Part shown: piece after piece, positions 1 through 64,000 of the stretch
Layout of the letters: each line of letters opens with the position of its first letter
Position numbering within the stretch: position 1 is the first letter of the stretch
IMG/VR virus record: IMGVR_UViG_3300025536_000010
Span: 62,001-126,000 of that record
DNA length: 64,000 nt
Strand: one strand, 5' to 3'
The notes under the pieces: generated by a model
Told to the model about the DNA's origin: nothing
Seen by the model: the letters and a program-made list of their open reading frames with translations, nothing else
Databases searched by the model: none
Program-made: the position numbers and the translations under genes

Positions 1-342
1 GCGACGTTGCGCCTGATGGTGTTTTGTGAATCTCCCGCCACGGGGACGCAATATCTGATCCCCGCCGACCGTTGGGGCGGCAAGACGCCGAAGTTCAACC
101 TCAACGTCGACAGTACCTGGTGGGACTGCAAACCGCAGCCAGGCACAACCTGGCAGCACTACAAAGGCGGGCGTTACCGCGTCGTGCAGAACGCCCACCA
201 CGTCCTGACAGGCCGGCACTTCGTCATCTACCGTTCCGAGACGGATGGGACGCGCTGGGCCAGGGACGCGGAGTCGTGGTTCAGCCTGGTCAATAACGGC
301 CAGGACAGGAAAACCTACCGCTTCAACCCGGCCAACAAGTAG
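1..342 (+). CDS. DUF1653-like protein (probably 5'-partial)
   Basis: WQHYKGGRYRVV...HVLTGRHFVIYRS...WAR...WF resembles the DUF1653 pattern; frame is open back to base 1. Confidence 0.55.
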   Translation, partial: ATLRLMVFCESPATGTQYLIPADRWGGKTPKFNLNVDSTWWDCKPQPGTTWQHYKGGRYRVVQNAHHVLTGRHFVIYRSETDGTRWARDAESWFSLVNNGQDRKTYRFNPANK

Positions 343-383
343 CTCGGGGAGCGGCGGCAAGGTATACTCTGTACGGAGGCACT

Positions 384-983
384 ATGGTTGCCGCGAAAAG
401 GCGAACGGCAAAGAGCGACGATCTGCGTAAGAAGAAATACGGCAAGCTGAGAGTTCTCTCGCTGCTCCGCACCGAGTCGAACGTAGGTCGAATCTGGCAG
501 TGTCGCTGCAAGTGTGGCAAATTGACAGAGGCGTCCACCGGCAAGCTCGTTTGCGGGCACAAAACCAGTTGCGGCTGTGGACGCAAAGCGAGGGCGGCGG
601 CGCTCGTTCGGAAGGGTACGCGGCACCCGAAGTGGAAAGGTTACGAGGGGATTACCGGATCGCTGTGGCACCGAATCCGAGCCAGTGCCGCAGCGAGAGG
701 TATCTCGTTCGAGATCACGATTGAGGAAGCCTGGGAACTGTACCAGGCGCAGGAAGGCCGCTGTAAGTTGTCCGGCGTGCCGCTTTATATGGTCAAGAAC
801 TCGTTCGCGCTGGCCAACGGCGCAAACACGGCATCGCTCGACCGTATCGACAACGAGAAAGGTTACGTTGTCGGGAACGTGCAGTGGGTGCATACGGTCA
901 TCAATTACATGAAAGGCACGTTACCGCAGCTTGAGTTTCTTAGTTGGTGCCGTATGGTCGCGGAACGCGACCTACCACAGTAG
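384..983 (+). CDS. HNH-family (homing-type) endonuclease
   Basis: N-terminal GKLRV...WQCRCKCG...TSCGC and C-terminal SLDRIDNEKGYVVGNVQWV...N..K, typical of free-standing phage HNH nucleases; GGAGG SD. Confidence 0.72.
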   Translation: MVAAKRRTAKSDDLRKKKYGKLRVLSLLRTESNVGRIWQCRCKCGKLTEASTGKLVCGHKTSCGCGRKARAAALVRKGTRHPKWKGYEGITGSLWHRIRASAAARGISFEITIEEAWELYQAQEGRCKLSGVPLYMVKNSFALANGANTASLDRIDNEKGYVVGNVQWVHTVINYMKGTLPQLEFLSWCRMVAERDLPQ

Positions 984-1000
984 CTCGTTAGGAGGCAAGG

Positions 1001-2221
1001 ATGCGCTGGGAAGAGATCCCGCTGGTCACGGATGACTGGGCCGTCAAAGTCGCTGCCCCGGCGTACGACATCCGTTGTGCCGTGGCCGGTGTCTACACGG
1101 CAGTTCCTATCGGTGTCTACTACCACCCGGGCCTGGAAAAAGCCGCGCTGTTCCCGCAAGGGACCGACGCTGCCGACCAGGCCCGGGTGCTCGCTGCGAC
1201 TGAGCGCGCGGTTGGACCCTCCGGGGTCCGACCGCTTTTTCTTACCTATCAGGAGGTGGGGGCTCCCGAAACCCAGTGGGTCAAGGTCGCCTACTCGCCC
1301 ACGCTGCGACGTCTCGGCGAGGCCACAAACTTCTTCCCCGGGCAGTACCCAGGCGGGCTGCCCAACCACCCGTCGCCGGTCGCGGCCATGCTGACGTCCG
1401 GCCTGGTCGGGGCGGGCCTCGGCTGGGGCGGCGGCAAGCTCCTCAACAAGTTGCTGCCCGAGCGCTTCGGGGACAACCTGGGGCGGACGGGCCTGATCCT
1501 CGGCGGCTTGCTGGGGGCTGCCCCCGGCGCCGCGTGGGGCGGTGTCAACACGCTGACCGGCAACCGCTTTAACGACTCCTCCCTCACGCAGGGCGACCCA
1601 CTCCAGGCAGACCTGCTGTTTCCGCGAGCGATGGACGGCTCCAACGCCGTACCGCCGGCGCAGGGGGCCGCGCCGCTTGAAGGGATCAAGGACTTCGTCA
1701 CCACGCAGCGCAGCGTGAACCCCAAGAAGCTGCTCAAATTCTCCGAGGATCTGGAGGCCGTACCGTTGGGCAAACGCTACCAGGCGGCCGTCGACCTGGT
1801 CAAAGAAGCCTTCGGGGACTCTTTCGGCGCGGAACCGGACGACCTGGGACCGACGCCGCTGGACGTCAACGTGAACAGCCTGGGGCAGACGCTTTGGCAG
1901 GCTGGAGCTACGCCGCGTCTGGCAGCCTCCACGATGGGCGCCATGTTCGCCGCTCAGCAGTTCCCCGACGCGCGGGCGCAGCCTGGTCTAGTGACGGCTC
2001 ACCAGATGGGGCAGCTGGCCCAGAGCATGGGGCAACCCTACCAGGAAGGCCCGAAGACAAACTACGGGCTCAACGCCGCCAAGGACTTCATCAAGGGCAC
2101 GGCGTTCGGGCTGGGCGCAAACGCCCTGGTCGGTACGCCGTACCGGGCCGGCACGTTTGGCCTGGCCAACGCTGGCCTTGGTGTCATAGGTGCTGTGGTG
2201 TCCAACTTCTTCGGAGGTTAG
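1001..2221 (+). CDS. Hypothetical virion/internal protein with glycine-zipper segments and K-x-A motifs
   Basis: 406-aa ORF; VKVA twice, VKEA; GLVGAGLGWGGG and GGLLGAAPG segments. Confidence 0.7.
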   Translation: MRWEEIPLVTDDWAVKVAAPAYDIRCAVAGVYTAVPIGVYYHPGLEKAALFPQGTDAADQARVLAATERAVGPSGVRPLFLTYQEVGAPETQWVKVAYSPTLRRLGEATNFFPGQYPGGLPNHPSPVAAMLTSGLVGAGLGWGGGKLLNKLLPERFGDNLGRTGLILGGLLGAAPGAAWGGVNTLTGNRFNDSSLTQGDPLQADLLFPRAMDGSNAVPPAQGAAPLEGIKDFVTTQRSVNPKKLLKFSEDLEAVPLGKRYQAAVDLVKEAFGDSFGAEPDDLGPTPLDVNVNSLGQTLWQAGATPRLAASTMGAMFAAQQFPDARAQPGLVTAHQMGQLAQSMGQPYQEGPKTNYGLNAAKDFIKGTAFGLGANALVGTPYRAGTFGLANAGLGVIGAVVSNFFGG

Positions 2222-2265
2222 AATACCGGAAGTTGAAGGGACTCTTTAACACGGAGGTTTTGCTC

Positions 2266-2709
2266 ATGGACGTAGCTACCGAGTTCAAGGCAGCCATCGA
2301 CGCCGTCATCGCCGACTACAAGGCGAAGGCCAAGGATGGGCTGACCATCCCCGAGATCTGGGAACTCTCCAGCAACGCACTCGCCACGTTCGTCAGCCTC
2401 GCCGGCAAGCTCAAGACCCTGAGCGGCGCCGACAAGAAGAAGCTGGTCATGGACGCGGCGGCCGACTTCTACGACAAGGTCATCGCGCCCATCGACATCC
2501 CCAGGGTGCCGAACTTCGTCGAGGTCACGGTGGTCGACCCCGCCGTGCGCCAGCTGTGGCTGATGCTCGCGGACGGGGCCGTCGAGGCCCTGGTCAACAT
2601 CTTCAACAAGTCCGATGGTTGGTTCAAGGAACCGGCCGACGACGGCACCTGGAAGCCGACCACGCCGACTGGCAATCCCGCGCTACCCCCAGGCTTCACA
2701 CCGTACTGA
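2266..2709 (+). CDS. Hypothetical protein
   Basis: ATG at 2266 preceded by CACGGAGG SD; typical codon usage. Confidence 0.75.
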   Translation: MDVATEFKAAIDAVIADYKAKAKDGLTIPEIWELSSNALATFVSLAGKLKTLSGADKKKLVMDAAADFYDKVIAPIDIPRVPNFVEVTVVDPAVRQLWLMLADGAVEALVNIFNKSDGWFKEPADDGTWKPTTPTGNPALPPGFTPY

Positions 2710-2810
2710 GAGGGACTCCGGGAGTCTGTGGCCTCCCGGGGAGCAACTGGCCCTGCCTGGATCGTTTCCGGGCAGGGCTTTCTCAAAACCGGCTTTTAGG
2801 AACGGACTCC

Positions 2811-3212
2811 ATGAACTACAACGGGATGACCTTCCTCGGCAACGGTTCCGTACTCAATCTGCAAGAAGATGTCGTCCGCTTCGGCCCGCTTCGCTTCTGG
2901 GCGGAACGTGGCCTGGTCCACGTTGAAGACGCGACCGACAACAGCTACGAAGTCATGTCAGTGCGGACCTTCCTCAGCCGCGCCCGCGGGCTGTCCGACA
3001 TGATCGGCAACTCGACCCAGCGCGAGATGCACAGCGAGGACCGCTATGACCAGATGGAGCGGACGCGCCACCTCACTTTCCTGGAAGGTGCGGCCAACCT
3101 CGCCCGCAAGGCCCAGATTCAGGGCATGCCCTCGGACCCCAGTGCCCGCCGCGAACTGGTGCGCCGGCGGCCCAAAAGCGTCGTCGTCCCCGCCTACGGC
3201 GGCGGCATGTAA
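2811..3212 (+). CDS. Hypothetical protein
   Basis: ATG 2811 (MNYNGMTF...), in frame with the listed 2556 ORF. Confidence 0.7.
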   Translation: MNYNGMTFLGNGSVLNLQEDVVRFGPLRFWAERGLVHVEDATDNSYEVMSVRTFLSRARGLSDMIGNSTQREMHSEDRYDQMERTRHLTFLEGAANLARKAQIQGMPSDPSARRELVRRRPKSVVVPAYGGGM

Positions 3213-3230
3213 CGAGACAAGGAGGCAGGG

Positions 3231-3644
3231 ATGCCACTTAACGCAAGGGAAGCATTCAAGGTTGGTTTCCTGGCCCGCTGCGTCGAGGACGGCTTGAGCC
3301 CCGACGAGATGCTGGACCGTGTCAAGTTCGCTGCTGAACTCCTGGAGAAGCGCGCCGGCATCATTAGCACGCTCGGCGGTAAACTGGCCGACGTCGGCCA
3401 GGGTATCGGCTCAGCGGCGCTCGGCTACGGCTTGCCGCTGGCCCTGGCGGCCCCACCCATTTTGGGCGGAGTCGCGGGCTACGGCTTAGCCAGAGCCACC
3501 GACATCGACGACACCGACATCGACGACGTCAAGGACCGCGAGGTCATGGACGAGTACGTCCGGCAGACAGCCAGGCTCAAACGGCAGCGGGCGGCGCGCG
3601 ACTACCAGAAGGCAAAGCAGCAGACAGGCCGGATCTTCATGTAA
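3231..3644 (+). CDS. Hypothetical K-x-A motif protein
   Basis: AAGGAGG SD; VKFA, EKRA followed by a Gly-rich hydrophobic segment. Confidence 0.75.
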   Translation: MPLNAREAFKVGFLARCVEDGLSPDEMLDRVKFAAELLEKRAGIISTLGGKLADVGQGIGSAALGYGLPLALAAPPILGGVAGYGLARATDIDDTDIDDVKDREVMDEYVRQTARLKRQRAARDYQKAKQQTGRIFM

Positions 3645-3659
3645 GCAGGGTGAACCCCT

Positions 3660-4094
3660 ATGCCTTCGAGCTTGGTGAAGTTCAGCAACCGGACACGGGC
3701 ATCGGGGGGTCGCCACCTCCACTGGAACCGGCTAGAGTTCGACGGCCTGCCGTTCCGCGGCGACATGGCCCCGATCATGCCGGAGGAGGAGTACGAGGCC
3801 CGAGCCGTTCGCATCTCCGATTTCCGCAACGGCTTTTTCGATGTCCAGGACGCTCAGGAGAACAAGTGGTACTGCGACGTGATGGAGTGCTGCTTCAACG
3901 GCTGGTTCAAACTGTGGTACGAAGAAAAGTTCTGGGTCGGGCCGGACGGCAAGCGCACCACGAAGCATTACCTGGAGTGGGTCGAATACTATATGGAGGA
4001 CGGCACGCGGACGCCGTTCGTCACCAGTGGCATGATGGAGATGGCGCATGGACAGCAAAACCTCCTCGGACATTATCAGCAGGGTCCGGGCTGA
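3660..4094 (+). CDS. Hypothetical protein
   Basis: 144-aa aromatic-rich globular ORF in the frame with typical codon bias. Confidence 0.7.
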   Translation: MPSSLVKFSNRTRASGGRHLHWNRLEFDGLPFRGDMAPIMPEEEYEARAVRISDFRNGFFDVQDAQENKWYCDVMECCFNGWFKLWYEEKFWVGPDGKRTTKHYLEWVEYYMEDGTRTPFVTSGMMEMAHGQQNLLGHYQQGPG

Positions 4095-4965
4095 GAAGCA
4101 GGCGTTTCTGGGTCTGGGCGAGGCACAGCCGGACACGGCTGGGTTCGCTGACGCGATCCAGGACATGGCCTCGGCGCAGCTCAAGGCCGACGCGGGCCGC
4201 GACGTGCGCAACCTGGCCCTAGCTGCCCTGGGTGTGGGCGTCGCCGGGCGCGGGGCCGTGGGCCTCGTCAACGCGCTCAAAGGCGACAAGCCGAAGAAGA
4301 CGCGCAGCGGCCCTACCATGCTGCCCTTGCCGTACCCGGTCGAGCCGGCGGTCATGCCCGGCAACATCAAGGCCGGCGGCTTCCTCAGCGGGGACGCCGC
4401 TTCCACGAAGTCCGGCATCCCCTGGTACACGCCGGCCATGTTCCTCGGCGGCCTGGGTGGGCTGGCGGCCGGCTGGAAAGGCATGGACGCACTGCTGGAC
4501 GCGCGTCGCAAGAAGGAGCGCGAGAACGAACTGATAACCGCCCGCCAGCAGTTCCACGACGCGCTGCTGTCGCAATACGACAAGCCCCTGGCACTCAAGA
4601 AGGCAGCCGAGGCGACGACGATGGAGAAGGTCGGCGCGCTTCTGGACAGCCTGTTCGACAAGTTCACCGGCACCCTGGAGAAAACCTCCATCGACTGGTC
4701 CAACCTGGGCGGGATGGCCACGGGCGGCTACGGGGCCTACGCCGGCCTCTCGGGCCTGCTTGCCGGCGCCCTGGTCTACGACAAGATCCAGAAGCGTTCG
4801 CAGCGTGCGGTCCTGGAGAAGGCCATGCAGCGCCGACAGCGGCGCGAGTTCATGCAGCGGCCGACCGAGATCTACGCGATCCCGGAGCCGGTGTCAGCCG
4901 TGCCCAAGGCCAACTTCAAGGACGAGATGAAGCTCCTGACGGAGTCTCCCGAAGCGGAGGTGTAA
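4048..4965 (+). CDS. Hypothetical K-x-A motif protein with glycine zippers
   Basis: EKQA, IKAG, KKAA, EKTS; three GxxxG hydrophobic segments. Confidence 0.75.
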   Translation: MDSKTSSDIISRVRAEKQAFLGLGEAQPDTAGFADAIQDMASAQLKADAGRDVRNLALAALGVGVAGRGAVGLVNALKGDKPKKTRSGPTMLPLPYPVEPAVMPGNIKAGGFLSGDAASTKSGIPWYTPAMFLGGLGGLAAGWKGMDALLDARRKKERENELITARQQFHDALLSQYDKPLALKKAAEATTMEKVGALLDSLFDKFTGTLEKTSIDWSNLGGMATGGYGAYAGLSGLLAGALVYDKIQKRSQRAVLEKAMQRRQRREFMQRPTEIYAIPEPVSAVPKANFKDEMKLLTESPEAEV

Positions 4966-4966
4966 G

Positions 4967-7900
4967 GTGGCTGGACTGCTGGCCGATTTCCCCAAGCCGA
5001 AAGCGCCAGCGCTGGACCTGCCCCAGACGAAGGCGCAGTCGATCTTGTCCAGCGGGCCGTTGACGGCCCCGCCTACCCCCGCGCCGCAAATGCGGGAGTT
5101 CGGCGATGCGCGCCTCACGCGCCAATACATCTACGAGGACGCCCTGAACGCCGCCCGCAACATCGAACCCATCGAAGACGAACGCTACCGCCTGCGGCTG
5201 GCCGACGTGGACTGGGCCGACCCGGAACGCTTCACGCGCAAGCAGCGCAAAGCGGCAATCCTGGCCGGCGACACGCTGGCTCGGCGCCTGCGCGGCAGCT
5301 GGGTATTGGAGGACGTTGCCACGGGTAAGGAGATCCAACGGCGCGCCCAGATCGTCGGCCGCATTCCTTACCTGTCCAGCATGGGCACGTTCGTCCACAA
5401 GGGGAACGAATACACCGTCAACCACCAGCAGCGATTGCGGCCCGGCGTCTTCGCCCGCGTCAAAGACAACGGCGAGATCGAGAGCCATGTCAACGTACTG
5501 CCGGGTAAGGGCGTCTCGCACCGCTACTTTCTGGACCCGGAGAAGGAACTGTTCAAGCTGCGGCTCGGACAGGCCGAGATGCCGCTGCTGCCGCTAGTCC
5601 AGGCCCTCGGCGCCACCGACAAGGAAGTCCGCGAGGCGTGGGGCGACCAGCTGTTCGCGGCCAACTACAAGCACCTGGACAGCGGCCAGACTATCAAGAA
5701 GCTGGCCGCGCGCCTGCTGCGCCGCGCCGACCAGGGTTTAGACGAAGGCACGACGCGGCAACGGCTGGCCGATACGATCAACCGTATGGAACTGGACCCG
5801 GAGGTCACCAAGCGCACGCTGGGCCAGCCGTACGCCAACCTAAACAAAGAAGTTATCCTCAACGCCACTAAAAAACTGATCCAGGTCAACCGCCGCGAAG
5901 TTGACCCCGACGACCGCGACAGCCTGGCCTACCAGCAATTCTTCGGCCCCGAAGACCTGTTCGCCGAGCGCCTGCGGCGGGACCACGGTAACCTGCGGAA
6001 ACAGCTGTTCAGGAAGATCGCCCTGGCCGGCAACCTGGACAAGATGCCCAGCGGCGCGCTGACGCCCCAGGTCGAGCAGGTGCTGCTCGGCAGCGGGCTC
6101 GCGCAGGCACTCGAAGAGATCAACCCGGCCGAAGTCTTCGATAAGCAGAGCCGTATCACGCGCATGGGCGAGGGCGGTATCCCAAGCCTAGACGCGATCC
6201 CCGACGAAGCCCGCGCCGTACAGCCGTCGCACATGGGTTTCATGGACCCGCTGCGGACACCGGAGAGCTTCCGCGTCGGCGTCGACCTGCACATGGCGCG
6301 CAGTTCGCGCAAAGGCCGCGACGGCCGCATCTACACGAGCCTCCGCGACCAGCAAGGGAACATGGTTTGGAAGTCCCCGCAGGACGTGGCTGAGGCAAGC
6401 ATCGCTACGCCGGACGTGCTCAAATGGGACACGAAGCGCGTGCCGGTGATGAAGGGAGGCAAGCTGGCCTATGTTCCGAAGAATGAAGTGGATTTTGTCC
6501 TACCTAACTTCGAGGACTCGTTTTCGCCGCTTGGTAACATGGTGCCGCTCAAGAGCATGGTCAAAGGCCAGCGCGTCGCAATGGCCAGTCGCATGCTCAC
6601 CCAGGCCCTCCCCCTCACCGCCGCCGAGGCTCCGCTTGTACAATCCGGCTTGCCTGGCAGTAAGGGCGCCCGGAGCTTCGAGGAAGAATACGGCAAGCAC
6701 ATGGGAGCAGTGGCGGCTGATTCGGACGGACGGGTCGTCGATGTCCGTGACGGAGTTATTAAGCTCAAGTACAACGACGGCCGCACCGACGAGGTCGAAC
6801 TCTACGAGAACCACCCGTTCAACCGGAAGACCTACATCAACCAGACCGCGGTAGTAAAACCAGGCGACGCGATTACGAAAGGACAGCTGCTGGCTCACAG
6901 CAACTACACCGACAAGACCGGGGCGACGGCGCTGGGCACAAACCTGAACGTCGCCTACTGGCCCTACCTGGGTTACAACTTCGAGGACGCGGTGGTGATC
7001 TCGGAGAGCGGGGCCAAGAAGATGTCCTCCGAGCACATGTACCAGCACGACTTGGAGGTCACGGACAAGCACAAGATCGGGAAGCGGCATTACGTCAACC
7101 TCTTCCCCGGTAAGTTCGACAAGAAGGCGTACGAGAACCTGGACGACGACGGCATTGTTCGGCCCGGCACCGTCGTCAACCACGGTGACCCGCTCATCCT
7201 GGCTGCGCGGCAGAAAGAGTTCGCGCAGAACAAGATCCACAAGAAAAAACAGGCAGGGTACGGCGATGAGTCTCTACTGTGGAAGCATCACGATCCTGGG
7301 GTTGTTACCGACGTCGTGTGGGGCAAAAACGGGCCTGTCGTCCTGGTTAAGTCCCAGTCTCAAATGCAAGTCGGCGACAAGCTCTCCGGCCGTTACGGCG
7401 ATAAAGGAGTGGTCGCGGCCATCGTCCCCGACAGCCAGATGCCGCACGGTCGGGACGGTAACCCCTTCGAGCTTCTCCTGAACCCGCTGGGCGTCATCAG
7501 CCGCACCAACCCGGCACAGAAAGTCGAGGCTCAGCTGGGCAAGATCGCGCGCTTGACCGGCAAGCCCGTCAAGGTGCCCGATTTCGAGGACGAGGAAGAC
7601 CTGACGGCCTGGGCACAAATGCAGCTGCGGATGCACGGCCTCAAGGACACCGAAGACATCGTCTGGCCCGAGAAAAACATGAAGGTGCCAGGCATCCACT
7701 CCGGTACGCGCTTCTTCATGAAGCTGCACCACACCGCCGAATCCAAAGGCCAGGGTCGCGGCGGTGGCTCCTATTCGATGGACGACACGCCGGCTAAAGG
7801 TGGCGCACAGGGTTGTTTCCTGGCCGGCACGCACCTGCATACGGCTGAGCACGGTTTTCAGGACATCGCCCGCATCGTCGGCCGGCGCATGCCTGTCAAA

Positions 7901-8113
7901 GTGCTGACTCGGCGGCCGGGCGGCGTACACCAGCAGTGGCTGCCGGTCACGGACTGGTTCCACTACCGGGTCGACGCAAACGCACTGGTGACGCTGCGGC
8001 TTGGTAACGGCCGGGAGATCCACGTCACCAGGAACCACGAGTTCGTCATGGCAGACGGCACGCGGAAACTGGCGGGCGACCTGGTCGCGGGCGACGACCT
8101 GATGGAGGTTTGA
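4967..8113 (+). CDS. rpoB: Phage RNA polymerase beta subunit (N-extein, 949 aa) fused to N-terminal split-intein half
   Basis: RpoB motifs GTFVHKGNEYTVNHQQRLRPGVF, HMGFMDPLRTPES, GYNFEDAVVIS, GDKLSGRYGDKGVV, LNPLGVISRTN, FMKLHH; ends in an intein-like CFLAGT...VTRNH. Confidence 0.93.
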   Translation: MAGLLADFPKPKAPALDLPQTKAQSILSSGPLTAPPTPAPQMREFGDARLTRQYIYEDALNAARNIEPIEDERYRLRLADVDWADPERFTRKQRKAAILAGDTLARRLRGSWVLEDVATGKEIQRRAQIVGRIPYLSSMGTFVHKGNEYTVNHQQRLRPGVFARVKDNGEIESHVNVLPGKGVSHRYFLDPEKELFKLRLGQAEMPLLPLVQALGATDKEVREAWGDQLFAANYKHLDSGQTIKKLAARLLRRADQGLDEGTTRQRLADTINRMELDPEVTKRTLGQPYANLNKEVILNATKKLIQVNRREVDPDDRDSLAYQQFFGPEDLFAERLRRDHGNLRKQLFRKIALAGNLDKMPSGALTPQVEQVLLGSGLAQALEEINPAEVFDKQSRITRMGEGGIPSLDAIPDEARAVQPSHMGFMDPLRTPESFRVGVDLHMARSSRKGRDGRIYTSLRDQQGNMVWKSPQDVAEASIATPDVLKWDTKRVPVMKGGKLAYVPKNEVDFVLPNFEDSFSPLGNMVPLKSMVKGQRVAMASRMLTQALPLTAAEAPLVQSGLPGSKGARSFEEEYGKHMGAVAADSDGRVVDVRDGVIKLKYNDGRTDEVELYENHPFNRKTYINQTAVVKPGDAITKGQLLAHSNYTDKTGATALGTNLNVAYWPYLGYNFEDAVVISESGAKKMSSEHMYQHDLEVTDKHKIGKRHYVNLFPGKFDKKAYENLDDDGIVRPGTVVNHGDPLILAARQKEFAQNKIHKKKQAGYGDESLLWKHHDPGVVTDVVWGKNGPVVLVKSQSQMQVGDKLSGRYGDKGVVAAIVPDSQMPHGRDGNPFELLLNPLGVISRTNPAQKVEAQLGKIARLTGKPVKVPDFEDEEDLTAWAQMQLRMHGLKDTEDIVWPEKNMKVPGIHSGTRFFMKLHHTAESKGQGRGGGSYSMDDTPAKGGAQGCFLAGTHLHTAEHGFQDIARIVGRRMPVKVLTRRPGGVHQQWLPVTDWFHYRVDANALVTLRLGNGREIHVTRNHEFVMADGTRKLAGDLVAGDDLMEV
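7814..8110 (+). other. Split intein N-half (IntN, 99 aa)
   Basis: Block A Cys1 (CFLAGT), block B TxxH (VTRNH), ends LAGDLVAGDDL then stop; no C-terminal Asn. Confidence 0.9.
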
Positions 8114-8116
8114 GTC

Positions 8117-10030
8117 ATGGAAGACCTTGGAGTCTTGGCGGCGAAAGCCGCTACGCTGCGCGTGAAACTGGCAAACGTGGCGGCCTTGGCGGCTTCGCCG
8201 GCCGGCGAGAGCGCACTCGCGCGCCTGGGCGGTTGGCTGTCCGGCAAAGCATTCAAGCCGGTATCGCAGATGGCTCGTCCGCAGTTCGGCACGCTTAACG
8301 CGCTTGGTGAAGAAGCGCAGGCGCTGGCGCGCCAGCAGCGCATGAGCCGGCTGACTCTAGGCTTATCCGACAAGCCGTACTTCCATGTTCAAGATCGTGT
8401 TGGTGGCGGCTTAGCCGGTGCCTGGCTCGGTGCGTACGCAGACAGTAAAGTGAACGGCGAGGTCAACGACCTCTCCAGTGCCGGGCGCCGTGCGGCAGCG
8501 GTGCTCGGCGGCGGTTATCTGGGCGGTAAAGGCGCGAACTCGGCTTTGAACGTCGGCCGCAAGTTTACAGCGAACACGTCGCCGCTCATGGGTTACGACA
8601 CGGCTTTGATTCCGAAAGTGTCGCTCAAGTCTATCTGGAACCACGGCGTCATGGACCGCCCAATGGGCGGCATCGCGCGCGGCGGTAGCGGCAGTGAGGC
8701 TAACCCGCGCTACGAACTGCTGCGGCGCTATCTCGGCATTCACAAGAACGACGCGGCCAAAGACATGTTCATCTCGAACGCGGACAAGTCGCTGTCGTTC
8801 AACCCGGCAGTCGTAAAGCCTGGCTCGAAAACATGGCAGCAGTACATTGACCCAGGGCGGCAAGACAGCAGCCTGGGTGTCCGATTCAGCGAGGGCCTCA
8901 AGAACCCACCCAAGCTCGAAGTACCCAATAGCGCCCCGCCCAAGCTCGAAGTATCCGGCAACGCCCCGGCCAAGAGTCTCATTCTTCCGGGCGCTAACCC
9001 GGAACCGCCGCGCAGCGTTTTGCTGGGCGGTGGCCAGCCGACAGGGCCGGCTAAAAAGCTGATCCTGCCGGGACAGGAACCAAACGCACCTGCACCGGCG
9101 CTGGTCATGCCCGGTCAAGGTCAAGCGCCCAGACCTGCGCCGAAGCCAGCGGCCCCGGAGAAAACGTACAGCCTCAACGAGGGCGACCTGGCTAACCCAC
9201 CTGGGTACAGCGTCGACCAGAAGAACAACCCGTTCAACAATCTGTTCGGCTCGCACGACATGCGCCACGTCCAGGGCTCTGTTGAGCGCTTGCCGGGCGG
9301 CAAGTTCCGCACCTCGCACGAGCTAGGTGACACCTGGAACTTCCGTCTCGACCCGCACGAGACGCCAGAAGCCGCTGCTTACCTCAAAGGCATGGCTGGC
9401 ACGTCGCCTAACCGCTGGGGCGAGTTCCTCAAGCAGAAGGCGGACATCGGACACGCCAGTGCCTACGGCGGCCCGGATAAAACAGTGAGCGACCGGCTCA
9501 AGAACTACGGCATGCGCAGTGTCATCGAAGCGGCAGCACAGAAAGAAGCTCCGGTCATTCGGCAACGTATGCGCTTCACTTACGAGGCACCTACCGAAGC
9601 CAACGCGGCTTTCGCCAAGGCGACTGGCGGAGTAGCGCCGAGCGAGATCGAGTTGTTGTCGTCCAACGTCGCCGGGCCTGCCGTGCTTAGCCCCGAACGT
9701 CAGCAAATGCTGCGGCGGCTGCTTGGCGGCAGTGCAGTCGCGGGCACCGGCGGCCTTTACGCGAGCGGCCAGCTACCGAGCAAAGACACGCCCCAGGCTG
9801 CAACGCCACAGCCGCAGCCGCTAACGCCAAAACAAGAGGCACCTGCGTCGAAGACGTGGCGACCACGGGGACGAGAAGCACTATCGGCTTTCTTCCGCAA
9901 GCCGAAGTCTGAGCTATCTACTCGGCAGAAAATGATCCGCGGTGTCACCGACCGCGCGGCCGGCGGCATCCGCAGCTTCTGGGACCGTATGCAGCAGCGT
10001 TATGGCGGCAGTGGAGGGCTCGGAGCGTGA
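8117..10030 (+). CDS. Hypothetical 637-aa protein between the split-intein halves
   Basis: GGAGG SD; stop overlaps the next start (GTGA); N-terminal AKAA/VKLA, Gly zippers, Pro-rich repeats; no LAGLIDADG, HNH or GIY-YIG motif seen. Confidence 0.8.
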   Translation: MEDLGVLAAKAATLRVKLANVAALAASPAGESALARLGGWLSGKAFKPVSQMARPQFGTLNALGEEAQALARQQRMSRLTLGLSDKPYFHVQDRVGGGLAGAWLGAYADSKVNGEVNDLSSAGRRAAAVLGGGYLGGKGANSALNVGRKFTANTSPLMGYDTALIPKVSLKSIWNHGVMDRPMGGIARGGSGSEANPRYELLRRYLGIHKNDAAKDMFISNADKSLSFNPAVVKPGSKTWQQYIDPGRQDSSLGVRFSEGLKNPPKLEVPNSAPPKLEVSGNAPAKSLILPGANPEPPRSVLLGGGQPTGPAKKLILPGQEPNAPAPALVMPGQGQAPRPAPKPAAPEKTYSLNEGDLANPPGYSVDQKNNPFNNLFGSHDMRHVQGSVERLPGGKFRTSHELGDTWNFRLDPHETPEAAAYLKGMAGTSPNRWGEFLKQKADIGHASAYGGPDKTVSDRLKNYGMRSVIEAAAQKEAPVIRQRMRFTYEAPTEANAAFAKATGGVAPSEIELLSSNVAGPAVLSPERQQMLRRLLGGSAVAGTGGLYASGQLPSKDTPQAATPQPQPLTPKQEAPASKTWRPRGREALSAFFRKPKSELSTRQKMIRGVTDRAAGGIRSFWDRMQQRYGGSGGLGA

Positions 10031-10149
10031 AAATAACTTCGGTAGAACCGTTCGCCGGCACTGCGGATCTGGAGGGGAAGGTGGACGTCTACGACATTAC
10101 CGTCGCGGACCTCCACCTTTACGGCGTCTACGGAGTGCTGGTGTCCAAC
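10027..10149 (+). other. Split intein C-half (IntC, 41 aa)
   Basis: MKITS...VYDITV..LH.Y...GVLVSN followed by +1 Ser (10150); same architecture as cyanobacterial DnaE IntC (MIKI...VYDIGV..DHNF....ASN). Confidence 0.9.
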
Positions 10150-11787
10150 AGCAAGCGCGTGGCCATGCTGGACACCAACGCCCTGCTGTCGCACGGGGCC
10201 ACGGAAACGCTGCGTGACGTCCGCCTGATTCGCGGCCAGGGCCGAGCCAGTGAGAACTACTGGCTCCAGTTCATGATGGGTTACACGCCGGTCGACCCCA
10301 AGGTGCCGCAGACGCACGAGAAGTTCGTCAACCAGCTGAAAGCCTCTGGCATCAACGTGGTCCGCGACGGCTACCAGATGAACGTCATGGCCCTGACCAA
10401 CCGGGACGTGGACACCCTGGCGTCCGACCGCATCATCAAGAGCGGGGACACCGTGCGCTTCGACAAGGAACTCAAACCGATCCCGGGTGGCCTGTTCGAT
10501 CCCACGCTCACCGGCGGACACAACGGTAAGCGCTGGGCGGCTATCGAACTGCCCGAACCGATGCCCAACCCGGTCATGGAGGAGCCGATCCGGCGCATGC
10601 TGAACCTGACCCAGAAACAGTTCAGCGCCGTCCTGGCGGGCGAGCACGAACTGCCTAGCTTCGGCAGCGGCCCCAAAGCGATCACCCAGGCCCTGGAGAA
10701 CATCAACCTGGAACGCGAGTTGGCCAAAGCCAAGGCCGAATACACCCACGGACGCGGTACAGCCCGCGACGCTGCGCACCGGCGCTGGCAGTATCTCGAC
10801 GGCGCCCAGAAGCGCGGTCTGCATCCCAAAGATTGGATACTGAACCGCGTGCCAGTGCTGCCGCCGGCCTTCCGCCCGGTCAGCGTCATGGGGGACTCCG
10901 GCGTACCCCTGGTGTCGGACCCCAACTACCTCTACAAGGAGTTGCTCGACGCCAACAAGAATTTCACGGACATGGTCAAGCAGGTGGGGGACAAGAACGT
11001 CGGCAACGAGCGGCTGGCGGTCTACAACTCGTTCAAGGCGGTTACCGGCCTGGGCGAGCCTGTTCACCCCAAGCTGATCGAGAAAAACGTGAAAGGCATT
11101 CTCAAATCCGTTTTTGGAACCTCGCCGAAGTTCGGCACGGTGCAGCGGAAACTGCTGTCCTCGACCGTCGACAACGTGGGCCGCTCGGTCATTACGCCGA
11201 ACCCTGACTACGATATGGACACCATCGGCGTGCCCGAGAACCAGGCGTTCGACGTCTACTCGAAGTTCATCGTCCGCCGCCTGCGCCGCCGGGGCCTACC
11301 GATCCGCGAGGCTCTCAAGCACGTCCGCGACAAATCGGGCCTGGCCCGGGACGTTCTCCAGGAAGAGATGGACAACCGGCCGGTCTATGTCAACCGGGCT
11401 CCGGTGCTGCACAAATTCGGTATCATGGCCTTCCGCCCGCGGTTGATTAAGGGGGACGTCCTCCAGGTCAGCCCGTTGATCGTCAAAGGCTTCAACGCTG
11501 ACTTTGACGGGGACGCCATGCAGTTTCACGTCCCGTCGTCCGATGAAGCGGTCAAGGAAGCCTACGAGCGGATGCTGCCCAGTCGCTCGCTGCTTAGCCC
11601 GGCCGATTTCAAAAGCCCGGTCCACGCTCCTGGCCAGGAGTACCTGGGCGGGCTCTACTACGCGACGCGCCAGCGTGAGGAAGACAAGCAGCGGCGGCCC
11701 CGCGTGTTCCGTTCCGTAGCCGACGCCAAGAAGGCGCACCAGCGCGGCGAGATCACAGCGGACACGCCGATTCAGATCATGGAGTAA
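10027..11787 (+). CDS. rpoC: C-terminal split-intein half + RNAP beta C-terminus + catalytic N-half of beta'
   Basis: After the IntC: SKRVAMLDTNALLSHGA...QLKASGINV (beta end), then GGLFDP, VPVLPPAFRP, NRAPVLH, FNADFDGDAM (11494-11514), GLYYAT. Confidence 0.93.
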   Translation: MKITSVEPFAGTADLEGKVDVYDITVADLHLYGVYGVLVSNSKRVAMLDTNALLSHGATETLRDVRLIRGQGRASENYWLQFMMGYTPVDPKVPQTHEKFVNQLKASGINVVRDGYQMNVMALTNRDVDTLASDRIIKSGDTVRFDKELKPIPGGLFDPTLTGGHNGKRWAAIELPEPMPNPVMEEPIRRMLNLTQKQFSAVLAGEHELPSFGSGPKAITQALENINLERELAKAKAEYTHGRGTARDAAHRRWQYLDGAQKRGLHPKDWILNRVPVLPPAFRPVSVMGDSGVPLVSDPNYLYKELLDANKNFTDMVKQVGDKNVGNERLAVYNSFKAVTGLGEPVHPKLIEKNVKGILKSVFGTSPKFGTVQRKLLSSTVDNVGRSVITPNPDYDMDTIGVPENQAFDVYSKFIVRRLRRRGLPIREALKHVRDKSGLARDVLQEEMDNRPVYVNRAPVLHKFGIMAFRPRLIKGDVLQVSPLIVKGFNADFDGDAMQFHVPSSDEAVKEAYERMLPSRSLLSPADFKSPVHAPGQEYLGGLYYATRQREEDKQRRPRVFRSVADAKKAHQRGEITADTPIQIME

Positions 11788-11795
11788 CACCTGCC

Positions 11796-11825
11796 TTGTC
11801 CGGCCACGCCGGAGTAGGCTACACT
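11796..11825 (+). promoter_or_regulatory. Possible sigma70-type promoter
   Basis: TTGTCC-N18-TACACT in the intergenic gap before 11867. Confidence 0.3.
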
Positions 11826-11866
11826 ATACCCGCAGTACGGATACCAACAAGGAAAGGGAGTTCCGC

Positions 11867-12604
11867 ATGAGCACCCCTTCGCACGGCGATCACCTGGTCA
11901 ATCTCGAAGTCATCAGGATGGCACGTCAACAGCTTGGCGGCTTCCAGAAACAAGCCTTCATCCCAGCTAGCGACCCCGGCATGGGAGCCGGCGGTGGCGG
12001 CGGTGGTGGCGGGGGCGGCGCTCCTCCAATGGACCCCGCGATGATGGGCGGCGGCGGGGGCGGCGCTCCTCCGCCCGATCCTGCCGCTGGCGGCGGTGGC
12101 GGTGGCGGCGGTGGTGGGCTCGATCCCATCATGCAAATGATGACGCAGATGCAGCAGCAGATCCAGCAGCTGACCCAGGGCGGCGGCGCGGGCGGCGGCG
12201 CGGGCGGCGCGCTGAAACCCAAAATCGACGTCAACGTCGAGATGATGCAGATCAAGAACATGCTCGCCAAGATCTGCGACCACCTCGGCATTCAGATCCC
12301 GGCCCAGGACATGGTCGCCACGCCTGAGAAGCTCATGGCGATGTCCCAGGGGCAGTCGGCGGCTTCGCCTCCTGGCACGGGGGCCGGCGGCGCAGGGGCT
12401 GGCGGTGCGGGTGCCGGGGCCATCCCGCCGATGGACCCGATGCAGGGCATGCAGCCCGCCGGCTCGCCTGGCGGCGAGAAGATGGGGGCGCACCGTCCCT
12501 ACAGAGCCAACGGGCAAGCCTACGACGGAACTGCTCTGGCGTCGGGCCTGGGCGAAACGCACAATCGGGCCGCGGCAATCATGCGGCTGCGTCAGGCGGC
12601 ATAA
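11867..12604 (+). CDS. Gly/Met/Pro-rich low-complexity protein (K-x-A motif)
   Basis: QKQAF near N-terminus; poly-Gly runs with MDP/APP motifs. Confidence 0.75.
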   Translation: MSTPSHGDHLVNLEVIRMARQQLGGFQKQAFIPASDPGMGAGGGGGGGGGGAPPMDPAMMGGGGGGAPPPDPAAGGGGGGGGGGLDPIMQMMTQMQQQIQQLTQGGGAGGGAGGALKPKIDVNVEMMQIKNMLAKICDHLGIQIPAQDMVATPEKLMAMSQGQSAASPPGTGAGGAGAGGAGAGAIPPMDPMQGMQPAGSPGGEKMGAHRPYRANGQAYDGTALASGLGETHNRAAAIMRLRQAA

Positions 12605-12607
12605 CTC

Positions 12608-12934
12608 ATGGCTATGATCGTCGAGATTATCCCGGAAGGCGGTATCGGTCGGCGGGATGCCTTGGTTGTCCCGGCGTCCCAGATCATCATCCGCCAAGAC
12701 GACGGCACTCCGCTCATGGTCGCCGCCGTTTACGGCCCCGAGGGCGCCATCGCCTGCGGGTCAGTCAGCCACGATGAAGAGGAGTTCAACCGCTTCCTGC
12801 GGATGCTCAACATTCACCAAACCGTCATGGTGCAACGGATCAAGATGCCACCACCGCCGCCCGGGGCCAGGCTCGTCGCCGGCCCTAAGAGCCCTAGCCT
12901 CACGCACAAAAAGGAGATCATCCTTGGCAAGTGA
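12608..12934 (+). CDS. Hypothetical protein
   Basis: 108-aa ORF abutting both neighbours. Confidence 0.65.
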   Translation: MAMIVEIIPEGGIGRRDALVVPASQIIIRQDDGTPLMVAAVYGPEGAIACGSVSHDEEEFNRFLRMLNIHQTVMVQRIKMPPPPPGARLVAGPKSPSLTHKKEIILGK

Positions 12935-14132
12935 ACTTCCTGGCGGCCAACGCCGCCGACGCCCGGCCGTCGACCGCACGCGCGTCCGTACAGCCGATGA
13001 GTATTACAAGAGCGGCGACGTGTCCGCCGTCCAGGGCGGCAACACCGCGGCCGACAGCACGCTCAAGCCGGGCCAGGCGCCGGTGCCTGCGGCCGCGCGG
13101 CGGAAACCGGCGTCCGACCGCAGCCGCGTCCGTTCGGCCGACGAGTATTACAAGGCACAGGACCAGGCCCCGACTGCCGAACAGATCAGGGCCGGGCAGG
13201 TCCGTGACCCTCGCCGTCTTGGCCCACCACCGCAGCTGGGCGCGCCGCAGGCGCTGCCGGCCAAGCAGCCACGGTTGCCCAAGCCGGGGCGCCAACGGCC
13301 CGAACTGCTCATCACCCAGGCGGACGAGATCAACGGCGTCATGCAGGAAGTCGTCAGCCGCCTAAGCATGGGCGAGCAGCGCGTGATCGTCTACGTCGCC
13401 AAGGGGCAGGTGCCCCTGCTGCGGCGCGCCAGAACCAATCTGGAACTGCTGGTGACCCGCGAGGTCATCACCGAGGACCAGGCGCGTGACGTGACCTTCT
13501 CCTACGAGCAAGGCGAGGAGGCCAAAAAGGCCATCGACGCCAAGCTAGGAGCCGCGCCGACTTTCGAGAGCCAGCCCACAGTCAGTGTCGACGCCAAAAA
13601 GGCGGCTGACACGGAGATCGACCCGCTGGCCTTCCTCAACGGTGAGGGCGACGACCCGGACGACCCGAAGATCGACGTCTCGCCAGTTGCCGAGCAGGAT
13701 CAGGTCGAGGTCGACACGTCGAACGATCCAGACGCCAAACCGGACGTCGATGACGACGACGGCGCGGACAATACTTTCCTCAACCCGGAGAACAAGGAAG
13801 CCGCGGCGTTCTCGATTCCGTTCAACAAGCTGCCCGAGAATCTGATAATCGACCCGAACAAGCCGGGCGTCATGGGCGTTGACCCGGCCGCGCCGGAAGG
13901 CGACCGCACCGTGGTCGAGGTTCAGCAGCCCGAAGAGACGGTCGTGCAGGTCACCTCGGGCAACCTGCAACCCATGCAGCAGATGGAAGGCGCCGGCGAC
14001 AAGGGCGAAGACGTGCCGAACCTGGGCAGCCACATCGAGGCCCCAACCGAGGCGATGGAGGGTGTCGGCGACGCCCCCAAGCCGCAGCAGCAATACCGTC
14101 GCGGCGGTCGACGCTCCGGTCGCGGCTCGTAA
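12924..14132 (+). CDS. Hypothetical acidic protein with duplicated DRxRVRxADEYYK motif
   Basis: TTG start 12924 after AAGGAG SD, in frame with the listed 12657 ORF. Confidence 0.7.
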   Translation: MASELPGGQRRRRPAVDRTRVRTADEYYKSGDVSAVQGGNTAADSTLKPGQAPVPAAARRKPASDRSRVRSADEYYKAQDQAPTAEQIRAGQVRDPRRLGPPPQLGAPQALPAKQPRLPKPGRQRPELLITQADEINGVMQEVVSRLSMGEQRVIVYVAKGQVPLLRRARTNLELLVTREVITEDQARDVTFSYEQGEEAKKAIDAKLGAAPTFESQPTVSVDAKKAADTEIDPLAFLNGEGDDPDDPKIDVSPVAEQDQVEVDTSNDPDAKPDVDDDDGADNTFLNPENKEAAAFSIPFNKLPENLIIDPNKPGVMGVDPAAPEGDRTVVEVQQPEETVVQVTSGNLQPMQQMEGAGDKGEDVPNLGSHIEAPTEAMEGVGDAPKPQQQYRRGGRRSGRGS

Positions 14133-14216
14133 GAGTCCTCCTTTCGGCGGGCGTGGGTTACAAAGGATTGTGGCCCACGTCCGTTTTCTAAAAGCCAGTT
14201 TTGAGGGAGGGAGCCC

Positions 14217-14627
14217 GTGTTCGATACCATCCGCTCTTGGTGGCGAGGCGTCCCCAAACACGAAGTCAAAGAGGTCGAGTGGGGGCGACGGATCGCCAAG
14301 GCGCTCACGACCTACGGCCTGGCCACCCGCGACGAGGTCCGCATCTTCGACGGCACGCGCATCGACCTGCTTACGCCACACCATGCCGTCGAGATCGACT
14401 GGGCGCCGAAGTGGGCTGAGGCCATCGGACAGTCGCTCTACTACGGCGTCCGGTCCAAAAAGCAGGCCGTTGTCCTCCTGCTGCTGTGCGACTCCCGCGA
14501 CGAGGCGTATATCGTCCGCTGCCGCGCGGTCTGCACTACGAATACGCCCAAGATTCCGATTTGGCTGCTCAACACCAAGAGCCGTGTTTTGTACCTCGCG
14601 GACGGACAGACGATCACGGTGGAGTAA
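14217..14627 (+). CDS. PD-(D/E)xK-like nuclease
   Basis: E...DGTRIDLLT...AVEID...KWAEAIGQSLYY, a restriction-endonuclease-fold pattern. Confidence 0.6.
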   Translation: MFDTIRSWWRGVPKHEVKEVEWGRRIAKALTTYGLATRDEVRIFDGTRIDLLTPHHAVEIDWAPKWAEAIGQSLYYGVRSKKQAVVLLLLCDSRDEAYIVRCRAVCTTNTPKIPIWLLNTKSRVLYLADGQTITVE

Positions 14628-17600
14628 TGCTCAAAACCACGATGGGGCAGCTGCTTGTCAATGACTCGCTGCCCGAAGACCTGCGCGATTACGGGCGCAT
14701 CCTCGACAAAAAGGGGATGGCGACCTTGCTGCGCACCGTGGCCGAGAAATACCCGGACCAGTACCGCGACGTCTCGAAGAAGCTGGCCGACATCGGCCGC
14801 AACGTCGCCAGCGAGTTTGGTGGCAACAGTTTCGGGCTGGCGCACATGGCCAAGTCCGGCCTGGGGCAGCAGTACCAGAAGAACTTGCAGGCGAAGCTCA
14901 AGCAGATCCTTGACGATGACAACCTGGACGACGCTAAGCGGCAGGAGTTGATCGTCAAAGCGGCGGGCATGGACCGCGAGAAGCAGATGAAGTCGATCCT
15001 GGAAGAGGCCATCAAAAACAAGAACCCGCTGGCCTCCCAGGTGATCTCCGGTTCGCGCGGCAACGAGATGAACCTGGCCTCGCTGCTGGACTCCGACCGG
15101 CTGTACTCCGACCACCGGGATCAGCCGCTGGCCATCCCTATCGTCCACAGCTACAGCCAGGGCCTGCGGCCCATCGAATACTGGGCTGGCACCTACGGCG
15201 CCCGCAAGGGCGTCATGGCGACCAAGTTTGCCACCCAGGACGCCGGCTTTTTGAGCAAGCAGTTAAACCAGGTCGCCCACCGTCTGATGGTGGTGGACGA
15301 GGACGACCCGCGCTACGAAGGCGACCCGACACCGCGCGGCTTGCCGGTAGACACAGACGACCCCGACAACGAAGGGGCGCTGCTGGGCATGGACGTTGGC
15401 CCGTACAAGCGGAACACCGCGCTGACTCCCAAAATTCTCAAGGACTTGAAAAGGAGGGGACATGCTCGCCTTCTTGTCCGAAGCCCGGTGGTGGGCGGCA
15501 GTCCTGATGGTGGTATTTACGCACGGGATGTTGGTGTGCGTGAACGTGGCACTCTTCCTGGTCGCGGTGAGCAGGTTGGACTCACCGCTGCCCAGGCGCT
15601 GTCGGAGCCGCTGTCGCAGGGGCAGCTGTCGGCTAAGCATTCGGGCGGCGTCGCGGGGCAGGAGAAAGCGGTCGGCGGCTTCCAGTACATCAACCAGCTG
15701 ATTCAGGTGCCCAAGGTGTTCAAAGGCGGGGCGGCGCACTCAAACGAGGACGGCAGCGTCGAACGGATCGAGGAAGGTCCGGCCGGTGGCCAGTTCGTCT
15801 GGATCAACGGCAAGCGGCACTACGTCGGCGAGGGTTTTGAGTTGAAGGTGAAACCTGGCGACCAGGTCGAGGCTGGTGACCTGATCTCGGAAGGTCTGCC
15901 CAACCTGAACGTCGTTGTGGACCATAAGGGACGTGGCGAGGGCGCACGCTATTTCGTCAACTCGTTCGTGGACGCGATGCGCGGGGCCGGGCTCAAGGTC
16001 AACCGGCGCAACGTGGAAGTGCTGGCTCGGGGGCTTATCAACCATGTCCGACTCACCGACGAGTTCCAGGGCAACCTGCCCGACGACGTTGTCCCCTACA
16101 GCACCCTTGAGCACCTCTACGAACCACGCGAGGGTCACCAGACTCTACGAACTGAGCGCGCTTTGGGACAATACCTTGAGCGCCCAGTTCTACACTACAG
16201 CATCGGCACGAAGGTCCGCCCTTCGGTCCTTAAAGAGCTTCAACAGTTTGGTATTAAGGAAGTTGCTGTTCACGCAGAGCCGCCTCCGTTCAAGTCCGAG
16301 ATGATCCGTGGTATGTACTCCCTCCAGCACGACCCGGATTGGATGACCCGCATGTACGGCTCCGGCCAGAAGTCGAGCCTGCTGGAGGCGGTTCACCGTG
16401 GCCGCAGTTCCAACGAACTCGGCACCAGTTTCGTGCCCGGTCTGGCTCGCGCCGAAGAGTTCGGGCGCGTGGGCCAGGTACGCCAGCCGCTACCCGGCAC
16501 GAAGCCGCCGCTCATCGAGCCCGTCACGGAGGACGAGGAGATGCCCAAGAAGAAGCCAACGACGCCGCCGACTTCGCCGATCGCGCTGAACCTCCAGCCG
16601 CCCAAGACCCCCGCACCCAAGAGCATGTTCGGCGGCATGGGGTCCATTTTCAAGCTCTCCTGTGACGCCCTAGAACAGCGGCGGGAGGCCGAGATCCTGC
16701 TGGAGAAAGCTGCTAAGCGGATCGAACAGGTTCGCCAGGCCACAGCCAAGACCAAGCAGACGCAGCAGGTGAAAGCCAGCGCACCTTTGCAGCCTGTTCG
16801 ACGCGCGCAGCAGATCAAGACGGCCGAAACGAACATCGGCAGCAGCACCGTCACGGCTGGTGGCACGACGATCAAGCCGAGCAGTCAGGGCAGCGCAGCA
16901 CCGAAACCGCCCACACCGGCAGCACCGCCAGGCGGGGACGCCTGGAGCGGTCCGCGCGGACCCGCCAACCCGACTTTCGGCGTCGGCCGCAATCCGCACG
17001 CGCTGGGCCAGGGTGGCTACAACCCGGGCATGCCGTCCGGCATCGTCAACGACCCGGAAGCGTTCTCCCGCTTCGTTGACAGCAGCCAACGATTCGGCGG
17101 GTTGACCGGCGGGGCTGTTGCTTTCGGCTCTGGCCTCGACCAGAACGCCGTGGCCACGCTGACCAACCAGAGTCCCTACGTCAAAGGGCACTACGGCTAC
17201 AGCGAGTTCGACCGGCCCACGCCGCCAGGTTACCACCCCGGCATCGGGCGCCCCGGCATGCGCGGCGGCCAACCTGGCAGGTACGGAGGCCACCCCGGTA
17301 TGCAGGACGCTGACGGCATGGACTTCGACGGTGGCTACCCCGGTTTTGACCCCTGGCAGGATCAAGGCGGGCAGCAGCAGACTCAACAGCAGGCGCCACC
17401 GCAGCCCGGTTTCGGCGCGGGCGACATGCTCCAGATGGCTCCCGGCATAACGTCTATGGGCTCCACTGGCGCGCAGCTGGGCGGGCTAGCCACACGCGGG
17501 CTGGGAGCCGCAGCGAACGCCACAGGGGCCACGCGCGTCGGCGGCGCGCTGGGACGCACTGGCGGGGCGTTGGGCCGGGCCGGCGGCTTGGTCGGCAAAG

Positions 17601-18658
17601 CCGCTACGCCGCTGGCTGTAGCCGTGGACACCGGCCAGATGATCGGACATTCGATCAACGACATCAGGAACGGACAGTTTTTCGGCGGCAACGGCGAAGT
17701 AGCCCAGGGTACGCGCCGCACGATGGACGAAATGAACAACGCCACGGACCTCTCGCGCTGGACGGACCCGAACGTCAGCAAGTTCGACCAGCTGATGGAC
17801 ACGACGCACCTCATCAACCCGGTGAGCTATGCACGGTCAGCGGGTGGCGTCATCGGCGACGTGGCCAACACAGCCATCTACGACATGCCGGCCATCCTGG
17901 GCGGCGATTTCAAAGACATGACCAGGCTAGAGTCGTCGTCGAACATCGGCAAGCACTTCGAGTCCCAGCAGAAGATCCAGCAGATGCTCTCCGACGACCA
18001 GCACAAAAAGACCCTGGCCGGCAAACAGGACGGTATCAACCCGTTCCAGTTCACGCCGCATTTCGACCCGAACAAGGACGCACTGACCAACACCTACAAC
18101 AGCCTGACGCGCTCGAAGAACCCGCTTGCCAACGTCATCGGCACCGCCCAGGATCTGCACACGTCCGTCTCGACCATGAAAGGCCAGACCGAGGGCCAGG
18201 CTCGCGGTTTCGAGCAGATCATGTCCGACCGCCGAGCCGCGAACGAGCAGCGGGCGACGCAGCTGCGCGACCTCAAGGGTAAAGGTTTCGCCCTGTCGCC
18301 GGAGGAACAGGCCATCGTCGCCAAGGCCGACGCCGACCGCAACAAGACGGAGGCCCAGCTGGTCCTGGAGGCATCCGGGTTCAAGCCAGGCGATACGAAT
18401 ACCGCGCTGTACATGACGATGGGGCACAAGTCGATCAACCCATTCGATGGCGAGCAGCGCGCCAGCGCCCTCAACCCTGTCTCCGGTCGCCGCTTGGCCG
18501 AGGAAGCGCAGACGGCCATCGACCACGGCGACACCGGCCAGCGTGTCGCCGGGCACGCCGTCAAGGACTTCACGAGCCCGGTGGCTAGCTGGGAACAGAT
18601 CCGCAGCGGTGACTTCCGCGTGCCCGGGTGGAACAGCGTTAAGTCGCTGTGGGACTAA
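14627..18658 (+). CDS. rpoC: RNAP beta' C-terminal half fused to a long low-complexity extension
   Basis: Starts MLKTTMGQLL; SGSRGN; bridge helix GARKGVMATKFATQDAGFLSKQL; trigger loop AAQALSEPLSQGQLSAKHSGG; RRNVEVLARG; RNAP homology ends near 16470. Confidence 0.9.
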   Translation: MLKTTMGQLLVNDSLPEDLRDYGRILDKKGMATLLRTVAEKYPDQYRDVSKKLADIGRNVASEFGGNSFGLAHMAKSGLGQQYQKNLQAKLKQILDDDNLDDAKRQELIVKAAGMDREKQMKSILEEAIKNKNPLASQVISGSRGNEMNLASLLDSDRLYSDHRDQPLAIPIVHSYSQGLRPIEYWAGTYGARKGVMATKFATQDAGFLSKQLNQVAHRLMVVDEDDPRYEGDPTPRGLPVDTDDPDNEGALLGMDVGPYKRNTALTPKILKDLKRRGHARLLVRSPVVGGSPDGGIYARDVGVRERGTLPGRGEQVGLTAAQALSEPLSQGQLSAKHSGGVAGQEKAVGGFQYINQLIQVPKVFKGGAAHSNEDGSVERIEEGPAGGQFVWINGKRHYVGEGFELKVKPGDQVEAGDLISEGLPNLNVVVDHKGRGEGARYFVNSFVDAMRGAGLKVNRRNVEVLARGLINHVRLTDEFQGNLPDDVVPYSTLEHLYEPREGHQTLRTERALGQYLERPVLHYSIGTKVRPSVLKELQQFGIKEVAVHAEPPPFKSEMIRGMYSLQHDPDWMTRMYGSGQKSSLLEAVHRGRSSNELGTSFVPGLARAEEFGRVGQVRQPLPGTKPPLIEPVTEDEEMPKKKPTTPPTSPIALNLQPPKTPAPKSMFGGMGSIFKLSCDALEQRREAEILLEKAAKRIEQVRQATAKTKQTQQVKASAPLQPVRRAQQIKTAETNIGSSTVTAGGTTIKPSSQGSAAPKPPTPAAPPGGDAWSGPRGPANPTFGVGRNPHALGQGGYNPGMPSGIVNDPEAFSRFVDSSQRFGGLTGGAVAFGSGLDQNAVATLTNQSPYVKGHYGYSEFDRPTPPGYHPGIGRPGMRGGQPGRYGGHPGMQDADGMDFDGGYPGFDPWQDQGGQQQTQQQAPPQPGFGAGDMLQMAPGITSMGSTGAQLGGLATRGLGAAANATGATRVGGALGRTGGALGRAGGLVGKAATPLAVAVDTGQMIGHSINDIRNGQFFGGNGEVAQGTRRTMDEMNNATDLSRWTDPNVSKFDQLMDTTHLINPVSYARSAGGVIGDVANTAIYDMPAILGGDFKDMTRLESSSNIGKHFESQQKIQQMLSDDQHKKTLAGKQDGINPFQFTPHFDPNKDALTNTYNSLTRSKNPLANVIGTAQDLHTSVSTMKGQTEGQARGFEQIMSDRRAANEQRATQLRDLKGKGFALSPEEQAIVAKADADRNKTEAQLVLEASGFKPGDTNTALYMTMGHKSINPFDGEQRASALNPVSGRRLAEEAQTAIDHGDTGQRVAGHAVKDFTSPVASWEQIRSGDFRVPGWNSVKSLWD

Positions 18659-18666
18659 GCCTAGCC

Positions 18667-18696
18667 TAGCCTCAGCCCGAACCTGGATTGTATAAT
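18667..18696 (+). promoter_or_regulatory. Possible promoter (perfect TATAAT inside an imperfect palindrome)
   Basis: TATAAT at 18691-18696 in intergenic DNA within GGATTGTATAATCC; weak -35. Confidence 0.35.
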
Positions 18697-18725
18697 CCGG
18701 TTATGTCTTGCAAGGAGTGCAAAGT

Positions 18726-19715
18726 ATGAACAAGGAAGTTATTGCCCAGATCGGGCTCGCGGCCGGGCTTCTCCACAAGAACGCCGGGTTCGATCTGCGT
18801 TCGATGGCAAACCTGTTCGGCCGTGGGGCCAAGGCGGTCGGCCACCAGGCCACCGGCCTGAGCCGCACGGTGACGCCGCAAATCTCGCAGGTCGGCAACC
18901 GCACGGTCGGCACGCTCAAGCCGGGCTGGGGCTTCAACGCCGCCAAGCCCATCCAGACGGCCGCAGGTGTGGGCGCTGCCGGCGTCGGCGGGGCGATGGC
19001 GCACCAGAACCTCTCCGAAAGGGCCTTCTACGAGGGCAAGAGCGGCTTCAACCCCTACACCTGGGGCCAGGACGCTCCCAGCCACGAAGAGTTGTTCCAG
19101 CGCAACCAGAACCGTTTCAACGAGATGGCCCAGCCGCTGGTCGACCAGCAGGAAGCCGCGCGCGGCAAGAACGACATGGGCGAGTACAATCGCCTCCAGG
19201 AGCAACTCGAACGCGGCAACTTCGGTGGCACCTTCCGTTTCGGCTTCGGCCAGAGCAACGCCAGCCGTTTCATGGGCAACGCCCAGGGCGCGCAGAAAGC
19301 TCGCCAGGGCGAGTACAACAAGGAGATGGCCGCAGTCGGCCCCCAGGCCGGCGACGACCAACTGCTCCAGTCGTTGCGGCAGCGACTGTCTTCCGGTAAC
19401 CTGCTGCCGGTGCAGGCCGCGAGCCTCCAGAAGCAAATGGAACACGTCCAGAAGCGGATGTCGCAGACGCCGGGCACCGAGACGGCCGCCGCCACGGCCA
19501 TCGCCCAGAAGATGCGCGGCGCGGGTATGCGGCACACGCCCTACGAAGTACCAGGTGGTAGTCCGTCGCCGTTCCCGATGCCGGCCGCTGGGCATTGGCA
19601 GCTGGGCGGGCGGCCGATGAACCCAGGCTTCGTGCAAGGTTGGAACCTGAACCCGAACGACCACCGGCAGTCCCCCGACATCAACAGCGTCTGGGAGAAT
19701 GTCCTGGCGCGCTAA
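18726..19715 (+). CDS. Hypothetical Gly/Gln-rich virion-type protein
   Basis: AAGGAG SD; LHKNAG near the N-terminus. Confidence 0.72.
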   Translation: MNKEVIAQIGLAAGLLHKNAGFDLRSMANLFGRGAKAVGHQATGLSRTVTPQISQVGNRTVGTLKPGWGFNAAKPIQTAAGVGAAGVGGAMAHQNLSERAFYEGKSGFNPYTWGQDAPSHEELFQRNQNRFNEMAQPLVDQQEAARGKNDMGEYNRLQEQLERGNFGGTFRFGFGQSNASRFMGNAQGAQKARQGEYNKEMAAVGPQAGDDQLLQSLRQRLSSGNLLPVQAASLQKQMEHVQKRMSQTPGTETAAATAIAQKMRGAGMRHTPYEVPGGSPSPFPMPAAGHWQLGGRPMNPGFVQGWNLNPNDHRQSPDINSVWENVLAR

Positions 19716-19743
19716 GTCAAGGACGACAAAAGGGAAGGAACCC

Positions 19744-22383
19744 ATGCAGGCCACCCAAAAGCCGTTTTTTGAAAAGCGGGCCACGGCGTTCGGCACCTAT
19801 TATGTGTCGTCTCTGCCAAAACTGGCCATCGCGCAGTACCTCCGCGAACGGTCGCTGTGTCGCATCAAGGAGGCGTCGCTCGGCGGCGACCAGGAGCAGG
19901 GCTTCGAGCAAGCCTTCTCGTCGCTGGCGTATGCCTACTTGAAAGACAAAAGCCCCCGCTTGCTGGACTTCATTGTGGGCTTTCAGCTGGTCGACCGCAA
20001 CGAAGACAACACGAAGGCGATGGGCGTCTTCGGTTTCAAGGTCGGCGATCAGTGGCTGTACGCGCCCGTTTTCTTCCTCAACGGCGACTTGAAGGGCCAC
20101 GAACTCCTGTACATCAAGAAACAGGATGCTTTCGTGCCCATGAAGGAGAACTGGGTCAACTACCTGATCTCCCGCAAGCCGCACACCCTGGGCGAAGGCA
20201 GCGAGCAGAACACGTTCGAGTTGGGCGGCCTCATGCCCAACATCTCGAAGCTGTCGCGGCTGCCCGGCGGCAGCAAGTACGGCTCGGACGGCGCAGCCAC
20301 CATGCCGGTCCACATCGACGACTGGGCCAAGCCGGCCCTGCCGCTCCTTATGGCCCTGGCCACGAAGAAAGCCCGCGCGCTTTACCCGGACATGGTCAAA
20401 GACGCCACCGACCTGAATTTCAAGTCGTTGGTGGGCAGCCCGGTGCGCGCGGCTCTGGCACCGTTCGCCGAGAACTTCGACCTGAACAAAGCGCTGACGC
20501 ACCCGACGCTGCTCAAGGTCGCCCGGCAGCTGTACGACGCCTACCCGCTCATCAAGGCGGGCTTCGACCGCTTCTACGGAGCAGACTTCTTCCCCAAGAT
20601 GGAGAAGCTGGCCCGCGACACGGCGGACAGCCTGGTCACCAAGGCGGCCGGGTCGTTCGTTGTGCCGCCCAAGCCGTACAAGAAAAAGCGGAAGGCGTCG
20701 CCGTTTCTGATCGAAGACCCCGAGCCCAAAAAGGCGTGGGACAAGAACGCCGAGATCACCGTTATCGCCCTGGACGTCGACAACGACGTGCCCATCACGG
20801 TCAACAAGAAAGAGTTGACCGAGGAGGAGCGGGCGCGGCTGCTGCGCGACACCGTCCTCATCAAGGACGAACGCGACCCGCACGGCGACAAAACCAGCAT
20901 CGCCTACAACACCCAGGTCCGCATGGAACTGGTCAACCCGAGCGAAACCGGCATCTACGAGGTGCTGGAAAAGCCGGGCTCTTTCGACAAGATGCTTATC
21001 ATCGCGGCCCCACACTCCGGGCGCGGGCAAGAGGACCATTGCGTTCTGATCCGCAAGGGTTCTCCCAGGAACTGGATCAACGCACACCGCACGACATTGT
21101 GGGCGAAGCAAACGGACGCCCCGACGCGCAAGGAGTGGGACGATTGGTACGAGTCGCTCAGTGGCACCAGCAGCCTGGAAAAGGGCGGCGTCTATGTTGC
21201 CGTCAACAAGAGCGGCTCGGGCACCTGTCCGTTCCGCGTCCGCGAGAACTACGGCGACGGCGTCTACCGGGTGGAGTGGAAAGACTACTGCTCCTACAAC
21301 CACGGCCGTCCGTCCTCGCTGCCGAAAATCGACCGGCCGCACGACTGGGAGATTGGCTACAGCGGCTGGGACGCCAAGCTGTACATCAACAAGCGCAAGG
21401 GCTCGAAGCTGCGCGTGGTCAACGGCGAGATGACTGTCCCCGAGGACTTCAAAATCATCACGGTGGCCAAGCCGCCGCCACCGCCGAAAAAGGACAAGAG
21501 CCTGGTCGACATGTGCTGTTCGTCGGAGTCGAGCAGCCGCGCCGAGGGCAGCGACGAGCGGCCGATCCAGCCAGGCAACCTGGCTGACGTCCAGATCATG
21601 CTCCAGAAGAACGCCCACGTCGTCAAGCTACACGACACCGGGGCCAGCGAGGTCTGGCTCAAGAGCCGGCGCGGCGACGAGCGTATGTCGAAGAAGGCAG
21701 CGCTCATCAGCCTGGTCCGCGATCACGGTACGAGCGAACACCAGGCCCGCGAGATGCTCAAGCAAGCCACCGTGGCGGCTGTCCACGGGCGGCCGGCGAC
21801 TTTCTACGTCAAGTACGCCCAGGGCTTCGGGCTCCAACCGGGGCCGAACGCCCCGCCGTTCCCTGAGCCCGAAATGGGCATGGAGCAGCACGGCTACAAC
21901 TCCACGCAGGCCATCTACCCGCAGGAGGAGTACCAGCCGGTCGACGAGATGTCGAGTCAGCTGACGGACCAGTCGATCTACGACCCCTTCTACACGCCGG
22001 ACCAGCAGGCGATGCAGGTCGCCCAGCAGGCATCGTCCAGCGGCCAGAAGGAGGTCTTCGACACGGCGATGATCTCGGGCATGCTCAAAGCCGTGCGCCA
22101 GGATAGCCTGGTGGATCGCTACTTGGGCGACCTGATGAAGGCCCTCGATAAGCTGGGCCGCATCCTGTTCATGTTCTACTGGCACTCGGAAGAGTTCGAG
22201 GATCGCTACGGCAAGCAAGACTTGCCCGAACTGGAAGACTCGCTGCGGAACGCCTTCGAGGTGTTGGGCGATGTCTGCCTCTTCCTCCAGGAGAAAACCG
22301 TTAAGGGCGCGACCGGCATGATGTCCGGCGTCGGCAACCCTGGCAAGGGCGAGCCCAGCGTGGAAGAGGCCGCCCGCAACTAA
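19744..22383 (+). CDS. Large hypothetical head-module protein (879 aa)
   Basis: ATG 19744 after GGAAGG; multiple K-x-A motifs (EKRA, IKEA, TKAA, QKNA, VKYA). Confidence 0.8.
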   Translation: MQATQKPFFEKRATAFGTYYVSSLPKLAIAQYLRERSLCRIKEASLGGDQEQGFEQAFSSLAYAYLKDKSPRLLDFIVGFQLVDRNEDNTKAMGVFGFKVGDQWLYAPVFFLNGDLKGHELLYIKKQDAFVPMKENWVNYLISRKPHTLGEGSEQNTFELGGLMPNISKLSRLPGGSKYGSDGAATMPVHIDDWAKPALPLLMALATKKARALYPDMVKDATDLNFKSLVGSPVRAALAPFAENFDLNKALTHPTLLKVARQLYDAYPLIKAGFDRFYGADFFPKMEKLARDTADSLVTKAAGSFVVPPKPYKKKRKASPFLIEDPEPKKAWDKNAEITVIALDVDNDVPITVNKKELTEEERARLLRDTVLIKDERDPHGDKTSIAYNTQVRMELVNPSETGIYEVLEKPGSFDKMLIIAAPHSGRGQEDHCVLIRKGSPRNWINAHRTTLWAKQTDAPTRKEWDDWYESLSGTSSLEKGGVYVAVNKSGSGTCPFRVRENYGDGVYRVEWKDYCSYNHGRPSSLPKIDRPHDWEIGYSGWDAKLYINKRKGSKLRVVNGEMTVPEDFKIITVAKPPPPPKKDKSLVDMCCSSESSSRAEGSDERPIQPGNLADVQIMLQKNAHVVKLHDTGASEVWLKSRRGDERMSKKAALISLVRDHGTSEHQAREMLKQATVAAVHGRPATFYVKYAQGFGLQPGPNAPPFPEPEMGMEQHGYNSTQAIYPQEEYQPVDEMSSQLTDQSIYDPFYTPDQQAMQVAQQASSSGQKEVFDTAMISGMLKAVRQDSLVDRYLGDLMKALDKLGRILFMFYWHSEEFEDRYGKQDLPELEDSLRNAFEVLGDVCLFLQEKTVKGATGMMSGVGNPGKGEPSVEEAARN

Positions 22384-22392
22384 GGAGAAGTC

Positions 22393-22845
22393 ATGCTTCC
22401 GTACACGATGCAGCCGCAGGTGATCGAGGCCACGGGCGGCCAGTCGCAGTGCTTCGAGTTCGACTTCCCGAGCCGGGTGTTTATCCGCACGATCATCATC
22501 CAGCAGATCTCGGGGGTCTTCGAGAATTTCACGGCTGCCCTTTTCAATCACGAGGGCACCTGCGAAGGACTGTCGGAATCGGACAGCGAAGGTCCGGTAA
22601 CCGGCGGCATACCGCCCGACAACTACCGGGTGACCCCGGACCTGGTCGGCACGACCGGCAGCTATCAGTTCTTCTCCGAGAGCCTCAACGGCGGCAACGG
22701 CTACGACTTTTTCAACCTGGACGGCGCCAATCAGCGCGGCAGCCGCCTGGGCAACGCTCGCAAACTCTATCTGCGGCTGACGCCTTCCGGCAGTGGCCCC
22801 AAGCGCTACGCCGTAACCATCGGCGGTTGCACGGCGATGATCTGA
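22393..22845 (+). CDS. Hypothetical beta-rich protein
   Basis: TAAGGAG SD, 150 aa. Confidence 0.75.
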   Translation: MLPYTMQPQVIEATGGQSQCFEFDFPSRVFIRTIIIQQISGVFENFTAALFNHEGTCEGLSESDSEGPVTGGIPPDNYRVTPDLVGTTGSYQFFSESLNGGNGYDFFNLDGANQRGSRLGNARKLYLRLTPSGSGPKRYAVTIGGCTAMI

Positions 22846-22868
22846 CCCTAAAAAGTGGATTTTGAAAC

Positions 22869-23924
22869 ATGACCATGAAGCTGAACAGCGTCTTCCAGCG
22901 TTATAACTTTTACCGCAAGCCGGAGTGGCGCTGGGACCGCGTGCTGACGATGGTGGACCGCAACGACTCGCCGGGCCGCTGCACCAAGCACGACGACGAG
23001 TTCGTCCGTGAGGCGCGCAAGTTCACCCTGCTGCACCGGGGGGCCGAGGACAATGAGGCCCGTGAGAAGCTGTTCTGGGACAACCCCGGCCTCTACTACG
23101 CCTACGATTTCTACATGAAGCGGGAGAACCCCGCCGAGTGCGAAGGCGCGATGTTCATTGAGGCCCGGCTGCTGGCGCGGCAGAACTACGAGCAGATTGC
23201 CGCGGCCATGACGACGCACCCCGAAGCGGTGCGCTGGTACGAGGCCCTGTTCTTCAACGTGATGCCTTACCTGAACGCACGGGACTGGATCACCAAGCAC
23301 GTTCTGATGCCGGCGTTCGACAAGCATCACAACAACGTCATGGCGCCCGACGACGGTGTGGCCCTGCCGTTCCGCGACAGTACGGTCGCCTACCCGTTCA
23401 AGGACGGCTCGCTCAAGCTGTTCGCGTACTTCGGCGGCCCGTTCATCGTTGACTTCATGATCCAGGGCCTCCAGGCCGGCAAGCCGCTGACCAGCGGCGA
23501 AGATCTGGCATCCTGGCTCGACAAAACCTGGTCCAACACGGTGCGGCGGCGCTCGGCACAGGCGGCCATGCAGTTCGAGATCAACAAGTACAACGTGACC
23601 GAACTCATGGCCATCCACAGCCGTATCATCGAACTGGATAACTCGGAAGAGGCCCAGGACAAACAGAAGACGGCCACAGACCGGCACATCCAGGCGCTTA
23701 TCGACGAGATCCCCTGGGCGGTCGGCGACGAGGGCAAGAAGACGTACGGGAAGACCATCGTCGGCCGGTTCGACGAAATGGCGGCTGAACTCCGCGACGA
23801 CGAGTTGCTCCAGCTGGCCGCGGGCCAGGCGGTGCCCCGGCTCGCCAAGGACTTCCCCGAGCGGCTGCCGCCGCCGCGGAAAAAGATCCAGGAGGTCGGG
23901 GACAGCAAAGAGTTGTTGCAGTAA
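22869..23924 (+). CDS. Hypothetical protein
   Basis: 351-aa ORF with strong codon bias. Confidence 0.8.
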   Translation: MTMKLNSVFQRYNFYRKPEWRWDRVLTMVDRNDSPGRCTKHDDEFVREARKFTLLHRGAEDNEAREKLFWDNPGLYYAYDFYMKRENPAECEGAMFIEARLLARQNYEQIAAAMTTHPEAVRWYEALFFNVMPYLNARDWITKHVLMPAFDKHHNNVMAPDDGVALPFRDSTVAYPFKDGSLKLFAYFGGPFIVDFMIQGLQAGKPLTSGEDLASWLDKTWSNTVRRRSAQAAMQFEINKYNVTELMAIHSRIIELDNSEEAQDKQKTATDRHIQALIDEIPWAVGDEGKKTYGKTIVGRFDEMAAELRDDELLQLAAGQAVPRLAKDFPERLPPPRKKIQEVGDSKELLQ

Positions 23925-23966
23925 GCGCGGCTGCGGTAGACTAAGGGAGAGGTTAAGGAGGACCAA

Positions 23967-25346
23967 ATGATGGCCAACACCATCGACAGCACGGAGGAGC
24001 GTCAACTCCTGGAAGCTGTCAAGAAAGCGGTCGACTACGTCGACGGCGCGGGCCTCAGTCCCGATGCGGCCATCGAGAAGGTGGCGCGGGCGGAGCAGTT
24101 CGGCCCCGGCAAGATCAAGCTGATCGCCTACGCCTACAACACCGGCCGGCAAACCGGCCAGTGGGACACCGGCGGCAACGTCCTCGACAAGCTCGCCAGC
24201 TACCCGCTGGCGGACCCGGACAAGATCGTACAAAGCCTCTACAACAGCGCGTCGCCAGCTGAGAAGCAGGCGGCAGCGCGGTTGCCGGAGGAGTACGCCT
24301 TCCCGCCTGGCTGGCTGGAGATGCAGCAGCGCGAGAAGGTCGCCCGCGCGCCACTGCCGATGGAGATGCCGAAGCCGACTGAGTTGCAGCGCGATCCGGT
24401 CGAGGCGTTCCACCGCGCAACCGGCAACATCAAACGGGCGAAGCACGCCGTCGATCAGCTGAACCGCGAAGCTAGCAGCGCCGAGGACGCGGTGCGGCGC
24501 AACGTTTTCCAGCTGGTCAGCTATTTCCGCAAGGCAGCCCACGACCGCATGCCGTTCGAGCATGTTGAGTGCGTGGCGCGAACGTACTTCGGCCCAGCTG
24601 CGCAGCCGCTCATGGACGTGGTCTACGGTCAGGCCAGGCTACGCGAGAAGCGGGCCGGAGCGCTGCCGCCGATTCTCACCAACGCCATCAACCAGCGGGC
24701 CGAACCGTTCTCGATCATCCGCGACTGCGTCAAAGCAGCCGAGAACTGCAACCTGGCCAAGCAGCAGGCCAAACTGGGTACGGAGAAGCTGGCCTCTTTC
24801 GAGAAGGAGCAGTTGCTCCCTTTCTCGGCGGCCGGGGGGTCGAAGCCGCAAGGTCTGGCGTCGTCTGCTCGCATCCAAATCGCAGGTCTGGATTGTGAGA
24901 AGGCCGCCAGCATCCTGGGCTCCCCGGCACTTGGCGCGGCAGTGGGCACCATGCTCGGTCGGACCATCGGCACGGTCGGTAAGAGCAAAGACGATCTGGT
25001 CGAAGACGCCTGGATGAACCTGGAAGATCCGAACCACGCCAACGAGATCCGCAAGATCCGCGCCCACACGATGCTCAACGAGCTAATGACGGACCCGGAC
25101 GACCCGATCTCGGGCTACGAGCCCGACCGGGTGCTCAAGGCGTACAACGAGATCTCCCAGGTCACCCCGCGCGTCGCCGAGAACGCCGCTACGCTCCGTC
25201 CGGCACTGCGGCGGTCGCTGGAAGGCCACACGCAACCGTTCGAGTCCAAGGAACTGACGGACATCGAGAAGGGACTGGCGGCGACGCGCATGAGCACGCC
25301 GAACACCAGTATCCTCAATAACTCCCCGGACTCGCTCTTGGGGTAG
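23967..25346 (+). CDS. Hypothetical K-x-A motif head-module protein
   Basis: TAAGGAGG SD; EKQA, EKVA, RKAA, EKRA, EKAA. Confidence 0.8.
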   Translation: MMANTIDSTEERQLLEAVKKAVDYVDGAGLSPDAAIEKVARAEQFGPGKIKLIAYAYNTGRQTGQWDTGGNVLDKLASYPLADPDKIVQSLYNSASPAEKQAAARLPEEYAFPPGWLEMQQREKVARAPLPMEMPKPTELQRDPVEAFHRATGNIKRAKHAVDQLNREASSAEDAVRRNVFQLVSYFRKAAHDRMPFEHVECVARTYFGPAAQPLMDVVYGQARLREKRAGALPPILTNAINQRAEPFSIIRDCVKAAENCNLAKQQAKLGTEKLASFEKEQLLPFSAAGGSKPQGLASSARIQIAGLDCEKAASILGSPALGAAVGTMLGRTIGTVGKSKDDLVEDAWMNLEDPNHANEIRKIRAHTMLNELMTDPDDPISGYEPDRVLKAYNEISQVTPRVAENAATLRPALRRSLEGHTQPFESKELTDIEKGLAATRMSTPNTSILNNSPDSLLG

Positions 25347-25355
25347 GAGGCACGG

Positions 25356-26744
25356 ATGCTGCTCGACGGAACGCTGCAAGACGCGGTGGAGGCCCTGGCC
25401 AAGCGGGCTGCGGACCTGCGTACGCGCCCTGTCACGGTAGCGGAGCGAGAAAAGGTCGCTGCGGCAGACTTCCTGGCGGGTCTGGGCGACTGGGTCAAAA
25501 GCAACCCACTCCAGGCTGGTTCGCTGCTCGGTGGCGTGGCCGGCGCCGGCCTGGGCGGTGCCAGCACGGCCTTCGGCAACCGCGGCAAGCCGGAGGAACA
25601 AAAACGAAGCGTCCTCAGTTCGATGCTGACTGGCGGCCTGGCGGGCACGGCCCTGGGTGGCGGTGGTGCCCTGGCGTACAAAGGCTACCAGGGTATGCAG
25701 ACCGGGCAGCAAGGCTTCCAGCCGGGTGACGACCTGCGCCCGGGAGAGTTTGCCAGGGACGGGCAGAAGTTCAAGATCGACCCCAAGGTGCTGCGACAAA
25801 ACCCCGGTTTGCACTCCGAGGTTCGCAAGCTGACGGCGCAAGCAAACCCGCTCGATACGGGGTTGAAAAGCGTCCTCGGCGCCGGCAAGGCGCTGCTGGA
25901 CCGCCAGATCGCACCAGACCAGGGCTTCGGCAACCCCGATGGTAACTTCCTGGATAAGTACCTACCCGCCACCAGTACCTGGCTGCCGCGCCTGGGTTTG
26001 GCCGATGCTGCGCTGCACAGCCAGAAGCTGCGCCTGGGTGAGCGTATGGGTATGGGTTTCGTACGCCCGGAACGATCCACGGACATCAACCACCTGCTGG
26101 AGGGTATCAAGGGCAAGGACAGTGGCATCCCGGAGGCGATCCAAAAGGCGATGCACCAGCAGAACCAACCAGGCGGACCCGGTGGCACACTCATGGGCAT
26201 GCCGGCGAGCCCGACTCCGGGCGACGTGCATGTGCCGTTCTCCGGGCCGAACGACAAGCGTACCGTGGCCAACATCCTTACCGAAGGTAACCGCGGCGCG
26301 GGCTCCTGGAAGGACTGGTTCAAAGACCGCCTCAAGAAGCCAGGTTGGGCCAAAGGGCAAGGGCATGAGAGCGTCCTCGACGTCAAACATCAGCCGATGA
26401 AAGACGTCGTCGAGGAAACGAAAGGCCCCACCGGGTCGTACAAGCAGACGCTCAAGCAGCCAGACGGACCACCTGTGGTGGAGTCCCTTTCGCGGCAGCA
26501 ACTAGAACAGGCTAAGCTGCGAGGCTTCCGCGAACTGAACAAGGACTCGCCGCGCAGCGGGCTCTACAAAGGCATCCTCGGGCAGCGCAACCTCGGTTCG
26601 CCGATGGCGCGCATCGGCGGGCGCATAGCCGGTTACGGTCTGGCGCCGCTCGCTGAGTATGCCGTCCGCTCGCACCTGGAAGACATGAACAAGCAAGACC
26701 GGCTGCGGCAGCTGATGGCTGCCCACGCCCAGCGCACCGAGTAA
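25356..26744 (+). CDS. Hypothetical K-x-A / glycine-zipper protein
   Basis: AKRA, EKVA then LLGGVAGAGLGG and GGLAGTALGGGG. Confidence 0.78.
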   Translation: MLLDGTLQDAVEALAKRAADLRTRPVTVAEREKVAAADFLAGLGDWVKSNPLQAGSLLGGVAGAGLGGASTAFGNRGKPEEQKRSVLSSMLTGGLAGTALGGGGALAYKGYQGMQTGQQGFQPGDDLRPGEFARDGQKFKIDPKVLRQNPGLHSEVRKLTAQANPLDTGLKSVLGAGKALLDRQIAPDQGFGNPDGNFLDKYLPATSTWLPRLGLADAALHSQKLRLGERMGMGFVRPERSTDINHLLEGIKGKDSGIPEAIQKAMHQQNQPGGPGGTLMGMPASPTPGDVHVPFSGPNDKRTVANILTEGNRGAGSWKDWFKDRLKKPGWAKGQGHESVLDVKHQPMKDVVEETKGPTGSYKQTLKQPDGPPVVESLSRQQLEQAKLRGFRELNKDSPRSGLYKGILGQRNLGSPMARIGGRIAGYGLAPLAEYAVRSHLEDMNKQDRLRQLMAAHAQRTE

Positions 26745-26758
26745 GGAGACTCGCAATC

Positions 26759-28282
26759 ATGGCAATGGTGAAAATCGTGAGCCCGTGCGGCTGGGACTTC
26801 GACGGCCCAGTCGTGTCGCTCGTGAAAGTGGCGTCGCGTGGCCTCCGCGGCCACGACCGCGACCTGTTCATCAAGCGCGCCTACGGGTCTGCCAACGTCT
26901 TCCTGCCCTACCTGGACTCGGTGAAATTCGCAGCCGACGAGGAGCCGGTTCACCTGATCGCCCTGGGTGCCAGCGAAGCCTACGGGGCCAACCGCAACGG
27001 CGACGGCTTCAAAGAAGCGACCTGCAAGGCGTGCCACGATACGTTCGTGAAGTTTGCCAGGTTCTACCGCAACCACAAGAACAAAGACACGGCCATCTCC
27101 TACGGCCACGTCAAACTGTCGGCGTACAACCCAGTGATGCGCCGCGTCGAACTGCTGGTAGCCCTCAACAAGGAAAAGTCGGCGGTCGACCGCAACGGCG
27201 GTTTCGTGGCGGACAAGGAACTGGAGAAGCTCGCCAAGGGCCAGGACATTCCCGTCAGCATGGCCTGTCGCGTGCCCTACGACATCTGCTCGGAGTGTGG
27301 CAACAAGGCGCGCACCCGCGACGAATACTGCAAAGCGGCTTCCTGCCCAGGCGGTGGCTGCTCCGAAAACCTGACGAAGCTCGTCAAGAAGGGCAGCGAC
27401 GTACGCCACGTCCACGTCGACAATCCGACACCGCATTGGTTCGACATCAGCGCCGTGTTCCGTCCGGCCGACCGCATCGCCTACGGCAGCAGGGCCGACT
27501 GGCTCCAGAAGGCTGCGGCGGACGCCTGGGACGGCAGCTACGGTACGGACGGTGCGAAAATGGCGACCGACCTCCAGGTCATGGCCCCGCTGGCTGTCGT
27601 GCTGGCGATGGACACCATGCTCCCGGGCGAGTGGACGCCGTACCTGGGCGATCAGGTGAAGATCGCGCACGGCCTGGACCTGATGGAACAGCGGGAGCAC
27701 CTGCACGTCCACGACGAGGTCAAGCGGGCCTTTGCCGCTGACATGCAGCCGGACGTCGACCTGGTCGCCCTCGACCTTATCTCCGACAACCAGCAGAAGG
27801 TGGCCGCTGCCCTGGGGGCGCTGGCCGACCAGAAGATCGTCCTCTCGCTCCGCGATTTCGCCCGCATGACCAAGCGTGCGGATTTCACCGACGACGCCGG
27901 CAGCTGCCTCAAGGGCGTCTACGGACGTATGATTGCGGACGGCAGCCTGGAGAAACGTCTCGCCCAGAACAAGTACGCCCCTGCGGAGAAGCTGGCCAGC
28001 GTGAAACAGCGGCAGCTGGCCGCGACGATGCGGCAGACCTACGCCCTGGAAAAGCACGCCGTCGATCACCGCTGTCAGGTGTCAGCACTGCGGCAGCATC
28101 GGCTGCCGGAGTCCAAATCCACTTTTTGGAACGAGAAGAAAGCCCACGACAACACCACGGCTGAGGAACTCGCCAGGGACTACGCAATCTACAAGGTCGC
28201 TGCCCTGCGGCGTATCTCCCAGTTTGACGACGAGTTCCTCTTGACCGCACGCCTCAGCGCGTGCCAGAATCAGGTGGTCTAG
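26759..28282 (+). CDS. Putative prohead (capsid maturation) protease
   Basis: YRNH...VELL...VSMACRVPYDICSECGN (candidate His/Ser plus CxxC); lies directly upstream of the scaffold-like and capsid genes. Confidence 0.6.
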   Translation: MAMVKIVSPCGWDFDGPVVSLVKVASRGLRGHDRDLFIKRAYGSANVFLPYLDSVKFAADEEPVHLIALGASEAYGANRNGDGFKEATCKACHDTFVKFARFYRNHKNKDTAISYGHVKLSAYNPVMRRVELLVALNKEKSAVDRNGGFVADKELEKLAKGQDIPVSMACRVPYDICSECGNKARTRDEYCKAASCPGGGCSENLTKLVKKGSDVRHVHVDNPTPHWFDISAVFRPADRIAYGSRADWLQKAAADAWDGSYGTDGAKMATDLQVMAPLAVVLAMDTMLPGEWTPYLGDQVKIAHGLDLMEQREHLHVHDEVKRAFAADMQPDVDLVALDLISDNQQKVAAALGALADQKIVLSLRDFARMTKRADFTDDAGSCLKGVYGRMIADGSLEKRLAQNKYAPAEKLASVKQRQLAATMRQTYALEKHAVDHRCQVSALRQHRLPESKSTFWNEKKAHDNTTAEELARDYAIYKVAALRRISQFDDEFLLTARLSACQNQVV

Positions 28283-28338
28283 CGGTTTGACCGCCACGCA
28301 GGGAGCAACAGACCAAGAAAGCAAAGGAGTGCTGTTAG

Positions 28339-29691
28339 ATGGCAGCCAACCCCATTTCGACTATCGCGGACTTCCTGAACGCTGTCGGCGGCGGGCAGAC
28401 CAAGCAAGCGGATGCCCCCCTGAGCGAAGCCGGAAGTATCGGCGGTGCAACCTCTCACCCGGTCAAGAGCGTCGACGACCGCCTCCAGAAAGCCAAGGAA
28501 GGCGAGCGTTCGAGCGAGAACAGCAAAGACGTCAAGGAAGACCAGGGCGCGCCAAGCGTCGAGAACGCTCCCGAGGCCAAGGCCGGGTCCGACCTGATGT
28601 CGTTGGCTCGCGCGTTCGCTCGCACCAGCGGCACGCAGAAGAAGGCCGAGGGCGGCGCGGTCATGCAGGGCGGCTCGGCCGCCGACGACCAACTCCAGAT
28701 CGGCACCAACAAGCAGCCGACCGGCGACGACCCGAAGTCCGAAACCAACTCGGCCAAGTCCGGCAAGGAAGATCCCGGTTCGAGCCACCCGGCGCGCACC
28801 GACAACGATCAGCTGGACGGCCACAAGTACAGCCTCGACGCCAACGCGCCGCTCGAACAGCTGGCCAAGCTGACCAAGGAAGCCGGCGACAACCTCTGCG
28901 CCGCGATCTTCCACGTCAGCAAGAACGGCGGGGCGCAGAAGACCGCCGAACACGCGCAGCAAGTCGGCGGCAGCGTCGTGCAGCAGCAACCGCAGACCAA
29001 GCAGGCCGAGATCGACCCCTACCTGGCCCACCAGGCTGGCTGGGAGATGGCCTCGCTGATCGCCGGCAAGTTCGACAAGCGCGCGGCCGACAGCATGGTC
29101 ACCAACACCATGTACAGCATCGTCAAGCAGGCCAGCGACGACGCCGACCTCTACATCTGGTACGCCAAGAACTTCCTCCAGGGTCAGCAGAAGCAGGCCG
29201 AAGGCGAGATGCCGATGGACCCTGCGGCTGGCGGCGGCGCCCCTCCGGGCGGCGACCCGATGGCCGGCGGCGGCGGTGGTGGCGGGGAAGACGCCATGAT
29301 GGCTGCCCTGGGCGGCGGTGCCCCTCCGGGCGGTGACCCGATGGGCGGCGGCGCTCCTCCGGGTGGCGACCCGATGGGCGGCGGCGGGGGCGGCGGCATG
29401 GACCCCGAAACGATGGCGTTGGCGCAGCTGCTCCAGCAGGCCAACATCAGCCCCGAAGAACTCGAAGCGGCTCTGGCCGAACAGGGCGGCGGCGGTGGCG
29501 GTGACCCGATGGGCGGCATGGGCGGCGACCCGATGGCCGGCGGCGGCGGTGAACCTCCGATGCCGGGCGGCGAGAAGCCGGCCAACGACCGCGGCGGCCG
29601 CGCTGCACAGCAGAGCACCAAGCATGCCGGCGAAATGCACAAGTACATCACCGAACTCGTCGGCCGTTCCCGGGCACGGAGGGCGGCCTAA
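28339..29691 (+). CDS. Putative scaffold / internal head protein
   Basis: Disordered, about ten K-x-A motifs, GGDPM repeats; sits between protease and capsid genes. Confidence 0.55.
   Translation: MAANPISTIADFLNAVGGGQTKQADAPLSEAGSIGGATSHPVKSVDDRLQKAKEGERSSENSKDVKEDQGAPSVENAPEAKAGSDLMSLARAFARTSGTQKKAEGGAVMQGGSAADDQLQIGTNKQPTGDDPKSETNSAKSGKEDPGSSHPARTDNDQLDGHKYSLDANAPLEQLAKLTKEAGDNLCAAIFHVSKNGGAQKTAEHAQQVGGSVVQQQPQTKQAEIDPYLAHQAGWEMASLIAGKFDKRAADSMVTNTMYSIVKQASDDADLYIWYAKNFLQGQQKQAEGEMPMDPAAGGGAPPGGDPMAGGGGGGGEDAMMAALGGGAPPGGDPMGGGAPPGGDPMGGGGGGGMDPETMALAQLLQQANISPEELEAALAEQGGGGGGDPMGGMGGDPMAGGGGEPPMPGGEKPANDRGGRAAQQSTKHAGEMHKYITELVGRSRARRAA
29212..29570 (+). repeat. Coding tandem repeats GGAPPGGDPM(G/A)GG
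   Basis: Repeated ggcgacccgatgggcggc-like units. Confidence 0.8.
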
Positions 29692-29782
29692 GCGGACTGT
29701 CCCGGAGGCTGACCGCCCAGCAGCCTCCGGGTCGCTCGCTTGCTGACCAAGCCGACACTACAAGCTCACGGAGGAGTTTACC

Positions 29783-30301
29783 TTGAACCCCACGCAGCAA
29801 ATCTCTGTCCCCTCGGCGCTGCTGGACAACATGATCCAGTACGTCGAGGTTTCGAGTCTGATGGGCAAGCGCGCCCTGGACGAAATCGACGTCCATCGCG
29901 CTGGCCAGCAGAAGGCCGCGGCGCTGCGCAACCCGCTCCTGGACTACATGGTCCAGCAGGGCGTGGTGGCGGAACACCAGAAGGAAGCCGCTCAGGCCAT
30001 GCTGGGCAGTCACGCCGAAACGATGCAGCTGCTCAAGGCAGCCATCGACAAAATCGTCGACCTGCGCAAGAACGGGACGACGAAGACGGCCGGCGCCGAA
30101 CCAGGCGAGGCTGTGGACCCGAACACCCTGGGCGCAACGTCGCCGGTGGGCGGGGCCAACGGGTACACGGCCGGCGACGGTTTCGTGGCCCCGCTGACGA
30201 AGCAGGGCGAGTATGACTCGCTCAACGACGTCATGGTCGGCCGCAAGACCAACCTGGTCAAAGCGTCCGACAAGCCGCTGCTGGCCCTGATCGGCCGGTA
30301 A
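29783..30301 (+). CDS. Hypothetical head-module protein
   Basis: TTG start after CACGGAGGAG; QKAA, TKTA. Confidence 0.72.
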   Translation: MNPTQQISVPSALLDNMIQYVEVSSLMGKRALDEIDVHRAGQQKAAALRNPLLDYMVQQGVVAEHQKEAAQAMLGSHAETMQLLKAAIDKIVDLRKNGTTKTAGAEPGEAVDPNTLGATSPVGGANGYTAGDGFVAPLTKQGEYDSLNDVMVGRKTNLVKASDKPLLALIGR

Positions 30302-30369
30302 CGGTTCCCAAGGAAACGGATTCCGCACAGTCCCGCAGGGACTACTGACCTTCAAGGAGGAAATCCTCA

Positions 30370-30903
30370 ATGGCTGCTCCCCGCCAAATGACGGCGAACA
30401 CCCTGAACGCTCTCAAGGGGTGGCCTCAGCCGGCCGCCGTCGACTACCACACCGAGTTCGACCCGTCGATCACCGACGTCGTCCTGCCCGGCTCCGTGGT
30501 TCACCTGAACAGTGACGGTTTCTACGAACTCGGCGTCGGCGCGGAGCCGGTGATGCCGCTGTTCATGTTCAACGGCAGCGACGACCCGGACGTGCGCAAC
30601 GAGGGCGGCGACCCCGCCACCGAGAAGGGCGTCTGGATTCCGATCAACCCGACCGGCCAGGCGATGGCCTTGGTGGCCGTGGGCGCGTACGAACTCGTTT
30701 CGACCGCCTTCGACAAGACCGGCACCTACAACCCGAACGACCCGCTGACCAGCCCGCTGTCGGGCGGCAACGCCGGCAAGCTCATCGTCGGCACGCTGTA
30801 CACCCACATGATCGTGGGCTTCGTCAGCCGCGGCGTGGTCGACAACGGCTACGGCCACGACGGCCTGGCTTTCTGGCCGTTCCCGGTCTTCCCGACGCCG
30901 TAA
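30370..30903 (+). CDS. Putative capsid decoration / cement protein
   Basis: 177-aa beta-rich ORF immediately upstream of the MCP; AAGGAGG SD. Confidence 0.5.
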   Translation: MAAPRQMTANTLNALKGWPQPAAVDYHTEFDPSITDVVLPGSVVHLNSDGFYELGVGAEPVMPLFMFNGSDDPDVRNEGGDPATEKGVWIPINPTGQAMALVAVGAYELVSTAFDKTGTYNPNDPLTSPLSGGNAGKLIVGTLYTHMIVGFVSRGVVDNGYGHDGLAFWPFPVFPTP

Positions 30904-30988
30904 CGTCAACCCGTTGTAACCAGCAACCGTCGCCAAGCACGCTCGTTTGACCCAAGGAAGAACATAACCCACACGGAGGTTCCATCAC

Positions 30989-31930
30989 ATGCCCCAGATC
31001 CTCACCCAGGAAGAGTCGAAGGCGCTGTCCTATGCGATCTTCGAGAAACTCTCTTCCCGTGATCCGATCCTGGAAAAGCAGGCGGTGGATGCCGTCAACG
31101 AGTTCACGCGCACGAAGATGCGTGAAGACGGCTTCTACCGGCGGATCATGCCGCCACTCCCCATCGGCAACGACGAACTGGATCGGCAGGTCGATACCGA
31201 CAAGCCGGTCAAAGTGGTGGACAAGGAGCCGGATTCGCCGGCTGCCATCTCCATCCCGTTCGCCACGCTGCCGACCAATCTGTACATCCGCGGTCCGCGC
31301 TACCGCGTCATGTTCGACCGCATCGCCACGCCACGGTTCACCAAGGACGTGGACGAGCTGCGCACCTGGATCATGGACATCCGCCAGGTGCTCTCGGACA
31401 ACGCGATCAAGGACATGCTGGCGGAAGAAGATGGGAAGTTCATTCGGGCCGTGAACACCGCTCTGGTGGGCGCGGGCCTGACGGTCCCGACTTCCGGCAC
31501 GGTCCAGCACGAAGTCATCGCTGGCGGCATCACCCGCGACACCCTCTGCGACTCGCTCAAGGTGATGCCCAACACCCCGAGCAACCTGGAGGTCCACCTC
31601 GTTCTGGTGAACAACATCACGATCAAGGAAGTGATGAAGTTCACGCACAACGAAATGGGTGGCACGCTCTCCGAAGACATCATGAAGAACGGCTGGAGCC
31701 TCCAGAAGTTCCTCGGTGTCAACTGGATCGTGACCATCAAGAAGGGCCTGGTTCCGACGAACACGATGTACCAGTTCGCGGACCCCAAGTTCATCGGCAA
31801 GAGTTACGTCCTCGAAGACACGACCATGTACATTCGTCGTGAGGCGTACATGCTGGAATTCTTCGCGTACGAGACAATGGGTGGGACCATCGGTCACACC
31901 TCGGGTCTTGCCCGCATCGACTACCAGTAA
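30989..31930 (+). CDS. Major capsid protein (HK97-like fold, predicted)
   Basis: 313 aa, strong SD, followed by a double hairpin/terminator; typical position after protease-scaffold-decoration; EKQA at about residue 30. Confidence 0.7.
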   Translation: MPQILTQEESKALSYAIFEKLSSRDPILEKQAVDAVNEFTRTKMREDGFYRRIMPPLPIGNDELDRQVDTDKPVKVVDKEPDSPAAISIPFATLPTNLYIRGPRYRVMFDRIATPRFTKDVDELRTWIMDIRQVLSDNAIKDMLAEEDGKFIRAVNTALVGAGLTVPTSGTVQHEVIAGGITRDTLCDSLKVMPNTPSNLEVHLVLVNNITIKEVMKFTHNEMGGTLSEDIMKNGWSLQKFLGVNWIVTIKKGLVPTNTMYQFADPKFIGKSYVLEDTTMYIRREAYMLEFFAYETMGGTIGHTSGLARIDYQ

Positions 31931-31938
31931 GGACTGAT

Positions 31939-31975
31939 CGACAACGACGGGACGACCGACGTCCCGTCGTTGTCG
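31939..31975. repeat. Perfect 16-bp inverted repeat (5-nt loop)
   Basis: CGACAACGACGGGACG-ACCGA-CGTCCCGTCGTTGTCG. Confidence 0.9.
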
Positions 31976-31980
31976 GCAGC

Positions 31981-32021
31981 AGGGGTGCCCGGGGGTTGGG
32001 AGAGGCTCTCGGGCACCTTTT
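31981..32021 (+). terminator. Intrinsic terminator after the MCP
   Basis: GGTGCCCG...CGGGCACC stem followed by TTTT. Confidence 0.65.
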
Positions 32022-32057
32022 CTAAAAGCCAGTTTTTGACGCGCAGGGAGGCGTATC

Positions 32058-32429
32058 ATGCCACTGAACGAACACGACCCTCGGCCCCAAGGTGCGGCGA
32101 TCCGCAACCGCGCCACCGCTAACGGAACGGCCCCGGTCGGCACCTACACGGATACGAGCCTGACCAAGGCCAACGTCGACCAGGCCATGCCCAGCGTGCT
32201 GCCGAACCGCTCCGGGGCGCGCACCCTGGGCAACATCCGGCCGGTCTACGCCAGCGACCGCGTGCAGGAGATCGACCAGACGGCGACCAACGAAAGTCCG
32301 CCGCCCACGCCGCACTCGAAGCCGAAATGGGAGATCGAGACGACGGCTGACGACATCAGCCGCGCCAAAGATCCCTATCGGAACGACGGCATGATCTCGC
32401 AGAACGACATGTTCAAAAACCAGGGCTAA
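32058..32429 (+). CDS. Hypothetical protein
   Basis: GGGAGG SD, 123 aa. Confidence 0.7.
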
Positions 32430-32491
32430 ATGCCCTGGGTCCGCAACAAGCTCCGACCGTTCAGACCTTGTCGCCCGCAGAAAGGATCGTC

Positions 32492-32950
32492 ATGAAGAAG
32501 CTCAACACCGCCCTTTGTCTAGCGCTCGTGCTGGTGGCCCTGCTGTTCGTGGTGGCGGCCCCGGTGCAGGCGCAGTATTACGGCGGCGGGTACTACCGCT
32601 CGTACAGCAGCTACAGCTACCCAAGCTACTACAGCACGCCGTACTACTACAGCTACCCGAGCTACTACACCTACAGCTACCCGAGCAGCTATACCTACAG
32701 CGCACCTGCGGCGTACACGGCACCGTGTCCGAAGGAAAACGTCAGCGATCAGGTACTCAAGGAACTGCTGATCCGCAAGCTGCTGACCGACCAACCGGCG
32801 CAGCAGAACGGGCAGGCACAGTACCAGACGCAGCCGCAAGGATACACCCAAGGCAGTCAACCGCTGACGACCCAGGAAGTGCAAGTGCTGCGACAGCTGC
32901 TGCAACAGGTGCTGCAACAGCAGCAAGCACAGCAAGCCCCGTCCAAGTGA
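32492..32950 (+). CDS. Secreted Tyr/Ser-rich repeat protein
   Basis: Signal peptide MKKLNTALCLALVLVALLFVVAAPVQA, then YSYPSYY repeats and a Gln-rich tail. Confidence 0.75.
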   Translation: MKKLNTALCLALVLVALLFVVAAPVQAQYYGGGYYRSYSSYSYPSYYSTPYYYSYPSYYTYSYPSSYTYSAPAAYTAPCPKENVSDQVLKELLIRKLLTDQPAQQNGQAQYQTQPQGYTQGSQPLTTQEVQVLRQLLQQVLQQQQAQQAPSK

Positions 32951-33011
32951 CGGGGACAACCGCAGCGTTCTCTAAACCACTTTTTGAAACCAGCAGGATG
33001 GAGGAGATACC

Positions 33012-33464
33012 GTGAGCCAGCAAGCGACTCTGCCCGACCCGCAGACCGCCTATGACAACTTGTTCCAGGCGGTTCACGCGCGGGTGTTCTTCCAGAAGTG
33101 CGCGTCCGCGGGCATCATGCCGCGCAGCCGCCAGGAGGCCCAGTGGATGCTGGAGACGGCCGGCAAGCTCCGCACCGTCGACCAGGCTGGTGGCCTACAG
33201 AAGGACGCCCAGGACGACAACGACAACCCCTACTACCAGATGAACCGGCATCTGGATCAGGTGTTGGCCCAGCACGGGCTCGACGGCGGCATCAAAGCTG
33301 CCGCGGCACAGGAAGAAGAGTCGGCCATCCGGCAGCTGACTGTCGACCTGAGCAACGATCCGCTCCTGTACAACTCGGTGCTGTCCCTCAAGACGGCCGA
33401 GGCCCAGGACATCCAGCAGCAGTACGAGGCGTGGAAGCGGCAGAACCAAGGGGCCGCCGCCTGA
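33012..33464 (+). CDS. Hypothetical K-x-A motif protein
   Basis: GGAGGAG SD; QKDA, IKAA, LKTA. Confidence 0.75.
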   Translation: MSQQATLPDPQTAYDNLFQAVHARVFFQKCASAGIMPRSRQEAQWMLETAGKLRTVDQAGGLQKDAQDDNDNPYYQMNRHLDQVLAQHGLDGGIKAAAAQEEESAIRQLTVDLSNDPLLYNSVLSLKTAEAQDIQQQYEAWKRQNQGAAA

Positions 33465-33526
33465 CCCGCGCCTGACCACGGACGGACATCGCGCAAGCGA
33501 AGCCCATACACAAGGAGGTAGCCAGC

Positions 33527-33889
33527 ATGGCTGGACTCGACACCAGTTGCCTCTACTCGACGGTCAAGAACACGTCGGGCGGTCGCAAGAAGTTCGGTTT
33601 CCTGCCGCCGCACGGCAAAGAACTCGCCGCCAACGAGGAAATGACCGTGTTCGGCGACATCAAGCAGGCCATCATCCGCTTCGAGCGGACGGAGGCCCGC
33701 CGCAACATTATCGCGTTCGAGAAGGCGCTCCAGCGGGGTGATTTGGAGATCATCAACACTCCCAACATCATCCTGGAAGACGACTCCAACCCCGGCTCGA
33801 CGAAAATGCTCAACCTGCGTAACGGCACGTTAGGCACGCTCGACCCCTGCTGGAACACGTCGACCTCGCTGACGCCTCCGCTGGGCTAA
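33527..33889 (+). CDS. Hypothetical (structural?) protein
   Basis: AAGGAGGT SD, 120 aa. Confidence 0.75.
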   Translation: MAGLDTSCLYSTVKNTSGGRKKFGFLPPHGKELAANEEMTVFGDIKQAIIRFERTEARRNIIAFEKALQRGDLEIINTPNIILEDDSNPGSTKMLNLRNGTLGTLDPCWNTSTSLTPPLG

Positions 33890-33917
33890 CAACCCGCCGG
33901 TTCATGCTTCCCGCGCG

Positions 33918-33956
33918 ACGGCGGGCGCACCCTCCCCCGGGTCGCCCGCCGTTTTT
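33918..33956 (+). terminator. Intrinsic terminator
   Basis: ACGGCGGGCG...CGCCCGCCGT followed by TTTT. Confidence 0.65.
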
Positions 33957-33976
33957 ATTGGACACGGAGGTCTACC

Positions 33977-36900
33977 ATGTCGGACTTGATTCCCGGCCCG
34001 CGCGGCGAACGCGGCCACCAAGGTTACCAAGGTCACCGTGGCCTGCGCGGACACCAGGGCAGTCTTGGCCTGACCGGCGACCAAGGCAACCAAGGCGTAC
34101 AAGGTAACCAAGGCTTCCAGGGACCGGCAGACGGTTTTCAGGGCAGCCAAGGCGACCAAGGGTTGCAAGGCTTCCAAGGACGGCAAGGCTTCCAGGGCCT
34201 AACCGGCAGCGGCTCCCAGGGGGCGGCAGGCGGCACCGGCCTGCAAGGCAACCAAGGTTTCCAGGGAGCAGCGGGCAGCACCGGCAGCCAAGGCGCGCAG
34301 GGAGCGGCCGGCGCTGGCAGCCAGGGCGCGCAGGGAGCGGCCGGCAGTGGCAGCCAGGGCCTGCAAGGTTTCCAAGGTGCTGTCGGCGTAACCGGCAATC
34401 AGGGTAACCAGGGCCAGGCTGGTGGCGCCGGAAACCAAGGGAATCAAGGAGCGCAAGGACGCCAAGGTATCACTGGCGCACAAGGTGACCAGGGTTTCGG
34501 CCTGCAAGGTTTCCAAGGCCGGCAAGGCTCGACCGGCGTGCAGGGTTTCCAGGGTCCGGCCGGCAGCGGCGCGCAGGGAGCCCAGGGTTCGACTGGCGTC
34601 CAGGGCGCGCAGGGAAATCTCGGCGAGCAGGGCGAGCAAGGTGAACAAGGCGACCAAGGTGACCAGGGGGACACTGGCGTACAGGGTTTGCAAGGTTTTC
34701 AAGGTGCCACGGGTGGCGTCGGTGCGCAGGGTATCCAGGGTGACCAAGGCGACACCGGCGAGCAAGGTGACCAGGGTGACCAAGGCGAACAAGGCGCCCA
34801 AGGCGCAACCGGCCCGCAGGGTTTCCAGGGAAGCATCGGCTTGCAGGGCCAGACGGGCGAGCAAGGCGAGCAAGGTTTCCAGGGCTCCGGCGCGCAGGGC
34901 GCCCAAGGTCTGCAAGGAGCGCAGGGTTTGCAGGGCCGCGAAGGCACCGGGCTCCACTACGTCTACGACGACCAGACAGCCGCCGCCGACCCCGGCACGG
35001 GCGAGTTCCGCCTCAACAACTCGGACGTGACCCAGGTTACCGAGATCTACTTGCACGAGACGGACCAGGACAACAACGACAACCAAAATCTTCTGGCCAT
35101 CTGGGACGACGCAACCAGTGTGAACAGGGGCTTGATTTTCCTGCGCAACCGTACGGCCGGCGGCTACATCGCCTACAAGCTGGTCAGCGACTGGACGGAC
35201 AACACGAACTGGCGGACGGCAACCGTCGAGTTCGTCAACTCGGACGGCACGCATTCCAACGGCGACAGTTTCGACATCACTTTTGCCAAGATTGGCGACC
35301 GCGGCGCCCAGGGTGACGCAGGCGGCAACGCTTTCCCCTACGTCTACTCGACCACTACGACCGACGCAGACCCCGGTTCTGGCTTCATCCGTTTCAACAG
35401 CGGCACGATGGCATCGGTGACCGAGGTCTACATCGACCTGGAGTCGTCGGCAGCGGCCGACCTCACGACCTGGATCGAAAGTTTTGACAACTACGCCACG
35501 TCCACACACCGCGGCGTACTGCAAGTTTTCAAAGCATCGGACCCAACCGTTTTCGTCAACCTGGCTGTCACCGGCTCGGTAACCACCGCCACCGGCTACC
35601 GCAAGCTGACGGTTACCTACATTGCCAGCGACGGCACTTTCACCAACCTCGACGAGGTGGTGGTCGGTTTCGCCTACACCGGGCAGCAAGGCTCCCAGGG
35701 CGCGCAAGGCAATCAAGGTAGCCAAGGTAATCAAGGCGACCCGGCCGGCAACGTGGTCCAGTACCAGTATTCGACCACCACGGCAGACGCCGATCCGGGT
35801 GCTGGTTTCTTCCGTCTCAACAACGCAGCGATGGCCTCCGTCACGGAGATGTACATCGACCTGGTCGACAGCCTGGCGGTCACGCAGACAGCATGGATCG
35901 AGTCGCTTGACGACGTCGGCAGCACGGCCGACCGCGGCGTGCTGCGCATCGCCAACGCCACAGACGGCACCGTGTTTGCCATCTACCGCGTAACAGGCTC
36001 GGTGACGTCCGCGAGTGGCTACCGCAAGCTGACGCTCAGTTACGTCACACACAACGGCACGCTGGCCAACAACGACGACACGATCATCAGTTTTGCCGAC
36101 GCAGGCCAGACAGGAGCCCAGGGCCTGCAAGGAGCCCAGGGCCTGCAAGGAGCCCAGGGCCTGCAAGGAGCCCAGGGCCTGCAAGGTTTGCAAGGTAGTC
36201 AAGGTAATCAAGGTGTACCCGGCTCTGGCGCTCAAGGCGACCAGGGCGACCAAGGCGACACGGGCGATCAGGGCGCACAAGGCGCACAGGGTCTGCAAGG
36301 CTTGCAAGGTTTACAGGGCCTGCAAGGCGCCCAGGGCCTGCAAGGCGCCCAGGGTAACCAGGGGAGCCAGGGTGAGGTCGGTGAACCTGGCGGCTATAGC
36401 GCCGAGTACCAGTGGTCGAACTCTACCACGGACGCCGATCCAGGCGGCGGCTTCCTGCGCTTCAACAACGGCACAGTGTCTTCGGTCACGCAGCTGTACA
36501 TCGACTTGGCCGACCGGCACACCAACGACCAGACACCGTGGATCGAGTCGTTTGACGATTTCGGCGCGACGGCTAACCGCGGGGCGCTCAAAATCTTCAA
36601 GCTGGGCGACCCGACCGTGTTCGCCATCTTCCGCGTCACGGACACGATTGATACGCCTGCGGGCTATCGCAAGATCACCGTGGTCTACGTTGACCACAAC
36701 GGCTCGTTGACCAACAACGACAACATCGTTGTGTCGTTTGCGCATGCCGGCCAGCAAGGCTCCCAGGGCTTGCAAGGCGCATCGGACGGGGATGCCGGAC
36801 ACGAAGGCGGCAGCGTCTACTACAACTGGAACACGGACACAGCCAGCAGCGACCCCGGCAACGGCTACGTTAAGGTCGACAACGCCACGATGTCCTCCGT

Positions 36901-37897
36901 GACAAAGCTGTACATCAGCGACCAGGACTTGAACGCGGTCAACATCGACACCTGGCTCGGCTCTTGGACGGGTTCATCGTCCGTGGTCAAGGGTGCGTTG
37001 AAACTTGCGCAGTACGTCCCGGGCGGCGGCGGGCCGCTCAACTGGGCGATCTTCCTCATTACGACGTACACCGATAACGGCAGCTGGTACGATTTCGATG
37101 TCACCTATCAGGCGCACTCGGGTAGCTTCTCTGCGGACGACGACATCGACATCGCTTTCGACCGCACTGGCGACAAGGGCAGCCAGGGCGACCAGGGCTT
37201 CCAGGGCATTCGTGGCAGCCAGTGGACGTCGAACGGCATGGACCCGAGCGGCGGCAGCCCGCAAACGAACGATCAGTGGTTGAACACCACCAGCGGCAAC
37301 GTCTTCTACTGGGACGGCGACAGCTGGGAACTGACAGGCAACATCAAGGGCGAGCAGGGCCTGCAAGGGTTCCAAGGTAATCAAGGAGAGCAAGGTTTCC
37401 AAGGAAATCAGGGTTTCCAAGGAAATCAAGGCGAGCAAGGTTTCCAAGGAAATCAAGGCGAGCAAGGCTTCCAAGGCTTCCAAGGTGACCAAGGCGCCCC
37501 AGGGGCCAAGGAAGCCATTATGCCGACCCGCGTCGAAGACGCGGAGGAGTATGTCGCGCTCGTCTGCACCGAGGCCCCGCAAGCCACTTTCCAGGACCAC
37601 ATGATTGTGGTCGTGCGACAGGCCCGGGAAGAGTTCGAGATCGACCCGTACTTCGTTCAGGTCTGCGAGCCGGGGTCGATCATGGTGACGGCAAGCCAGC
37701 CCAACCGAGCCGTGCCGGTGGGAGCCTACGTCACGAACGCCGGCAAAGTGGTCGTCGAGGCGGAACATCCCGAGCAGTTCCGCGTCATCCTGACACTGAC
37801 CGGCACGCGCCGCGGCGCCCCGGCGCGGTTCAGCCGCCGTAGCCGCGAAGACATGGAGAAGAACATCCGCTTCTGGGACAGCTGGAAGCAGCTGTAA
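33977..37897 (+). CDS. Collagen-like fibre protein with five repeated globular domains
   Basis: Extensive (G-x-Q)n triplets interleaved with five Y.[YW]...T...DPG.G..[RK]..N domains. Confidence 0.85.
36112..36183 (+). repeat. Perfect 18-bp tandem repeat x4 (GAQGLQ)
   Basis: aggagcccagggcctgca repeated four times. Confidence 0.9.
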
Positions 37898-37911
37898 AAC
37901 AAGGAGAGAGC

Positions 37912-38835
37912 ATGGCAGACTTGATCGTCCGGGCCGGCATCCCGGAGATGGACGACTGCAAAGTGCTGACGCGGCTCAAAGCGTTCATCGTCGACCAAGG
38001 CGTGGCCGCGACGCTGGAACATACGTTCCGCGACCGCAAAGGCAGCCCGGTCGACCTGGAAGACTGGTTAAGCACGCCCACCAGTCAGTCGGCTTCGGAG
38101 TCGCTGTCGGCAGAGTCGCCAGCCGGCCTGGTGAAACTGCGCGTCAAGGAGTTCCTCGGCGTCGGCCTCAGCGACCAAAGCAACCCGGTCTGGGAGGTGG
38201 ACGGCGAGGGTTTTGACCCGGCCAAGGGTAAAGTCCGGGCCACGCTTGAAGACAGCATGGTCGAGCGGCCCGGCATCTACGAGATGTCCTGGGCCATCGT
38301 CCGCAATGACAGCGACAAACGGCCGGTGGTCGTCGACCGCGGCCTGCTGTCCGTGGAAAAGAGTCTCTTCCCCAAAGACATCGTCAACGCCTACAAGAAC
38401 CTGGGGCCGCCTACGCTCCAGGAGATCCGCATGCGGATCATGGACAGCAGCGCAGCCGAGAATCAGTACCTGCTGGACGACGTCGAGTTCAGCGACGACC
38501 AGATCATGCTGGCGATCACTGAGCCGGTACGCGAATGGAACGAGACGCCGCCGCCGATTCGCCCGCACTACACCACGCGCACCTTCCCTTTCCGCGGGGC
38601 GTGGATCAAAGGTGTCATGGGCCAGCTGCACCTGATTGCCGCGGCGCATTACCGCCGTAATCGCTACGCCCACCAGGCTGGCGGGACGGGTAACGACGAC
38701 AAGAACCGCGAGAAGGAGTACCTGGTCGAGGGTCAGCGGCTCTGGGGCGAGTACCTGGCGTGGCTAACCAACAAGAAAATTGAGATCAACCTGCGGGGTT
38801 TTGCCGGTTCGTTTGGCTCCGACTATGGTCGATAG
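37912..38835 (+). CDS. Putative head-tail adaptor / neck protein
   Basis: C-half IRMRIMD...LLDDVEFSDDQI..AI...WNETPP resembles connector proteins; position between head and tail modules. Confidence 0.5.
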   Translation: MADLIVRAGIPEMDDCKVLTRLKAFIVDQGVAATLEHTFRDRKGSPVDLEDWLSTPTSQSASESLSAESPAGLVKLRVKEFLGVGLSDQSNPVWEVDGEGFDPAKGKVRATLEDSMVERPGIYEMSWAIVRNDSDKRPVVVDRGLLSVEKSLFPKDIVNAYKNLGPPTLQEIRMRIMDSSAAENQYLLDDVEFSDDQIMLAITEPVREWNETPPPIRPHYTTRTFPFRGAWIKGVMGQLHLIAAAHYRRNRYAHQAGGTGNDDKNREKEYLVEGQRLWGEYLAWLTNKKIEINLRGFAGSFGSDYGR

Positions 38836-38842
38836 CCGGTGG

Positions 38843-38875
38843 CTAAATAACGACCGTTTGTGCGTCAAGATAGGT
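38843..38875 (+). promoter_or_regulatory. Repeated bipartite motif copy 1 (candidate phage promoter)
   Basis: CTAAATAA-N10-TGCGTCAAGATAGGT; second copy at 39594. Confidence 0.6.
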
Positions 38876-38947
38876 AGGGTCGAGCGATCCTTCTTAGCTG
38901 CGGCTAGGATTACACAAGTAGGCTCATGCCTATCAAGGAGCACAGCG

Positions 38948-39271
38948 ATGGCAGCGATTATCTTCACGCACGGGTTCGAGACAGACAAAAAGAAGTTGAA
39001 GAAGCGGTATCCTGCGGTAGACACCGGCGTCCAACAAATCGTTGGACAGTTCGTTCGGAACGAAAAGGTGGACGGTGTCCGCGTGCCCGACGCACCAGGC
39101 TGTTTGAAAGTGCGCGTAAAGAACGACGACAACTCGCGCGGTAAAAGCGCCGGCTACCGCGTGCTGTACAGCACGTTGTCCGGCGGTACAGTGTTGCTGT
39201 TCGCCATTTACGAGAAGACGAAAGAAGACAAGAAAGCGGCGGAAGTCCGGGCGTTGCGTAACCGTCCCTAA
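38948..39271 (+). CDS. RelE/HigB-like toxin-family protein
   Basis: F..DKKKLKKRYP...LKVRVKNDDNSRGKSAGYRVLY...LLFAIYEK, the RelE-family GKSGGYRVIY pattern; AAGGAG SD. Confidence 0.72.
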   Translation: MAAIIFTHGFETDKKKLKKRYPAVDTGVQQIVGQFVRNEKVDGVRVPDAPGCLKVRVKNDDNSRGKSAGYRVLYSTLSGGTVLLFAIYEKTKEDKKAAEVRALRNRP

Positions 39272-39285
39272 CCAGGAGAGACAAC

Positions 39286-39597
39286 ATGGGTTTGCCGAGC
39301 GAGTTAGAGAAGTTCTTGCAGGACAAGTTCCCCGGTTGCGTTGTCAAGCACATCAACAACGTGGAGCCGGGTGATCTCGATCCCGCCGCGCTGGCAGAGT
39401 TGGACCAGCGGCGTCAGGAGATACTGGATCGGGACCGGCAGTCCCTGCGCAATGGCGTGTGCGGGAACTGCGGCGCAAAGTACCCGGGAGAATGGCCGCC
39501 GCCGGACGAAGTCGGCCTAGCCGAGGGTTGGGGCCTCTACACGGACGAGGAGGACGAGCCGGTACTGCTCGTCTGCCCCTGCGACGACGCTGACTAA
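39286..39597 (+). CDS. Hypothetical acidic protein with CxxC / CxC
   Basis: AGGAG SD; CGNCG...CPC. Confidence 0.7.
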   Translation: MGLPSELEKFLQDKFPGCVVKHINNVEPGDLDPAALAELDQRRQEILDRDRQSLRNGVCGNCGAKYPGEWPPPDEVGLAEGWGLYTDEEDEPVLLVCPCDDAD

Positions 39598-39626
39598 ATA
39601 ATGCCCCCTTTTGCGTCAGGATAAGT
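39594..39626 (+). promoter_or_regulatory. Repeated bipartite motif copy 2
   Basis: CTAAATAA-N10-TGCGTCAGGATAAGT. Confidence 0.6.
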
Positions 39627-39667
39627 GAGAGGACTCTCACCTATCCATCTACCGAAAGGGTGCAATC

Positions 39668-39850
39668 ATGGCTCAGCAGACGCAGTTCGTGACGGTCAAG
39701 GAAGAAGTGGCGGCCTTTGAGGCTAACCTGTACGCTCCGGCGTATCAGAGGGGCGGGTTATGGGGTCGGTTGCCGGCCCAGACGTTCCGGCCGATTAACA
39801 GGACGGCGGCCAAGTCCCAGGGACAGGGCAAGTTGCGGAAGGCAAGCTAG
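39668..39850 (+). CDS. Small hypothetical protein
   Basis: ACCGAAAGGG upstream; followed by a terminator. Confidence 0.55.
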   Translation: MAQQTQFVTVKEEVAAFEANLYAPAYQRGGLWGRLPAQTFRPINRTAAKSQGQGKLRKAS

Positions 39851-39856
39851 GTCTAG

Positions 39857-39900
39857 GCAGAAGCGGCCCGGACGGCGGACGTCCGGGCCATTCTGTTTTT
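39857..39900 (+). terminator. Intrinsic terminator
   Basis: GGCCCGGACG-GCGGA-CGTCCGGGCC followed by TTCTGTTTTT. Confidence 0.7.
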
Positions 39901-39917
39901 ACCCGGGAGGGCCGAAC

Positions 39918-40085
39918 GTGGACGACTTGAAAATTGTCAAAGAAGAGGACAAACTCGTCGAGGAGGCGCTGGCGACAACCGACTTCGCGGCGGTGGTCCG
40001 CGAGAAAGACCAGGGCGAAGAGGATACGAAGGAGTACCACAAAGCCCGCGGTCGCAAACGGGACCGGCTCGTCCAGGCCGGCTAA
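39918..40085 (+). CDS. Small charged hypothetical protein
   Basis: GTG start after GGGAGG. Confidence 0.55.
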   Translation: MDDLKIVKEEDKLVEEALATTDFAAVVREKDQGEEDTKEYHKARGRKRDRLVQAG

Positions 40086-40143
40086 TCTAAAAAATGGTTT
40101 TGAACGGAGGCTAGCCTCGCACATGCGAAAGGAGAACGAAGGA

Positions 40144-40296
40144 ATGTCGAAGGATACCGTGCAGGACATCCTGATCGTCACACGAGGCGACAACATCGCC
40201 GTCGACGTCGACCACGGGCCGGGGGTCAACACAGGCACCAGGAGGGTGACCGACCCCTACGCCCACATGTGGATCGACGAAGGGGGTGAGGGGTAG
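40144..40296 (+). CDS. Small hypothetical protein
   Basis: ATG after GAAAGGAG...GAAGG; ends WIDEGGEG. Confidence 0.5.
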   Translation: MSKDTVQDILIVTRGDNIAVDVDHGPGVNTGTRRVTDPYAHMWIDEGGEG

Positions 40297-40315
40297 CGAA
40301 CCGAGGCAACACAAC

Positions 40316-40344
40316 AGGGGCACGCCGCATGGCGTGCCCTTTTT
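40316..40344 (+). terminator. Intrinsic terminator
   Basis: GGGCACGCC-GCAT-GGCGTGCCC followed by TTTTT. Confidence 0.75.
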
Positions 40345-40371
40345 CGTTTACCACACCGAAAGGAATGCACC

Positions 40372-40755
40372 ATGTTCAATTTCTACTGCACGCCGCGTGC
40401 GTTCGACAACGGCACGCTCTACATCACCACCGACTTCCGGCCGCACCGTGTCTACGCCGTGTGGCTCAAAATGGGCCATGTCGAAGACCGCGTCGGCACC
40501 CACGGGTCCATGTGGGGCCGGTTGGAAGACGGCAGCCAGGCTACCCTGATCTTCCGGGCCGTCGAGTGCTGCACGGACGCCGAGTTGGCCGTCAGTGAAT
40601 GCGTCGTCACTGGTAGGAGTGTTTGCCAGCTGGTGCGCCGGTTCGAGCGCTACGCCCAGAAGCACAAGGGCATTCGCGTGCGTCTCTACGCGGAGGGCAA
40701 CAACCTGGCGATCAAGAGCGGCCGGTACAACCTGCCCAAGCGCGCCGCCGTCTAG
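40372..40755 (+). CDS. Hypothetical protein
   Basis: ACCGAAAGGA SD; 127 aa. Confidence 0.7.
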   Translation: MFNFYCTPRAFDNGTLYITTDFRPHRVYAVWLKMGHVEDRVGTHGSMWGRLEDGSQATLIFRAVECCTDAELAVSECVVTGRSVCQLVRRFERYAQKHKGIRVRLYAEGNNLAIKSGRYNLPKRAAV

Positions 40756-40771
40756 TAACAAAGTGTGTTCC

Positions 40772-40798
40772 GAGCGGGCTTTGCCAGCCCGCTCTTTT
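40772..40798 (+). terminator. Intrinsic terminator
   Basis: GAGCGGGCT-TTGCC-AGCCCGCTC followed by TTTT. Confidence 0.75.
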
Positions 40799-40825
40799 CG
40801 TTTTAACCGTGAAAGGAGTTTTATC

Positions 40826-41959
40826 ATGGTGACGGCTCAGACCACTGGGAACGGTATCATCGACGGCAACAACCTGCAACAGGCTCTCACGACTGCCGGG
40901 TTGCGCGCAATCATCGGATTCACGGCGGCGCTGACAGCGCTGCTGCCAAAGATGCGGGCGAACCACTACTGGGTCGCGGACGTGTTCGCGGAGAGCATTC
41001 TCCAGTTCAAGTACGGCGTGGCCTTCACGCTGCAAAAGGCGATCAAGCTGAGCCAGATCGACCTGGCGGCGAGTATGTTCAACGGCGCGCGTCTGGACAT
41101 GCGCCTGGACGGGCTCAGGTCGCTGCGCATTGCAGAGTCGTTCGCGGCGTACAAGCACGGCATGAAGCCGATCATCCTGTGGAAGCGTCCCGACGGTCGC
41201 TACATTGTTCTGGAAGGCAATCACATTCTGTGCGCTTGCCGGGCGATGGGGATCGAGACACTGTGGGCCTACGTCATCGAGTGCGACGAAGCGACCGCAG
41301 GGCTTATCACGCGCAGCTGGAACACCGTGCAAGGGTTCGGCCAAAAAGAAGAGGACAGCTACACCCTGGCGGTGGATGAACTGACCTCGCGCGGCGAAGC
41401 CGCCGTCGTGCTCCAGACGATCAAGGACGTCGCTAAGATTTGGGGCCTGCGGTGGAAGCGGCTCCAGGAGCGCTACCGTCAGCGCCTGTTCCTCAATCAC
41501 ATGTTCAAGGCCAAAATCGACGGGGGGTTGGGCTTGAAGCCGCACGGGCACACGGACTGTTTCAGCGAGCGGACGATTGAGGCCATCATGGGCCTCAACG
41601 ACGCCGAGAAACAGCGTGAACTGTCCGAAGCTATCATGAACCACGGATTCTCGTGGGGTGTGGTCAGCAACATCGTCGCTACCAGCACGGAAGGCATGGC
41701 AGCGTTTAAGGCAGCCATCGTCACATGGACAAACGCGACGTCGGGTACGTCGCTTGATGGTACGGTGGTGCGTGTTCGGCTCACCGAACAACAGCGGATC
41801 AAGAAAGCGATTGATTCGTTTGCAAAGAGCCTCGACAGCATGCCCGACGATCTGGCCAAGGCATGCACCGCCAGCGTTGTCATGTCTCTGCGCCCGAAAC
41901 TCGACAAAATCTTGCAGCGCTGCCCGGTCATTCGGGAGGCTACCTATGGCAAGTATTGA
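40826..41959 (+). CDS. ParB/Sulfiredoxin-like N-terminal domain protein
   Basis: PIILWKRPDGRYIVLEGNHILCACRAMGIETLWAYVI resembles ParB box II; ATG 40826 after GAAAGGAG. Confidence 0.62.
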   Translation: MVTAQTTGNGIIDGNNLQQALTTAGLRAIIGFTAALTALLPKMRANHYWVADVFAESILQFKYGVAFTLQKAIKLSQIDLAASMFNGARLDMRLDGLRSLRIAESFAAYKHGMKPIILWKRPDGRYIVLEGNHILCACRAMGIETLWAYVIECDEATAGLITRSWNTVQGFGQKEEDSYTLAVDELTSRGEAAVVLQTIKDVAKIWGLRWKRLQERYRQRLFLNHMFKAKIDGGLGLKPHGHTDCFSERTIEAIMGLNDAEKQRELSEAIMNHGFSWGVVSNIVATSTEGMAAFKAAIVTWTNATSGTSLDGTVVRVRLTEQQRIKKAIDSFAKSLDSMPDDLAKACTASVVMSLRPKLDKILQRCPVIREATYGKY

Positions 41960-42284
41960 CACCGACTACGTCCGCCGGAAATTCGGCGACGGGCACTGGC
42001 GAACGTTCGACGAGATGGCAGCGGCGGCGGCAACGGACGTGCCCGCTGCCGAGGCCATTCGCGTCTGCCTATCGAAGGGGCGGGGGTACGCAAAGAAGAC
42101 GCGCGAAGATCAGTACCGCCTCGGCGTCCGTGCAATGGTCTGCCGCGTTTTCGGACAACTCCAGCGAGACGGCTGGACCGACAGCCGAGCGCGCGACGCG
42201 ACAGACGAACAAGAGTACCGCATCCTGACTGAAACTGAACGGAAACCGACGACGCGCGATCGTTGGACAAAGGCCGGCGACTGA
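41946..42284 (+). CDS. Hypothetical protein
   Basis: ATG 41946 after GGGAGG, overlapping the ParB-like stop. Confidence 0.6.
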   Translation: MASIDTDYVRRKFGDGHWRTFDEMAAAAATDVPAAEAIRVCLSKGRGYAKKTREDQYRLGVRAMVCRVFGQLQRDGWTDSRARDATDEQEYRILTETERKPTTRDRWTKAGD

Positions 42285-42335
42285 GCCAGCCTTGACGTCG
42301 AGAACCGAAAGACCCATGCTACCCTTATAGGGAGT

Positions 42336-43244
42336 ATGGGCCTTTTTCTTACCTATCAGCCAGGGACGGCGATGGAAACCAACTGCCAGGTCTGCCCTCC
42401 CCAATGCGCGTCGGTCTTCGACCGCGTTGTGGTTAGCCACCTGATCCGCGGCCAGACCCGCGTCATGTGGGAACTGCTCGACACTTTCACAGACCCAGGC
42501 CCGCTCACCTTCCAGCTGCAAGTTGGCACCACGAACAACTCGGACGCAGACGACTGGGAAGACGTCGGCCTGCCTGTGGTCGATCAGTATTTCGCGTTCG
42601 ACCCGGACCAGCGCGTTTGGGGCAAAACGAACTGGACGCACTACCGCGTCGCGCTGACGACGAGTCTGGGCACCTACACCAGCGCACCAACTGGCGGCAT
42701 GGGCATCTTGCCGCGCCGCTGGTGGCGGCTAGCCCGCAACGTCGTCCGACAGCGACTGGTGGAGTTCAACAAAGGCCCTGGCGGCCAGGAAGGCTACCTG
42801 CTCAAACGGCGCTGGACCGGCGAGAACTGCCCCACTTGCCTCGACTACCAGACCAGAGAAAGTCGCAACCCGGACTGCCCCGACTGCTACGGCACCGGCA
42901 AGAAGTGCGGCTACTTCTACCCGATGGCCTGCGTCTGGGCTGAGTTGTCTCCCAAGGCCCACCACACCGACCTGGACGCCGGCCAGGGCCGCGCCACGGT
43001 CAACGACATCATCGTCAGCGCCAAAATGGCGGCTACCTACCTGATGTCCGAAGGAGACGTTTGGGTCGCCAAGGAATCGGACGACCGTTACTACGTTCAC
43101 GAGGTCCAGCACACCAGCGAGATGAAAGGCGTGCCGTTGGTGGCCGAGGTGAAAATGCGGCCGGTGCCGTTCACGTCAGCTGTCTACAGCATTGCGATCC
43201 CTCAGCAAGACGAGGCCAAAGACACGCCCGAGGAGGACGACTGA
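42336..43244 (+). CDS. Putative neck / head-closure protein with Cys cluster
   Basis: LLKRRWTGENCPTC...DCPDCYGTG; first gene of the tail module; start may instead be 42372. Confidence 0.55.
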   Translation: MGLFLTYQPGTAMETNCQVCPPQCASVFDRVVVSHLIRGQTRVMWELLDTFTDPGPLTFQLQVGTTNNSDADDWEDVGLPVVDQYFAFDPDQRVWGKTNWTHYRVALTTSLGTYTSAPTGGMGILPRRWWRLARNVVRQRLVEFNKGPGGQEGYLLKRRWTGENCPTCLDYQTRESRNPDCPDCYGTGKKCGYFYPMACVWAELSPKAHHTDLDAGQGRATVNDIIVSAKMAATYLMSEGDVWVAKESDDRYYVHEVQHTSEMKGVPLVAEVKMRPVPFTSAVYSIAIPQQDEAKDTPEEDD

Positions 43245-43573
43245 TGCCGCACACGCCACGACGGTTCGCCTCGACCACGGGTATCTCGCCCGAACTGCTC
43301 CAGCGCCCGGTAGATCACCACCCGCCCATTCCGATCCGCCGCGGCGAGAAGCGCAGCGAGGAACCACAAACACCACAAGGAAAGCGTCGCCGACTCGGAC
43401 TGGGCAAGCTCAACATGCACACCTACGAGCCGGACCCGGTGCAACTTTTGAAAACCTTGTTCGGAAAGGAGCCGACGACCAATGGTTACACCGGCCAACT
43501 GGTGCTTGCCAACAACGCCAGTTTCACAGCCAGACCCGGGACGCAAAACCCTGGTGCCGATAAGCCCAAGTAG
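43244..43573 (+). CDS. Possible small hypothetical protein
   Basis: ATG overlaps the upstream TGA; overlaps the next ORF by about 90 nt. Confidence 0.35.
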   Translation: MPHTPRRFASTTGISPELLQRPVDHHPPIPIRRGEKRSEEPQTPQGKRRRLGLGKLNMHTYEPDPVQLLKTLFGKEPTTNGYTGQLVLANNASFTARPGTQNPGADKPK

Positions 43574-44180
43574 CCTGTGCATGATGGGCTGGCGCCCCAT
43601 CATGATTACCGGCCTCCTCCGCGACCTGATGACGCGGAAGTTCAACGGCGAACCGAATAACATCGAGGAGCCAGACCTCAAACACCTGGTCTGGCGTGAG
43701 GATGAACGGACTGGTATCCTAATAGAGAGCATTCACCGTTGGCGCGGGGATCTGGTCGAGAAGCGACCCGCGATTATCGTGAAGCTCAACGCCCGACAAA
43801 ACGTCCGCATGGGTATCGCGGACCTCGTCGGGCCAACCGAACAAGGCAACATGCGCTACTGCACATTCTGGGTGGGTAGCCACACCTTGTTCTGCATCCA
43901 CGGATCGGGTGCGAGTGTGGAAATCCTGGCGACGGAGGTGCAACGCCACCTCACGGGTTTCGGCCCGGTCGTTCGCCAGTACCTGCGCCTGCCCCAGTGG
44001 CAGGTGACAGAAGTCGGCGCCGTCTCTGAGATCGAGGAGGCTCGGGAGTCCTTTGTCATCCCCATCACCGTAGGCTGGGCCTACGATGAACAGTGGGAAC
44101 TGGGGCTGGAGTCGCTCAAGCTCAGAAAGGTGCCTTTGAGTGTCCTGTTGGACGGGGCGCTCGTTCAGGAAACGAAGTGA
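43482..44180 (+). CDS. Putative tail completion / terminator protein
   Basis: Immediately upstream of the sheath; RPAIIV...IPITV.W pattern. Confidence 0.5.
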   Translation: MVTPANWCLPTTPVSQPDPGRKTLVPISPSSLCMMGWRPIMITGLLRDLMTRKFNGEPNNIEEPDLKHLVWREDERTGILIESIHRWRGDLVEKRPAIIVKLNARQNVRMGIADLVGPTEQGNMRYCTFWVGSHTLFCIHGSGASVEILATEVQRHLTGFGPVVRQYLRLPQWQVTEVGAVSEIEEARESFVIPITVGWAYDEQWELGLESLKLRKVPLSVLLDGALVQETK

Positions 44181-44211
44181 CCACACTCTTTACGCACGGA
44201 GGCATGCCAGG

Positions 44212-47067
44212 ATGGCTACTTACGTTCTGCCGCAAGTTCTGGTGTTCCAGGACTTCCGCATTGTCCCTTCCGCTGTTGCCAACCCCCTGCGGGCGCACAT
44301 CTCCGGCGGCCACGCGAAGCTGATTCGCTATGCCGATGAAGACGAGCGCGAAGACGGGCGGCTTGGCGTCTACGACCGCTTGCTGGCAACCAGCTACCTC
44401 TGGCCCGAACGGCCGGCGGGCGGCAAAGCCAACTTCGAGTACGTCAAGCTCTGGATGAAGGACGCGCTGCTCCTGTACTTCCAGGACACCATCGGTGCCG
44501 GTTCCACCATCACCAAGCTGACCGGCTACAACAACCGCGTGAAGTCGGCCTCCGTGAGCTTCGCCGAGAACGCGGACGATCCCGATACCTACCCGCGCAA
44601 CGCCGCCTTGCTGGACCGCGACGTCAAGGCCGGCGATGTAGTCAAGGTCCGCGGCATCACCGACGACGACGAGTCGGTAACCCTCTGGACCTACGTCAAG
44701 AGCGTCATCGGCGAGGAAGTCGCCTCGACCATCGCGTCGGCGACCAGCGACGCCAGCAACGCCGACACGCAGTCGGCGGACAGCAGCGTCACGCAGATCG
44801 CCGGTGTCGAAAACTGCGTCACGTTGACCCCGGATCATTCGGCCTACGACGGCCTGGAGTCCGGCGACATCAACGAAACCTATGACATCATCGTCATCCA
44901 GGGCTCGGTGAACGGCGACTTCACCACGGCCAAGCTGCGCATCCTGTCCGGCTCTGGCGACGACGACGTCGCCGAAGTCACCCCGGAGGCAGCCGGCGAC
45001 CCCACCGACATCGGCACCCGCGGCCTCACCGTGACCTTCGACAAGGACGCCGGCCCGGCTTGCTCCGACTCTGCGGAAGCCGAAGAAGTCACGGCGGACG
45101 ACCTGCACGTCGGGCAGCGTTGGCAGGTGAGCGTTTCGCAGTCGTTCACGGCCCCCACGCCGACCAGCGGCGGCGATTACGAGGGTGACAACGACACGAC
45201 CTACATCGTCACGGTGTCGCGCGGCGGACTGTACGCGGCCGACGTGCCGCCGCAGATCAAGGTGACCACGACCAACGGCGTCGACATGAGCGGCCCGACC
45301 AGCATCACGGCTGCGTCGACCGAGTTCGAGATCGGCACCAACGCCGTGACCATCGAGTTCACCGGCACCGGCCTGCGCACGGGCGACCGTTACTACGTCG
45401 ACGTGACCGGCATCAAGGAAGGGCCGATGCGGATCATCGAGTTGGGGCACAACCTCAACACCGACATTCCGGCCGGCAGCGAAGTCGACCTGACGCTGTT
45501 CATCCGCAAGCCGCTCCTCCAGATCGAGCAGAACCGCCAGGGTTTTGCCCCGCTGACCAACTGGGACGTCAGCGAGACGGAGATCACCGTCAACGAAGGC
45601 ATCATCGCTTACGACGAGACGTGGACCGACTCGGGCGTGCAGCAGGCGCTGGACGTCTACTCGGAGTCGTCCAAGAGCTACGGCGTCCTCTTCGTCGAGG
45701 TGCGCTACTGGCTCCAGGATCTCTGTCACGAGGTCGGCACGCTCCAGGACGTGGGCCTCATCAACGACCAGATCTCCGGTGCCCTGCACCCGGACAACCC
45801 TTTGAAGTGGGGTGTGTTCAAGGCGCTGGAGAACAGCAACGGCGCGGAGGTGAAGTACACCTCTGTCTGCGACCCCGACGATGACGAGTCGTGGGCGGAC
45901 GTGCTGGAACTGCTGCTCGGGCGTGACGACGTCTACGGCCTCGTGCCGCTGACCCGCCGCCGCGTGCCGCTCGACCTGTACGCCGCGCACGTCAAGGCGA
46001 TGTCCAGCCCCGAGCAGGGCCTGTGGCGCGTCCTGTGGGTCAACCAGGAAGGCATCCCGGAGATCCCGGTGGTGTCGGCCGGTTCGACCGTCCAGGGACA
46101 CGTCGAGGCCACCACCTCGGACGGCGAACACGCCCTGGGTGTCGTCAGCGATGATGCGTTGACCTCGGGCAGCCAGTACACCATTCTGCGCTGCACCAGC
46201 GGCAACGCGGACTTCATCGCCAACGGCGTGCAGGCCGGCGACGTCGTGCGGATGCTCTACACCGGCGACGGCTTCGGCAACGAAGAGTACAGCGAATACC
46301 TGGTGGACGAGGTGCAGGCCGAAGACCAGCTGCGGTTGCTAACCGGCCCCGACGCGCCGATCAGCGTGGCTGCCAAGTTCGAGGTTTGGCGGAACTTGAC
46401 GGCGACCGAAGAGGCCGACGAGATCGCACGCAACTCCGGGGCCTGGGGCGACCGGCGCATCCGGTCCACCTGGCCCGACCGGATCGAGTCGGCCGGCACG
46501 GTGATGGAAGGCTACTTCCTCAACGCCGCGCTCGCCGGGCTGCGTTCCGGCGTGCTGCCACACCAAGGTATGACGCACCTGGAGATCGTCGGCTTCACGG
46601 ACGTTCCGCGGTCGACCAGCAAGTTCAACCGGGCGCAGCTGGACACCCTGGCCCTGGGCGGCACCTGGGTCGTCACGCAGGATCTGCGCGGGCTGGAAAC
46701 GGACCTCGGCCAGATCTTCTCCCGGCACGCGCTGACGACGGGCGGCTACAGCGACATCAACCAGCGGGAAGAAATGCTGACGGCAAACGTCGACAGCATC
46801 AGCTACCGCTTCAAAGACCACTTCAAGCCCTTCATCGGCGTGACGAACGTCACGCCGGTCATCCAGAAGCGGTTGCAAGTGGAAGTGGAAAACCTGGTCG
46901 AGGTGCTCAAGACGGAAGCGGAAACGCAAAACTTGGGCGGCCAGCTGATCTCGGGCACCATCGTCGAGCTTCGTCCGCACCTGACGCTGCTCGACCGCTA
47001 CGTTCTCAAAATGAACATCGTGGTGCCCTATCCGTTCAACAACTTCGAGATCCACCTGATGATCTAA
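44212..47067 (+). CDS. Contractile tail sheath protein
   Basis: Starts MATYVLPQVLVFQDF; sheath-type C-terminus NVDSISY...FIG..N...VPYPFNNFEIHL; followed by the tube gene. Confidence 0.8.
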   Translation: MATYVLPQVLVFQDFRIVPSAVANPLRAHISGGHAKLIRYADEDEREDGRLGVYDRLLATSYLWPERPAGGKANFEYVKLWMKDALLLYFQDTIGAGSTITKLTGYNNRVKSASVSFAENADDPDTYPRNAALLDRDVKAGDVVKVRGITDDDESVTLWTYVKSVIGEEVASTIASATSDASNADTQSADSSVTQIAGVENCVTLTPDHSAYDGLESGDINETYDIIVIQGSVNGDFTTAKLRILSGSGDDDVAEVTPEAAGDPTDIGTRGLTVTFDKDAGPACSDSAEAEEVTADDLHVGQRWQVSVSQSFTAPTPTSGGDYEGDNDTTYIVTVSRGGLYAADVPPQIKVTTTNGVDMSGPTSITAASTEFEIGTNAVTIEFTGTGLRTGDRYYVDVTGIKEGPMRIIELGHNLNTDIPAGSEVDLTLFIRKPLLQIEQNRQGFAPLTNWDVSETEITVNEGIIAYDETWTDSGVQQALDVYSESSKSYGVLFVEVRYWLQDLCHEVGTLQDVGLINDQISGALHPDNPLKWGVFKALENSNGAEVKYTSVCDPDDDESWADVLELLLGRDDVYGLVPLTRRRVPLDLYAAHVKAMSSPEQGLWRVLWVNQEGIPEIPVVSAGSTVQGHVEATTSDGEHALGVVSDDALTSGSQYTILRCTSGNADFIANGVQAGDVVRMLYTGDGFGNEEYSEYLVDEVQAEDQLRLLTGPDAPISVAAKFEVWRNLTATEEADEIARNSGAWGDRRIRSTWPDRIESAGTVMEGYFLNAALAGLRSGVLPHQGMTHLEIVGFTDVPRSTSKFNRAQLDTLALGGTWVVTQDLRGLETDLGQIFSRHALTTGGYSDINQREEMLTANVDSISYRFKDHFKPFIGVTNVTPVIQKRLQVEVENLVEVLKTEAETQNLGGQLISGTIVELRPHLTLLDRYVLKMNIVVPYPFNNFEIHLMI

Positions 47068-47186
47068 GCATCAGGTAGCGAAGCACCAGCCCCGGGGCCT
47101 GGACGGCCCCGGGGTGTCTCAATCCTAACAAGGAAGCCGCTGCGGGCCTGGTAAACCGCGGCTAAACCGCACGGAGGTTTCTCGAA

Positions 47187-47645
47187 ATGGCAGACGTGTA
47201 TACGAAAGCCGAAGTCGATTTCGGCGGGGCCATGACGGCCGAAAAGGGCATCGTCGTGCAGTTCGGTGTGCTGCTCCAGAACATCCAGCTGCAATACAGT
47301 CAGAACGTGACCCGGCTCTACGAGTTGGGCAAGGCCGGCGGGAAGACGAAGGTCTACTACGTCTCCGGCCGGTCGCAGGGACAGGCCACGCTCGCGCACG
47401 TCATCGGGCCGGGCGATCAGGTCAAGCAGTTCTACGAAAAGTACGGTGACGTTTGTCAAGCCGACGTCAACTCGCTCGATCTGGACGTCGAGCCGAACAC
47501 CTGCGCCGCGAAGGGCGGCCCTTCCATCAAGTCGTGGAAGTGCAAGTATTGCGTCCTCATCAACGTCGGCATGTCCGTGGCCGCGCAGGACTTCGTCATC
47601 AACACGCAGGGTACGGTCATGTTCTCCGGCCTGGAAGTCAACTAA
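47187..47645 (+). CDS. Tail tube protein
   Basis: 152 aa after the sheath; QNIQLQYSQNVTRLYELG...YYVSGR. Confidence 0.75.
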   Translation: MADVYTKAEVDFGGAMTAEKGIVVQFGVLLQNIQLQYSQNVTRLYELGKAGGKTKVYYVSGRSQGQATLAHVIGPGDQVKQFYEKYGDVCQADVNSLDLDVEPNTCAAKGGPSIKSWKCKYCVLINVGMSVAAQDFVINTQGTVMFSGLEVN

Positions 47646-47690
47646 CCAGGCACGCCGCGCAGTCATAGGCTAAAAGCCAGATTTTGGATC

Positions 47691-47717
47691 GGGGCCGGGG
47701 GTGACCCCGGCCCCTTT
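47691..47717 (+). terminator. Intrinsic terminator after the tube gene
   Basis: GGGGCCGGGG-GTGA-CCCCGGCCCC followed by TTT. Confidence 0.7.
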
Positions 47718-47759
47718 CCCAGGGCCAGCGAGCCCATAACCGTACCGAAAGGTGCTAAC

Positions 47760-50513
47760 ATGTCGTACGAGCACGAACACGAGGGGGCGAGGCCCCCTGG
47801 TGTCTCCGGGCAACCAGCCGACCGCCGCGTCCTCGAACTCGACGAGGCCCTCCGCGGCGTCGAAGCCGGGCTGGCGGGTATCGGCGGCGCTGCGGCGATG
47901 GCTGATCCCACCCGCGCCGTCCACTCCCGCATGCAAAGCCTCGGCTACCCGGGCCACTGGACCCGCGGCATGGTCGTGCAGTCGATCCCCTACCTCAACT
48001 GGTACAAGGTGCAGTGCGGCGACGGCTACGGCTGGGTGTCCTGCTGCAAAGCCGACACCAGTTCGCAGAGCCCGCTGGGCGTCCGCACCACCAGCCCGTT
48101 GCCACCGGGCAGCCTGGTCCTGGTGTTCATCCCCAAGGGCCTGGGCGTCGGTTTCATCGCTGGCTCCATCCCGCCGGTCATCTACAAGGGCCAGATCCTC
48201 TGCCCCGACTGGATCGTCCAGGGCGGCATGTCGGGGATGAAACACGAAGAGATCCATAAGTTCCCCGTCAAGAGTCTCTACAAGATGGGCGGCGTGCTGG
48301 ACTTCTCCCAGCACAAGCCGATGGACGCCACGGCGTTCGAGCACGGCTGGATCACGCCAACCGGCGTGGCCGTTACCGTCGACGATTTCTATGCGCAGTT
48401 CCGCGTCCACGAGATGTGCGGCCTGTTTCTGTCGTGGTTCGACTCCTGGTGTCGCCTGGCCGGCATTAACCTACGGATCGAGTCGTCCGTTCACGAGGAG
48501 GAAGGCTACGACGACGAGATGGAGGCCCGCCATTTCAAGGGGGTGGCCCTCTACCCCTGGGAGGCCCTGGGCCTCTACAAGGAAGGTACGGACTTCACCA
48601 AGGAGAACGACGACAAAGAGGTCCAGTACGACAAGCCGGTGGGCAAGGTCGACCTGCCGCCTGGTGAAGAAGACCTCCAGCCCTGTTACCGCTGGCAGGA
48701 GTTCGGCGGCTACCTGGGCCAGGGGCACACCCGCATCCTCATGAAGCCTGGCCGCGACAGCGGCAAGCGGAAGTACCAGGACAGCGGCAACCCGCCCGAC
48801 GAGGGCCTGTTCCGCGAACACGTCGCCGCAGATGGCAGCTATTCGGCGATCTCAGCCAAGCGCTTCATCATCGGCAAGCGCGGCAAGCAAGTCGTGCCCT
48901 TCCAGGTCAAGCTACCCGAAGACCAGAACGGCGACGACGCCGAGAAGGGCAACTACAAGTTCTCTGGCAAAGAGGGCGGCGGCGAGGAACACAAGATCAA
49001 GGACATCCAGGTCACTGGCGAGTGGAAGCACATGCGGAAGGCCGCGGCGGTCTACGACGTCATGGCCTACGTCGTCAACTGGCAAGCGCTGCACCCGTTC
49101 CATTATCACAAGCTCGACTATGTCACCAAGCAGGAACGCGACCTGACCAGGACGTCACGCATCCAGGAAAACATCAGCTTCGGCGAACTGGCCAGCCAGC
49201 CGTTCATCCGCGACGCGCAGCCGAAGAAGATCAAGATCGACGACCGCTACGGCGACGTCGACTATTTCGAGCGCGAGAGCTTCCTGTGCTTTCACGACGA
49301 CGGCACGGTCCAGCTAGCAGCCGGCTGCGGTGAGCAAATCCTCCTGGGCGGCGGCGATGTCGAGATCAGCGCGCCGGGTAAAGTCAAACTGCTGCCCGGC
49401 ACAGAACTGATCGCCTTTGCCAGCCAGATGTGTTTTCGCTCGAAAGGCTCCATCGACTTCTCCAGCAGCAACGGCGACTTCCGGGCCAAGGCCGACAAAA
49501 ACATGCAGTTCCTGTCAGGCAACGGCGGGCGCGGCGGCATGCTGTTCCACTCCAAAGGCGCGGGGGACCAGCAACAGTACCAACAGCGCTACGGCGAAGA
49601 CGTGCAGTCCGCCGGCATCGTACTCAAGTCCGAGCAAGGCGTGTGTGCCATTGAAGGTAAGAACATCTACCTGCGGACGGGTGGAGCCGACCTGGGCACG
49701 GGCGACATTATCATCGACGCCAACAAAGGCCGCAACAAATGCTACATCTACGCCAGCCCGTTCAACGTGTTCACCAACCAGGCGGTGGAGTTCTTCTTCG
49801 GGCCGCAAGACGAGACGAGTAACGTCCGCAAGCTGTATCATTTCGGCGAACAGAACTGCATCATGGACGAAGTCAAACTGCTGGTCGGCGGCAAAATCAT
49901 CAGCTACAAGGATGGCGGCGTCATCATTGAAGGTGGCTGCTACGGCACCAAGGCGTTCGCTACGGCGGGCGTCATGGCAGACAAGAAGGGCATGTTCCTC
50001 GGCAAAGTGCCTGGTGGTTTCGGGGCGTCGATCTCGACTATCTGCGCGGCTATTGCCGGCATTGTGCCACTGCTGCGCTTCTCTGGCACCATTAAGCACC
50101 AGACGACCTTCCCTCAGAAGTGGTATTTGCCGATGATGCCAGGGAACACGCAAACCATCGAACAGATGGAGTTCTCGTTCCGCGACCCGCCCGGTCAGAA
50201 CGGTAAGCAGTACGGCACGCAGCAGTTGAAGTGGCCCGAGACGCGCTGGCAGACGATGGCGCGCCTGGGCATGGGCTCTGGCGGTTCGCCCTGGAGCGAA
50301 ACACCCGTAGTGACCCAGGGCACCCCGACCTATCCGTACCCGGGCAAGAATAAATGGCTGGAGGACTCACAGGTCTTCCTGCAACTCAGCAGCCTCAGAA
50401 TGTTTGACGCGGGCCAAGGCATCGACCAGGATCGGCCAGGCCCGTACGAAGACCCAAGGATCGGCGACTGGACGAACGTCCCGATGGCGTCCGGTTACAA
50501 ACTCATCCGCTAG
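47760..50513 (+). CDS. Putative baseplate central spike (gp5/gpV/VgrG-like)
   Basis: N-terminal OB-fold-like G.VV...YKV...PPGSLVLV and C-terminal short beta-strand repeats (DVEISAPGKVKL...SKGSIDFSS). Confidence 0.55.
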   Translation: MSYEHEHEGARPPGVSGQPADRRVLELDEALRGVEAGLAGIGGAAAMADPTRAVHSRMQSLGYPGHWTRGMVVQSIPYLNWYKVQCGDGYGWVSCCKADTSSQSPLGVRTTSPLPPGSLVLVFIPKGLGVGFIAGSIPPVIYKGQILCPDWIVQGGMSGMKHEEIHKFPVKSLYKMGGVLDFSQHKPMDATAFEHGWITPTGVAVTVDDFYAQFRVHEMCGLFLSWFDSWCRLAGINLRIESSVHEEEGYDDEMEARHFKGVALYPWEALGLYKEGTDFTKENDDKEVQYDKPVGKVDLPPGEEDLQPCYRWQEFGGYLGQGHTRILMKPGRDSGKRKYQDSGNPPDEGLFREHVAADGSYSAISAKRFIIGKRGKQVVPFQVKLPEDQNGDDAEKGNYKFSGKEGGGEEHKIKDIQVTGEWKHMRKAAAVYDVMAYVVNWQALHPFHYHKLDYVTKQERDLTRTSRIQENISFGELASQPFIRDAQPKKIKIDDRYGDVDYFERESFLCFHDDGTVQLAAGCGEQILLGGGDVEISAPGKVKLLPGTELIAFASQMCFRSKGSIDFSSSNGDFRAKADKNMQFLSGNGGRGGMLFHSKGAGDQQQYQQRYGEDVQSAGIVLKSEQGVCAIEGKNIYLRTGGADLGTGDIIIDANKGRNKCYIYASPFNVFTNQAVEFFFGPQDETSNVRKLYHFGEQNCIMDEVKLLVGGKIISYKDGGVIIEGGCYGTKAFATAGVMADKKGMFLGKVPGGFGASISTICAAIAGIVPLLRFSGTIKHQTTFPQKWYLPMMPGNTQTIEQMEFSFRDPPGQNGKQYGTQQLKWPETRWQTMARLGMGSGGSPWSETPVVTQGTPTYPYPGKNKWLEDSQVFLQLSSLRMFDAGQGIDQDRPGPYEDPRIGDWTNVPMASGYKLIR

Positions 50514-50525
50514 AAGGAGCTAGAC

Positions 50526-51899
50526 GTGGCAAAGGACATCGACCTGGCCTCTTTGAGAAAGCAGCAGGCCAAAGAGAAGCAAGAAACCCTTCTGGCTCGC
50601 GCGACGGGCAAGAAGCTCATTCAGCCGCCGCCGCCGGCAAAACCGATGGCCGCAGGTACGACTGGCAGGCCGCCGTTGCCGGAAGGCAAAGTCGTCGGCG
50701 CGATTGCCCCGTCGAGTCTGACGGCAAACGAGCGGCAAGCCCTGGAGAACGTAGGCTGGACCGAGGACATCCCGATCCCGGAAAACATGGCGGAACTATT
50801 CGAGGGGTTGAAGGCGCAGAAAGCGAGCGAGGCCGACCAGGTTACGCTGCCCATCGACCCGCGCACGCCGCCGCTCAAGATACCCGAGCCCGTGCCGCTC
50901 GCCAAACTGTCGCGCAAAGAAGCCGAGGACGCCGGCATTTTCGATGCCATGAAGTCGGCCGTGCAGACGTTCCAGGAGCGCAAGGAAGCCGAAAACGAAG
51001 AGAAGCTAAATGCGATGCGCTTCATGAAGGTAGCCGGGCTCCGCGAGGGCCAAGCCGCTGTCAAACAGGCTCAGGCTTACCGCGAACAGAAAGCAGCCGA
51101 GCAACTGCAAGACCCAGAGATCGTTGACGACCGCCCAGCCCCCAGCGCCAGGCCGCGGCCGGCGATTCAACCCAAGCGGCCGGGGCCAACCGCCCCACTG
51201 CCACCGGCGCGCGAGGCCCCGATTATCCGGGAGGAGGAGCCCGAACCAGAGACGGCGCCCGAACCGCAGGCGGCCCCGGCTGCGGCGCCCTCGGACACCG
51301 GCGCGGACTTGCATCTGTCGCACTGCCCACATTGCGACTGGCCGCTGCACATGCCGGGGATCGAGGAACCACCCTACGCCGACAAGATGTCCTTCCTGCA
51401 CACGCTGCTCGGCCGGCAGTGCTGGGTCAAAGAAGTGCCGCTGCTCGGCGGCAACATTACGGTCACGTTCCGCACGATCACCGTGCGCGAACTCGACGTC
51501 ATCTACGCTCAGGCGTATCGGGACCGTCAGAAGAACCCGGACCTGGAAGAAGTCGACTTCTGGGAGAAAGTCAACCGTTACCGACTGTTCCTCCAGATCG
51601 TGCAGTTCCGCAGCGACGGCCCCAACGGCTTCCTCCAGGACATGCCGGACGGGCTATCCAAAGCCAGCAACGAGGAGGCGTCAGCCTGGTGGTGGAAAGA
51701 TGAAGACGATGCCTTACTGACGGACGGCGAGACGCCGCTGCCCGACGTCGAGCGCTGGATCATCGGCAACATCCTCAAGACCGAAGCAATCTTCCGTATC
51801 GTCAACAACGCCTGCAACAACTTCAACCGCATGGTTGCTAAACTGGAGGCAATGGCGGATAACTCGGATTTTTGGAAACCGACCGAGGGGCAGTCCTAA
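50526..51899 (+). CDS. Putative tail assembly chaperone (gpG-like)
   Basis: Upstream of the tape measure; VTFRTITVRE motif; overlaps a -1 frame ORF. Confidence 0.55.
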   Translation: MAKDIDLASLRKQQAKEKQETLLARATGKKLIQPPPPAKPMAAGTTGRPPLPEGKVVGAIAPSSLTANERQALENVGWTEDIPIPENMAELFEGLKAQKASEADQVTLPIDPRTPPLKIPEPVPLAKLSRKEAEDAGIFDAMKSAVQTFQERKEAENEEKLNAMRFMKVAGLREGQAAVKQAQAYREQKAAEQLQDPEIVDDRPAPSARPRPAIQPKRPGPTAPLPPAREAPIIREEEPEPETAPEPQAAPAAAPSDTGADLHLSHCPHCDWPLHMPGIEEPPYADKMSFLHTLLGRQCWVKEVPLLGGNITVTFRTITVRELDVIYAQAYRDRQKNPDLEEVDFWEKVNRYRLFLQIVQFRSDGPNGFLQDMPDGLSKASNEEASAWWWKDEDDALLTDGETPLPDVERWIIGNILKTEAIFRIVNNACNNFNRMVAKLEAMADNSDFWKPTEGQS

Positions 51900-52405
51900 C
51901 GGTACGGGCTTGCGCACGCGGCGTTGTCGATTTCGCGCGGGCGCGGGTCCGAGACGTTAGCTGGTGGCGGCGGTCGAACGCCTTGATCCGGGCGATGGCT
52001 CGGGACGACGAGCTTCGAGGACTGCGGGCGGCGTTCGACTTCCAATGCGCCTTGGTCGGCAACGGGAACCTCAAGGAAGAAAGTTTCACAGACGCGCAAC
52101 GGCGAGCCAAGGAAGTCTTCAACGACATCCTCAACACGCTGAACCCCTGGGCGGCGAAATCGCTCGAACAGGTGCGCGAGGACGAACTCAACGCGCTCAT
52201 TCGCCTGTATCACGACACCATTGGCGACCCGGACGACCCCGAGCTACGAGCGAAGTGGGAAGCCAATCGTCTCGCTTGTGAAGCCGAACGACGCGAGGCG
52301 CGCAAGCAGAAGGAGACGGAAGAAGAGAGAATCGACCGCCTGCTGCGTCAGCGGGAAGCGGAGCGGGTGCGGGTCAACGAACTGATCCGCGACAACAGCC
52401 GGTAG
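51863..52405 (+). CDS. Putative gpT-like chaperone extension reached by -1 frameshift
   Basis: The -1 frame opens at 51863, just before G GAT TTT (51866-51872); no ATG with SD near its start. Confidence 0.55.
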   Translation, partial: LGFLETDRGAVLTVRACARGVVDFARARVRDVSWWRRSNALIRAMARDDELRGLRAAFDFQCALVGNGNLKEESFTDAQRRAKEVFNDILNTLNPWAAKSLEQVREDELNALIRLYHDTIGDPDDPELRAKWEANRLACEAERREARKQKETEEERIDRLLRQREAERVRVNELIRDNSR

Positions 52406-52414
52406 GAGGCAGGG

Positions 52415-55400
52415 ATGCCGCAATCGACCGCAATGCTGGCCAACATGGGGGCAGGCTACGTCCCGCTCGCCCAGGGCTCCGAGCACAGCCGCCGCATGCC
52501 GTTCGAGGGGCTCCCCCTTATCGGCGGCCAGGGCGGCCTGTTCGGTCAGGTAGCGAGCATGGCTGCGGCCCCGCCGCTCATGCACATGATGGGCGGCGTC
52601 GGTATGGTGCCAATGGGTGTCGGGCACGACCAAAACGTCTACGACCGCCTGATGAACCAGCGCTACACGGCCATGCAGATGCAGGCCATGCAGAAGGCTG
52701 CCGAGTCTGACCGCGAGGGCTTCTACAAGAGCTTCCGCGGCCTGGCTGCGGTCACCGGCACGCCCTTCGGCGCCCAGCAGCGCGCGGCGGCGAACCAGCT
52801 GGCCCACCTGGGCACGATGGCCGCGCCCATGATGGCCGAGATGATGCCAGACTTCCTCGATCAGATGGGCGGCCTGCGCGGCTCGGCCACGGTCATGTCC
52901 AAGCGCATGATGGACGCCGGGCGTTACCGGCTCGACCCGGTCACAGGCCGCATGGGGATGTCCGGCGAGTCAGTCGGCAGGCAGGCGCAGCAACTCTTTG
53001 GCGATCTCTACTCGCCCGACCAGGCGCACCGCATGCAAGGCGTCTCGGCAGGTCAAGCCGGGGCCTTGTTCCACGAACTCCAGATGCGCGGCATGGTCGG
53101 CACAGCGGCCTCCGAGAGCCGTTTTGCCGGTGTGCGCGGCGACGACCCACGGGCACAGACGCTCCGCGCCCTGGAACAGATGCGCGGCTTCGCTCCCAAC
53201 GATCTCAAGAAAGCGGCCTCTGACGCTAAGGTCGACATCAGCAAGGGCCTGGGGAACCTGAGCCCCGAAGACATCGACAAGCTGAACCTCAACCCGACCG
53301 TGGCAGACAAACTTCGCAGCTTCGACGGCGACCGCATCAAGCGCTCGCTGCGCAGTTACGTCGGCGCCGTCTCGGCCATGCGGGACATCTTCGGGGACAT
53401 GGGCAGGCCCAACGCGCCCATGCAGGAACTGCTTGCCGGACTTGAGGCCCTCACGGGCGGTGCGATGGCGCAGATAGACCCGGCGCGCCTGGGGACGATG
53501 GCCAGGCAGACCTACAACCTGGCCAAGCAAACCGGCGTCTCCCTGGACAACGCCCTGATGGTGCAGCAGCACGCCCAATCCAAGGCACAGTCGATGGGCC
53601 TGGAACCGATCTTTGGCGTCCAGGCTGCTCAGGGTGCCCTGGGTTTTGGTGGGGCCTACCGCGCCCAAGGACACGCGGCGCACACGGCCTGGGGGGCGTT
53701 CAACGCGGACCAGGCCCAGCAGATGGATGCGAACTTGCGCGTCCAGGCGTCCGGCTCGCACCTGGCAAACCGCATGGGGGCGGCGATCCGCATGTCGGAA
53801 ATGGCTGGCGGGTTCGCCGTCGACTCAGATGCGGCCAAATACGTCCAGGCCGTCAAGGGCGGCCTCAATCAGTGGAAAGATGCCAGCGGGCAGATGCGCA
53901 GCGTGGCCATCTCGGATGCCGAGTTCACCAGGATCTTCTCCTCGTCCAAAGGCCAGGACGGCCGTGCTACGGGCCTGTCGCAGGGCGATGCTTTCGCGGC
54001 CCTGGGCCAGCGGCACGAGAACCGCGAGCAGATCGAGCGGCACCGCCTGGGCGACATTGCCCGGCGCGCCCAGGGCGACGAACTGAACAATTTCGTTGGT
54101 CACCGCATGCAGGAGACGATGTTCACCAGGCTGCGCGAGCACCTCGTCAACCAGGGCATGTCGGCCCAGGAAGCGTCGGTCGCCGCGCGCTCGGCGGCTT
54201 CGGCGGTCGGGCAGAGCGTGACACGGCGGGCAATGGGCATGTCCACGTCCGAGTTCGCCGACGCGGCCACACGCAACCGTAACATCGCCGAGATCATGGA
54301 GGAGGAACTGACCGGCCAGGGCATGGGGGACGTGCTGCAAAGTATGGACCCAGCACAGCGGCAGCGCTTCCTGGCGCAGACTGCCGAGCGCTTCTACGGC
54401 TCGGCCAACCGAGCGATCCAGACAAGCTCTTTCCGAGCCTTCGGCAACCTCCAAAACGTCCACCGCCTCAACAACACCGCGACGCTCGACGAGGCTGATC
54501 GGCAACAGATGCAGGCGCGCCACCGGGCCGAGATGCAGGAGGCGCTGGCGCCTCTGGGCCAGGGCACGATCCTGTCGCGGGCCGTTGATGCCCTCCAGCA
54601 TGCACGCCCTGACGACCCGCAGGCCCTCCAGAAGGTGCTGGCGCAAGCAATGGGCGGTGTCCGCAACGAAGACATCAACCGCGCCCTGATCCCGCAGATG
54701 CGCAAAGTGCAAGAACAAAAAGAGCGGGTCGAGAAGCTCCAGGAGGACGTCGCCAAAGAGTCGGACAGCGAGCAGAAACAGAAGCTGATGGAGCAGCTGA
54801 ACACAGCCCGCCGCGAGCTATCGGCGCAGGCAAAGGGCCTGGCGCAGCTGGGCGAGCAGCACGGCATGTACGCCACGGACAGCCTGGGGTCCGAAGATAT
54901 GCGGCGGGTCGACCGCACCACCCGCGACGTCATGACAGCCCAGAACGACATCGTCGGGCTACGCGGCAACTTCGGCGGCCAGGTAGACGAGAAGGACATC
55001 GCGGCAGCCAGGGCCAAGTACGGCGGCAAGGCGGTCAGCGCCACCGAAGCAGCGGCGGTCATCCTGGCCCGCCGGCAGCAAGACGTCGACAAGGCCAAGA
55101 ACTACGCGCTGTCGGAGGAGCGGCTTGCCGGGCTTGAAGCGCAGGGCGCCGCGGCCGACCCGGCAAGCCTGGCCGAAGCCAAGAAGCAGCGCGACGAACT
55201 CAAGAAGGCCCTGGGTGGCGAACTGGCCGGGCTGCTCACTGGCTTAATGGGCCAGGTAAAGGCGCAGGCCACCGGCATGAACGACATGCAGGCTCGCGCG
55301 GCAGCAGTGGGCCTGATGCAGGCTAACGTCGGCAACATCGGCGAGGCCGCTGTCAAAAAGGAGATGGGCGGACTAACACTGCGCGACGACGGCGAGGTCC

Positions 55401-58400
55401 GCGCCCTGATTCGCACGCAGCGGCGCATGACCCCCTACCGAGCGAGCCAGGAGGAAGTTCAGAAGTACCTCGGCGAACACAAAGACATGACCGAGCGCGA
55501 GGCCCGAGACATTCTCAACATGCGGCTGCGCGCCAAGCGGCTCGGCATCCGCGAAGACGAGGTCGATTTCGAGAAGATCAAGAACCCGGAGGAACTGGAG
55601 CGGAAGCTGTCGGACGCTTTCGCGGCTCGTGCCCGCAAGAACTTCGAGGTCACGGACAAAGACCGTGAAGAGTTCCGCAAAGCCAACCCGGCGCTCAAAG
55701 ACCCCACGGGCGAGCAGATTACGCAGTTCATGGAGAACAACCCTGAGTACGCCGGCAAGCCCGATGAGGCCAAGAAGGCCATGCTCGACCGCGTCATCCG
55801 CATGGGTCGGCAGTCCGAACATCGGCAACGGATGGCGGCTTTCTGGGGCTCGGCCGAGGGCGGGGCTTTCCGCGAGACGGTCGACATGGCAGGCCAGGAC
55901 GTCGACAACGTTGCCAGCCGCCTGATTCAGACGCCGCACATGGTCCAGCGCCTAGGCACCCGGGCTATCGAGTACCAGGAGAAACTGTCCGGCGGCCAGC
56001 AGCGGCTGCGGGAACTGGCGCTCTACCACACGTCTGGCGACATGGGCCGGCTCATGGCCGGCGACTACAACATTGACCGCTCCAATAAAGGCGGCCAGGA
56101 GTCCGCCGAGCGCGTGGCAGCAGAGGTCACCCAGATCCAGCGCGACCAGCGGCGGATCATCGAAGAACTCCGCGAGCAGGAGGGACGTTCCGGCCGGCAG
56201 TTCCGCCTGGGCAGCGAGGACGAAGCGCGCAAGGCCCTGGGCCTGCCGGCGTACAACCTGTCTCCAGAGATGCGCAGCCGCGTCCGCGAACGTGCTGGCG
56301 AGTTGGGCACCGAGGAGAACGCCCGCACGCTGCTGGGGATCGACAAGAACGCTACCAACCTCAGTGAGTTCCAGAAAGCCAAGATCGCAGGCGCACGTTT
56401 CGGGGCCGGCAACGAAGAGGAGGTCATTGGCACCTACGGCCGCGAACGCTGGGAGCAGCTGAGCCCAGGTGAGCGGCAGGCGATGATGCAGAAGATGCGC
56501 ACGGGCGTCGCTAGCAAAGAAGAGGCGATGAAGCTGCTGGGCATCACTGACGACCAACTCAAGAACGACCCCACCGGCGAATACGCCCAGCGGCTCCAGG
56601 CAGTCATGGTCGGCCTCCAGACCGACGCGCACGGCCGGCAGCTGGCCGGCATCGACCAGAACGCGCAACTCACGGACAAAGGCAAGGACGCCGTGCGGGC
56701 CATGCGCCAGGGTATCGCCAGCGAAGACTGGGCGCGCAGCCGCATGGGTCTGGCTGCCGACAACCTCTCGCCTGAGCAGCGCGCGAAGGTGTTGGAGTTC
56801 CGGGAGAAAGCGGGCAACGAGGAAGAAGCTCGGCGTCTGCTCAAACTCGGCGACAAGAAAGCGATGACAGACGAGCAGGGCAAGAACGTCACCCGCATCA
56901 TCGAAGGGGCCAAGACCCAGGGCGAGGCCATGCGTGTCCTCGGCCTGAGCGGCAGCTACGCCAACCTCAAAGACGCGGACAAACTTCGCGTAGACGCCGC
57001 GCAGCGCGGCCTGGGTAGCAAGGAGCACGCTGCCAAGATGCTCGGCCTGGCCGACAAACTGTCGGCCGGTACGCTCTCCAAGGACGACGAGGAGCGGATC
57101 GCTGCGGCCCAGAAGCGCCTGGGCACGTCGGCTAACGCCATGATCGTCATGGGCCTCGACCCGGCCCAAACCATGACCAAGGAGGAGAGCGACCGGCTGC
57201 GCCAGGCGACCTACGACGTCAGCGTCGCGCGCCGCCTCAAACCGGAAGACGATACGGCCATCGGCAAGCTGGAGCAAAGCGAGAACCGGCTCAAGCGGAT
57301 CGCCGAATCGCGCGGGTTGAAAGTGGAAGACCTGGAGAAGGCGGCGACTGGCGACAAGAAGTTCGAGCTGTCCAAGGAAGAGGGCGAGCGGCTGGAGAAG
57401 GCCAAGCGCGAACACGGTACGGCCAGTCGGGCACATTCACAGCTGACCGCCCGCGCGGCCAACCTGCGGCGCAGCATTGCCACCCTGGGCGACGACGTTT
57501 CCGACGACGCGAAGAACAAGCGCCGGCAGGCCCTGCGAGACAGTTTGGCCTCGACCGAAAAAGAGATTCAAGACGCCGAGGGGCGCAAGAAAGCTGCCGA
57601 GACGTCCGTGGAAGCCGACGCGAAAGCCCGCGGCGTCTCGGTGCAGGACTACCTGCGCAACAAGGGCTTCGTCAGCGAGTCGGCCCGCGAAGAGGCCAAG
57701 CGCGCTGTCAAGGAGCGCGACGAGAACAAGAAGGCCGTCGACGAACTGGCCAAGTCGCTCGGCGTAAAGCCCGAAGACCTGGCCGGCGCTACCGGGGTCA
57801 CGAAACGGCTCGAAGAGGCCCAGAAGGAAGCGGCCCGCCGCGAGAACATGAACCCGCAGGACGTGGCTAAAGGCGTGCTCGAAGCCTACGGGTTCACCCC
57901 TGGCGCCGAACCAAGCGCAACGCAGAAGGAACTCGGTGCGCTCATGGGCAGCACCCGGGGCAAGGCCCTGGGGCAGCGCATGCTGGACACCAGCAAGACG
58001 CTCAGCGACCGTGCTGGCAAGGTCCACCCCGGCGCCAAAGGCACCGAGGGCGTGGACACAATGGCGCAGCAGTATTTCGACGTCATGGGCACGAAGGACG
58101 AGAAAGCGAAGGCCGAGAAGCTCAAGAAGTTTCAGGAGACGTACGGCTTCGACTCGTCGCACGGTCGGCTTACGGGTCAGGGCGCCGAGGACTGGCGGAA
58201 GTTCGAGCAGGCGATGCAGTTTCAGCAGCAAACGGGCCTGCTCAAGTTCGGCCGCGACCGCAGCAGTCACCGCAGCCTCAACCGCGAGGAAGACCTGCTC
58301 AACATCTACCGCCAAGCGATGCAGGGTGGGCAGGCCGAACAGCGGCAGCTGGACCCGAACTCCGGTCAGCCGCAGCAAATGCAGATCTCCTTCAACAACC

Positions 58401-58489
58401 CGGTACGGATCGACCTGCAAGGTCGGACGATGGACATGCCCGGAGCCACCGGCGGCGGGCGGAACTACGTCCCGCCAGGAGGAACGTAA
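52415..58489 (+). CDS. Tape measure protein
   Basis: 2024 aa, helical Ala/Gln/Arg-rich, internal repeats; canonical position between chaperone and baseplate genes. Confidence 0.8.
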   Translation: MPQSTAMLANMGAGYVPLAQGSEHSRRMPFEGLPLIGGQGGLFGQVASMAAAPPLMHMMGGVGMVPMGVGHDQNVYDRLMNQRYTAMQMQAMQKAAESDREGFYKSFRGLAAVTGTPFGAQQRAAANQLAHLGTMAAPMMAEMMPDFLDQMGGLRGSATVMSKRMMDAGRYRLDPVTGRMGMSGESVGRQAQQLFGDLYSPDQAHRMQGVSAGQAGALFHELQMRGMVGTAASESRFAGVRGDDPRAQTLRALEQMRGFAPNDLKKAASDAKVDISKGLGNLSPEDIDKLNLNPTVADKLRSFDGDRIKRSLRSYVGAVSAMRDIFGDMGRPNAPMQELLAGLEALTGGAMAQIDPARLGTMARQTYNLAKQTGVSLDNALMVQQHAQSKAQSMGLEPIFGVQAAQGALGFGGAYRAQGHAAHTAWGAFNADQAQQMDANLRVQASGSHLANRMGAAIRMSEMAGGFAVDSDAAKYVQAVKGGLNQWKDASGQMRSVAISDAEFTRIFSSSKGQDGRATGLSQGDAFAALGQRHENREQIERHRLGDIARRAQGDELNNFVGHRMQETMFTRLREHLVNQGMSAQEASVAARSAASAVGQSVTRRAMGMSTSEFADAATRNRNIAEIMEEELTGQGMGDVLQSMDPAQRQRFLAQTAERFYGSANRAIQTSSFRAFGNLQNVHRLNNTATLDEADRQQMQARHRAEMQEALAPLGQGTILSRAVDALQHARPDDPQALQKVLAQAMGGVRNEDINRALIPQMRKVQEQKERVEKLQEDVAKESDSEQKQKLMEQLNTARRELSAQAKGLAQLGEQHGMYATDSLGSEDMRRVDRTTRDVMTAQNDIVGLRGNFGGQVDEKDIAAARAKYGGKAVSATEAAAVILARRQQDVDKAKNYALSEERLAGLEAQGAAADPASLAEAKKQRDELKKALGGELAGLLTGLMGQVKAQATGMNDMQARAAAVGLMQANVGNIGEAAVKKEMGGLTLRDDGEVRALIRTQRRMTPYRASQEEVQKYLGEHKDMTEREARDILNMRLRAKRLGIREDEVDFEKIKNPEELERKLSDAFAARARKNFEVTDKDREEFRKANPALKDPTGEQITQFMENNPEYAGKPDEAKKAMLDRVIRMGRQSEHRQRMAAFWGSAEGGAFRETVDMAGQDVDNVASRLIQTPHMVQRLGTRAIEYQEKLSGGQQRLRELALYHTSGDMGRLMAGDYNIDRSNKGGQESAERVAAEVTQIQRDQRRIIEELREQEGRSGRQFRLGSEDEARKALGLPAYNLSPEMRSRVRERAGELGTEENARTLLGIDKNATNLSEFQKAKIAGARFGAGNEEEVIGTYGRERWEQLSPGERQAMMQKMRTGVASKEEAMKLLGITDDQLKNDPTGEYAQRLQAVMVGLQTDAHGRQLAGIDQNAQLTDKGKDAVRAMRQGIASEDWARSRMGLAADNLSPEQRAKVLEFREKAGNEEEARRLLKLGDKKAMTDEQGKNVTRIIEGAKTQGEAMRVLGLSGSYANLKDADKLRVDAAQRGLGSKEHAAKMLGLADKLSAGTLSKDDEERIAAAQKRLGTSANAMIVMGLDPAQTMTKEESDRLRQATYDVSVARRLKPEDDTAIGKLEQSENRLKRIAESRGLKVEDLEKAATGDKKFELSKEEGERLEKAKREHGTASRAHSQLTARAANLRRSIATLGDDVSDDAKNKRRQALRDSLASTEKEIQDAEGRKKAAETSVEADAKARGVSVQDYLRNKGFVSESAREEAKRAVKERDENKKAVDELAKSLGVKPEDLAGATGVTKRLEEAQKEAARRENMNPQDVAKGVLEAYGFTPGAEPSATQKELGALMGSTRGKALGQRMLDTSKTLSDRAGKVHPGAKGTEGVDTMAQQYFDVMGTKDEKAKAEKLKKFQETYGFDSSHGRLTGQGAEDWRKFEQAMQFQQQTGLLKFGRDRSSHRSLNREEDLLNIYRQAMQGGQAEQRQLDPNSGQPQQMQISFNNPVRIDLQGRTMDMPGATGGGRNYVPPGGT

Positions 58490-58944
58490 TGCCGATTGTC
58501 TTCAAGGCCGCACCGGGCTCGGTAGTAGCGCTGGACGACCCGGCGACGCAGTGCCAGGCCAGGTTCGAGACGAACCCCCCGATCACCTTCGATTCGGAGA
58601 TGAGCATCGTCACGCGCTTGACGGTCAATCAGCAGGTCAACGTGCAGTTCCTGCACACCCTTGGCGCGCTCATCTACATCTACGTCTTCGGCGACCGCAT
58701 GGGGCAGATTGGGCTATCGGGCCTGGCTTTCTCCTGCGACTGTACCGGCTCTGACGTCGGGGCCGACAAGATTCTCCAGTGGTACTCCCGGAACCGGGTG
58801 TCCAAGAAGAAAGACCCGGTGCAGATCACGATTGGCTCCACCACGCTCGAAGGTTTTGTGGTCAACTGTACCGAGGACGTAGTGGACCCGTCGCTGCGCC
58901 TGGTGCAGTGGGGCGTCAACATGGCTGCCTTGCCGGAGGACTGA
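58489..58944 (+). CDS. Tail-tube-like baseplate protein (tube initiator)
   Basis: 151 aa; VNVQFLHTLG..IYIYVFGDRMGQI aligns by eye with the tube's QNVTRLYELG..VYYVSGRSQGQA. Confidence 0.55.
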   Translation: MPIVFKAAPGSVVALDDPATQCQARFETNPPITFDSEMSIVTRLTVNQQVNVQFLHTLGALIYIYVFGDRMGQIGLSGLAFSCDCTGSDVGADKILQWYSRNRVSKKKDPVQITIGSTTLEGFVVNCTEDVVDPSLRLVQWGVNMAALPED

Positions 58945-58945
58945 G

Positions 58946-59743
58946 ATGCTGAACCACGCCAGGACGCTTTTGATGAACGTCGACGGCGACGCGACCCCGC
59001 TCGACGATTACCCGGGCGAGGAGGCCATCGACCCCGGCTTTCGTGCGGTCAACCTGCCGACCGCGCTGGACACGGTACGGTCGGTCATCTTCGGCACCGA
59101 TCCCGACCGGCTCATGCTCAACTACCGCTGCCGGCAGCTGCTGACCCTGCTGCACAGTACGCCGCTGGTCGAGTACGTCTACGCCCTGGACCCGCGAGTG
59201 ACCTACGATTTTGCCGACGACGCCTTCATCGCCGAAGACGCTTTCAAGCCGCGTGTCGTCAAAGTGAGCGGGCCGGAAACCGCCGTGCTGACGTTCACTG
59301 GCAAGCCCGCCAACCCAGACATCACTGGCCGCTGCCGCTATATTTTCAACGTCGACGTACCGACGTCCGAGTCTGTCGCCGTCGATAGGCTCACGCCCAA
59401 GATCCCAAAAGTGGTTTATAACTTGGAGGTGCCCAACGGCCTGTCGAACGCGATACCGCTCATGGGCAGCGGTTACTCCTGCCGGATCAACACGGATGTC
59501 GTCGGGCAGCTGTACCGCGTCGAAGTTGCCAACCGCCCGCAGCGCGACTTGGGGCAGATTGCGGCCAACCTGGGCGTCGTCGGCGAGCCGGTCACGCTGA
59601 CGCTGTTCGGACTGGAACGCACGGAACCCTGGAGAACCTTTCGGAACCTTTGGGAACAGAAGCTCGAACTGCCGCTCAAACTGGGTGGCCTGCTCTGTGC
59701 GCTGATCTATCGCACAGAAGACCGGAGGCTCGGACGTGGGTAA
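58946..59743 (+). CDS. Hypothetical baseplate-region protein
   Basis: 265-aa ORF tightly coupled to its neighbours. Confidence 0.7.
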   Translation: MLNHARTLLMNVDGDATPLDDYPGEEAIDPGFRAVNLPTALDTVRSVIFGTDPDRLMLNYRCRQLLTLLHSTPLVEYVYALDPRVTYDFADDAFIAEDAFKPRVVKVSGPETAVLTFTGKPANPDITGRCRYIFNVDVPTSESVAVDRLTPKIPKVVYNLEVPNGLSNAIPLMGSGYSCRINTDVVGQLYRVEVANRPQRDLGQIAANLGVVGEPVTLTLFGLERTEPWRTFRNLWEQKLELPLKLGGLLCALIYRTEDRRLGRG

Positions 59744-61367
59744 GAACTACATCTATTCGGACCTGTCGGTCAAAAACGCGCTGGTGCTGGACATCGAAGG
59801 GACGCAGTACGAGGTGTCCCAGATGTCCATGTCCTGGGCGGCGAACGAGGTGCCGACTGCCGTGTGCATGCTGGCCGTGGGCCGCGACGTCCGCACACAA
59901 CAGCCCGCCAAGATCCACAGTGCTGCCAGCCACCAGCACATGAAAAAGGCCAAGATCACTTTCAACCCGCAGAAGGAGTACAGCCTCAGCGCCCAGTGGC
60001 CTGGCCAGGCCACGATCTTTGACGGCTTTTTCGTCGGCTTCGCCTACCGCAAGATCTCCGGCAAGGTCTGCGTCGTCGCCAACCTGATCCACTGGCTGGC
60101 GGCCCTGACCTTTTCCAGCTGCCTCAACAAGGCCAGCCACGTCAGCAACCCGACCTCGCTGGCCGCAGCGGCCGTGACCTCGGCGCTCGGAGCCGGCGGC
60201 GGCGAGGGCTGTTTCGTCAGCGACCTGGTCGGCGCGCAGATAGCGGGCGACGCTGTCGCCGCGGACCTGTGGAAGGCGATCTCGAAGATCTTCTGCGAGT
60301 TCGCCAAGATCGAGACGATGCCGCCGGCCCAGGAAGGTGAGTGCGCCGGTGACGGCGACCTGGCCACCAACCAGGGCGCCTTGGAAGCCCTCCAGAAGAT
60401 CGAGGGCTCTGACTGCGGCGGCGCAGGCAAGTATTACAAACCGCTGGCAATCCAGGACAGCTTCGGCGAACTGACGGACGGTATCGCCAAAGCCCTCGGC
60501 ACCGAGATGGTCGAGTCCTACGCCACCTTCTCTTTCTGGGACAAGCTGATCGGGCAGTTCTGCCCCAGCTACGGCATGGCGGTCGTACCGCGCGTGGACT
60601 CGGCCGTAGTCGTCGCCGATACGCCGGCCTACAACGGCGGTGTGTGGAAAGAACTGGAGCCCGACGAGTACGACTCCTTCGACATGACGGCGGAGTTGAG
60701 CCGGCCCCTCCAGGCGGTGGTCGTCATCGCCGGCTGGGAGAGTCAAACGCTGGAAGGGCAGCAAGAGCCTACGGCCTCGCCGCTGATTGGCGGCTGCTAT
60801 GCCTCCGACGCGGTCAAGCCCGGCGACGGCCTGCGCATGTACATCGCCCCGCCGCCCTGGCTGCGCAACCTGCACATGCTATCCGCGTACGCGGGGCATT
60901 CCTCCGGTGTCAGCCAGAACGCCCCGAGCAAAACCGGCACGACGCCCAACGCGACGCCGCCGGACCCGGATAAGCGCACCCCTGGAGCCTTCGGGCAGCA
61001 AGCCAACGGTTTCTACGACAAGTACGCGCACACGTTCTTCGTCAACCAGATGCTCCGTGGCCGCAGTGGGTCGGTTTCTGGTAAACTACGGTTCGACATT
61101 TGCCCGCTGTCCATTATTGAAGTGCTGCCTAGTTTCGAGCAGCACATCGGCGGCGAGGACCAGTTGGCCGTGACCGTCTACGGCTGCGTGCAGCGCGTGA
61201 GCATCGCCATCAACGCAGAGGCTGCGATGGCCGGGACGACTCTGGTGCTGAGCCACCTGCGGACGAGCGAAGAGAACAGTTCGGCGCGGACCAGCGCAGC
61301 CCAGCACCCACTGTTCGGCGCAGCCGTGTTCGAGGGGGCGCCGCTGGTCGACAAGTACGATCTCTAA
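59736..61367 (+). CDS. Putative baseplate hub (gp27/gpD-like)
   Basis: Position, size and IFDGFFVG...GSVSGKLRFDICP pattern. Confidence 0.5.
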   Translation: MGKNYIYSDLSVKNALVLDIEGTQYEVSQMSMSWAANEVPTAVCMLAVGRDVRTQQPAKIHSAASHQHMKKAKITFNPQKEYSLSAQWPGQATIFDGFFVGFAYRKISGKVCVVANLIHWLAALTFSSCLNKASHVSNPTSLAAAAVTSALGAGGGEGCFVSDLVGAQIAGDAVAADLWKAISKIFCEFAKIETMPPAQEGECAGDGDLATNQGALEALQKIEGSDCGGAGKYYKPLAIQDSFGELTDGIAKALGTEMVESYATFSFWDKLIGQFCPSYGMAVVPRVDSAVVVADTPAYNGGVWKELEPDEYDSFDMTAELSRPLQAVVVIAGWESQTLEGQQEPTASPLIGGCYASDAVKPGDGLRMYIAPPPWLRNLHMLSAYAGHSSGVSQNAPSKTGTTPNATPPDPDKRTPGAFGQQANGFYDKYAHTFFVNQMLRGRSGSVSGKLRFDICPLSIIEVLPSFEQHIGGEDQLAVTVYGCVQRVSIAINAEAAMAGTTLVLSHLRTSEENSSARTSAAQHPLFGAAVFEGAPLVDKYDL

Positions 61368-61376
61368 GGAGACAAC

Positions 61377-62105
61377 ATGGACGACTTCTTGGAGCCAGAT
61401 TTCGCGGAACCCTACAAGGCGTGGAAGGCAACGCCAGGCCCCGACACGAACGCTGGCATGCTCAAGGCACTGACGCCCACGATTGAGGGGGCCATCCGCA
61501 CGCACGTCGGCGAGCCCAACCCGCTGCTGACCAGCCGAGCCCGTTTGATGGCTCTGGAGGGCCTCCAGGGCTACGACCCGACGCGGGGCCGCCTCCAGAC
61601 GCACATGTACAACCACTTGCTGGGGCTCAAGCGGGCCAACCGACAGCAGACGACCATCCTCAAGGTGCCGGAGCGGATCTCGTTGGACCGCTACCACCTG
61701 GAGAACGCCACGAATGAACTGTCCAACGAACTCGGCCGCGAGCCCACGGACATGGAGATCGCCGACCGGGTCGGTTTCTCGCCGCGGCGGATCGCCCGCG
61801 TGCGCAGCTACAGCCCAGCCGTCGCCGAGGGCACCATCGACGAGTCCACGGAAGGCGGCGGCGTGATCGGTGGCGTCGAAGACCCGCTGCGAAGACAGCA
61901 GACCGCAGTGTACGATGTCGTCTACGACGAACTCGACACCTACCACCGGCAGATCATGGAGTTGGCCTTGGGCCTCAACGGCCGCCGACCACTCTCGAAC
62001 CAACAGATCGCCCAGAAGATGAACCGCAGCCCCGGGGCCATCAGCCAGGCTAAGCTGCGCATCCAAAAGATGCTCGACGAGGTCAACGAACTCGGACTGA
62101 GGTAA
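61377..62105 (+). CDS. Sigma-70 family RNA polymerase sigma factor (FliA/SigF-like size)
   Basis: Region 2 (ALEGLQGYDPTRG), region 3 (LKVP...LSNELGREPTDMEIADRVG), region 4 HTH (LSNQQIAQKMNRSPGAISQ). Confidence 0.85.
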   Translation: MDDFLEPDFAEPYKAWKATPGPDTNAGMLKALTPTIEGAIRTHVGEPNPLLTSRARLMALEGLQGYDPTRGRLQTHMYNHLLGLKRANRQQTTILKVPERISLDRYHLENATNELSNELGREPTDMEIADRVGFSPRRIARVRSYSPAVAEGTIDESTEGGGVIGGVEDPLRRQQTAVYDVVYDELDTYHRQIMELALGLNGRRPLSNQQIAQKMNRSPGAISQAKLRIQKMLDEVNELGLR

Positions 62106-62108
62106 GCA

Positions 62109-62564
62109 ATGCCAGCACCCAACCCGTCGCCCAAAGCCAGTATGGACCCGAACTTCGAGAAGCGCGTCGAGGAACTCAAGGAGGCCGCTAAGCAGGAGGC
62201 CGTGGAGCGCAAGCTGGGCAAGCAAGTGAAGTGGTTCAGGCCCAAAGGCTGGACCGGCGGCGAGTTCGAGTACGAGCCCATGAGCCTGCCGTTCGACAGC
62301 AACAAGGCCAACCAGGACTACAAGAGCGCCGTTCAGAGTCCAGACTCGCCAGGCACCAGCGGTGACATCATCGCCACGCAGACAATGGCTGAGTGCCTGG
62401 CGGTCATGGAGCGCGGCTTCCGGCAGCGGCACACAATGCGGCGCTGTCGCGCGATGGCCCACCACCTGGGGCGGCGCAAGGGCCAGGGCGAGACACAGGG
62501 CGTCTTCGGCAACAACTACCTGGACTACCTGCGCAGCGTGATGAAACAGTCCAGCAAGAAGTGA
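62109..62564 (+). CDS. Hypothetical protein
   Basis: 151-aa ORF with SD-like GAGG. Confidence 0.65.
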   Translation: MPAPNPSPKASMDPNFEKRVEELKEAAKQEAVERKLGKQVKWFRPKGWTGGEFEYEPMSLPFDSNKANQDYKSAVQSPDSPGTSGDIIATQTMAECLAVMERGFRQRHTMRRCRAMAHHLGRRKGQGETQGVFGNNYLDYLRSVMKQSSKK

Positions 62565-62571
62565 GGACCGC

Positions 62572-63054
62572 ATGGCCACCGTCGTCGACTACGAGAACCG
62601 GACTGCCGACCTGTCCGCCTTCCAGGGCGTGTTCCCGCATCTGCGTGGGCGTGAGCAGCTGCTGGCCCACGAACTGGTGCGGACCACGGACGGCGGCAGC
62701 CTGGTCACCGGCGTCCTCAAGGGTGTCCAGCGCTTCCTCGTCATCCTGCTGACGCCGCGCGGCTCGAAGCTCTACCGACCCTCCGAGGGCACCTTTTTCA
62801 TGACCGAGGCGCGGTTGGGGGCCTGGCGTACCCCGGCAGACGTCTCGACGGCGTTCTACGCCGCCCGCCTGCTAGCGGCCCGCCAGATGCGTGAAGTCGA
62901 ACTGACCACGGACCCGCCCGACGAACGCTATGGTGTGGCGACCCTGAACGGGGTTACCCTGGTGGCCGATAAGGTGTCGATTCGCGTGGACTACGAAAGT
63001 CTGGCCGGCACCAAGGTCACCGTGATAACCCCGATTCAGGTGCCGATCAAATGA
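62572..63054 (+). CDS. Baseplate wedge protein (gp25/gpW-like)
   Basis: VTGVLKGVQRFLVILLTPRGS..YRP.EGT.F motif. Confidence 0.65.
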   Translation: MATVVDYENRTADLSAFQGVFPHLRGREQLLAHELVRTTDGGSLVTGVLKGVQRFLVILLTPRGSKLYRPSEGTFFMTEARLGAWRTPADVSTAFYAARLLAARQMREVELTTDPPDERYGVATLNGVTLVADKVSIRVDYESLAGTKVTVITPIQVPIK

Positions 63055-63524
63055 TTGCGGACCTCCTGACGGACCTGTACCAGCCGGAGGCGAAGATCAT
63101 TAAACAACTGTACCAGCGCCACACGGATACCAGCGACCCAACGAAAGGTGACTGCTTTGCAACCTGCGTGGCGATGATCCTGGGTCTGCAACAAGACGAA
63201 GTACCTAACTTCTGCGGCATTGCGACGGACTGGTGGCCTGGGTTCCAGAAATGGTTAGAGGAGCGACACCTAGTCGCTATCGAGGTCAACCTGCCGCCTC
63301 CTCCCTGGAAAAACCTTGGGGCGCTGACACCAGGCGTGCCCGTCATCCTCACAGGTAAAAGCCCAAGGGGTGATTGGTTGCACTCGATTGTTGGCATGAC
63401 GCGGTGGGATGAAGGGTTTGAGATACTCTACGACCCACACCCGGCTGGTGGCGGGTTTGATGGGCCACTCAAACATGTGCTGTTCTTTGCAGCGCTCAGA
63501 CCAGACAAGGCAGGGAAGCCATGA
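63051..63524 (+). CDS. Putative papain/C39-like cysteine peptidase-fold protein
   Basis: Q...GDCFATCVAMILG...HSIVG...LYDP; more AT-rich codons than its neighbours. Confidence 0.5.
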   Translation: MIADLLTDLYQPEAKIIKQLYQRHTDTSDPTKGDCFATCVAMILGLQQDEVPNFCGIATDWWPGFQKWLEERHLVAIEVNLPPPPWKNLGALTPGVPVILTGKSPRGDWLHSIVGMTRWDEGFEILYDPHPAGGGFDGPLKHVLFFAALRPDKAGKP

Positions 63525-64000
63525 TCGAACTCCGGCCGTTCTCGCAGCTGAATCCCGACGACGTGGCCCAGCAGCACGCTGAGGCCCTCCAGCGCGTCCA
63601 GGAGGACAACCCCAAGCTGGACCTGCGTCGAGGCGTATTCGCCGACCTCCTGATATACTACCATTCGATCCTGGCAGGCCAGGGTCAGATGAACATCAAA
63701 GACTACTGGCGGGCGCGCAGCCTCCAGGCGATGGAGGCCGACCCGGACCTGGCCACGGCCGACCCAGACCTGGTCGGCGACGTGATTTCTAACTTCAACG
63801 TCGCCCGGCAACCAGGGGCCAAAGCAACAGGCGAGGTCACCATCGTCGTTACCGACAGCATCACGGTGACCATCGGCATCGGGGCTGTTTTCGAGGCCCA
63901 GGGCCTGCGTTTCATTACCACGCGCGTCTTCACTGGCAAAACCTCCGGCCGGATCGACGACCCCGGCGACCGTTTGCTCACTCAGACGGCAGACGGTAAC
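63521..64000 (+). CDS. Baseplate J/gp6-like protein (3'-truncated by the window)
   Basis: MIELRPF...DLRRGVFADLL...VISNFNVARQPGAKATGEVTI; open to the window end. Confidence 0.7.
   Translation, partial: MIELRPFSQLNPDDVAQQHAEALQRVQEDNPKLDLRRGVFADLLIYYHSILAGQGQMNIKDYWRARSLQAMEADPDLATADPDLVGDVISNFNVARQPGAKATGEVTIVVTDSITVTIGIGAVFEAQGLRFITTRVFTGKTSGRIDDPGDRLLTQTADGN

Follow-up and report, generated by a model that had tools for sequence, protein, structure and literature searches.

The natural split inteins closest to the one reported here are those of cyanobacterial DnaE (Npu and Ssp), class-1 elements with Cys1 that are divided at the canonical split point. The Npu DnaE halves measure 102 and 36 aa, with Ser as the penultimate residue and Cys at position +1, and the gp41-1 intein pairs Cys1 with Ser+1. 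The host protein of the DnaE inteins is the alpha subunit of DNA polymerase III, and its two genes are widely separated in the genome (Dassa et al.). Phage "fractured genes" (gp41-1 to gp41-9, NrdA, NrdJ, IMPDH, DnaE, ligase, and terminase) are enzyme genes broken by a split intein, with adjacent halves on the same strand and an intervening ORF that is a free-standing homing endonuclease; they comprise eight enzyme types, all for DNA synthesis or repair and none of them an RNA polymerase (Dassa et al. 2009). Inteins of the second-largest RNA polymerase subunit (RPB2, RPA2, RPC2, and RPO) are contiguous, mostly of the LAGLIDADG kind, and come from eukaryotes and their viruses (Goodwin et al. 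2006). Non-standard partitions of beta and beta' occur in the split subunits of phiKZ and AR9 and in the RpoBC fusion of Helicobacter and Wolbachia, in each case with no protein-splicing join, and phage Arash gp206 is a beta/beta'-N fusion.

We analyzed a 64,000-nt stretch of DNA from a large environmental phage (hereafter, the window). The multisubunit RNA polymerase encoded there very probably has a genuine class-1 intein in its beta part, split at the canonical point. Npu DnaE is the best PDB match of this intein by both structure and sequence, and the two share their class, Cys1, split point, and fragment sizes (about 100 and 36–41 aa). They differ in host protein (here, RNA polymerase beta) and in the +1 residue (Ser in the window, as in gp41-1), and the halves in the window are only 1.9 kb apart on one strand (down to 31 nt in relatives) rather than in distant genes. 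The layout resembles that of fractured genes, including a relative (L003) that has no intervening gene, as is the case for gp41-7 (Dassa et al. 2009), but the gene family between the halves has no detectable nuclease feature. When compared by host protein, not by site, the window shares the second-largest polymerase subunit with the RPB2-type inteins, whereas its own intein is split and belongs to a phage. The beta/beta' partition is non-standard, as in phiKZ, AR9, and RpoBC, but here the break in beta bears intein halves; the predicted spliced product is a beta/beta'-N fusion, as is gp206.

Three ORFs lie head to tail on the plus strand with abutting or overlapping stop and start codons. ORF1 (4967–8113; GTG start, 1048 aa) encodes the N-terminal 949 aa of an RpoB-like beta subunit (N-extein, 4967–7813, ending in TPAKGGAQG), followed by a 99-aa N-intein (IntN, 7814–8113) that begins with CFLAGTHLHT (Cys1 at 7814), contains the TRNH block B within VTRNHEF, and ends in DDLMEV ahead of a TGA stop (8111–8113). 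ORF3 (10027–11787; GTG start, 586 aa) opens with a 41-aa C-intein (IntC, 10027–10149) that has a block F of the form VYDITV..H.Y and ends in VLVSN. Directly after its terminal Asn comes SKRVAMLDTNALLSHGA, with Ser+1 at 10150, which starts the 545-aa C-extein (10150–11787). Both halves were found where the preliminary description had placed them. That description gave the 1.9-kb spacing correctly but left the interval itself undescribed; it is in fact filled by ORF2 (8117–10030, plus strand, 637 aa), the stop of which is overlapped by the ORF3 start (GTGA). A GGAGGG motif read at 10013–10018 on the plus strand, within the end of ORF2 and 8 nt 5' of the ORF3 GTG, is a putative Shine-Dalgarno site. 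No terminator-like site was found between the three ORFs. Because the ORFs abut or overlap with no such site between them, simultaneous and near-equimolar synthesis is favored, and the earlier suggestion that the split serves as a timing switch is unsupported. An RNA-level interruption was also rejected, since an Rfam scan of positions 4000–19000 returned no group I or II intron and no other RNA family.

The exteins are recognizable as polymerase. The N-extein matches Pfam RNA_pol_Rpb2_6 (4.3e-53) as well as Rpb2_3 and the NCBIfam rpoB models (1e-81), and its last 200 aa align with bacterial beta as far as QQPLGG. The C-extein matches Rpb1_2 (2.2e-26), Rpb1_1, and NCBIfam rpoC (6.8e-66) and contains the NADFDGD catalytic loop, and both ORF1 and ORF3 match beta/beta' fusion models (PRK09603 and PRK14844). 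When the first 157 aa of the C-extein were used to query PDB by sequence, no polymerase was found, and Pfam and PHROG scans of the other large ORFs of the window were nearly all empty. ORF3 contributes the C-terminal end of beta and runs on into the N-terminal half of beta'; the spliced product is therefore predicted to be a beta/beta'-N fusion with the C-part of beta' encoded separately. The product length given previously (1494 aa) stands as a prediction, but the product is not only beta, as ORF3 carries NADFDGD and Rpb1_2. The beta' C-part gene (14486–18658, plus strand, 1390 aa) matches Pfam RNA_pol_Rpb1_5 (1.4e-16) and, in PHROG, RNA polymerase beta subunit. Its product is presumably the partner subunit of the spliced polypeptide, and the gene order with a separate beta' C-part gene is common to L002–L005.

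Comparison with L002, a contiguous 1483-aa homologue, locates the junction. ORF1 residues 35–950 align by BLASTP to L002 residues 27–945 and ORF3 residues 42–586 to residues 945–1480, so that the exteins abut exactly between G944 and S945 of the uninterrupted protein, and removing the intein restores the host protein in frame. The claim that joining the exteins rebuilds a conserved RpoB segment is thus borne out. Contiguous homologues read PAKGGxxG up to the junction and SKR[VI]..LD.NALLSHGA beyond it, and dozens of intein-less relatives have a junction equal to the extein join of the window. The insertion site is the conserved beta segment GG..G followed by (Q/S)(R/K)R, at the end of Rpb2_6. 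An IntC leader was absent from 75 of 80 IMG/VR loci, which were mostly single contiguous ORFs of about 1460–1500 aa. The copies recovered by scanning genome contigs were all intein-less and belonged to MAG bins of inconsistent taxonomy, which point to no one host.

With regard to the intein itself, the family models proposed earlier as a check gave a mixed outcome: IntC exceeded the cutoff of NCBIfam intein_Cterm (TIGR01443; 21.8 bits against 15.6), but IntN fell just below that of intein_Nterm (TIGR01445; 23.0 bits, E 1.2e-4, against 24.5), and the Pfam Intein_splicing match was weak (E 0.01). All 16 PDB sequence matches of IntN were inteins, the best being Npu DnaE (E 0.0026); IntC plus 10 extein residues found no match in the same kind of search. 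The AlphaFold model of IntN (pLDDT 85) resembled the Npu DnaE N-fragment most closely in Foldseek (4qfq_A, 101 aa; TM 0.86/0.84, rmsd 1.8 Å, E 1.5e-6, 26% identity), covering it end to end, and the top ~45 structure matches were inteins or intein-like HINT domains. The expectation that the fragment would fold as a Hint domain is thus satisfied by the modeled IntN, and the model supports a HINT fold with a split point equal to that of Npu DnaE. In an alignment of 12 IntN sequences, in which the others are 31–51% identical to that of the window, C1, F2, T72, and H75 are invariant. The terminal Asn and Ser+1 occur in 80/80 IntC leaders, as does the block-F Asp (in V[YFH]D or AYD). The penultimate residue of the window IntC is Ser rather than His, which was counted against splicing; the penultimate residue of Npu DnaE is likewise Ser. 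The combined 99 + 41 aa equal the size of a complete mini-intein, and the sequence features of a class-1 intein are present (Cys nucleophile, block-B Thr-x-x-His, Asn followed by Ser+1, block-F Asp, and in-frame insertion).

The split arrangement is not confined to the window. An IntC leader of 37–46 aa was carried by 80 of the best 120 ORF3 homologue clusters, which derive from JGI, ENA, NCBI, and Logan assemblies. Both halves could be read in 11 distinct loci, on separate ORFs with their own starts and their own TGA or TAG stops. This recurrence in many independent assemblies argues against misassembly of 8114–10026, the outcome that had been named as a refutation. The preliminary description had also asked whether relatives carry an unsplit intein or none at this site, and both were found: L002 has none, and in L135, which came from a metagenome scan, the site is occupied by a contiguous intein of 370 aa that matches LAGLIDADG_2 (6.7e-14) and Hint. 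IntN is 34% identical to the N-part of the L135 intein (E 1e-15) and IntC 38% identical to its C-terminus (E 3e-6), and the LAGLIDADG domain of L135 begins at the IntN end and finishes at the IntC start. Judging from this alignment, the split falls where homing endonucleases are usually inserted, leaving a complete mini-intein. A word-indexed search with the IntN region returned only 6 proteins; as all of these ended at IntN, contiguous alleles are invisible to that search. The ancestor of the split form was most likely a LAGLIDADG intein that occupied this site unsplit, as in L135; inheritance since then has been mostly vertical within one sub-clade. The tree requires 5–8 intein gains or losses, and at least eight sites in the beta/beta' genes of the clade are occupied by inteins. 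Taken together, the exact insertion, the L135 allele, the HINT model, the invariant residues, and the recurrence uphold the original reading of a naturally split intein.

Selection was estimated from dN/dS, which is saturated in most pairs. In L093/L094, the pair least affected by saturation (dS about 0.4), dN/dS was about 1.0 for IntN and 0.75 for IntC, estimates that are noisy given about 100 and 40 codons, compared with 0.29 for the exteins; constraint on the intein is therefore concentrated on few sites. Purifying selection acts on the exteins (dN/dS 0.2–0.3).

ORF2 is conserved at both ends, with a helix at the N-terminus and the motif FWDRMQQRYGG at the C-terminus, and has two globular domains inserted at about residues 20–245 and 357–496. 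It matched no family and no nuclease in Pfam, PHROG, or NCBIfam, and a Foldseek comparison of its AlphaFold model (confident domains) with PDB and BFVD returned nothing at E<=0.001; its identification as a homing endonuclease is therefore not supported. Matches to an HMM of its family (hereafter, mid-ORF) were located only between intein halves. A mid-ORF with conserved termini is present in 10/11 distinct split loci, with a hypervariable middle (81–637 aa in total) and a common core of about 80–100 aa made of a helix, a Gly-rich segment, and a basic tail. Most family members lack the larger domains of ORF2, which are found again in other metagenomic proteins, in some cases fused to a LigD-type ligase. 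In L003, L007, and L008 the split intein is kept with the halves only 31 nt apart and no ORF between them, so the mid-ORF is dispensable. ORF2 is a conserved companion gene that is not required to complete the HINT fold.

How the halves act can be read in several ways. It is possible, but quite improbable, that they no longer splice and serve as a dimerization pair or are inert, leaving the polymerase as a non-covalent assembly of two precursors. Polymerases of phiKZ/AR9-type jumbo phages function as split beta/beta' pieces assembled non-covalently, with no ligation, so a covalent join is not required a priori for activity. AR9 chain 7s00_C was among the matches to the polymerase part, and this reading is also favored by the dN/dS of about 1 that one pair gives over the whole of IntN. 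However, every homologue examined keeps the residues that serve the chemistry alone and not binding (Cys1, block-B Thr/His, terminal Asn, and Ser+1), and a 140-aa domain kept in a conserved beta segment would probably disturb folding. A reading in which assembly errors or decay explain the locus (a misassembly in a contiguous intein, a pseudogene, or read-through and frameshifting into a contiguous intein) draws on ORF1 and ORF2 of the window sharing a frame, with TGA-GTC-ATG between them. The comparative data effectively refute it: the architecture is repeated across assemblies, the mid-ORF frame differs from that of IntN in all other loci, and the stops are TGA or TAG, variation by which read-through or frameshifting was rejected. 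ORF3, with its GTGA overlap, shows a third arrangement, and the exteins are subject to purifying selection.

The gene between the halves raises further alternatives. The locus would be a standard, still-mobile fractured gene if ORF2 were an unrecognized kind of homing endonuclease. This would fit the position of ORF2, where fractured genes have their endonuclease gene, and the repeated gains or losses on the tree, but we consider it very improbable given that neither a nuclease family nor a nuclease fold was detected, that the family core is so small, and that the larger ORF2 domains occur in unrelated proteins. It is unlikely, too, that splicing is conditional, with the mid-ORF product or redox at Cys1 controlling the joining and the intein acting as an assembly or packaging switch. 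The confinement of the mid-ORF family to intein-half intervals, its conserved termini, and its predicted translational coupling to both halves would favor such control, but L003, L007, and L008 have the split intein and no mid-ORF, the middle of the protein is hypervariable with no known domain or fold found, and coupled expression speaks against temporal separation. A broader proposal, doubtful though somewhat easier to entertain, is that the mid-ORF family evolved jointly with the split intein and works as a third component of what would be a three-gene splicing module, not a relic of endonuclease loss; its product might chaperone or gate trans-splicing, or tie the spliced polymerase to virion packaging.

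With intein halves at the end of ORF1 and the start of ORF3, the enzyme is most likely stitched after translation, its beta subunit being joined from two gene products. ORF1, ORF2, and ORF3 would be co-transcribed with coupled translation, and IntN and IntC would associate into a HINT fold. An N-S acyl shift at Cys1, takeover of the N-extein by Ser+1, and cyclization of the terminal Asn would then yield a 1494-aa (about 166.5 kDa) beta/beta'-N polypeptide with free IntN (11 kDa) and IntC (4 kDa), and the polypeptide would combine with the beta' C-part, the product of a separate gene, to form the polymerase. Packaging of this polymerase in the virion is probable, by analogy with Arash, a distant isolate.

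While the kind of element is already known, its apparent presence in a multisubunit RNA polymerase was previously unreported: in line with the preliminary description, no split intein in such an enzyme came to light in the literature searched, in which subscription journals were thinly covered. A further point of interest is the conserved gene between the halves, which shows no nuclease features. The presence of at least eight intein sites in the beta/beta' genes makes this clade a good system for the population dynamics of phage inteins. About 80 diverged, orthologous IntN/IntC pairs with Cys1/Ser+1 chemistry and a contiguous LAGLIDADG relative form a natural library, which offers material for orthogonal split-intein tools and for studying the transition from contiguous to split inteins. 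Confirmation would make this enzyme the first multisubunit RNA polymerase in the searchable literature with a catalytic core polypeptide that depends on trans-splicing, and would extend natural split inteins from enzymes of DNA replication and repair to transcription.

Our ORF1 (4967-8113, + strand, 1048 aa) carries Rpb2 domains 3 and 6 (4e-53) and ends in 99 residues, the N-intein (IntN), which begin with Cys (position 7814), contain TRNH and finish with DDLMEV. Its TGA is followed by GTC ATG, where ORF2 (8117-10030, + strand, 637 aa) begins, and the stop of ORF2 shares bases (GTGA) with the start of ORF3 (10027-11787, + strand, 586 aa), 8 nt 5' of which lies GGAGGG. ORF3 opens with 41 residues, the C-intein (IntC), of which the last are VLVSN, followed by SKRVAMLDTNALLSHGA, and further on contains Rpb1 domains 1 and 2 with NADFDGD; the end of beta and the N-half of beta' are thereby one polypeptide. 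The C-terminal part of beta' is a separate gene (14486-18658, + strand). All genes of the polymerase region are on the + strand, no terminator-like site was found on that strand at 4967-18683, and Rfam gave no family match in the region. The parent viral contig (IMGVR_UViG_3300025536_000010) is 234,886 bp long, and G+C is 60-67% throughout the window.

Several features of the surrounding genes were also noted. An ORF rich in Gly and Pro, with poly-Gly runs and repeats of the PPMDP type, keeps its position between the beta/beta'-N and beta'-C genes in the window (11867-12604) and in the related locus L002 (15002-15646). Several ORFs flanking the polymerase genes, none of them assigned to a family, encode glycine-zipper-like hydrophobic segments (window 3231-3644 and 4048-4965; L002:6898-7998 and 14061-14957). 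Nearly all other large ORFs tested at 14486-64000 lacked a Pfam or PHROG family, including those of 894, 975, 917 and 2024 aa at 19699, 44140, 47760 and 52415, and a 1306-aa ORF (33977-37897) has collagen triple-helix repeats (Pfam Collagen, 1.5e-61).

The split intein of the preliminary description was borne out by profile and structure searches. NCBIfam intein_Cterm scored 21.8 bits (cutoff 15.6), whereas intein_Nterm, at 23.0 bits (E 1e-4), fell below its cutoff of 24.5. All 16 PDB sequence matches of the N-piece were inteins, with Npu DnaE on top. An AlphaFold model of this piece, built with 12 homologues as input (pLDDT 85), had as its top Foldseek match the native split Npu DnaE intein (4qfq_A, chain A, 101 aa; TM 0.86/0.84, rmsd 1.8 A), and the top ~45 matches were inteins or intein-like HINT domains. 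Across 12 IntN sequences (31-51% identity to that of the window), C1, F2, T72 and H75 were invariant. Together, the 99 and 41 residues are a complete mini-intein.

The flanking exteins fit a single polymerase chain. In the relative L002 (49% identity), which has no intein, one 1483-aa ORF reads ...TPAKGGEEG|SKRVSLMDVNALLSHGA at the junction; BLASTP placed ORF1 35-950 on its residues 27-945 and ORF3 42-586 on 945-1480, so that the exteins abut with no gap and no overlap. The IntC leader was likewise absent at the site in 75 of 80 IMG/VR loci, most of them with contiguous ORFs of ~1460-1500 aa and, in those whose junction was read, the sequence ...GGxxG|SKR.... Over the last 200 N-extein residues the bacterial beta alignment runs up to ...QQPLGG, which puts the site just before the counterpart of the Gln in the conserved GGQRFGEME segment, at the end of Pfam Rpb2_6. 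The predicted spliced product would have 1494 aa and 166.5 kDa.

Leaders of 37-46 aa ending in Asn-Ser-Lys-Arg/Lys were present in 80 of the best 120 ORF3 homologue clusters (90% identity), and the terminal Asn, Ser+1 (the first C-extein residue) and block-F Asp were each found in 80/80 of these; the leaderless remainder were fragments of contiguous genes. Both halves could be read in 11 distinct loci. On a FastTree phylogeny of 228 C-extein sequences (92 labelled with the intein, 131 without), the label needed 8 changes vs 71 in shuffles, and one supported set of 103 rows took in most carriers, which indicates mainly vertical inheritance of the split intein with some gains or losses. For the exteins, dN/dS was 0.2-0.3; in the faster-evolving intein pieces it was 0.3-1.0 (few codons), so that constraint there falls mainly on a few sites.

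The interval between the halves varied from 31 nt without an ORF (loci L003, L007 and L008) to ORFs of 81-637 aa, whose starts adjoin or overlap the IntN stop and whose ends overlap the IntC start. These mid-ORFs constitute one family, marked by a conserved helix at the N-terminus (..LAAKAAALR.K..) and a motif at the C-terminus (..FW.RM..RY.GG). Among 33,001 ORFs from the loci collected, HMMs built on either terminus matched only those between intein halves. A profile of the family retrieved nine database proteins, of which at least five lie on contigs equal in size to contigs with IntC genes. In the window, ORF2 combines the family core with two globular domains (residues ~20-245 and ~357-496), both modelled confidently. 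About 30 other metagenomic protein clusters share these domains, among them long Gln/Pro-rich proteins and fusions to a LigD-type phosphoesterase plus ATP-dependent ligase (clusters P0134 and P0145). Some family members also have glycine-zipper-like segments resembling those of the polymerase-flanking ORFs.

The same site holds an unsplit intein in a relative. L135 (JACCDR011114946.1; 2017-10737) encodes one 2907-aa beta/beta'-N ORF with four contiguous inteins, the first three after GEGGIP, LRTPE and KLHHTSE and the fourth at the split-intein site (GGATG|C...VSN|SKR). This fourth intein (370 aa; LAGLIDADG_2, 6.7e-14, and Hint matches) shares 34% identity with IntN (E 1e-15) and 38% with IntC (E 3e-6). 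Its endonuclease domain begins at the IntN end and finishes at the IntC beginning, which identifies the split site as the canonical endonuclease-insertion loop.

Other inteins of the clade bring its total to at least eight insertion sites. The 1684-aa IntN-bearing gene at L003:2915-7969 (also L007, L008) owes its size to an extra contiguous intein (KLHHTAE|C...SGN|SKGQGRG). Clusters P0008, P0063, P0072 and P0117; P0095; and P0085 supply further sites in this gene family: the beta'-N part can carry an intein of 314-370 aa (SPKFG|C...SGN|(T/S)VQRKL), a 163-aa mini-intein follows SHGA|C, and another intein follows NPLGVISR|C. In two different phages, a contiguous intein ending ..YWS[QL]N|SGRYG (L074:4078-10638, also L012 and L013; L023:4983-10623) is followed 5 residues later by a break of the reading frame at an identical position, which takes the form of an in-frame stop in L074 and of a frame change in L023. 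A distant isolate, Vibrio phage D181 (OZ196140.1 144071-149585), has an rpoB-like gene split by a free-standing gene annotated as a homing endonuclease; that of the related phage D69 is unbroken.

The best explanation, and in our view a very probable one, is that the co-expressed precursors would be joined by ordinary class-1 protein trans-splicing, as the preliminary description had proposed; the abutting exteins, the invariant catalytic residues and the Npu DnaE fold of the N-piece support this reading. The polymerase could instead assemble non-covalently around dead intein halves, and the faster evolution of these pieces might be read in that way, but with their catalytic residues invariant we consider this improbable. 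Splicing that is conditional and under mid-ORF control would be compatible with trans-splicing and has in its favour a family confined to this interval among the ORFs searched; the intervals of 31 nt have no ORF, and this is unlikely, if somewhat less so than dead halves. The timing or assembly switch suggested earlier is left out of the supported interpretation.

That the mid-ORF is a cryptic endonuclease is suggested by its position, which in fractured genes belongs to a free-standing endonuclease gene, and is slightly less probable still than non-covalent assembly: structural search with the ORF2 model gave no significant neighbour, so that ORF2 cannot be recognised as a homing endonuclease. 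An artefact or recoding is very improbable. Among loci the mid-ORF lies in different frames relative to IntN, and IntN ends with either TGA or TAG; read-through is thereby excluded as a general explanation, as is misassembly.

The window's intein would share its mode of action with the DnaE split intein. The locus resembles in appearance the phage 'fractured genes' (Dassa et al. 2009) but has no recognisable counterpart of their defining free-standing endonuclease gene. The fractured enzymes of that study comprise gp41 helicase, NrdA, NrdJ, IMPDH, DnaE, DNA ligase, terminase and one unknown, with RNA polymerase absent. Eukaryotic and viral RPB2-type subunits are known to carry contiguous inteins; in the literature searched, no multisubunit RNA polymerase with a split intein came up. 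The same beta/beta'-N fusion occurs in gp206 of the isolate Salmonella phage Arash, encoded beside the portal gene, and gp206 had the highest spectra count of all proteins in purified virions; by analogy with Arash, at only 30% identity, the window polymerase is probably a virion polymerase. The value of the finding lies in intein biology and tool building.

Follow-up and report, generated by a model that had tools for sequence, protein, structure and literature searches.

A gene of an unnamed phage family between the halves of a split intein in a jumbo phage RNA polymerase gene

The split polymerase gene and its intein

The locus lies in a 64,000-nucleotide stretch of viral DNA (the window) and is an RNA polymerase gene of a jumbo phage that a split intein divides into two parts, with an open reading frame (ORF) of 637 codons in the gap (Table 1). 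The first ORF (4967–8113) encodes the N-terminal part of the β subunit with IntN at its end; its extein is matched by the Pfam families RNA_pol_Rpb2_6 (4e-53) and Rpb2_3, and the C-extein by RNA_pol_Rpb1_2 (2e-26). The same β–β′N fusion is a single protein of 1525 aa, gp206, in Salmonella phage Arash, the nearest cultured relative (30% identical), and in most relatives β–β′N is one ORF of about 1,490–1,525 aa. At the site itself, the β gene is uninterrupted in 76 of 80 IMG/VR relatives. The two host-gene parts are adjacent and co-oriented, and their exact junction is found in the uninterrupted homologues, which read AKGGESG followed by SKRISMLDVNALL (AKGGESG followed by SKRISML in L007); this junction sets the limits of both intein halves.

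Table 1 Features of the locus, with their positions in the window
Feature	Position	Strand	Description
N-extein	4967–7813	+	N-terminal 949 aa of RNA polymerase β; from Pfam, boundary from uninterrupted relatives
IntN	7814–8113 (coding 7814–8110)	+	99 aa and TGA stop; starts CFLAGTHL (block A), contains TRNHE (block B)
Gene between the intein halves	8117–10030	+	637 aa, unnamed phage family; ORF call, homologues, AF2 model
N-terminal helix	8117–8194	+	aa 1–26 (2–26 in the model), Ala/Leu/Lys
Conserved module 1	8174–8851	+	aa 20–245, helical; Gly-rich helical hairpin aa 88–155, ELLRRYLGIH motif
Linker	8852–9184	+	aa 246–356, Pro-rich, disordered (pLDDT <50, alignment); PPKLEV twice, [LV]x[LVM]PG three times
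Tandem repeat	8905–8974	+	30 bp, 2.3 copies, 82% matches; the PPKLEV duplication
Conserved module 2	9185–9586	+	aa 357–490, α/β; motifs GSHDMR and GDTWNF..DPHE; D405 and R467 invariant
C-terminal tail	9587–10027	+	aa 491–637; Gly-rich aa 535–550; terminal helix aa 597–630, ending FWDRMQQRYGG
GTGA overlap	10027–10030	+	Stop of the 637-aa gene overlapping the GTG start of the IntC ORF
IntC	10027–10149	+	41 aa, ends VLVSN, then +1 Ser
C-extein	10150–11787	+	C-terminal part of β fused to N-terminal part of β′ (NADFDGD)

The intein blocks are legible in the sequence: CFLAGTHL, TRNHE, VYDITVADLHLY and VLVSN followed by Ser (blocks A, B, F and G, with the terminal Asn and the +1 nucleophile). The gap falls between block B and block F, the intein's endonuclease site, as had been read from the sequence alone. 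IntN has a weak match to Pfam Intein_splicing (0.0098) and is 38–58% identical to the IntN of four relatives (L003, L005, L006 and L083). A contiguous form of the intein was not found; every known copy is split. In the predicted complex, IntN and IntC appear to associate into one HINT fold. Its ipSAE of 0.89 (best control 0.00) may reflect memory of solved split inteins; such a score is attained by 51 of 78 solved pairs and by 2 of 108 mismatched pairs. Contacts coincide to at least 95% among the three runs, and the partner pLDDT is 85–86.

The three ORFs are closely spaced. The TGA that ends the IntN ORF (8111–8113) is followed by three nucleotides (GTC) and the ATG of the 637-aa ORF, whose stop overlaps the start of the IntC ORF as the sequence-only reading had described; GGAGGG lies about 10 nt upstream of this overlap. 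A pattern scan of the + strand between 4967 and 11787 found no terminator-like site and two weak promoter-like matches, no excess over shuffles (mean 1.2). An internal promoter or terminator uncoupling the three ORFs was thus rejected.

The 637-residue protein and its family

The 637-aa ORF is a real gene of an unnamed phage family. Searches of 1.84 billion proteins returned 34 representatives of the family at E ≤1e-3, 19 of them at 1e-30 or better, and their alignment resolves two conserved modules. The window's protein is the full-length form of this two-module family, which occurs on uncultivated, mostly jumbo-phage-like, viral contigs. The closest homologue of its core, P0002 (51% and 47% identity), is a compact, free-standing protein encoded after β′N, without the C-terminal tail. 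The AF2 model of the window's protein has a mean pLDDT of 73.7, with a core above 90, and the model of P0002 has a pLDDT of 87 and a pTM of 0.86. Seven polar residues are invariant or nearly so in the alignment (D405, R467, H209, D216, N229, E200 and R198). The 637-aa protein had no tblastn match in 50,697 phage records, a scan of IMG/VR found nothing, a scan of the JGI metagenomes returned the window's own contig only, and no second family copy was found in the window's genome. A word-indexed profile search with the family returned two proteins only, and the alignment was too variable for a pattern scan.

Several features noted in the sequence beforehand proved real. The N-terminal K-x-A motifs form the Ala/Leu/Lys-rich helix of the model. 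Only the homologues located in the intein gap and the short gap ORFs of L005 and L006 share this helix (the L006 ORF being 62% identical over 21 aa); in the alignment, the N termini of P0002 and other members outside the gap show a related stretch of KQAA type. No other protein of the genome was matched by an HMM of the N-terminal motif, and a shared capsid-targeting N-terminus was rejected on that ground. The glycine zippers are present as the stretches GGGLAGAWLGA, VLGGGYLGGKG and GSAVAGTGGLYASG; Pfam Gly-zipper_YMGG is matched by three family members (best E 2e-4) but not by the 637-aa protein itself. Classical transmembrane helices were dropped as an interpretation, no segment reaching transmembrane hydrophobicity (Kyte–Doolittle maximum 1.26). 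The duplicated PPKLEV corresponds to the tandem repeat in Table 1, and the LILPG repeats are two copies of LILPG and one of LVMPG, at aa 288, 315 and 329. The linker that holds these repeats is only 10–20 aa long in most family members; its motif recurs in the linkers of P0003 and the L095 protein, and the genome's proteins seldom contain it (0.21 per 1000 aa).

The weaker GC3 bias of the gene was likewise borne out. Its GC3 is 0.719, against 0.822 and 0.845 in the two flanking genes, which places it 16th lowest among 178 genes of at least 150 aa (mean 0.795, s.d. 0.059) and lowest among 51 genes of at least 400 aa (mean 0.814, s.d. 0.039). The dip recurs in three of four homologues checked, in genomes differing in GC content (L083, 0.745 against 0.81 and 0.86; L095, 0.58 against 0.69; L084, 0.66 against 0.75). 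The low GC3 is therefore a property of the gene itself rather than a sign of recent import, and recent horizontal import was rejected as its explanation.

No sequence or fold test identifies a nuclease. For all 33 members, Pfam at E ≤10 gave Gly-zipper matches only, and PHROGs, NCBIfam and PADLOC gave nothing significant for the family, their sole match at E ≤0.1 being that of one member to PADLOC REase_II (E 0.06, 10 bits). Sequence matches in the PDB were at chance level (best E 0.12), and a Protein Atlas feature search returned nothing above that level. Structure searches with Foldseek and VIA in six libraries, drawn from the PDB, AFDB, BFVD and ESM Atlas, found no significant fold and no nuclease. 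Individual candidates failed as well. A PARP catalytic domain (Foldseek E 1.2–2.3) was gone on a second look; RdgC and PprA folds scored E 0.01–1 with TM at most 0.28, the RdgC-like (DNA-binding) matches being weak but recurring in three libraries; two unnamed AFDB proteins reached E 4.5e-4 and 3e-3, yet with TM of only 0.20–0.25; and the colicin M/DUF3289 lipid II-degrading fold was supported neither by structural superposition on the catalytic domain nor by a sequence-profile match. The sequence-only reading, which had denied the gap gene a recognisable homing endonuclease, stands on this point: no nuclease fold was detected, and the gene is not one that is invariably present with genome-average codon usage.

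Outside inteins, the family is found repeatedly beside polymerase genes. P0002 starts 1 nt downstream of a β′N gene, P0012 2 nt downstream of an uninterrupted 1492-aa β–β′N gene, and P0035 2 nt downstream of a β′C gene; P0016 shares an overlap with the stop of a LigD-like gene at a point 3 kb upstream of a β–β′ gene. The module is fused to LigD in P0008 and P0019 and to a helicase in P0024, and in P0004, P0010, P0011 and P0017 it lies inside homologues of the window genome's own 1598-aa protein. Judging from these neighbourhoods, the usual home of the family appears to be beside, or fused to, phage nucleic-acid enzymes.

Relatives that keep, shorten or lack the gap gene

The arrangement occurs in at least two or three other phages. 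In L083, IntN is followed by the family member P0003 and then by IntC, with ATGA overlaps at both sides. In L095 a family gene adjoins IntC–β downstream, and in L084 a family gene is followed by an IntC-like start; L084 and L095, like L001, are short contigs with partial context. A one-off landing in the window's genome is contradicted by these occurrences. The junction between the gap ORF and IntC in L005, L006, L083, L084 and L095 is a 4-nt overlap or a gap of 1–2 nt.

Other relatives hold remnants or nothing. The gap ORFs of L005 (95 aa) and L006 (134 aa), which end in a GTGA or ATGA overlap, are colinear with aa 1–21 and aa 551–631 of the full gene and keep its C-terminal FWDRMQQRYGG end; these stubs match it weakly, at pairwise E values of 4e-5 to 7e-3. 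We know of no previous description of in-frame stubs that keep only the two ends of a gap gene. In L003 and L004, 31 nt and no gene separate the intein halves. The family is absent from the whole records of L003, L005, L006, L007 and L018, and no member lies within 10 kb of β in any of the 80 IMG/VR relatives; the polymerase therefore clearly works without the 637-aa protein. Because relatives with the same split intein have a stub or an empty gap, the gene itself is dispensable.

All split-intein genomes fall in one well-supported clade of nine rows on a β tree. Within it, the window pairs with the gene-less L003 (99/86), and L083 with the stub-bearing L005, as sisters, while a subclade of five rows is only moderately supported (97/67). 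The full-gene state is found on three separate branches of the clade. On this tree it looks ancestral to the small clade, and the three-branch pattern would best fit a single old event followed by repeated decay.

Origin and role of the gap gene

We propose, with moderate confidence, to read the locus as a 'fractured gene' in which the place of the intervening gene is taken by a dispensable accessory module with links to polymerase genes. The β–β′N gene would be interrupted by a mini-intein of 140 aa whose split falls at the usual endonuclease position, and the three ORFs (βN–IntN, the 637-aa gene and IntC–βC–β′N) would be read from one mRNA, as their 3-nt spacing and GTGA overlap suggest. IntN and IntC would then pair and trans-splice to yield a 1,494-aa subunit, and the 637-aa protein would be released separately, in amounts that the coupling probably ties to those of the polymerase halves. 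The gene may have entered the intein gap once, in the ancestor of the small clade, and now appears to be in the course of loss: sister genomes keep an in-frame stub of about the first 20 and last 80 codons, by which the start context would be preserved together with the stop/start overlap that leads into the IntC ORF, and one lineage seems to have lost the gap gene completely. As to its role, gene neighbourhood and fusion partners tentatively point, with low confidence, to an accessory or delivery protein that would serve the polymerase and other enzymes perhaps carried in the virion. Polyvalent, multi-domain phage proteins delivered with the virion reportedly show a combinatorial domain pattern (Iyer et al. 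2017 are said to have described it). Like them, the window's module is fused to a LigD-like phosphoesterase–ligase, a helicase and giant low-complexity proteins; unlike them, it matched no known polyvalent domain (one BFVD match, E 0.57).

The locus resembles the fractured genes described in 2009 (PMC2677866) in that a mini-intein, itself split at its endonuclease site, breaks the gene of an essential nucleic-acid enzyme. In both, the halves have one orientation and enclose a single ORF, which overlaps or abuts the start of IntC with its 3′ end, and relatives without the intervening gene exist (compare locus gp41-7). The window's locus departs from them in several respects. No GIY-YIG, Vsr-like, HNH or LAGLIDADG domain and no nuclease fold is found in the 637 aa that the gap gene encodes, and members of its family are also found away from inteins, beside or fused to polymerase, ligase and helicase genes. 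The gap gene is tightly spaced on its upstream side as well (3 nt), and the pattern scan gave it no promoter- or terminator-like signal, whereas fractured-gene endonucleases usually carry their own regulatory hairpin and promoter (PMC2677866). A jumbo-phage case is the PolB gene of Pseudomonas phage MIJ3, a fractured gene with an HNH endonuclease in its gap (PMC6892783).

The window's intein is like the cyanobacterial Ssp and Npu DnaE inteins in the sizes of its halves, with a C-terminal Ser-Asn rather than His-Asn. In those inteins, IntN has about 100 aa and IntC about 36–41 aa, and trans-splicing rebuilds a polymerase subunit; the two DnaE halves are encoded at distant places in the genome, without a common intervening ORF. 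The window's halves, by contrast, are 1.9 kb apart in what appears to be one operon, and their host gene is that of RNA polymerase β.

A possible, though in our view unlikely, alternative is that the gap gene is a cryptic mobile gene: a homing endonuclease of unrecognised fold that targets conserved RNA polymerase β/β′ and ligase genes and created the split by invading a contiguous mini-intein, the stubs and the empty gap being later stages of a homing cycle. The gene does occupy the intein's canonical endonuclease site, its 3′ end meets the start of IntC as in fractured genes (PMC2677866), and all known copies of the intein are split. The distribution of the family, which is sporadic, sits directly downstream of conserved essential genes at four different positions and shows decay and loss among close relatives, would also fit a free-standing homing gene; the many invariant or nearly invariant polar residues and the recurring RdgC-like matches point the same way. 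However, no method finds a nuclease family or fold despite confident models, and the conserved core of about 380 aa exceeds a typical free-standing endonuclease. The gap gene also appears to be coupled on both sides, unlike the endonucleases of fractured genes, and its module is also found within or at the C terminus of ligase, helicase and giant low-complexity proteins, more in the manner of a functional domain. We regard a selfish nuclease as a less likely reading than an accessory or delivery module.

In T4-like phages, the seg and mob genes (free-standing homing endonucleases; intronless homing) are sporadic, wedged between conserved essential genes, often read through from upstream and gained or lost among close relatives. 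The window's family is like them in being sporadic and wedged between conserved essential genes, and unlike them in having no recognisable nuclease or DNA-binding module, a larger core and occurrences within other proteins. Less probable still is a reading in which the 637-aa protein is the founder of a new class of mobile genes, a homing endonuclease family whose fold has no precedent and escapes current sequence and structure libraries; such a gene would home into or beside RNA polymerase and ligase genes and would itself have split the intein.

The sequence-only reading had a virion-cargo-type gene inserting into the endonuclease site and breaking the intein, which would serve as a tolerated landing pad for new genes; taken as the chance landing of an unrelated gene, we consider this improbable. 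One part of it stood, in that the gap gene is dispensable and not a recognisable endonuclease. It also has the lowest GC3 among the large genes, and an internal or ejected protein might well have Gly-rich helices and Pro-rich linkers like those seen in it. Virions of the nearest cultured relative contain its polymerase in abundance, the Arash β homologue gp206 being the protein most often detected in the virion proteome (PMC10585845). The random landing pad did not stand: the family is repeatedly found beside RNA polymerase genes elsewhere, and a polymerase gene is therefore not a random site for it. Moreover, the arrangement is present in other genomes (L083, L095 and L084), appears ancestral on the β tree and is already partly seen in deeper branches; the GC3 dip recurs in homologues; and neither a targeting motif shared with the genome's other proteins nor a segment of transmembrane hydrophobicity supports a cargo protein. 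The Arash structural protein gp213, encoded between polymerase genes, was rejected as a distant family member (hhalign probability 2.8%).

Least probable of all is that the small two-helix ORF of L005 and L006 was the ancestral occupant of the gap and that a P0002-type core, normally found after β′N, was inserted into it in frame later in some lineages: the N-terminal helix and the C-terminal FW.R helix are indeed confined to gap-located members and stubs, and P0002 is free-standing and lacks the tail, but core insertion at the same point on three branches (window, L083 and L095), or recombination between lineages, would be needed, P0002 and other members outside the gap have the related N-terminal stretch, and deletion is simpler, complete loss being seen to happen in L003 and L004.

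It is believed that split inteins originate when the homing endonuclease gene within an intein becomes free-standing. Here, the endonuclease slot is held, and inherited, by a gene without a detectable nuclease. Related genomes form a decay series, from the full gene, through an in-frame stub reduced to the start and the stop/start overlap, to an empty gap of 31 nt, and this series suggests that translational coupling to the downstream intein half is what decay retains. The family is new. Its models are confident and have no structural relative, and its genes are linked time and again to the multisubunit RNA polymerase of a large group of uncultivated jumbo phages. Candidate roles are those of an accessory or delivery factor of the polymerase or of a new class of nuclease. 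The intein pair itself (99 and 41 aa, Ser-Asn C terminus, +1 Ser) could serve as a new orthogonal split intein.

A split intein in the RNA polymerase β gene

The window spans bases 62,001–126,000 of one 234,886-bp metagenomic contig, from a GC-rich (~64%) jumbo phage with a tubulin-like gene and a multisubunit RNA polymerase. The tubulin/FtsZ-like gene, as in PhuZ-encoding jumbo phages, has a 56% identical homologue in L085. The C-terminal part of β′ occupies an ORF of its own; the polymerase is therefore encoded in three pieces before splicing.

The split intein in β is real and its boundaries are precise: the junction in uninterrupted relatives reads ‘...AKGGESG|SKRISMLDVNALL...’, which fixes IntN and IntC, the N- and C-terminal intein halves, as tabulated. 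Splicing would yield a subunit of 949 + 545 = 1,494 aa; single-ORF homologues have 1,492 aa (contig L100) and 1,525 aa (gp206 of Salmonella phage Arash). The predicted IntN–IntC complex scores 0.89 (best control, 0.00), a mark that 51 of 78 solved and 2 of 108 mismatched pairs attain, with contact agreement of at least 95% across three runs and a partner pLDDT of 85–86; because split inteins have already been solved, this pass may partly reflect memory. ORF layout and overlaps are read directly from the locus: 3 nt separate the IntN stop from the ATG of the 637-aa ORF, and GTGA at its end overlaps the IntC start, as the sequence-only reading had described. The three ORFs (βN–IntN, the 637-aa gene and IntC–β) are probably co-transcribed, with putative translational coupling at the borders of the 637-aa gene, and the intein halves would splice in trans.

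Other in-frame β insertions, of ~0.9–1.2 kb, occur in many relatives at six or so different positions, near aa 410–449, 630, 807, 847 and 926 in the window’s numbering (carriers L003/L004, L008/L009/L070, L018, L020, L032–L034, L055–L057, L072 and L080), and contig L099 has a giant β–β′ ORF with intein matches. The polymerase gene is an intein hot spot in this phage group; among the insertion sites seen, only the window’s occurs in split form.

Features of the window and of related contigs
Feature	Position	Strand	Length	Remarks
Upstream flanking gene	4048-4965			
β N-part	4967-8113	+	1048 aa	Rpb2_6, 4e-53
IntN	7814-8110		99 aa	contains CFLAGTHL and TRNHE
637-aa ORF	8117-10030	+	637 aa	no Pfam or PHROG match
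Linker with [LV]x[LVM]PG	8852-9184			
Tandem repeat	8905-8974		30-bp unit	PPKLEV duplication
IntC	10027-10149		41 aa	C-terminal end VLVSN, then Ser
β C-part and β′ N-part	10027-11787	+	586 aa	NADFDGD motif
Downstream flanking gene	11867-12604			
β′ C-terminal part	14486-18658		1390 aa	phrog_25354 positions 702-1100, 2e-30
Tubulin/FtsZ-like gene	G000:C1:3326-4603 (outside window; L096)			Pfam Tubulin 8e-11, Tubulin_2 4e-9
1598-aa protein	G000:C1:11343-16139 (outside window; L096)		1598 aa	low-complexity, Gly/Met/Gln/Pro-rich
Dual-specificity-phosphatase-like ORF	L084:2-232			DSPc 1e-5, HCxxGxxR motif
β–β′ ORF	L099:13323-20239		>3,000 aa	Intein_splicing and LAGLIDADG_3 matches
Tyrosine integrase and sigma-70-like gene	L100:253-1368 and 17460-18407			

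The 637-aa protein and its family

Searched exhaustively with HMMER, 1.84 billion cluster representatives yielded 34 proteins at E ≤1e-3, 19 of them at ≤1e-30. Two modules are common to the family (aa ~20–245 and ~357–490, window protein numbering), joined by 10–20 residues in most members and by a 110-aa Pro-rich repeat linker in the window protein; D405, R467, H209, D216, N229, R198, E200, R204 and W407 are invariant or nearly so. All members whose source was looked up are metagenomic, the best annotation being ‘hypothetical protein’.

The claim that the occupant is not a recognisable homing endonuclease held. AlphaFold models of the window protein (core pLDDT >90; disorder in the linker and aa 538–592) and of the compact 386-aa homologue P0002 (mean pLDDT 87, pTM 0.86) matched nothing significantly in Foldseek against the PDB (best E 0.01, RdgC, TM 0.11/0.20), BFVD (best E 0.025), AFDB clusters (top, two unnamed proteins, E 4.5e-4 and 3e-3, TM 0.2–0.25) or ESM Atlas (best TM 0.35/0.45, DUF3289), and Pfam at E up to 10 gave, over all 33 members, Gly-zipper models alone, in three. 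These searches thus detect neither a nuclease fold nor any other known fold. Hydrophobicity falls short of that of a classical membrane helix in every segment.

Also borne out were the PPKLEV duplication, the linker repeats (LILPG, LILPG and LVMPG) and the weaker GC3 (0.719, against 0.82 and 0.845 in the flanks), which is the lowest among 51 genes of ≥400 aa. The same dip recurs in three homologues (L083, L095 and L084) whose genomes differ in base composition, and is therefore intrinsic to the gene. Three to four [LV]x[LVM]PG repeats lie in disordered linkers of three gap-located homologues with only 37–50% identity (the window protein, P0003 of L083 and the L095 homologue); the motif, which may serve binding or processing, has a frequency of 0.21 per 1000 aa over the genome’s proteins. 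The genes flanking the polymerase block, syntenic among relatives and without family matches, abound in Gly runs and Met/Pro repeats. Each has an EKQAF/QKQAF-type motif near the N-terminus, similar to a KQAA stretch ahead of the core in many family members.

Gap contents and polymerase linkage

Among 80 loci returned by an IMG/VR scan with the IntC–β ORF, β is uninterrupted at the window’s intein site in 76; the four closest (L003/L004, L005 and L006) have the same intein, split in every one. What lies between the halves differs: 31 nt and no gene in L003/L004, a 95-aa ORF in L005, a 134-aa ORF in L006, and in L083 a full homologue (P0003, 37% identity) with ATGA overlaps at both ends. In L095 a homologue is followed directly by IntC–β. 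In L084 the phosphatase-like ORF lies directly upstream of homologue P0005, followed by an IntC-like start, and the contig ends before a downstream gene is identifiable; this short contig may hold two genes in the gap, or IntN may lie elsewhere. The small ORFs of L005 and L006 show colinear matches to the two ends of the window protein (aa 1–21, 62% identity, and aa ~551–631), and their stops overlap the IntC start. The family is absent from the whole records of L003, L005, L006, L007 and L018 (82–100% complete), and the gene is therefore dispensable. IMG/VR classifies the L003 record as a provirus.

In a maximum-likelihood tree of the β C-part/β′ N-part, all split-intein genomes fall within one well-supported nine-row clade, where the window’s sister is the gene-less L003 (99/86) and that of L083 is the stub-bearing L005. 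The distribution is most simply explained by a single old insertion and at least three later, independent reductions; two would be in-frame deletions that retained the ORF ends and the IntC overlap, and evolution probably ran towards loss rather than gain.

Family members also abut polymerase genes elsewhere. P0002 (L001) starts 1 nt past the β′N gene, upstream of a homologue of the window’s downstream flanking gene; P0012 (L100) starts 2 nt past an uninterrupted β–β′N gene and P0035 2 nt past a β′C gene; in L099, where the giant β–β′ ORF follows 3 kb downstream, P0016 and a LigD-like gene overlap at the stop of the latter. Of about thirteen contexts that were resolved, at least seven lie close to polymerase genes, in four different positions. 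A gene picked at random from a genome with about 250 genes would be expected there far less often. The module is also fused to LigD-like proteins (P0008, P0019) and a helicase (P0024), and is an internal domain in homologues (P0004, P0010, P0011, P0017) of the window genome’s 1598-aa protein, which itself lacks the two-module core and has no family match. In the family tree, gap-located members cluster with P0002, P0007 and P0018 (92/91), and giant-protein fusions form a separate group. A third, well-supported group combines both ligase fusions and five free-standing members. Besides P0012, L100 bears a sigma-70-like gene and one for a tyrosine integrase, so that one relative or more may be temperate or integrated.

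Possible roles of the gap gene

The architecture of the locus matches the ‘fractured gene’ of Dassa et al. (PMC2677866), down to an intervening ORF that overlaps the IntC start and relatives that have lost the intervening gene. The occupant is the point of difference; one jumbo phage is known with the conventional arrangement, an HNH endonuclease in the gap (PMC6892783). Of two remaining readings, the likelier is that the 637-aa protein is a functional accessory module, to which we give roughly even odds; it is favoured by the variety of its family’s fusion partners, by how tightly the family is coupled to polymerase genes and by the lack of a nuclease signal despite confident models. A cryptic homing gene would equally account for the patchy distribution, the series of decaying forms and the position right beside conserved essential genes; we consider this reading unlikely. 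Least supported is the suggestion, made from the sequence-only reading, that a cargo gene landed by chance in this genome, since the insertion is old and common to relatives and the family shows an affinity for polymerase loci.

In the virion proteome of Arash, the closest relative in culture, the β homologue gp206 is the most often detected protein (PMC10585845). Any biochemical role of the 637-aa protein is putative; as an accessory module, it may act together with the polymerase or deliver it.

Follow-up and report, generated by a model that had tools for sequence, protein, structure and literature searches.

Fusion of beta to the N-terminal half of beta', with a separate beta' C-terminal half, in the RNA polymerase of a large phage family

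The window analysed here, a stretch of 64,000 nucleotides, is a portion of a 235-kb IMG/VR phage contig of subsurface metagenome origin. It carries genes for a two-barrel RNA polymerase core of bacterial type and raises the question of how the subunits of this enzyme are divided between genes, whether the division is genuine, and how it arose.

Partition of the polymerase between genes

The coding order, all on the plus strand, is beta residues 1-949 with an N-terminal intein half, ORF B, a C-terminal intein half followed by the last 70 residues of beta and the N-half of beta', genes D, S, E, and F, and finally the C-half of beta' with an extension. Beta continues in frame into the beta' N-half, and the beta' C-half is a gene of its own. 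The polymerase genes contain intact versions of both catalytic barrels, of the bridge helix, and of the trigger loop. Shine-Dalgarno sequences precede each polymerase piece, and the third-position GC content (GC3) of 0.82-0.85 in frame across these genes supports the called reading frames.

The N-extein of beta (4967..7813; Pfam RNA_pol_Rpb2_6, E 4.3e-53; Rpb2_3, E 5e-6) has 949 residues if translated from the GTG at 4967, or ~908 from the first ATG. It covers E. coli beta residues 112-1261 in a phmmer comparison and carries the double-psi barrel motif GDKLSGRYGDKG at 7373-7408. The C-extein of 545 residues begins at 10150 with SKRVAMLD, and its first part (10150..10359) was identified as the last 70 residues of beta (~E. 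coli 1267-1337) from its local alignment with the C terminus of E. coli beta and from the family alignment. This C terminus, ...HEKFVNQLKASGINV, finishes at 10359 with SGINV and is not followed by a stop. Alignments to E. coli and within the family showed that the nine residues VRDGYQMNV (10360..10386) stand in place of the last 5 residues of beta, the stop, the intergenic gap, and the first 21 residues of beta'; the junction consensus GINVVRxGxxxNxMALTDKDV is conserved throughout the core family. The beta' N-half (10387..11787, ~E. coli 22-552; Pfam Rpb1_2, E 2.2e-26, and Rpb1_1) then starts with MALTNRD, aligned with E. coli beta' 22-28, and continues through KPIPGGLFDP, the clamp coiled-coil, and NADFDGD (11494-11514) to its end at TPIQIME. 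The ORF at 10027-11787 thus holds the C-intein, the end of beta, the junction, and the beta' N-half without a stop, as a first-pass annotation of this DNA had described. The strong matches to bacterial beta and beta' (Pfam E 4e-53 and 2e-26) also bear out its statement that phiKZ-like polymerases are far more divergent.

The beta' N-half covers E. coli beta' 156-521 (phmmer) and lacks the Zn-binding domain (~E. coli 60-100). Its best match in the PDB is cyanobacterial gamma (8syi_D, E 1e-53). Mapped on E. coli, the break in beta' falls on a beta-hairpin tip at the surface (beta' ~552/568), ~65-75 residues upstream of the cyanobacterial gamma/beta' split. In the comparison with 8syi_D the phage piece ends ~65 residues before the gamma C terminus, which agrees with the earlier placement of the split upstream of the cyanobacterial one.

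The core of the beta' C-half (14627..16470, ~614 residues; Pfam Rpb1_5, E 1.4e-16) opens with MLKTTMGQ, the TT.G motif at ~E. coli 569-575, and its ATG overlaps the stop of gene F (TAATG). The bridge helix (15176-15277) and the N-terminal helix of the trigger loop (15566-15649) were located on this gene, as had been proposed, together with a region H-like segment (16376-16465). There is no SI3 insertion, and phmmer coverage extends over E. coli beta' 719-955 and 1194-1271. Translation continues into a low-complexity extension of ~730 residues rich in Gly, Pro, Gln, and Ala (16471..18658). Such extensions occur in the subclade of the window, where beta'C ORFs reach ~1200-1650 residues (L004-L011); beta'C has 620-680 residues in most of the family.

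Between the polymerase pieces, gene D (11867..12604, 245 residues) encodes a Pro/Ala/Gly-rich protein with conserved helices, found by iterative HMM search and alignment, and lies directly 3' of the fused gene in 73 core-family loci; searches of the PDB, Pfam, and Atlas gave no lead for it. Gene S (12608..12934) encodes 108 residues here and ~80 elsewhere. It is present in 76 loci and abuts the beta'C start in most core-family loci, whereas genes E and F intervene in the window. The predicted structure of its product (AlphaFold2, pLDDT 86) has five strands and one helix, a modelled fold that is unlike omega and that gave no significant PDB fold match. Genes E (to 14132) and F (14217-14627) are open frames within 12940..14627, confined to the window's subclade at this position between S and beta'C, and no family match was found for either. 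The start of gene E is uncertain because a long ORF from 12657 overlaps S.

Authenticity of the fusion

An error that deleted a stop near 10360, or a contig that is a chimera of bacterial rpoB and rpoC, would also produce a fused frame. However, in a subsurface metagenome run re-assembled by Logan, 4.2 kb of the window (7700-11900) was recovered with 0 differences at a word depth of ~25x; this run is probably from the same sample, so that the assembler is independent yet the sample is not. The junction is moreover common to ~80 loci, to the best 150 database representatives, and to two sets of cultured phages, and bacterial rpoC genes are merely 30-35% identical and lack the fusion. No evidence in support of an artefact was found; its probability is negligible, and an assembly error is ruled out as the source of the fusion.

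A split intein in beta

The beta sequence is interrupted between E. coli residues G1266 and G1267, inside the GGQRFGEME motif. The N-terminal intein half (7814..8113, 99 residues) begins with Cys1 (CFLAGT), carries block B TRNH at 8027-8038, and ends in GDDLMEV before a TGA at 8111-8113; its top PDB matches are the Npu and Ssp DnaE split inteins, at a weak E value of 0.003. The C-terminal half (10027..10149, 41 residues) contains block F VYDITVADLHLY and ends in GVLVSN with the terminal Asn, followed by Ser as the +1 extein residue; the penultimate residue is Ser instead of the usual His. By these sequence features the intein is of the DnaE-like split type with its halves on two ORFs. The first-pass annotation had described a spliced chain of 949+545 residues with both barrels. 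The barrels are confirmed, but the division over two ORFs had been missed, and such a chain would require trans-splicing, not cis-splicing.

ORF B (8117..10030, 637 residues) is a Pro/Ala/Gly-rich open frame nested between the halves, with a GGAGG Shine-Dalgarno sequence 9 nt ahead of its ATG and a GC3 of 0.72 in frame. It has no Pfam or PHROG match and no recognisable homing endonuclease, and a search of 5.8 billion proteins yielded one partial homologue. Its N- and C-terminal ~30 residues resemble ORFs of 105-130 residues at the same place in the related loci L006 and L008, and L004 has no ORF there. The GTG start of the C-half gene at 10027 overlaps the ORF B stop (GTGA), with GGAGG 10 nt upstream, and a GTGA/ATGA overlap at this start is also found in L006 and L008.

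These data could be read as decay, in which insertion of ORF B broke the intein, beta cannot be completed, and the phage uses the host polymerase. The stop after the N-intein, the frame change before the C-intein, and the orphan status and weaker codon bias of ORF B fit such a reading. It is nevertheless quite improbable, because the two-ORF state recurs with all catalytic residues in four relatives (L004/L005, L006, L008), the C-exteins of L004, L006, and L008 being 66-72% identical to that of the window. Cys1, TxxH, and the stop after the N-half are kept in these three loci, and the terminal Asn and +1 Ser are likewise retained in the split-intein relatives. Further stops or frameshifts are absent from ~6.3 kb of polymerase coding sequence with in-frame GC3 of 0.82-0.85, the translational-coupling overlaps and Shine-Dalgarno sites are conserved, and the division into 99 and 41 residues falls where natural split inteins are canonically divided.

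Alternatively, the halves could serve as a non-covalent dimerisation module that does not splice, giving a three-chain enzyme (beta-N, beta-C with beta'N, and beta'C) like that of phiKZ or AR9. The penultimate Ser in place of His would fit, and beta subunits in several pieces are functional in phiKZ-type polymerases (PMC7824862). This arrangement appears unlikely, since the insertion breaks the invariant GGQRFGEME motif beside the active centre, where ~140 extra residues would be hard to fit, and since retention of Cys1, TxxH, the terminal Asn, and +1 Ser in four diverged relatives would be unexpected if the chemistry were dispensable. The site is also uninterrupted in most family members. We therefore favour trans-splicing, in which the intein halves would associate and yield a 1,494-residue beta-beta'N chain.

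The partition is shared by a phage family

In ~80 IMG/VR loci the beta part stops exactly where the C-extein of the window begins, and the majority have a single ORF of 1,460-1,500 residues with a separate beta'C 0.85-6.4 kb downstream. Among the best 150 database representatives (E <= 1e-142), the 545-residue region is at the C-terminal end of a longer chain in every case (150/150), and nearly all C-terminal tails inspected end in D..V.I.E, as in the window family. An intact NADFDGD-like motif was found in 55 of these 150, in none of which it is followed by a bridge-helix motif. The partition is common to hundreds of related phages and conserved across a very large family, so that the distinct architecture seen in this genome is the family norm.

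Cultured members are myoviruses of ~180-187 kb, Salmonella phage Arash and Vibrio phages D181, D148, and D69. Arash gp206 (1,525 residues) is a single chain of beta and beta' N-half that ends at the same hairpin position, and gp216 and its Vibrio counterparts are separate beta'C proteins of ~610-630 residues. Identity to the window is just ~30%, genes D and S are absent between the pieces, there is no intein at the window's site, and D181 has a further interruption of its beta part, close to a homing-endonuclease gene. The published record annotates the genes of these phages plainly as beta and beta' with no mention of the re-partition (PMC10585845), and a published description of the fused beta-beta'N plus separate beta'C layout was not found.

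Phylogeny and origin of the layout

Trees were quick searches of a single region each, with an NCLDV outgroup, no archaeal sequences, and bacteria sampled largely among the closest database matches. The beta'N tree recovered the fused clade (support 97), bacteria (98), and the mReC phages (99). The beta tree gave the same groupings; what the trees support is the three groups themselves, not the order in which they diverged. The branch separating the family from bacteria had an SH-aLRT of 100. In a comparison with 185,579 species genomes, no rpoC came closer than 30-35% identity. These trees place the window's clade apart from bacteria, with no nesting in a bacterial clade, and also apart from the mReC phages. 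The mReC clade includes the published contig L190 and excludes the window, contrary to the first-pass reading, in which the architecture was probably that of the published metagenomic phage lineage with multi-subunit polymerases.

Other members of the window's clade have complete beta-beta' fusions of ~2,020-2,400 residues in one ORF (for example L173, L197, and L233 from IMG/VR and the MAG-binned L085 and L086), a group for which no description was found in the searchable literature. In these phages one ORF spans the hairpin at which the window family is broken, and the sequence continues through the break site, as in ...IIRVGGAETTVGQ.... The one such sequence inspected, from L229, has a similar junction segment (GVNVERRGSKMVLQPMTDKE) and, like the window, has lost the beta' Zn-binding domain. 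Since the family lies inside the full-fusion clade, the split is probably a secondary fission, and an AU test is compatible with the split having originated once (p 0.57). The layout most likely arose when beta and beta' fused once, in an ancient event, and beta' then underwent fission at the hairpin; the full-fusion relatives, in view of which the split looks derived, had previously been missed. Taken as a whole, the explanation of a family-wide fused beta-beta'N, joined here through a split intein, and a separate beta'C, derived by fusion and then fission, has good probability.

Discussion

Complete beta-beta' fusions occur in Helicobacter and Wolbachia, where the beta C terminus is linked to the beta' N terminus, its neighbour in the enzyme, and otherwise ordinary full-length subunits are joined with no part split off. 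The window phage, by contrast, shows trimming of ~17 residues where the two subunits join, has lost the Zn-binding domain, and has a second disruption further on, the break within beta'. Cyanobacterial and plastid polymerases (gamma/rpoC1 and beta'/rpoC2), which have alpha and omega, likewise cut beta' so that the NADFDGD domain and the bridge helix lie on different pieces, but the break is ~65-75 residues further downstream and beta is not fused to gamma. The halves of the intein on separate ORFs with a gene between them resemble the "fractured genes" reportedly described by Dassa et al. in 2009. As in DnaE-type split inteins, the halves (here of 99 and 41 residues) lie on separate ORFs, cut at the usual endonuclease-insertion point; they differ from both in that no endonuclease domain was detected in the intervening gene, which ranges from 0 to 637 residues among relatives, and in that the host protein is an RNA polymerase beta-beta' fusion.

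The mReC phages are also metagenomic tailed-phage contigs whose beta and beta' are bacterial-like, align readily, and branch outside the sampled bacteria, but their beta' (~890-935 residues) and beta (~1,000 residues) are separate genes with beta' first. The study that described them required matches to COG0085 and COG0086 of at least 800 residues each, the latter carrying NADxDGD, and its table contains solely pairs of separate proteins (Weinheimer and Aylward 2020, PMC7481178); genes in fused or split-fused form would thus probably not have qualified. In the polymerase of yeast cytoplasmic linear plasmids (VLE; K2ORF6p/K2ORF7p), beta is fused to part of beta' and the remainder is a separate small protein, a fusion that has been called unique among RNA polymerases (PMC6211774). 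That enzyme is strongly reduced in comparison (974 + 132 residues), and an origin close to poxviruses has been argued for it (PMC6211774).

In the proposed enzyme, the beta-beta'N chain would assemble non-covalently with beta'C, as cyanobacterial gamma does with beta'. A Pfam scan of ~48 window ORFs gave no match to alpha or omega, in agreement with the first-pass reading; as this Pfam search covered 64 of 235 kb, host alpha could still serve. With beta and beta' linked covalently, an alpha-dimer assembly platform may be needed less or not at all. A gene for a sigma70-like factor of 242 residues, overlooked earlier, is located at 61377..62105 on the plus strand; it matches Pfam Sigma70_r3 at E 1.8e-9, exceeding the gathering score, and Sigma70_r4 weakly. 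Its product is a candidate promoter-specificity subunit of the window polymerase and would provide promoter recognition. Mass spectrometry of Arash particle preparations placed the 1,525-residue fused protein, beta'C, and a sigma factor among the most abundant proteins, which the authors noted could be carry-over of abundant proteins from infected cells (PMC10585845). By homology with Arash, the enzyme encoded in the window may be carried in virions and serve early-gene transcription.

Organization of the RNA polymerase genes

The genes of the window all lie on the + strand of a 234,886-bp contig (IMGVR_UViG_3300025536_000010), and the GC content is about 63%. The polymerase locus begins with an ORF at 4967-8113 (Pfam Rpb2_6 and Rpb2_3), in which a beta N-extein of 949 aa, a figure that presupposes a GTG start at 4967, is followed by an N-intein of 99 aa and a TGA stop. 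ORF B (8117-10030, 637 aa) separates it from an ORF at 10027-11787, which consists of a C-intein of 41 aa and a C-extein of 545 aa and matches Pfam Rpb1_1 and Rpb1_2 (E 2e-26). Four genes follow, namely D (11867-12604), S (12608-12934), E (to 14132, longest ORF from 12657) and F (14217-14627), and the C-half of beta' is encoded by the ORF at 14627-18658 (Pfam Rpb1_5). In another frame, gene S (12608-12934) overlaps the upstream end of the longest ORF that could encode E (12657-14132). As third-position GC supports S as far as about 12930, the start of E probably lies near 12940 and not at 12657.

Both catalytic barrels were located upstream of the stop at 11787. In the beta barrel, the lysine-bearing GDK...G(N/D)KG segment is present as GDKLSGRYGDKG at 7373-7408, within a region that aligns to E. 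coli beta 1057-1129 (Rpb2_6, E 4.3e-53). In the beta' barrel, the Mg-binding loop NADFDGD is found at 11494-11514 (Rpb1_2, E 2.2e-26), and its three aspartates are invariant throughout the family alignment. The C-extein starts with SKRVAMLD and contributes the C-terminal 70 residues of beta, which end in SGINV (10359); nine residues without a stop then lead into MALTNRD, corresponding to E. coli beta' 22-28, and on to KPIPGGLFDP and NADFDGD. The bridge helix and trigger loop are carried by the gene at 14627 (N-terminus MLKTTMGQ), residues 132-357 of which align with E. coli beta' 719-955 (Rpb1_5, E 1.4e-16). The first-pass annotation had described a beta chain running unbroken into the NADFDGD half of beta', with bridge helix and trigger loop encoded separately at 14627, and this description is right, numbers included.

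Complete beta-beta' fusions are known from the RNA polymerases of Helicobacter and Wolbachia. The window differs from these in that the C-half of its beta' is a separate gene; a complete fusion is ruled out here by the stop after ...IQIME (11787) and by the four genes that precede the beta' C-half at 14627. The latter gene ends in about 730 aa of low-complexity sequence (16471-18658) rich in Gly, Pro, Gln and Ala, and comparable tails occur only in the subclade of the window (L004-L011). One may speculate about a role of this tail in packaging or ejection.

Verification of the fusion

Loss of a stop codon near 10360 through a sequencing error, which would have created the fusion artificially, was considered. 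A search for RNA-seq evidence of the sequence led to a single run, a DNA run that is probably the source sample, and a second assembler yielded the same sequence from this run over 7700-11900 with zero differences. The junction was found in every relative examined. In addition, a search of 1.84 billion proteins gave 7,816 matches, and in all of the best 150, which were inspected, the 545-aa segment forms the C-terminal end of a longer chain. The re-assembly, the relatives and the 150 representatives together exclude such an error.

Conservation of the partition in related phages

A scan of IMG/VR identified 116 related stretches, 80 of which were fetched. Most of these loci encode beta and the N-half of beta' in a single ORF of 1,460-1,500 aa, with a separate gene for the beta' C-half (620-680 aa) located 0.85-6.4 kb downstream. 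Some loci have longer ORFs (1,800-2,380 aa) and some have shorter, broken ones; these carry in-frame insertions, which we read as inteins, or other interruptions. Nearly all inspected C-terminal tails among the 150 best database representatives close with a ...D..V.I.E motif. An intact NADFDGD-like motif is present in only 55 of the 150, none of which has a bridge-helix motif after it. The representatives have a median length of 1,896 aa, and 106 exceed 1,600 aa (about 1,470-1,500 aa would be expected without inteins), indicating that the family is heavily colonised by inteins. The fused gene is an intein hot spot, with break points that recur directly behind NADFDGD (query 456-463) and at query 324-334; examples of long fused genes are L082:4454-11605 (2,383 aa) and L063:5636-11617 (1,993 aa).

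The same layout is present in cultured phages. Salmonella phage Arash encodes gp206 (1,525 aa, annotated as 'beta') and gp216 with the partition of the window, and Vibrio phages D181, D148 and D69 share this layout. In purified Arash particles, gp206 gave the most spectra, and gp216 and the sigma factor gp10 were also abundant; the fusion is not mentioned in that paper (PMC10585845). The partition seen in the window is a real and conserved subunit architecture that is probably functional. Bacterial-like beta' is found in other layouts in other cultured phages, which form long branches in the tree. Escherichia phage EP_H11 (L166) has a 522-aa piece corresponding to the beta' N-half (6308-7876) with a match resembling the C-half upstream of it (3322-4377), and Rhizobium phage RHph_TM30 (L164, 6401-9784) and Vibrio phage Va2 (L165, 6488-10066) have a full-length, unfused beta'.

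The split intein and ORF B

The N-intein starts with Cys1 (CFLAGT) and has a block B TRNH, and the C-intein ends in ...VSN, followed by a +1 Ser. The halves lie on separate ORFs, each preceded by GGAGG, and the start of the C-half overlaps the preceding stop. Their sizes of 99 and 41 aa correspond to the usual split point, and the closest solved relatives, matched weakly (E 0.003), are the DnaE split inteins. The split state also occurs in four related loci (L004, L005, L006 and L008), and the CFLAGT-type Cys1, TxxH, terminal Asn and +1 nucleophile are also found in L004, L006 and L008. Retention of the catalytic residues across relatives of 66-72% identity argues for a working intein, and from the sequences we infer that the two halves would splice in trans.

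In L004 and L005 the intein halves are separated by about 35 nt that contain no ORF, and L006 and L008 have intervening ORFs of about 105 aa (~9558-9875) and about 130 aa (~9480-9878), respectively. The first and last approximately 30 residues of ORF B are similar in these intervening ORFs (e.g. ...FWDRMQQRY and ...WWERMRARY). Among close relatives, the length of the gene nested between the intein halves runs from 0 to 637 aa, and the gene has no endonuclease signature. ORF B was considered as a homing endonuclease but has no Pfam or PHROG match; nor does it have a paralogue among the proteins of the window, and it is essentially an orphan among 5.8 billion proteins.

Split points mapped on known RNA polymerases

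When the split points were mapped on E. coli RNA polymerase, as the first-pass annotation had proposed, the break was found to be a beta' hairpin minus its tip. The N-terminal piece extends to about E. coli beta' 551-552 and the C-terminal piece resumes at about 568-569, so that the two-stranded hairpin VKVRITEY...LVAKTSLKDTTVGR is left without its tip. The intein is inserted between beta G1266 and G1267, inside the invariant segment GGQRFGEME. At the fusion, beta has lost its five C-terminal residues and beta' its 21 N-terminal ones (E. coli numbering); the junction segment is itself conserved in the core family and is therefore not a loose linker. According to the alignment, the Zn-binding domain of beta' (E. 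coli about 60-100) is absent from the whole family.

Among solved structures, the cyanobacterial gamma subunit matches best (8syi_D, E 1e-53). In this alignment gamma continues for about 65 residues beyond the end of the phage piece, so the cyanobacterial split lies somewhat downstream, as had been claimed. Apart from this more distal break, the cyanobacterial type has a free beta, whereas beta of the window is fused. The phiKZ/AR9-type enzymes have beta and beta' each in at least two highly divergent pieces and use no sigma factor (PMC7824862). In contrast, the window shows high-scoring matches to cellular Pfam domains, its beta is broken only by the intein, and a sigma-like gene is present; the earlier statement that phiKZ-like polymerases are split differently and are more divergent agrees with this. 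No description of phage fusions of beta with the N-half or the whole of beta' was found in the literature accessible without subscription. The partition of the window differs from those of Helicobacter and Wolbachia, cyanobacteria and phiKZ/AR9.

Relationship to other phage and cellular polymerases

A scan of 185,579 prokaryotic species, with one genome per species, returned the fused gene in only three contigs, which are MAG contigs of 160-204 kb with a phage-like appearance. All other matches were ordinary rpoC at 30-35% identity. When IMG/VR was scanned again with E. coli beta' as the seed, two further groups of contigs were added. In the first, a beta' of about 890-935 aa is followed by a separate beta, and one member (L190) matches a published contig of mReC, the metagenomic phage group (same metagenome, 149,482 bp). 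In the second, comprising many contigs, whole beta and whole beta' are encoded in one ORF of about 2,020-2,400 aa (among L172-L237, e.g. L173:3713-10159, L197:1205-7441 and L233:3782-9955). Two MAG contigs (L085:3211-9420 and L086:3175-11796) are also represented in the tree as full fusions, and with these counted in, the ORFs span about 2,020-2,870 aa. The full fusions read through the site at which the family of the window is cut and have a turn of 2-4 residues there, one example being ...DIIRVGGAETTVGQ..., where the window has ...TPIQIME and a stop, and then MLKTTMGQ at the start of the second gene.

Trees of the beta' N-half (114 rows, NCLDV outgroup) and of beta were calculated by a quick search with SH-aLRT support only. 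In the former, bacteria form one clade (98), the mReC-type loci another (99), and all fused forms, split or complete, a third (97); the beta tree shows the same three groupings. The branching order among the three clades comes out unresolved in the beta' N-half tree. The separate bacterial and fused clades show that the window does not nest within bacteria.

The first-pass annotation had assigned the window, as probable, to the lineage of multi-subunit polymerase phages reported from metagenomes, and this assignment does not hold. By definition, mReC phages have separate beta and beta' of at least 800 aa each, with NADxDGD on beta' (PMC7481178). In the window, the chain with NADFDGD is instead a fusion with beta, and the C-half of beta' is a protein of its own, whose conserved core has about 614 aa. 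The mReC-type clade, which includes L190, also excludes the window with supports of 99 (beta' N-half) and 100 (beta).

Within the fused clade, the core family of the window is monophyletic (100) and the Arash group forms a second split lineage in the beta' N-half tree. A single clade for all split forms was not rejected (p-AU 0.57) and scored above the quick free search. We interpret this as one old fusion of beta with beta', after which beta' was split, possibly only once; the suggested direction from fusion to fission rests on the outgroup rooting and on the early, long-branched full-fusion row L172.

Accessory subunits and other genes of the window

The claim that no alpha or omega gene is visible in the window is borne out, as none of roughly 48 ORFs in the 64 kb gave a Pfam match to RNA_pol_A_bac, RNA_pol_L or Rpb6. 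A sigma70-family factor may be available to the polymerase, the candidate being the sigma70-like gene at 61377-62105 (Pfam Sigma70_r3, E 1.8e-9). Genes D and S occupy the interval that separates the two polymerase genes in 73 and 76 core-family loci, respectively, and neither was seen beside full-fusion genes or at the loci of Arash and D181. Both were considered as alpha- or omega-like proteins, but PDB profile searches returned nothing and the ESM Atlas gave no lead. For S, a confident AlphaFold2 model (pLDDT 86) matched no known fold significantly and lacks the helical character of omega.

Almost all other genes of the window have no Pfam or PHROG match. The identity of the window as phage DNA rests on the IMG/VR origin and on the homology of the polymerase to that of cultured myoviruses. 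Among the exceptions are a 1,306-aa protein with collagen triple-helix repeats at 33977-37897 (Pfam Collagen, E 1.5e-61), a weak ParB-like match at 40595-41959 (PHROG 723, E 8e-5) and a DUF1653 protein at 7-342. An ORF of 2,024 aa at 52415-58489 lies outside the ORFs scanned.

Discussion

It is conceivable, although we hold the view tentatively, that the window belongs to a very large and essentially unstudied clade of tailed phages with an old covalent beta-beta' fusion, re-cut at the hairpin in one big subclade. Such a clade, with Arash and Vibrio D181 as cultured members, would add a third type to the phage multisubunit polymerases, beside phiKZ/AR9 and crAss. The one metagenomic survey of phage RNA polymerases probably missed it, presumably because two separate large-subunit matches were required; the diversity of phage polymerases would then be under-sampled, and so would any use of these genes for a 'tree of life'.

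Movable subunit boundaries show which contacts are needed for assembly of an RNA polymerase, and here a beta-beta' fusion, conserved in hundreds of phage lineages, was apparently cut again later at a defined surface hairpin. Should the enzyme need neither alpha nor omega, it would represent a compact polymerase of the bacterial type that assembles by itself, with implications for how the alpha platform came to be essential. The fused genes are unusually rich in inteins, and the natural split intein might serve as a tool. Since cultured members exist, subunit composition, sigma dependence, rifampicin sensitivity, virion packaging and trans-splicing are directly testable. The partition carries more weight as the hallmark of a large overlooked clade of phage RNA polymerases than as a peculiarity of this genome.

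Follow-up and report, generated by a model that had tools for sequence, protein, structure and literature searches.

An RNA polymerase beta' subunit fused to a putative internal-virion protein across a K-x-A/S-bearing joint in an uncultured phage

To our knowledge, virion-borne multisubunit RNA polymerases are understood in detail only from phiKZ-like and AR9-like jumbo phages; the phage studied here belongs to another group, which is widespread and has hardly been studied, and of which we know a single characterized isolate, Salmonella phage Arash (OQ632216). Like it, phiKZ-type phages (Chimalliviridae, AR9) encode a multisubunit beta/beta'-type polymerase, which they carry in the head and eject. 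Theirs comprises five polypeptides and two sets, with N-terminal propeptides and an S/A/G-x-E motif, whereas our phage has two polypeptides, one set, a 720-aa C-terminal appendage that seems to persist, and K-x-A. In 201phi2-1, a 275-aa propeptide of the virion polymerase beta subunit is removed by the prohead protease, and processing varies among relatives (PMC5694885). In N4 gp50, injection involves a 998-aa N-terminal region and encapsidation requires a C-terminal region of 1400 aa, and N4-like modules were the only polymerase modules reported in a survey of polyvalent proteins (Iyer et al. 2017, PMC5512222). Common ground with N4 gp50 and polyvalent proteins is a virion polymerase within a giant multidomain polypeptide, a late-gene context and proposed processing, the remaining parts of those proteins serving in injection or encapsidation or being effectors; the N4 module is, however, of the single-subunit T7 type, usually with an HExxH peptidase domain, while the present protein holds a beta' fragment and no HExxH. 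Finally, T4 and SPN3US head-protease substrates, which comprise capsid-targeting sequences, internal proteins and the scaffold core, likewise carry a short motif at many head-protein N-termini, repeated in scaffold proteins, but that motif is L/I-x-E or A/S/G-x-E instead of K-x-A. The fusion described below belongs with these known kinds, i.e., virion polymerases, processed head proteins and polyvalent proteins.

The phage is uncultured and has a genome of 235 kb (234,886 bp), of which the window analyzed here covers 64,000 nucleotides; all features described lie on its plus strand. One gene at 14,627–18,658 encodes 1343 aa in a single open frame that spans 14,486–18,658. The ATG at 14,627 is the likely start: it is preceded by GGAG, overlaps the stop codon of the ORF at 14,217–14,627, and yields an N-terminus that agrees with all homologues (MLKTT.GQ). 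Residues 621–1343, an extension of ~720 aa, follow the beta' C-half in frame, and comparative evidence supports the proposal of an earlier note on this DNA that the protein has a polyprotein-like build. That note had also allowed for read-through of a missed stop. Such an assembly or annotation artefact, in which a missed stop or a frameshift merges two genes, is hardly conceivable given that GC3 in the gene frame stays at 0.78–0.88 from end to end of the extension, as expected of coding sequence, that the alternative frames over it are closed by 19 and 9 stops, that the joint motifs are conserved, and that the identical fused layout recurs across hundreds of independent assemblies. The long form is present in at least 1547 metagenomic protein clusters from independent assemblies and at 8 of 15 fetched loci, nothing turned up in favor of an artefact, and as far as sequence goes it is already refuted.

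The first 620 residues (14,627–16,486) are identified as the C-terminal half of RNA polymerase beta' by Pfam RNA_pol_Rpb1_5 (aa 179–363) and by 50–70% identity with homologues over aa 1–619. Homologues that lack the extension align up to aa 613–619 (~nt 16,470–16,485), in agreement with the end of polymerase homology near 16,470 proposed earlier. The other polypeptide of the polymerase is encoded at 4967–11,787, by beta (4967–8113) and the beta' N-half (10,027–11,787), and matches to Pfam Rpb2_6, Rpb2_3, Rpb1_1, Rpb1_2 and Rpb1_5 on three ORFs mark them as beta and beta' homologues. Relatives encode beta'C and, as one gene, a beta-beta'N fusion; here a split intein breaks the fused gene, and an ORF at 8117–10,030 stands between the halves. 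Beta and beta' are thus not divided into four or five polypeptides, the trait of phiKZ and AR9, as only the split intein interrupts the fusion. The polymerase module is of the Rpb1_5 (beta') type, with no T7-type single-subunit module, and a tblastn search of the 234,886-bp genome with the three polymerase parts returned only these parts themselves, i.e., no second polymerase set.

Arash provides the closest comparison. It has the same two-polypeptide polymerase (gp206, the beta-beta'N fusion, and gp216, beta'C, which our beta' C-half matches at 1e-46 with ~26% identity), the same gene order, orthologues of an 894-aa protein, a protease-like protein and the capsid protein, and K-x-A-rich head proteins. 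It differs in its 606-aa beta'C without extension, its beta-beta'N gene without intein, and its 181-kb genome. As the earlier note had it, the polymerase genes are embedded in the head module; their order is syntenic with Arash, and they sit among virion genes for the protease, scaffold-like and capsid proteins. Mass spectrometry of Arash virions recovered 128 unique peptides for gp206 and 40 for gp216, in a "virion" sample of 116 reported proteins (PMC10585845), a number that makes some contamination likely. The polymerase subunits are nevertheless abundant in these virions, and although the Arash proteins are distant orthologues, the polymerase of this group most likely travels in the capsid and enters the cell together with the DNA. 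As the genome holds one polymerase set only, the enzyme must also work inside the cell. The single set is what favors an unpackaged polymerase, with the extension as a cytoplasmic tether, assembly or regulatory domain and K-x-A unrelated to proteolysis; we consider this improbable, since the genes sit in a head module syntenic with that of Arash, whose products do occur in virions.

The boundary between the two parts of the protein is densely marked. A Pro-rich linker (16,487–16,624; aa 621–666) begins about where the extension-less homologues stop. It is followed by MFGGMGSIFKLS (16,625–16,660; aa 667–678), the local form of a recurrent G-F-F-x-G-x-F-K-x-S/G joint motif that includes the first K-x-S, and by K694-A-A in LLEKAAK (16,706–16,714), a candidate cleavage site at a predicted helix end that reads LLEKVAR in relative L003. 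K716-A-S (16,772–16,780) is not conserved in L003. A second candidate cleavage site, K731-T-A followed by ETNIGSST (16,817–16,849), lies immediately 5' of a widely conserved "VD[ST]T..P[NS].GSST" block, which is likely the start of a putative released product. The linker and the four sites that the earlier note had listed (FKLS at 16,652, EKAA at 16,706, VKAS at 16,772 and IKTA at 16,817) are all in place; an additional site, IKPS, occurs at 16,874. Five K-x-[AS] in 75 aa amount to about 3× the local expectation, which by itself is weak evidence, and the 1343-aa protein as a whole has 7 K-x-A for 6.4 expected, so that within it only the clustering and conservation of the motif carry weight. 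Both recur among homologues: the joint architecture is repeated in >100 of them, the joint sites are conserved with the motif at the domain boundary, K-x-A precedes the GSST block by 7–19 aa in 22 of 25 cases, and across 73 non-redundant long forms K-x-A is enriched 1.55× over the initial 150 extension residues. By comparison, then, the cluster noted earlier appears to be a real clade-wide head-module motif located at the joint.

Beyond this protein, the statistics of the motif across the clade are strong. Among conserved i/i+2 residue pairs, K-x-A ranks first in a set of 10 virion-module families, with 24 of 507 pairs vs. ~3.7 expected, and it accounts for 1 of 404 such pairs in polymerase cores. 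Its position is aa 16–75 in most families, and it is also found at the protease C-terminus and the capsid-protein N-terminus. A whole-genome scan found an enrichment of 3.4–4.1× confined to head-module bins, which further argues against a cytoplasmic appendage. Specifically, the conserved 894-aa virion protein (19,699–22,383; orthologue of Arash gp218) has an invariant K-x-A-S-L-G-G near its N-terminus (15/15), the major capsid protein (30,989–31,930) has K-Q-A at aa 29–31 aligned to K-E-A of the Arash capsid protein gp226, and a K-x-A-rich scaffold-like protein (28,339–29,691) has 10 copies where 4 are expected, the scaffold-like proteins of Arash having 7–10 copies apiece. Located 8 kb downstream of the fusion gene, the ORF at 26,759–28,282 matches phage G gp19 (1e-9) and Arash gp222 (2e-29), both of which match phrog_18299, "head maturation protease"; through this transitive homology it is assigned as a head-maturation-protease homologue. 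It consists of an N-terminal ~290-aa part and a C-terminal tail, with a putative catalytic His in RNHKN and Ser in VSMAC and with conserved K-x-A at aa 39 and 460; the latter lies near its C-terminus, and the T4 and SPN3US proteases trim their own C-termini. The family (phrog_18299/phrog_2774, phage G gp19-like) differs in sequence from the T4/SPN3US protease. A poor AlphaFold2 model of the protease-like domain (pLDDT 49) gave no significant Foldseek match in the PDB, with T4 gp21 at rank 45 (E 1.9), and profiles of the protease and 894-aa families had no match among PDB sequences. A Pfam search of the genome for terminase was empty, and a literature search for K-x-A as a prohead-protease motif found no paper.

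Overall, the simplest reading of K-x-A/S is as the site that the head-maturation protease recognizes, although a motif-reading enzyme other than this protease would yield identical statistics. Since the joint carries the K-x-A signal of the group's head proteins, cleavage probably separates the two halves within the capsid.

The extension itself is compositionally unusual. After the K-x-A/S cluster it is Gly/Pro/Gln-rich, as noted earlier, with up to 67% P/G/Q/S/T/N per 60 aa. A block conserved among W-type relatives, NPHAL..GGY.PGM ... FGSGLD.NAVA.LT.QSPYV.GHY, lies at 16,991–17,194 (aa 789–856), followed by a core domain at 17,495–18,037 (aa ~957–1137) with Gly/Ala-rich segments and K991-A-A-T-P-L-A-V-A-V-D-T-G, and by a helix-rich C-terminal region at 18,038–18,655 (aa 1138–1343) with a homologue detectable only in L003. 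Against an HMM built without W-type sequences the core domain scored 18.5 bits, compared to a mean of −9.4 and a maximum of 4.4 for local-shuffle controls, which indicates that it is a remote homologue of the extension domain in other long-form types; the link was seen only by HMM with shuffle controls, as hhalign between extension groups gave no significance. The proposed glycine-zipper helices were borne out in part: aa ~940–1005 do contain Gly/Ala-rich amphipathic segments, but in every case their hydrophobicity falls short of a classical membrane span (best Kyte-Doolittle 19-mer, 1.09). Within aa 621–1343 there was no match to Pfam or PHROGs and no HExxH. A HMMER search of 1.8 billion representatives with the extension returned a single relative (P0002), no paralogue was found elsewhere in the genome, a profile of the extension domain had no match among PDB sequences, and ESM Atlas look-alikes, all with scores <0.9, were uninformative. 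AlphaFold2, run on a 2-row alignment, gave an unusable model (pLDDT 32), so that assigning a function to the extension, such as a part in ejection or in contact with a membrane, is guesswork.

Past its first 150 aa, the extension avoids the motif that marks its start. In the 73 non-redundant long forms, K-x-A occurs in the extension body at 0.43× expectation, K-x-S at 0.62 and K-x-G at 0.48, with counts under expectation in 67 of 69 sequences, while the controls K-A, K-xx-A, R-x-A and A-x-K are all near 1. This purging of K-x-[AGS] is consistent with a product that has to withstand the protease but not with a degraded propeptide, and the pattern of enrichment and depletion ties the protein to head-module biology, again at odds with a cytoplasmic role. 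It also bears on the possibility that the extension serves as a propeptide of capsid-targeting or scaffold-like type, which would take the polymerase into the prohead and be broken down afterwards. Such a role has precedents in the capsid-targeting sequences of T4 and in the polymerase propeptide of 201phi2-1, and the joint does resemble the N-terminal helix plus K-x-A of neighboring head proteins. However, K-x-A abounds in the scaffold-like proteins expected to undergo degradation, enzyme-like domains occupy the same place in other relatives, and beta'C has no extension in Arash and in seven metagenomic relatives (636–661 aa); short forms, Arash included, package the polymerase regardless. 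We therefore give the propeptide reading little credence. Since Arash virions contain the orthologous subunits even though Arash lacks the extension, the latter is probably not a capsid-targeting device, and of the earlier interpretation the polyprotein build, the K-x-A/S motif, the nearby protease and the head-module location stand while the capsid-targeting role finds no support.

An extension that persists could also remain covalently attached in the virion and serve the polymerase itself as an N4-like ejection, membrane-docking or encapsidation domain, with the joint uncut or partly cut. The terminal regions of N4 gp50 do such work (PMC5512222), Gly/Ala-rich amphipathic segments are present, and depletion of K-x-A in the body suits any persisting product. 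Yet K-x-A/S is enriched and conserved exactly at the joint, the block past the last site resembles a conserved new N-terminus (the 22 of 25 GSST blocks), and relatives without extension still have the polymerase in their virions. Permanent attachment thus seems unlikely to us, if less so than a propeptide or a cytoplasmic appendage.

With a little more confidence than doubt, we favor a precursor of two proteins, the beta' C-half and an internal-virion passenger, separated at the joint by the head protease. The 620-aa beta' C-half belongs to the phage's only multisubunit RNA polymerase, and the C-terminal ~600 residues would form a separate internal-virion protein made of a low-complexity stretch, Gly/Ala-rich amphipathic segments and then helices. 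Between them, the joint runs from the Pro-rich linker through F-G-G..F-K-L-S and a helix ending in LLEKAA to IKTA right before the GSST block. The precursor would enter the prohead as a polymerase component, the protease would cut the joint, and a polymerase subunit (about 70–80 kDa) and an extension protein (about 64 kDa) would both be kept. Given that relatives package the polymerase in the absence of any extension, the carrier role more likely falls to the polymerase and the passenger role to the extension.

Three predictions follow from a two-protein precursor: K-x-A would be the cleavage code of the group's head protease, the polymerase subunit would have a second task in carrying passenger proteins that are injected, and the extension protein would outlast maturation. 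If these are true, processed head and ejection proteins could be read directly from metagenomic sequence by their K-x-A, and the fusion site would be a natural spot to seek new host-takeover effectors. At the same place, other relatives have AAA_18/33 (kinase-like P-loop), acylphosphatase-like or DUF5661 domains. More tentatively, the C-terminus of the beta' C-half may be a general loading dock throughout this large, mostly uncultured group, from which varied passengers (Gly-rich internal proteins and the kinase-like P-loop, acylphosphatase-like and DUF5661 domains) that ride the polymerase subunit into the prohead would be freed by a head protease that cuts at K-x-A, a specificity not described before, one bacterial-type, split-intein-spliced polymerase being both injected and intracellular. 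The earlier note had asked whether homologues encode the extension as a separate gene; in near-complete short-form genomes, the domain type searched for (profile A5) was absent, while positive controls were found. At two loci, L008 and L009, beta'C is followed by a short, Gly-rich ORF whose N-terminal part carries LKMA.

The source IMG/VR record (234,886 bp, with the window at its bases 62001-126000) is rated complete by CheckV; the window has a G+C content of ~63% and carries nearly all its genes on the + strand. The frame open at 14486-18658 (+) joins the C-half of RNA polymerase beta' (beta'C) to a long extension, giving 1343 residues from the ATG at 14627, which appears to be the best-placed start because of an upstream GGAG, an overlap with the preceding ORF's stop, and an N-terminus that matches every homologue. 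Pfam placed RNA_pol_Rpb1_5 at aa 179-363, and alignments to extension-less homologues reached aa 613-619, so polymerase homology ends at the boundary near 16470 proposed in the earlier note; the four K-x-A/S motifs it had described at the start of the extension (the joint) were found at 16652, 16706, 16772, and 16817, and its observation as a whole was confirmed. The last 723 residues had no match in Pfam or PHROG. The extension is coding sequence, with GC3 of 0.78-0.88 along its length in the gene frame and 19 and 9 stops in the other frames.

Sequence comparison indicates that the fusion is real and common, and excludes a read-through or assembly artefact: long forms of beta'C (1060-1394 aa or more) occur in 8 of 15 related loci and in 1547 clusters at E <= 1e-10, in a search limited by length to long forms. 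The 7/15 loci with short forms (636-661 aa) have products ending about where long forms have the joint. An extension-only query (HMMER, 1.8 billion representatives) returned one relative, the metagenomic protein P0002, with the same layout and 57% identity across 950 residues.

The joint follows a common plan in over 100 long forms, running from the end of the polymerase through a Pro-rich linker, G-F-F-x-G-x-F-K-x-S/G (locally MFGGMGSIFKLS), a short helix, and one to three K-x-A sites to, in many but not all, a 'VD[ST]T..P[NS].GSST' block. LLEKAA (aa 692-696) is conserved in the related locus L003, IKTA-ETNIGSST (aa 730-741) aligns with, e.g., LTKKA-EQPKVTSTVTPNTGSST of the metagenomic protein P0020, and K-x-A lies 7-19 residues upstream of the GSST block in 22 of 25 non-redundant block-bearing sequences. 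Across 73 non-redundant long forms, with expectations from shuffles inside 25-aa blocks, K-x-A stood at 195 observed vs 220 expected in the polymerase part (ratio 0.88), was enriched over the extension's first 150 aa (123 vs 78, 1.55), and was depleted in the rest, or body (91 vs 212, 0.43), with counts under expectation in 67/69 sequences. This body depletion is specific, given control ratios of 1.05 for K-A, 0.94 for K-xx-A, 0.87 for K-xxx-A, 1.02 for R-x-A, and 1.23 for A-x-K; K-x-S (0.62) and K-x-G (0.48) were lowered too. The simplest reading would be a body exposed to, and selected to survive, an enzyme reading K-x-[AGS], and a joint selected for recognition. In some relatives (L003, 4270-6591; P0008, P0010, P0015) lysine is nearly absent from the body, leaving merely 0.3-0.8 K-x-[AGS] expected per ~600 aa, an extreme route to motif avoidance.

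The phage polymerase comprises beta (4967-8113) and the beta' N-half (10027-11787), both identified by Pfam, and the beta'C-extension gene, and no second polymerase set was found across the whole genome. Protein comparison revealed a module conserved with Salmonella phage Arash: gp206 corresponds to beta plus beta'N (a single ~1485-1525-aa protein in relatives and Arash), gp216 to beta'C, gp218 to the 894-aa protein at 19699, gp222 to 26759-28282, and the major capsid protein gp226 to 30989-31930 (E 1.5e-33). The 26759-28282 product also matches Bacillus phage G gp19, listed as a head maturation protease (PMC12484599), and gp19 and gp222 each match phrog_18299, 'head maturation protease'. The polymerase genes therefore sit in the head module, as previously suggested. 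In Arash virions, mass spectrometry recovered 128 unique peptides of gp206 and 40 of gp216, ranking alongside capsid and portal proteins, with 2 peptides for obvious contaminants (PMC10585845). Virion carriage of the polymerase is thus documented for one distant relative (26% identity), and may hold here by analogy.

K-x-A was also prominent in the rest of the module. Among conserved i/i+2 pairs in orthologue alignments of ten non-polymerase families, it ranked top (24/507, ~3.7 expected from conserved-column composition), followed by G-x-G (13), and made up 1/404 in three polymerase cores. Sites lie at aa 16-75 in most families; K-x-A-S-L-G-G is invariant (15/15) in the 894-aa family, K-x-A precedes the C-terminus of the protease homologue by 47 residues (7/7), and capsid K-Q-A (aa 29-31) aligns with Arash K-E-A at the extreme edge of homology. 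Genome-wide, [LIVMF]-x-K-x-A reached 3.4-4.1x expected in the two 10-kb bins with the head module, 2.4-2.8x near the portal, and ~1 in most remaining bins; each Arash scaffold-like protein holds 7-10 K-x-A copies. The known head-protein motifs of T4 (L/I-x-E) and phiKZ-like phages (S/A/G-x-E) are distributed alike, but the motif itself differs, and our literature search found no published description of a K-x-A head motif. K-x-A has the look of a head-protease code used throughout the clade, with sites at the capsid N-terminus, at the protease C-terminus, and repeatedly in scaffold-like proteins (26759-28282, 28339-29691, 30989-31930, Arash). A weaker excess is seen in the head module of phage G (gp19, 8 observed vs 2.3 expected; gp21, 7 vs 2.9). 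Outside the window, a 1598-aa ORF (genome positions 11343-16139) carries MFGGKQAED...LEKQA at aa ~757 and a motif excess (7 vs 2.2), and is possibly a second polyprotein with a similar joint.

Strong comparative statistics thus support the polyprotein and K-x-A ideas, and we infer that cleavage, packaging, and ejection may occur in the present phage. The suggestion that the extension targets the polymerase to the capsid is not supported, because the beta'C that Arash packages is short; a better fit is the opposite arrangement, in which the polymerase carries the extension as a passenger. The nearest known systems are the polymerase and head module of Arash, virion polymerases of the phiKZ type, among them the 201phi2-1 beta subunit that undergoes processing, gp50 of N4 together with polyvalent proteins (PMC5512222), and substrates of T4-type proteases; by their defining membership tests, the present feature is neither phiKZ-type nor N4-type.

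No extension paralogue was found in the genome, and structure prediction of the extension gave a pLDDT of 32. An HMM built from other extension types only scored 18.5 bits at aa ~957-1137, a region including Gly/Ala-rich segments and K-A-A-T-P-L-A-V-A-V-D-T-G, vs a maximum of 4.4 for locally shuffled controls (mean -9.4, sd 4.3), and therefore shows a core domain common to long forms. At the same position, other relatives have domains of kinase-like (AAA_18/AAA_33), acylphosphatase-like, or DUF5661 type. As to whether homologues encode the extension separately, the tested domain was not found elsewhere in 88-92% complete short-form genomes; the same profile gave one match in each of three long-form records of the same extension type and missed a fourth, L014, of a different type. 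Two short-form loci (L008, 12649-13200; L009, 12692-13219) have a separate 175-183-aa ORF after beta'C, with an N-terminal helix ending LKMA, low complexity, and a Gly-rich stretch, resembling the extension plan on a small scale in layout only.

Relatives encode beta-beta'N as one ORF of ~1485 aa; in the present phage the gene is interrupted by a split intein (4967-8113, 8117-10030, 10027-11787), whose halves are predicted to trans-splice. With a slash at the intein point, beta ends ...GGAQG/CFLAGTHLH...VTRNHEF...DDLMEV and a stop, beta'N starts VKITSVEPF...VYDITVAD.HLYGVYGVLVSN/SKRVAML, and the related locus L004 is uninterrupted (...GGSEG/SKRIGML). The intervening 637-aa ORF (8117-10030) is rich in Gly and Pro, carries AAKAA and VKLA in its N-terminal part, matched no endonuclease in Pfam or PHROG, and had no homologue among relatives. 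It lies in beta's frame, with only one TGA stop and one further codon between beta and its ATG (8111-8119), so reading through the stop would fuse it to the intein N-half; at its other end it overlaps the start of beta'N (GTGA). Large insertions interrupt the polymerase part of some beta'C homologues (L014, 8201-12814; L016, 5537-12283; P0014, P0029, P0034, P0112), several of which match LAGLIDADG_3 or Hom_end_hint, so inteins seem common in polymerase genes of the group.

Elsewhere, an HNH/endonuclease VII-like gene opens the window (384-983). Sigma70 region 4-like helix-turn-helix matches occur at 61926-62054 (18 bits, in a 242-aa ORF) and, beyond the window, at genome positions 51331-51459 (31 bits, in a 111-aa ORF), and no Sigma70 region 2 match was found. 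A 2024-aa ORF (52415-58489) with no PHROG match lies where the AT skew is unusually high (54-58 kb, 0.32-0.38), and a 1306-aa collagen-like tail-fibre protein (33977-37897) has many PHROG tail-fibre matches (best 3e-106).
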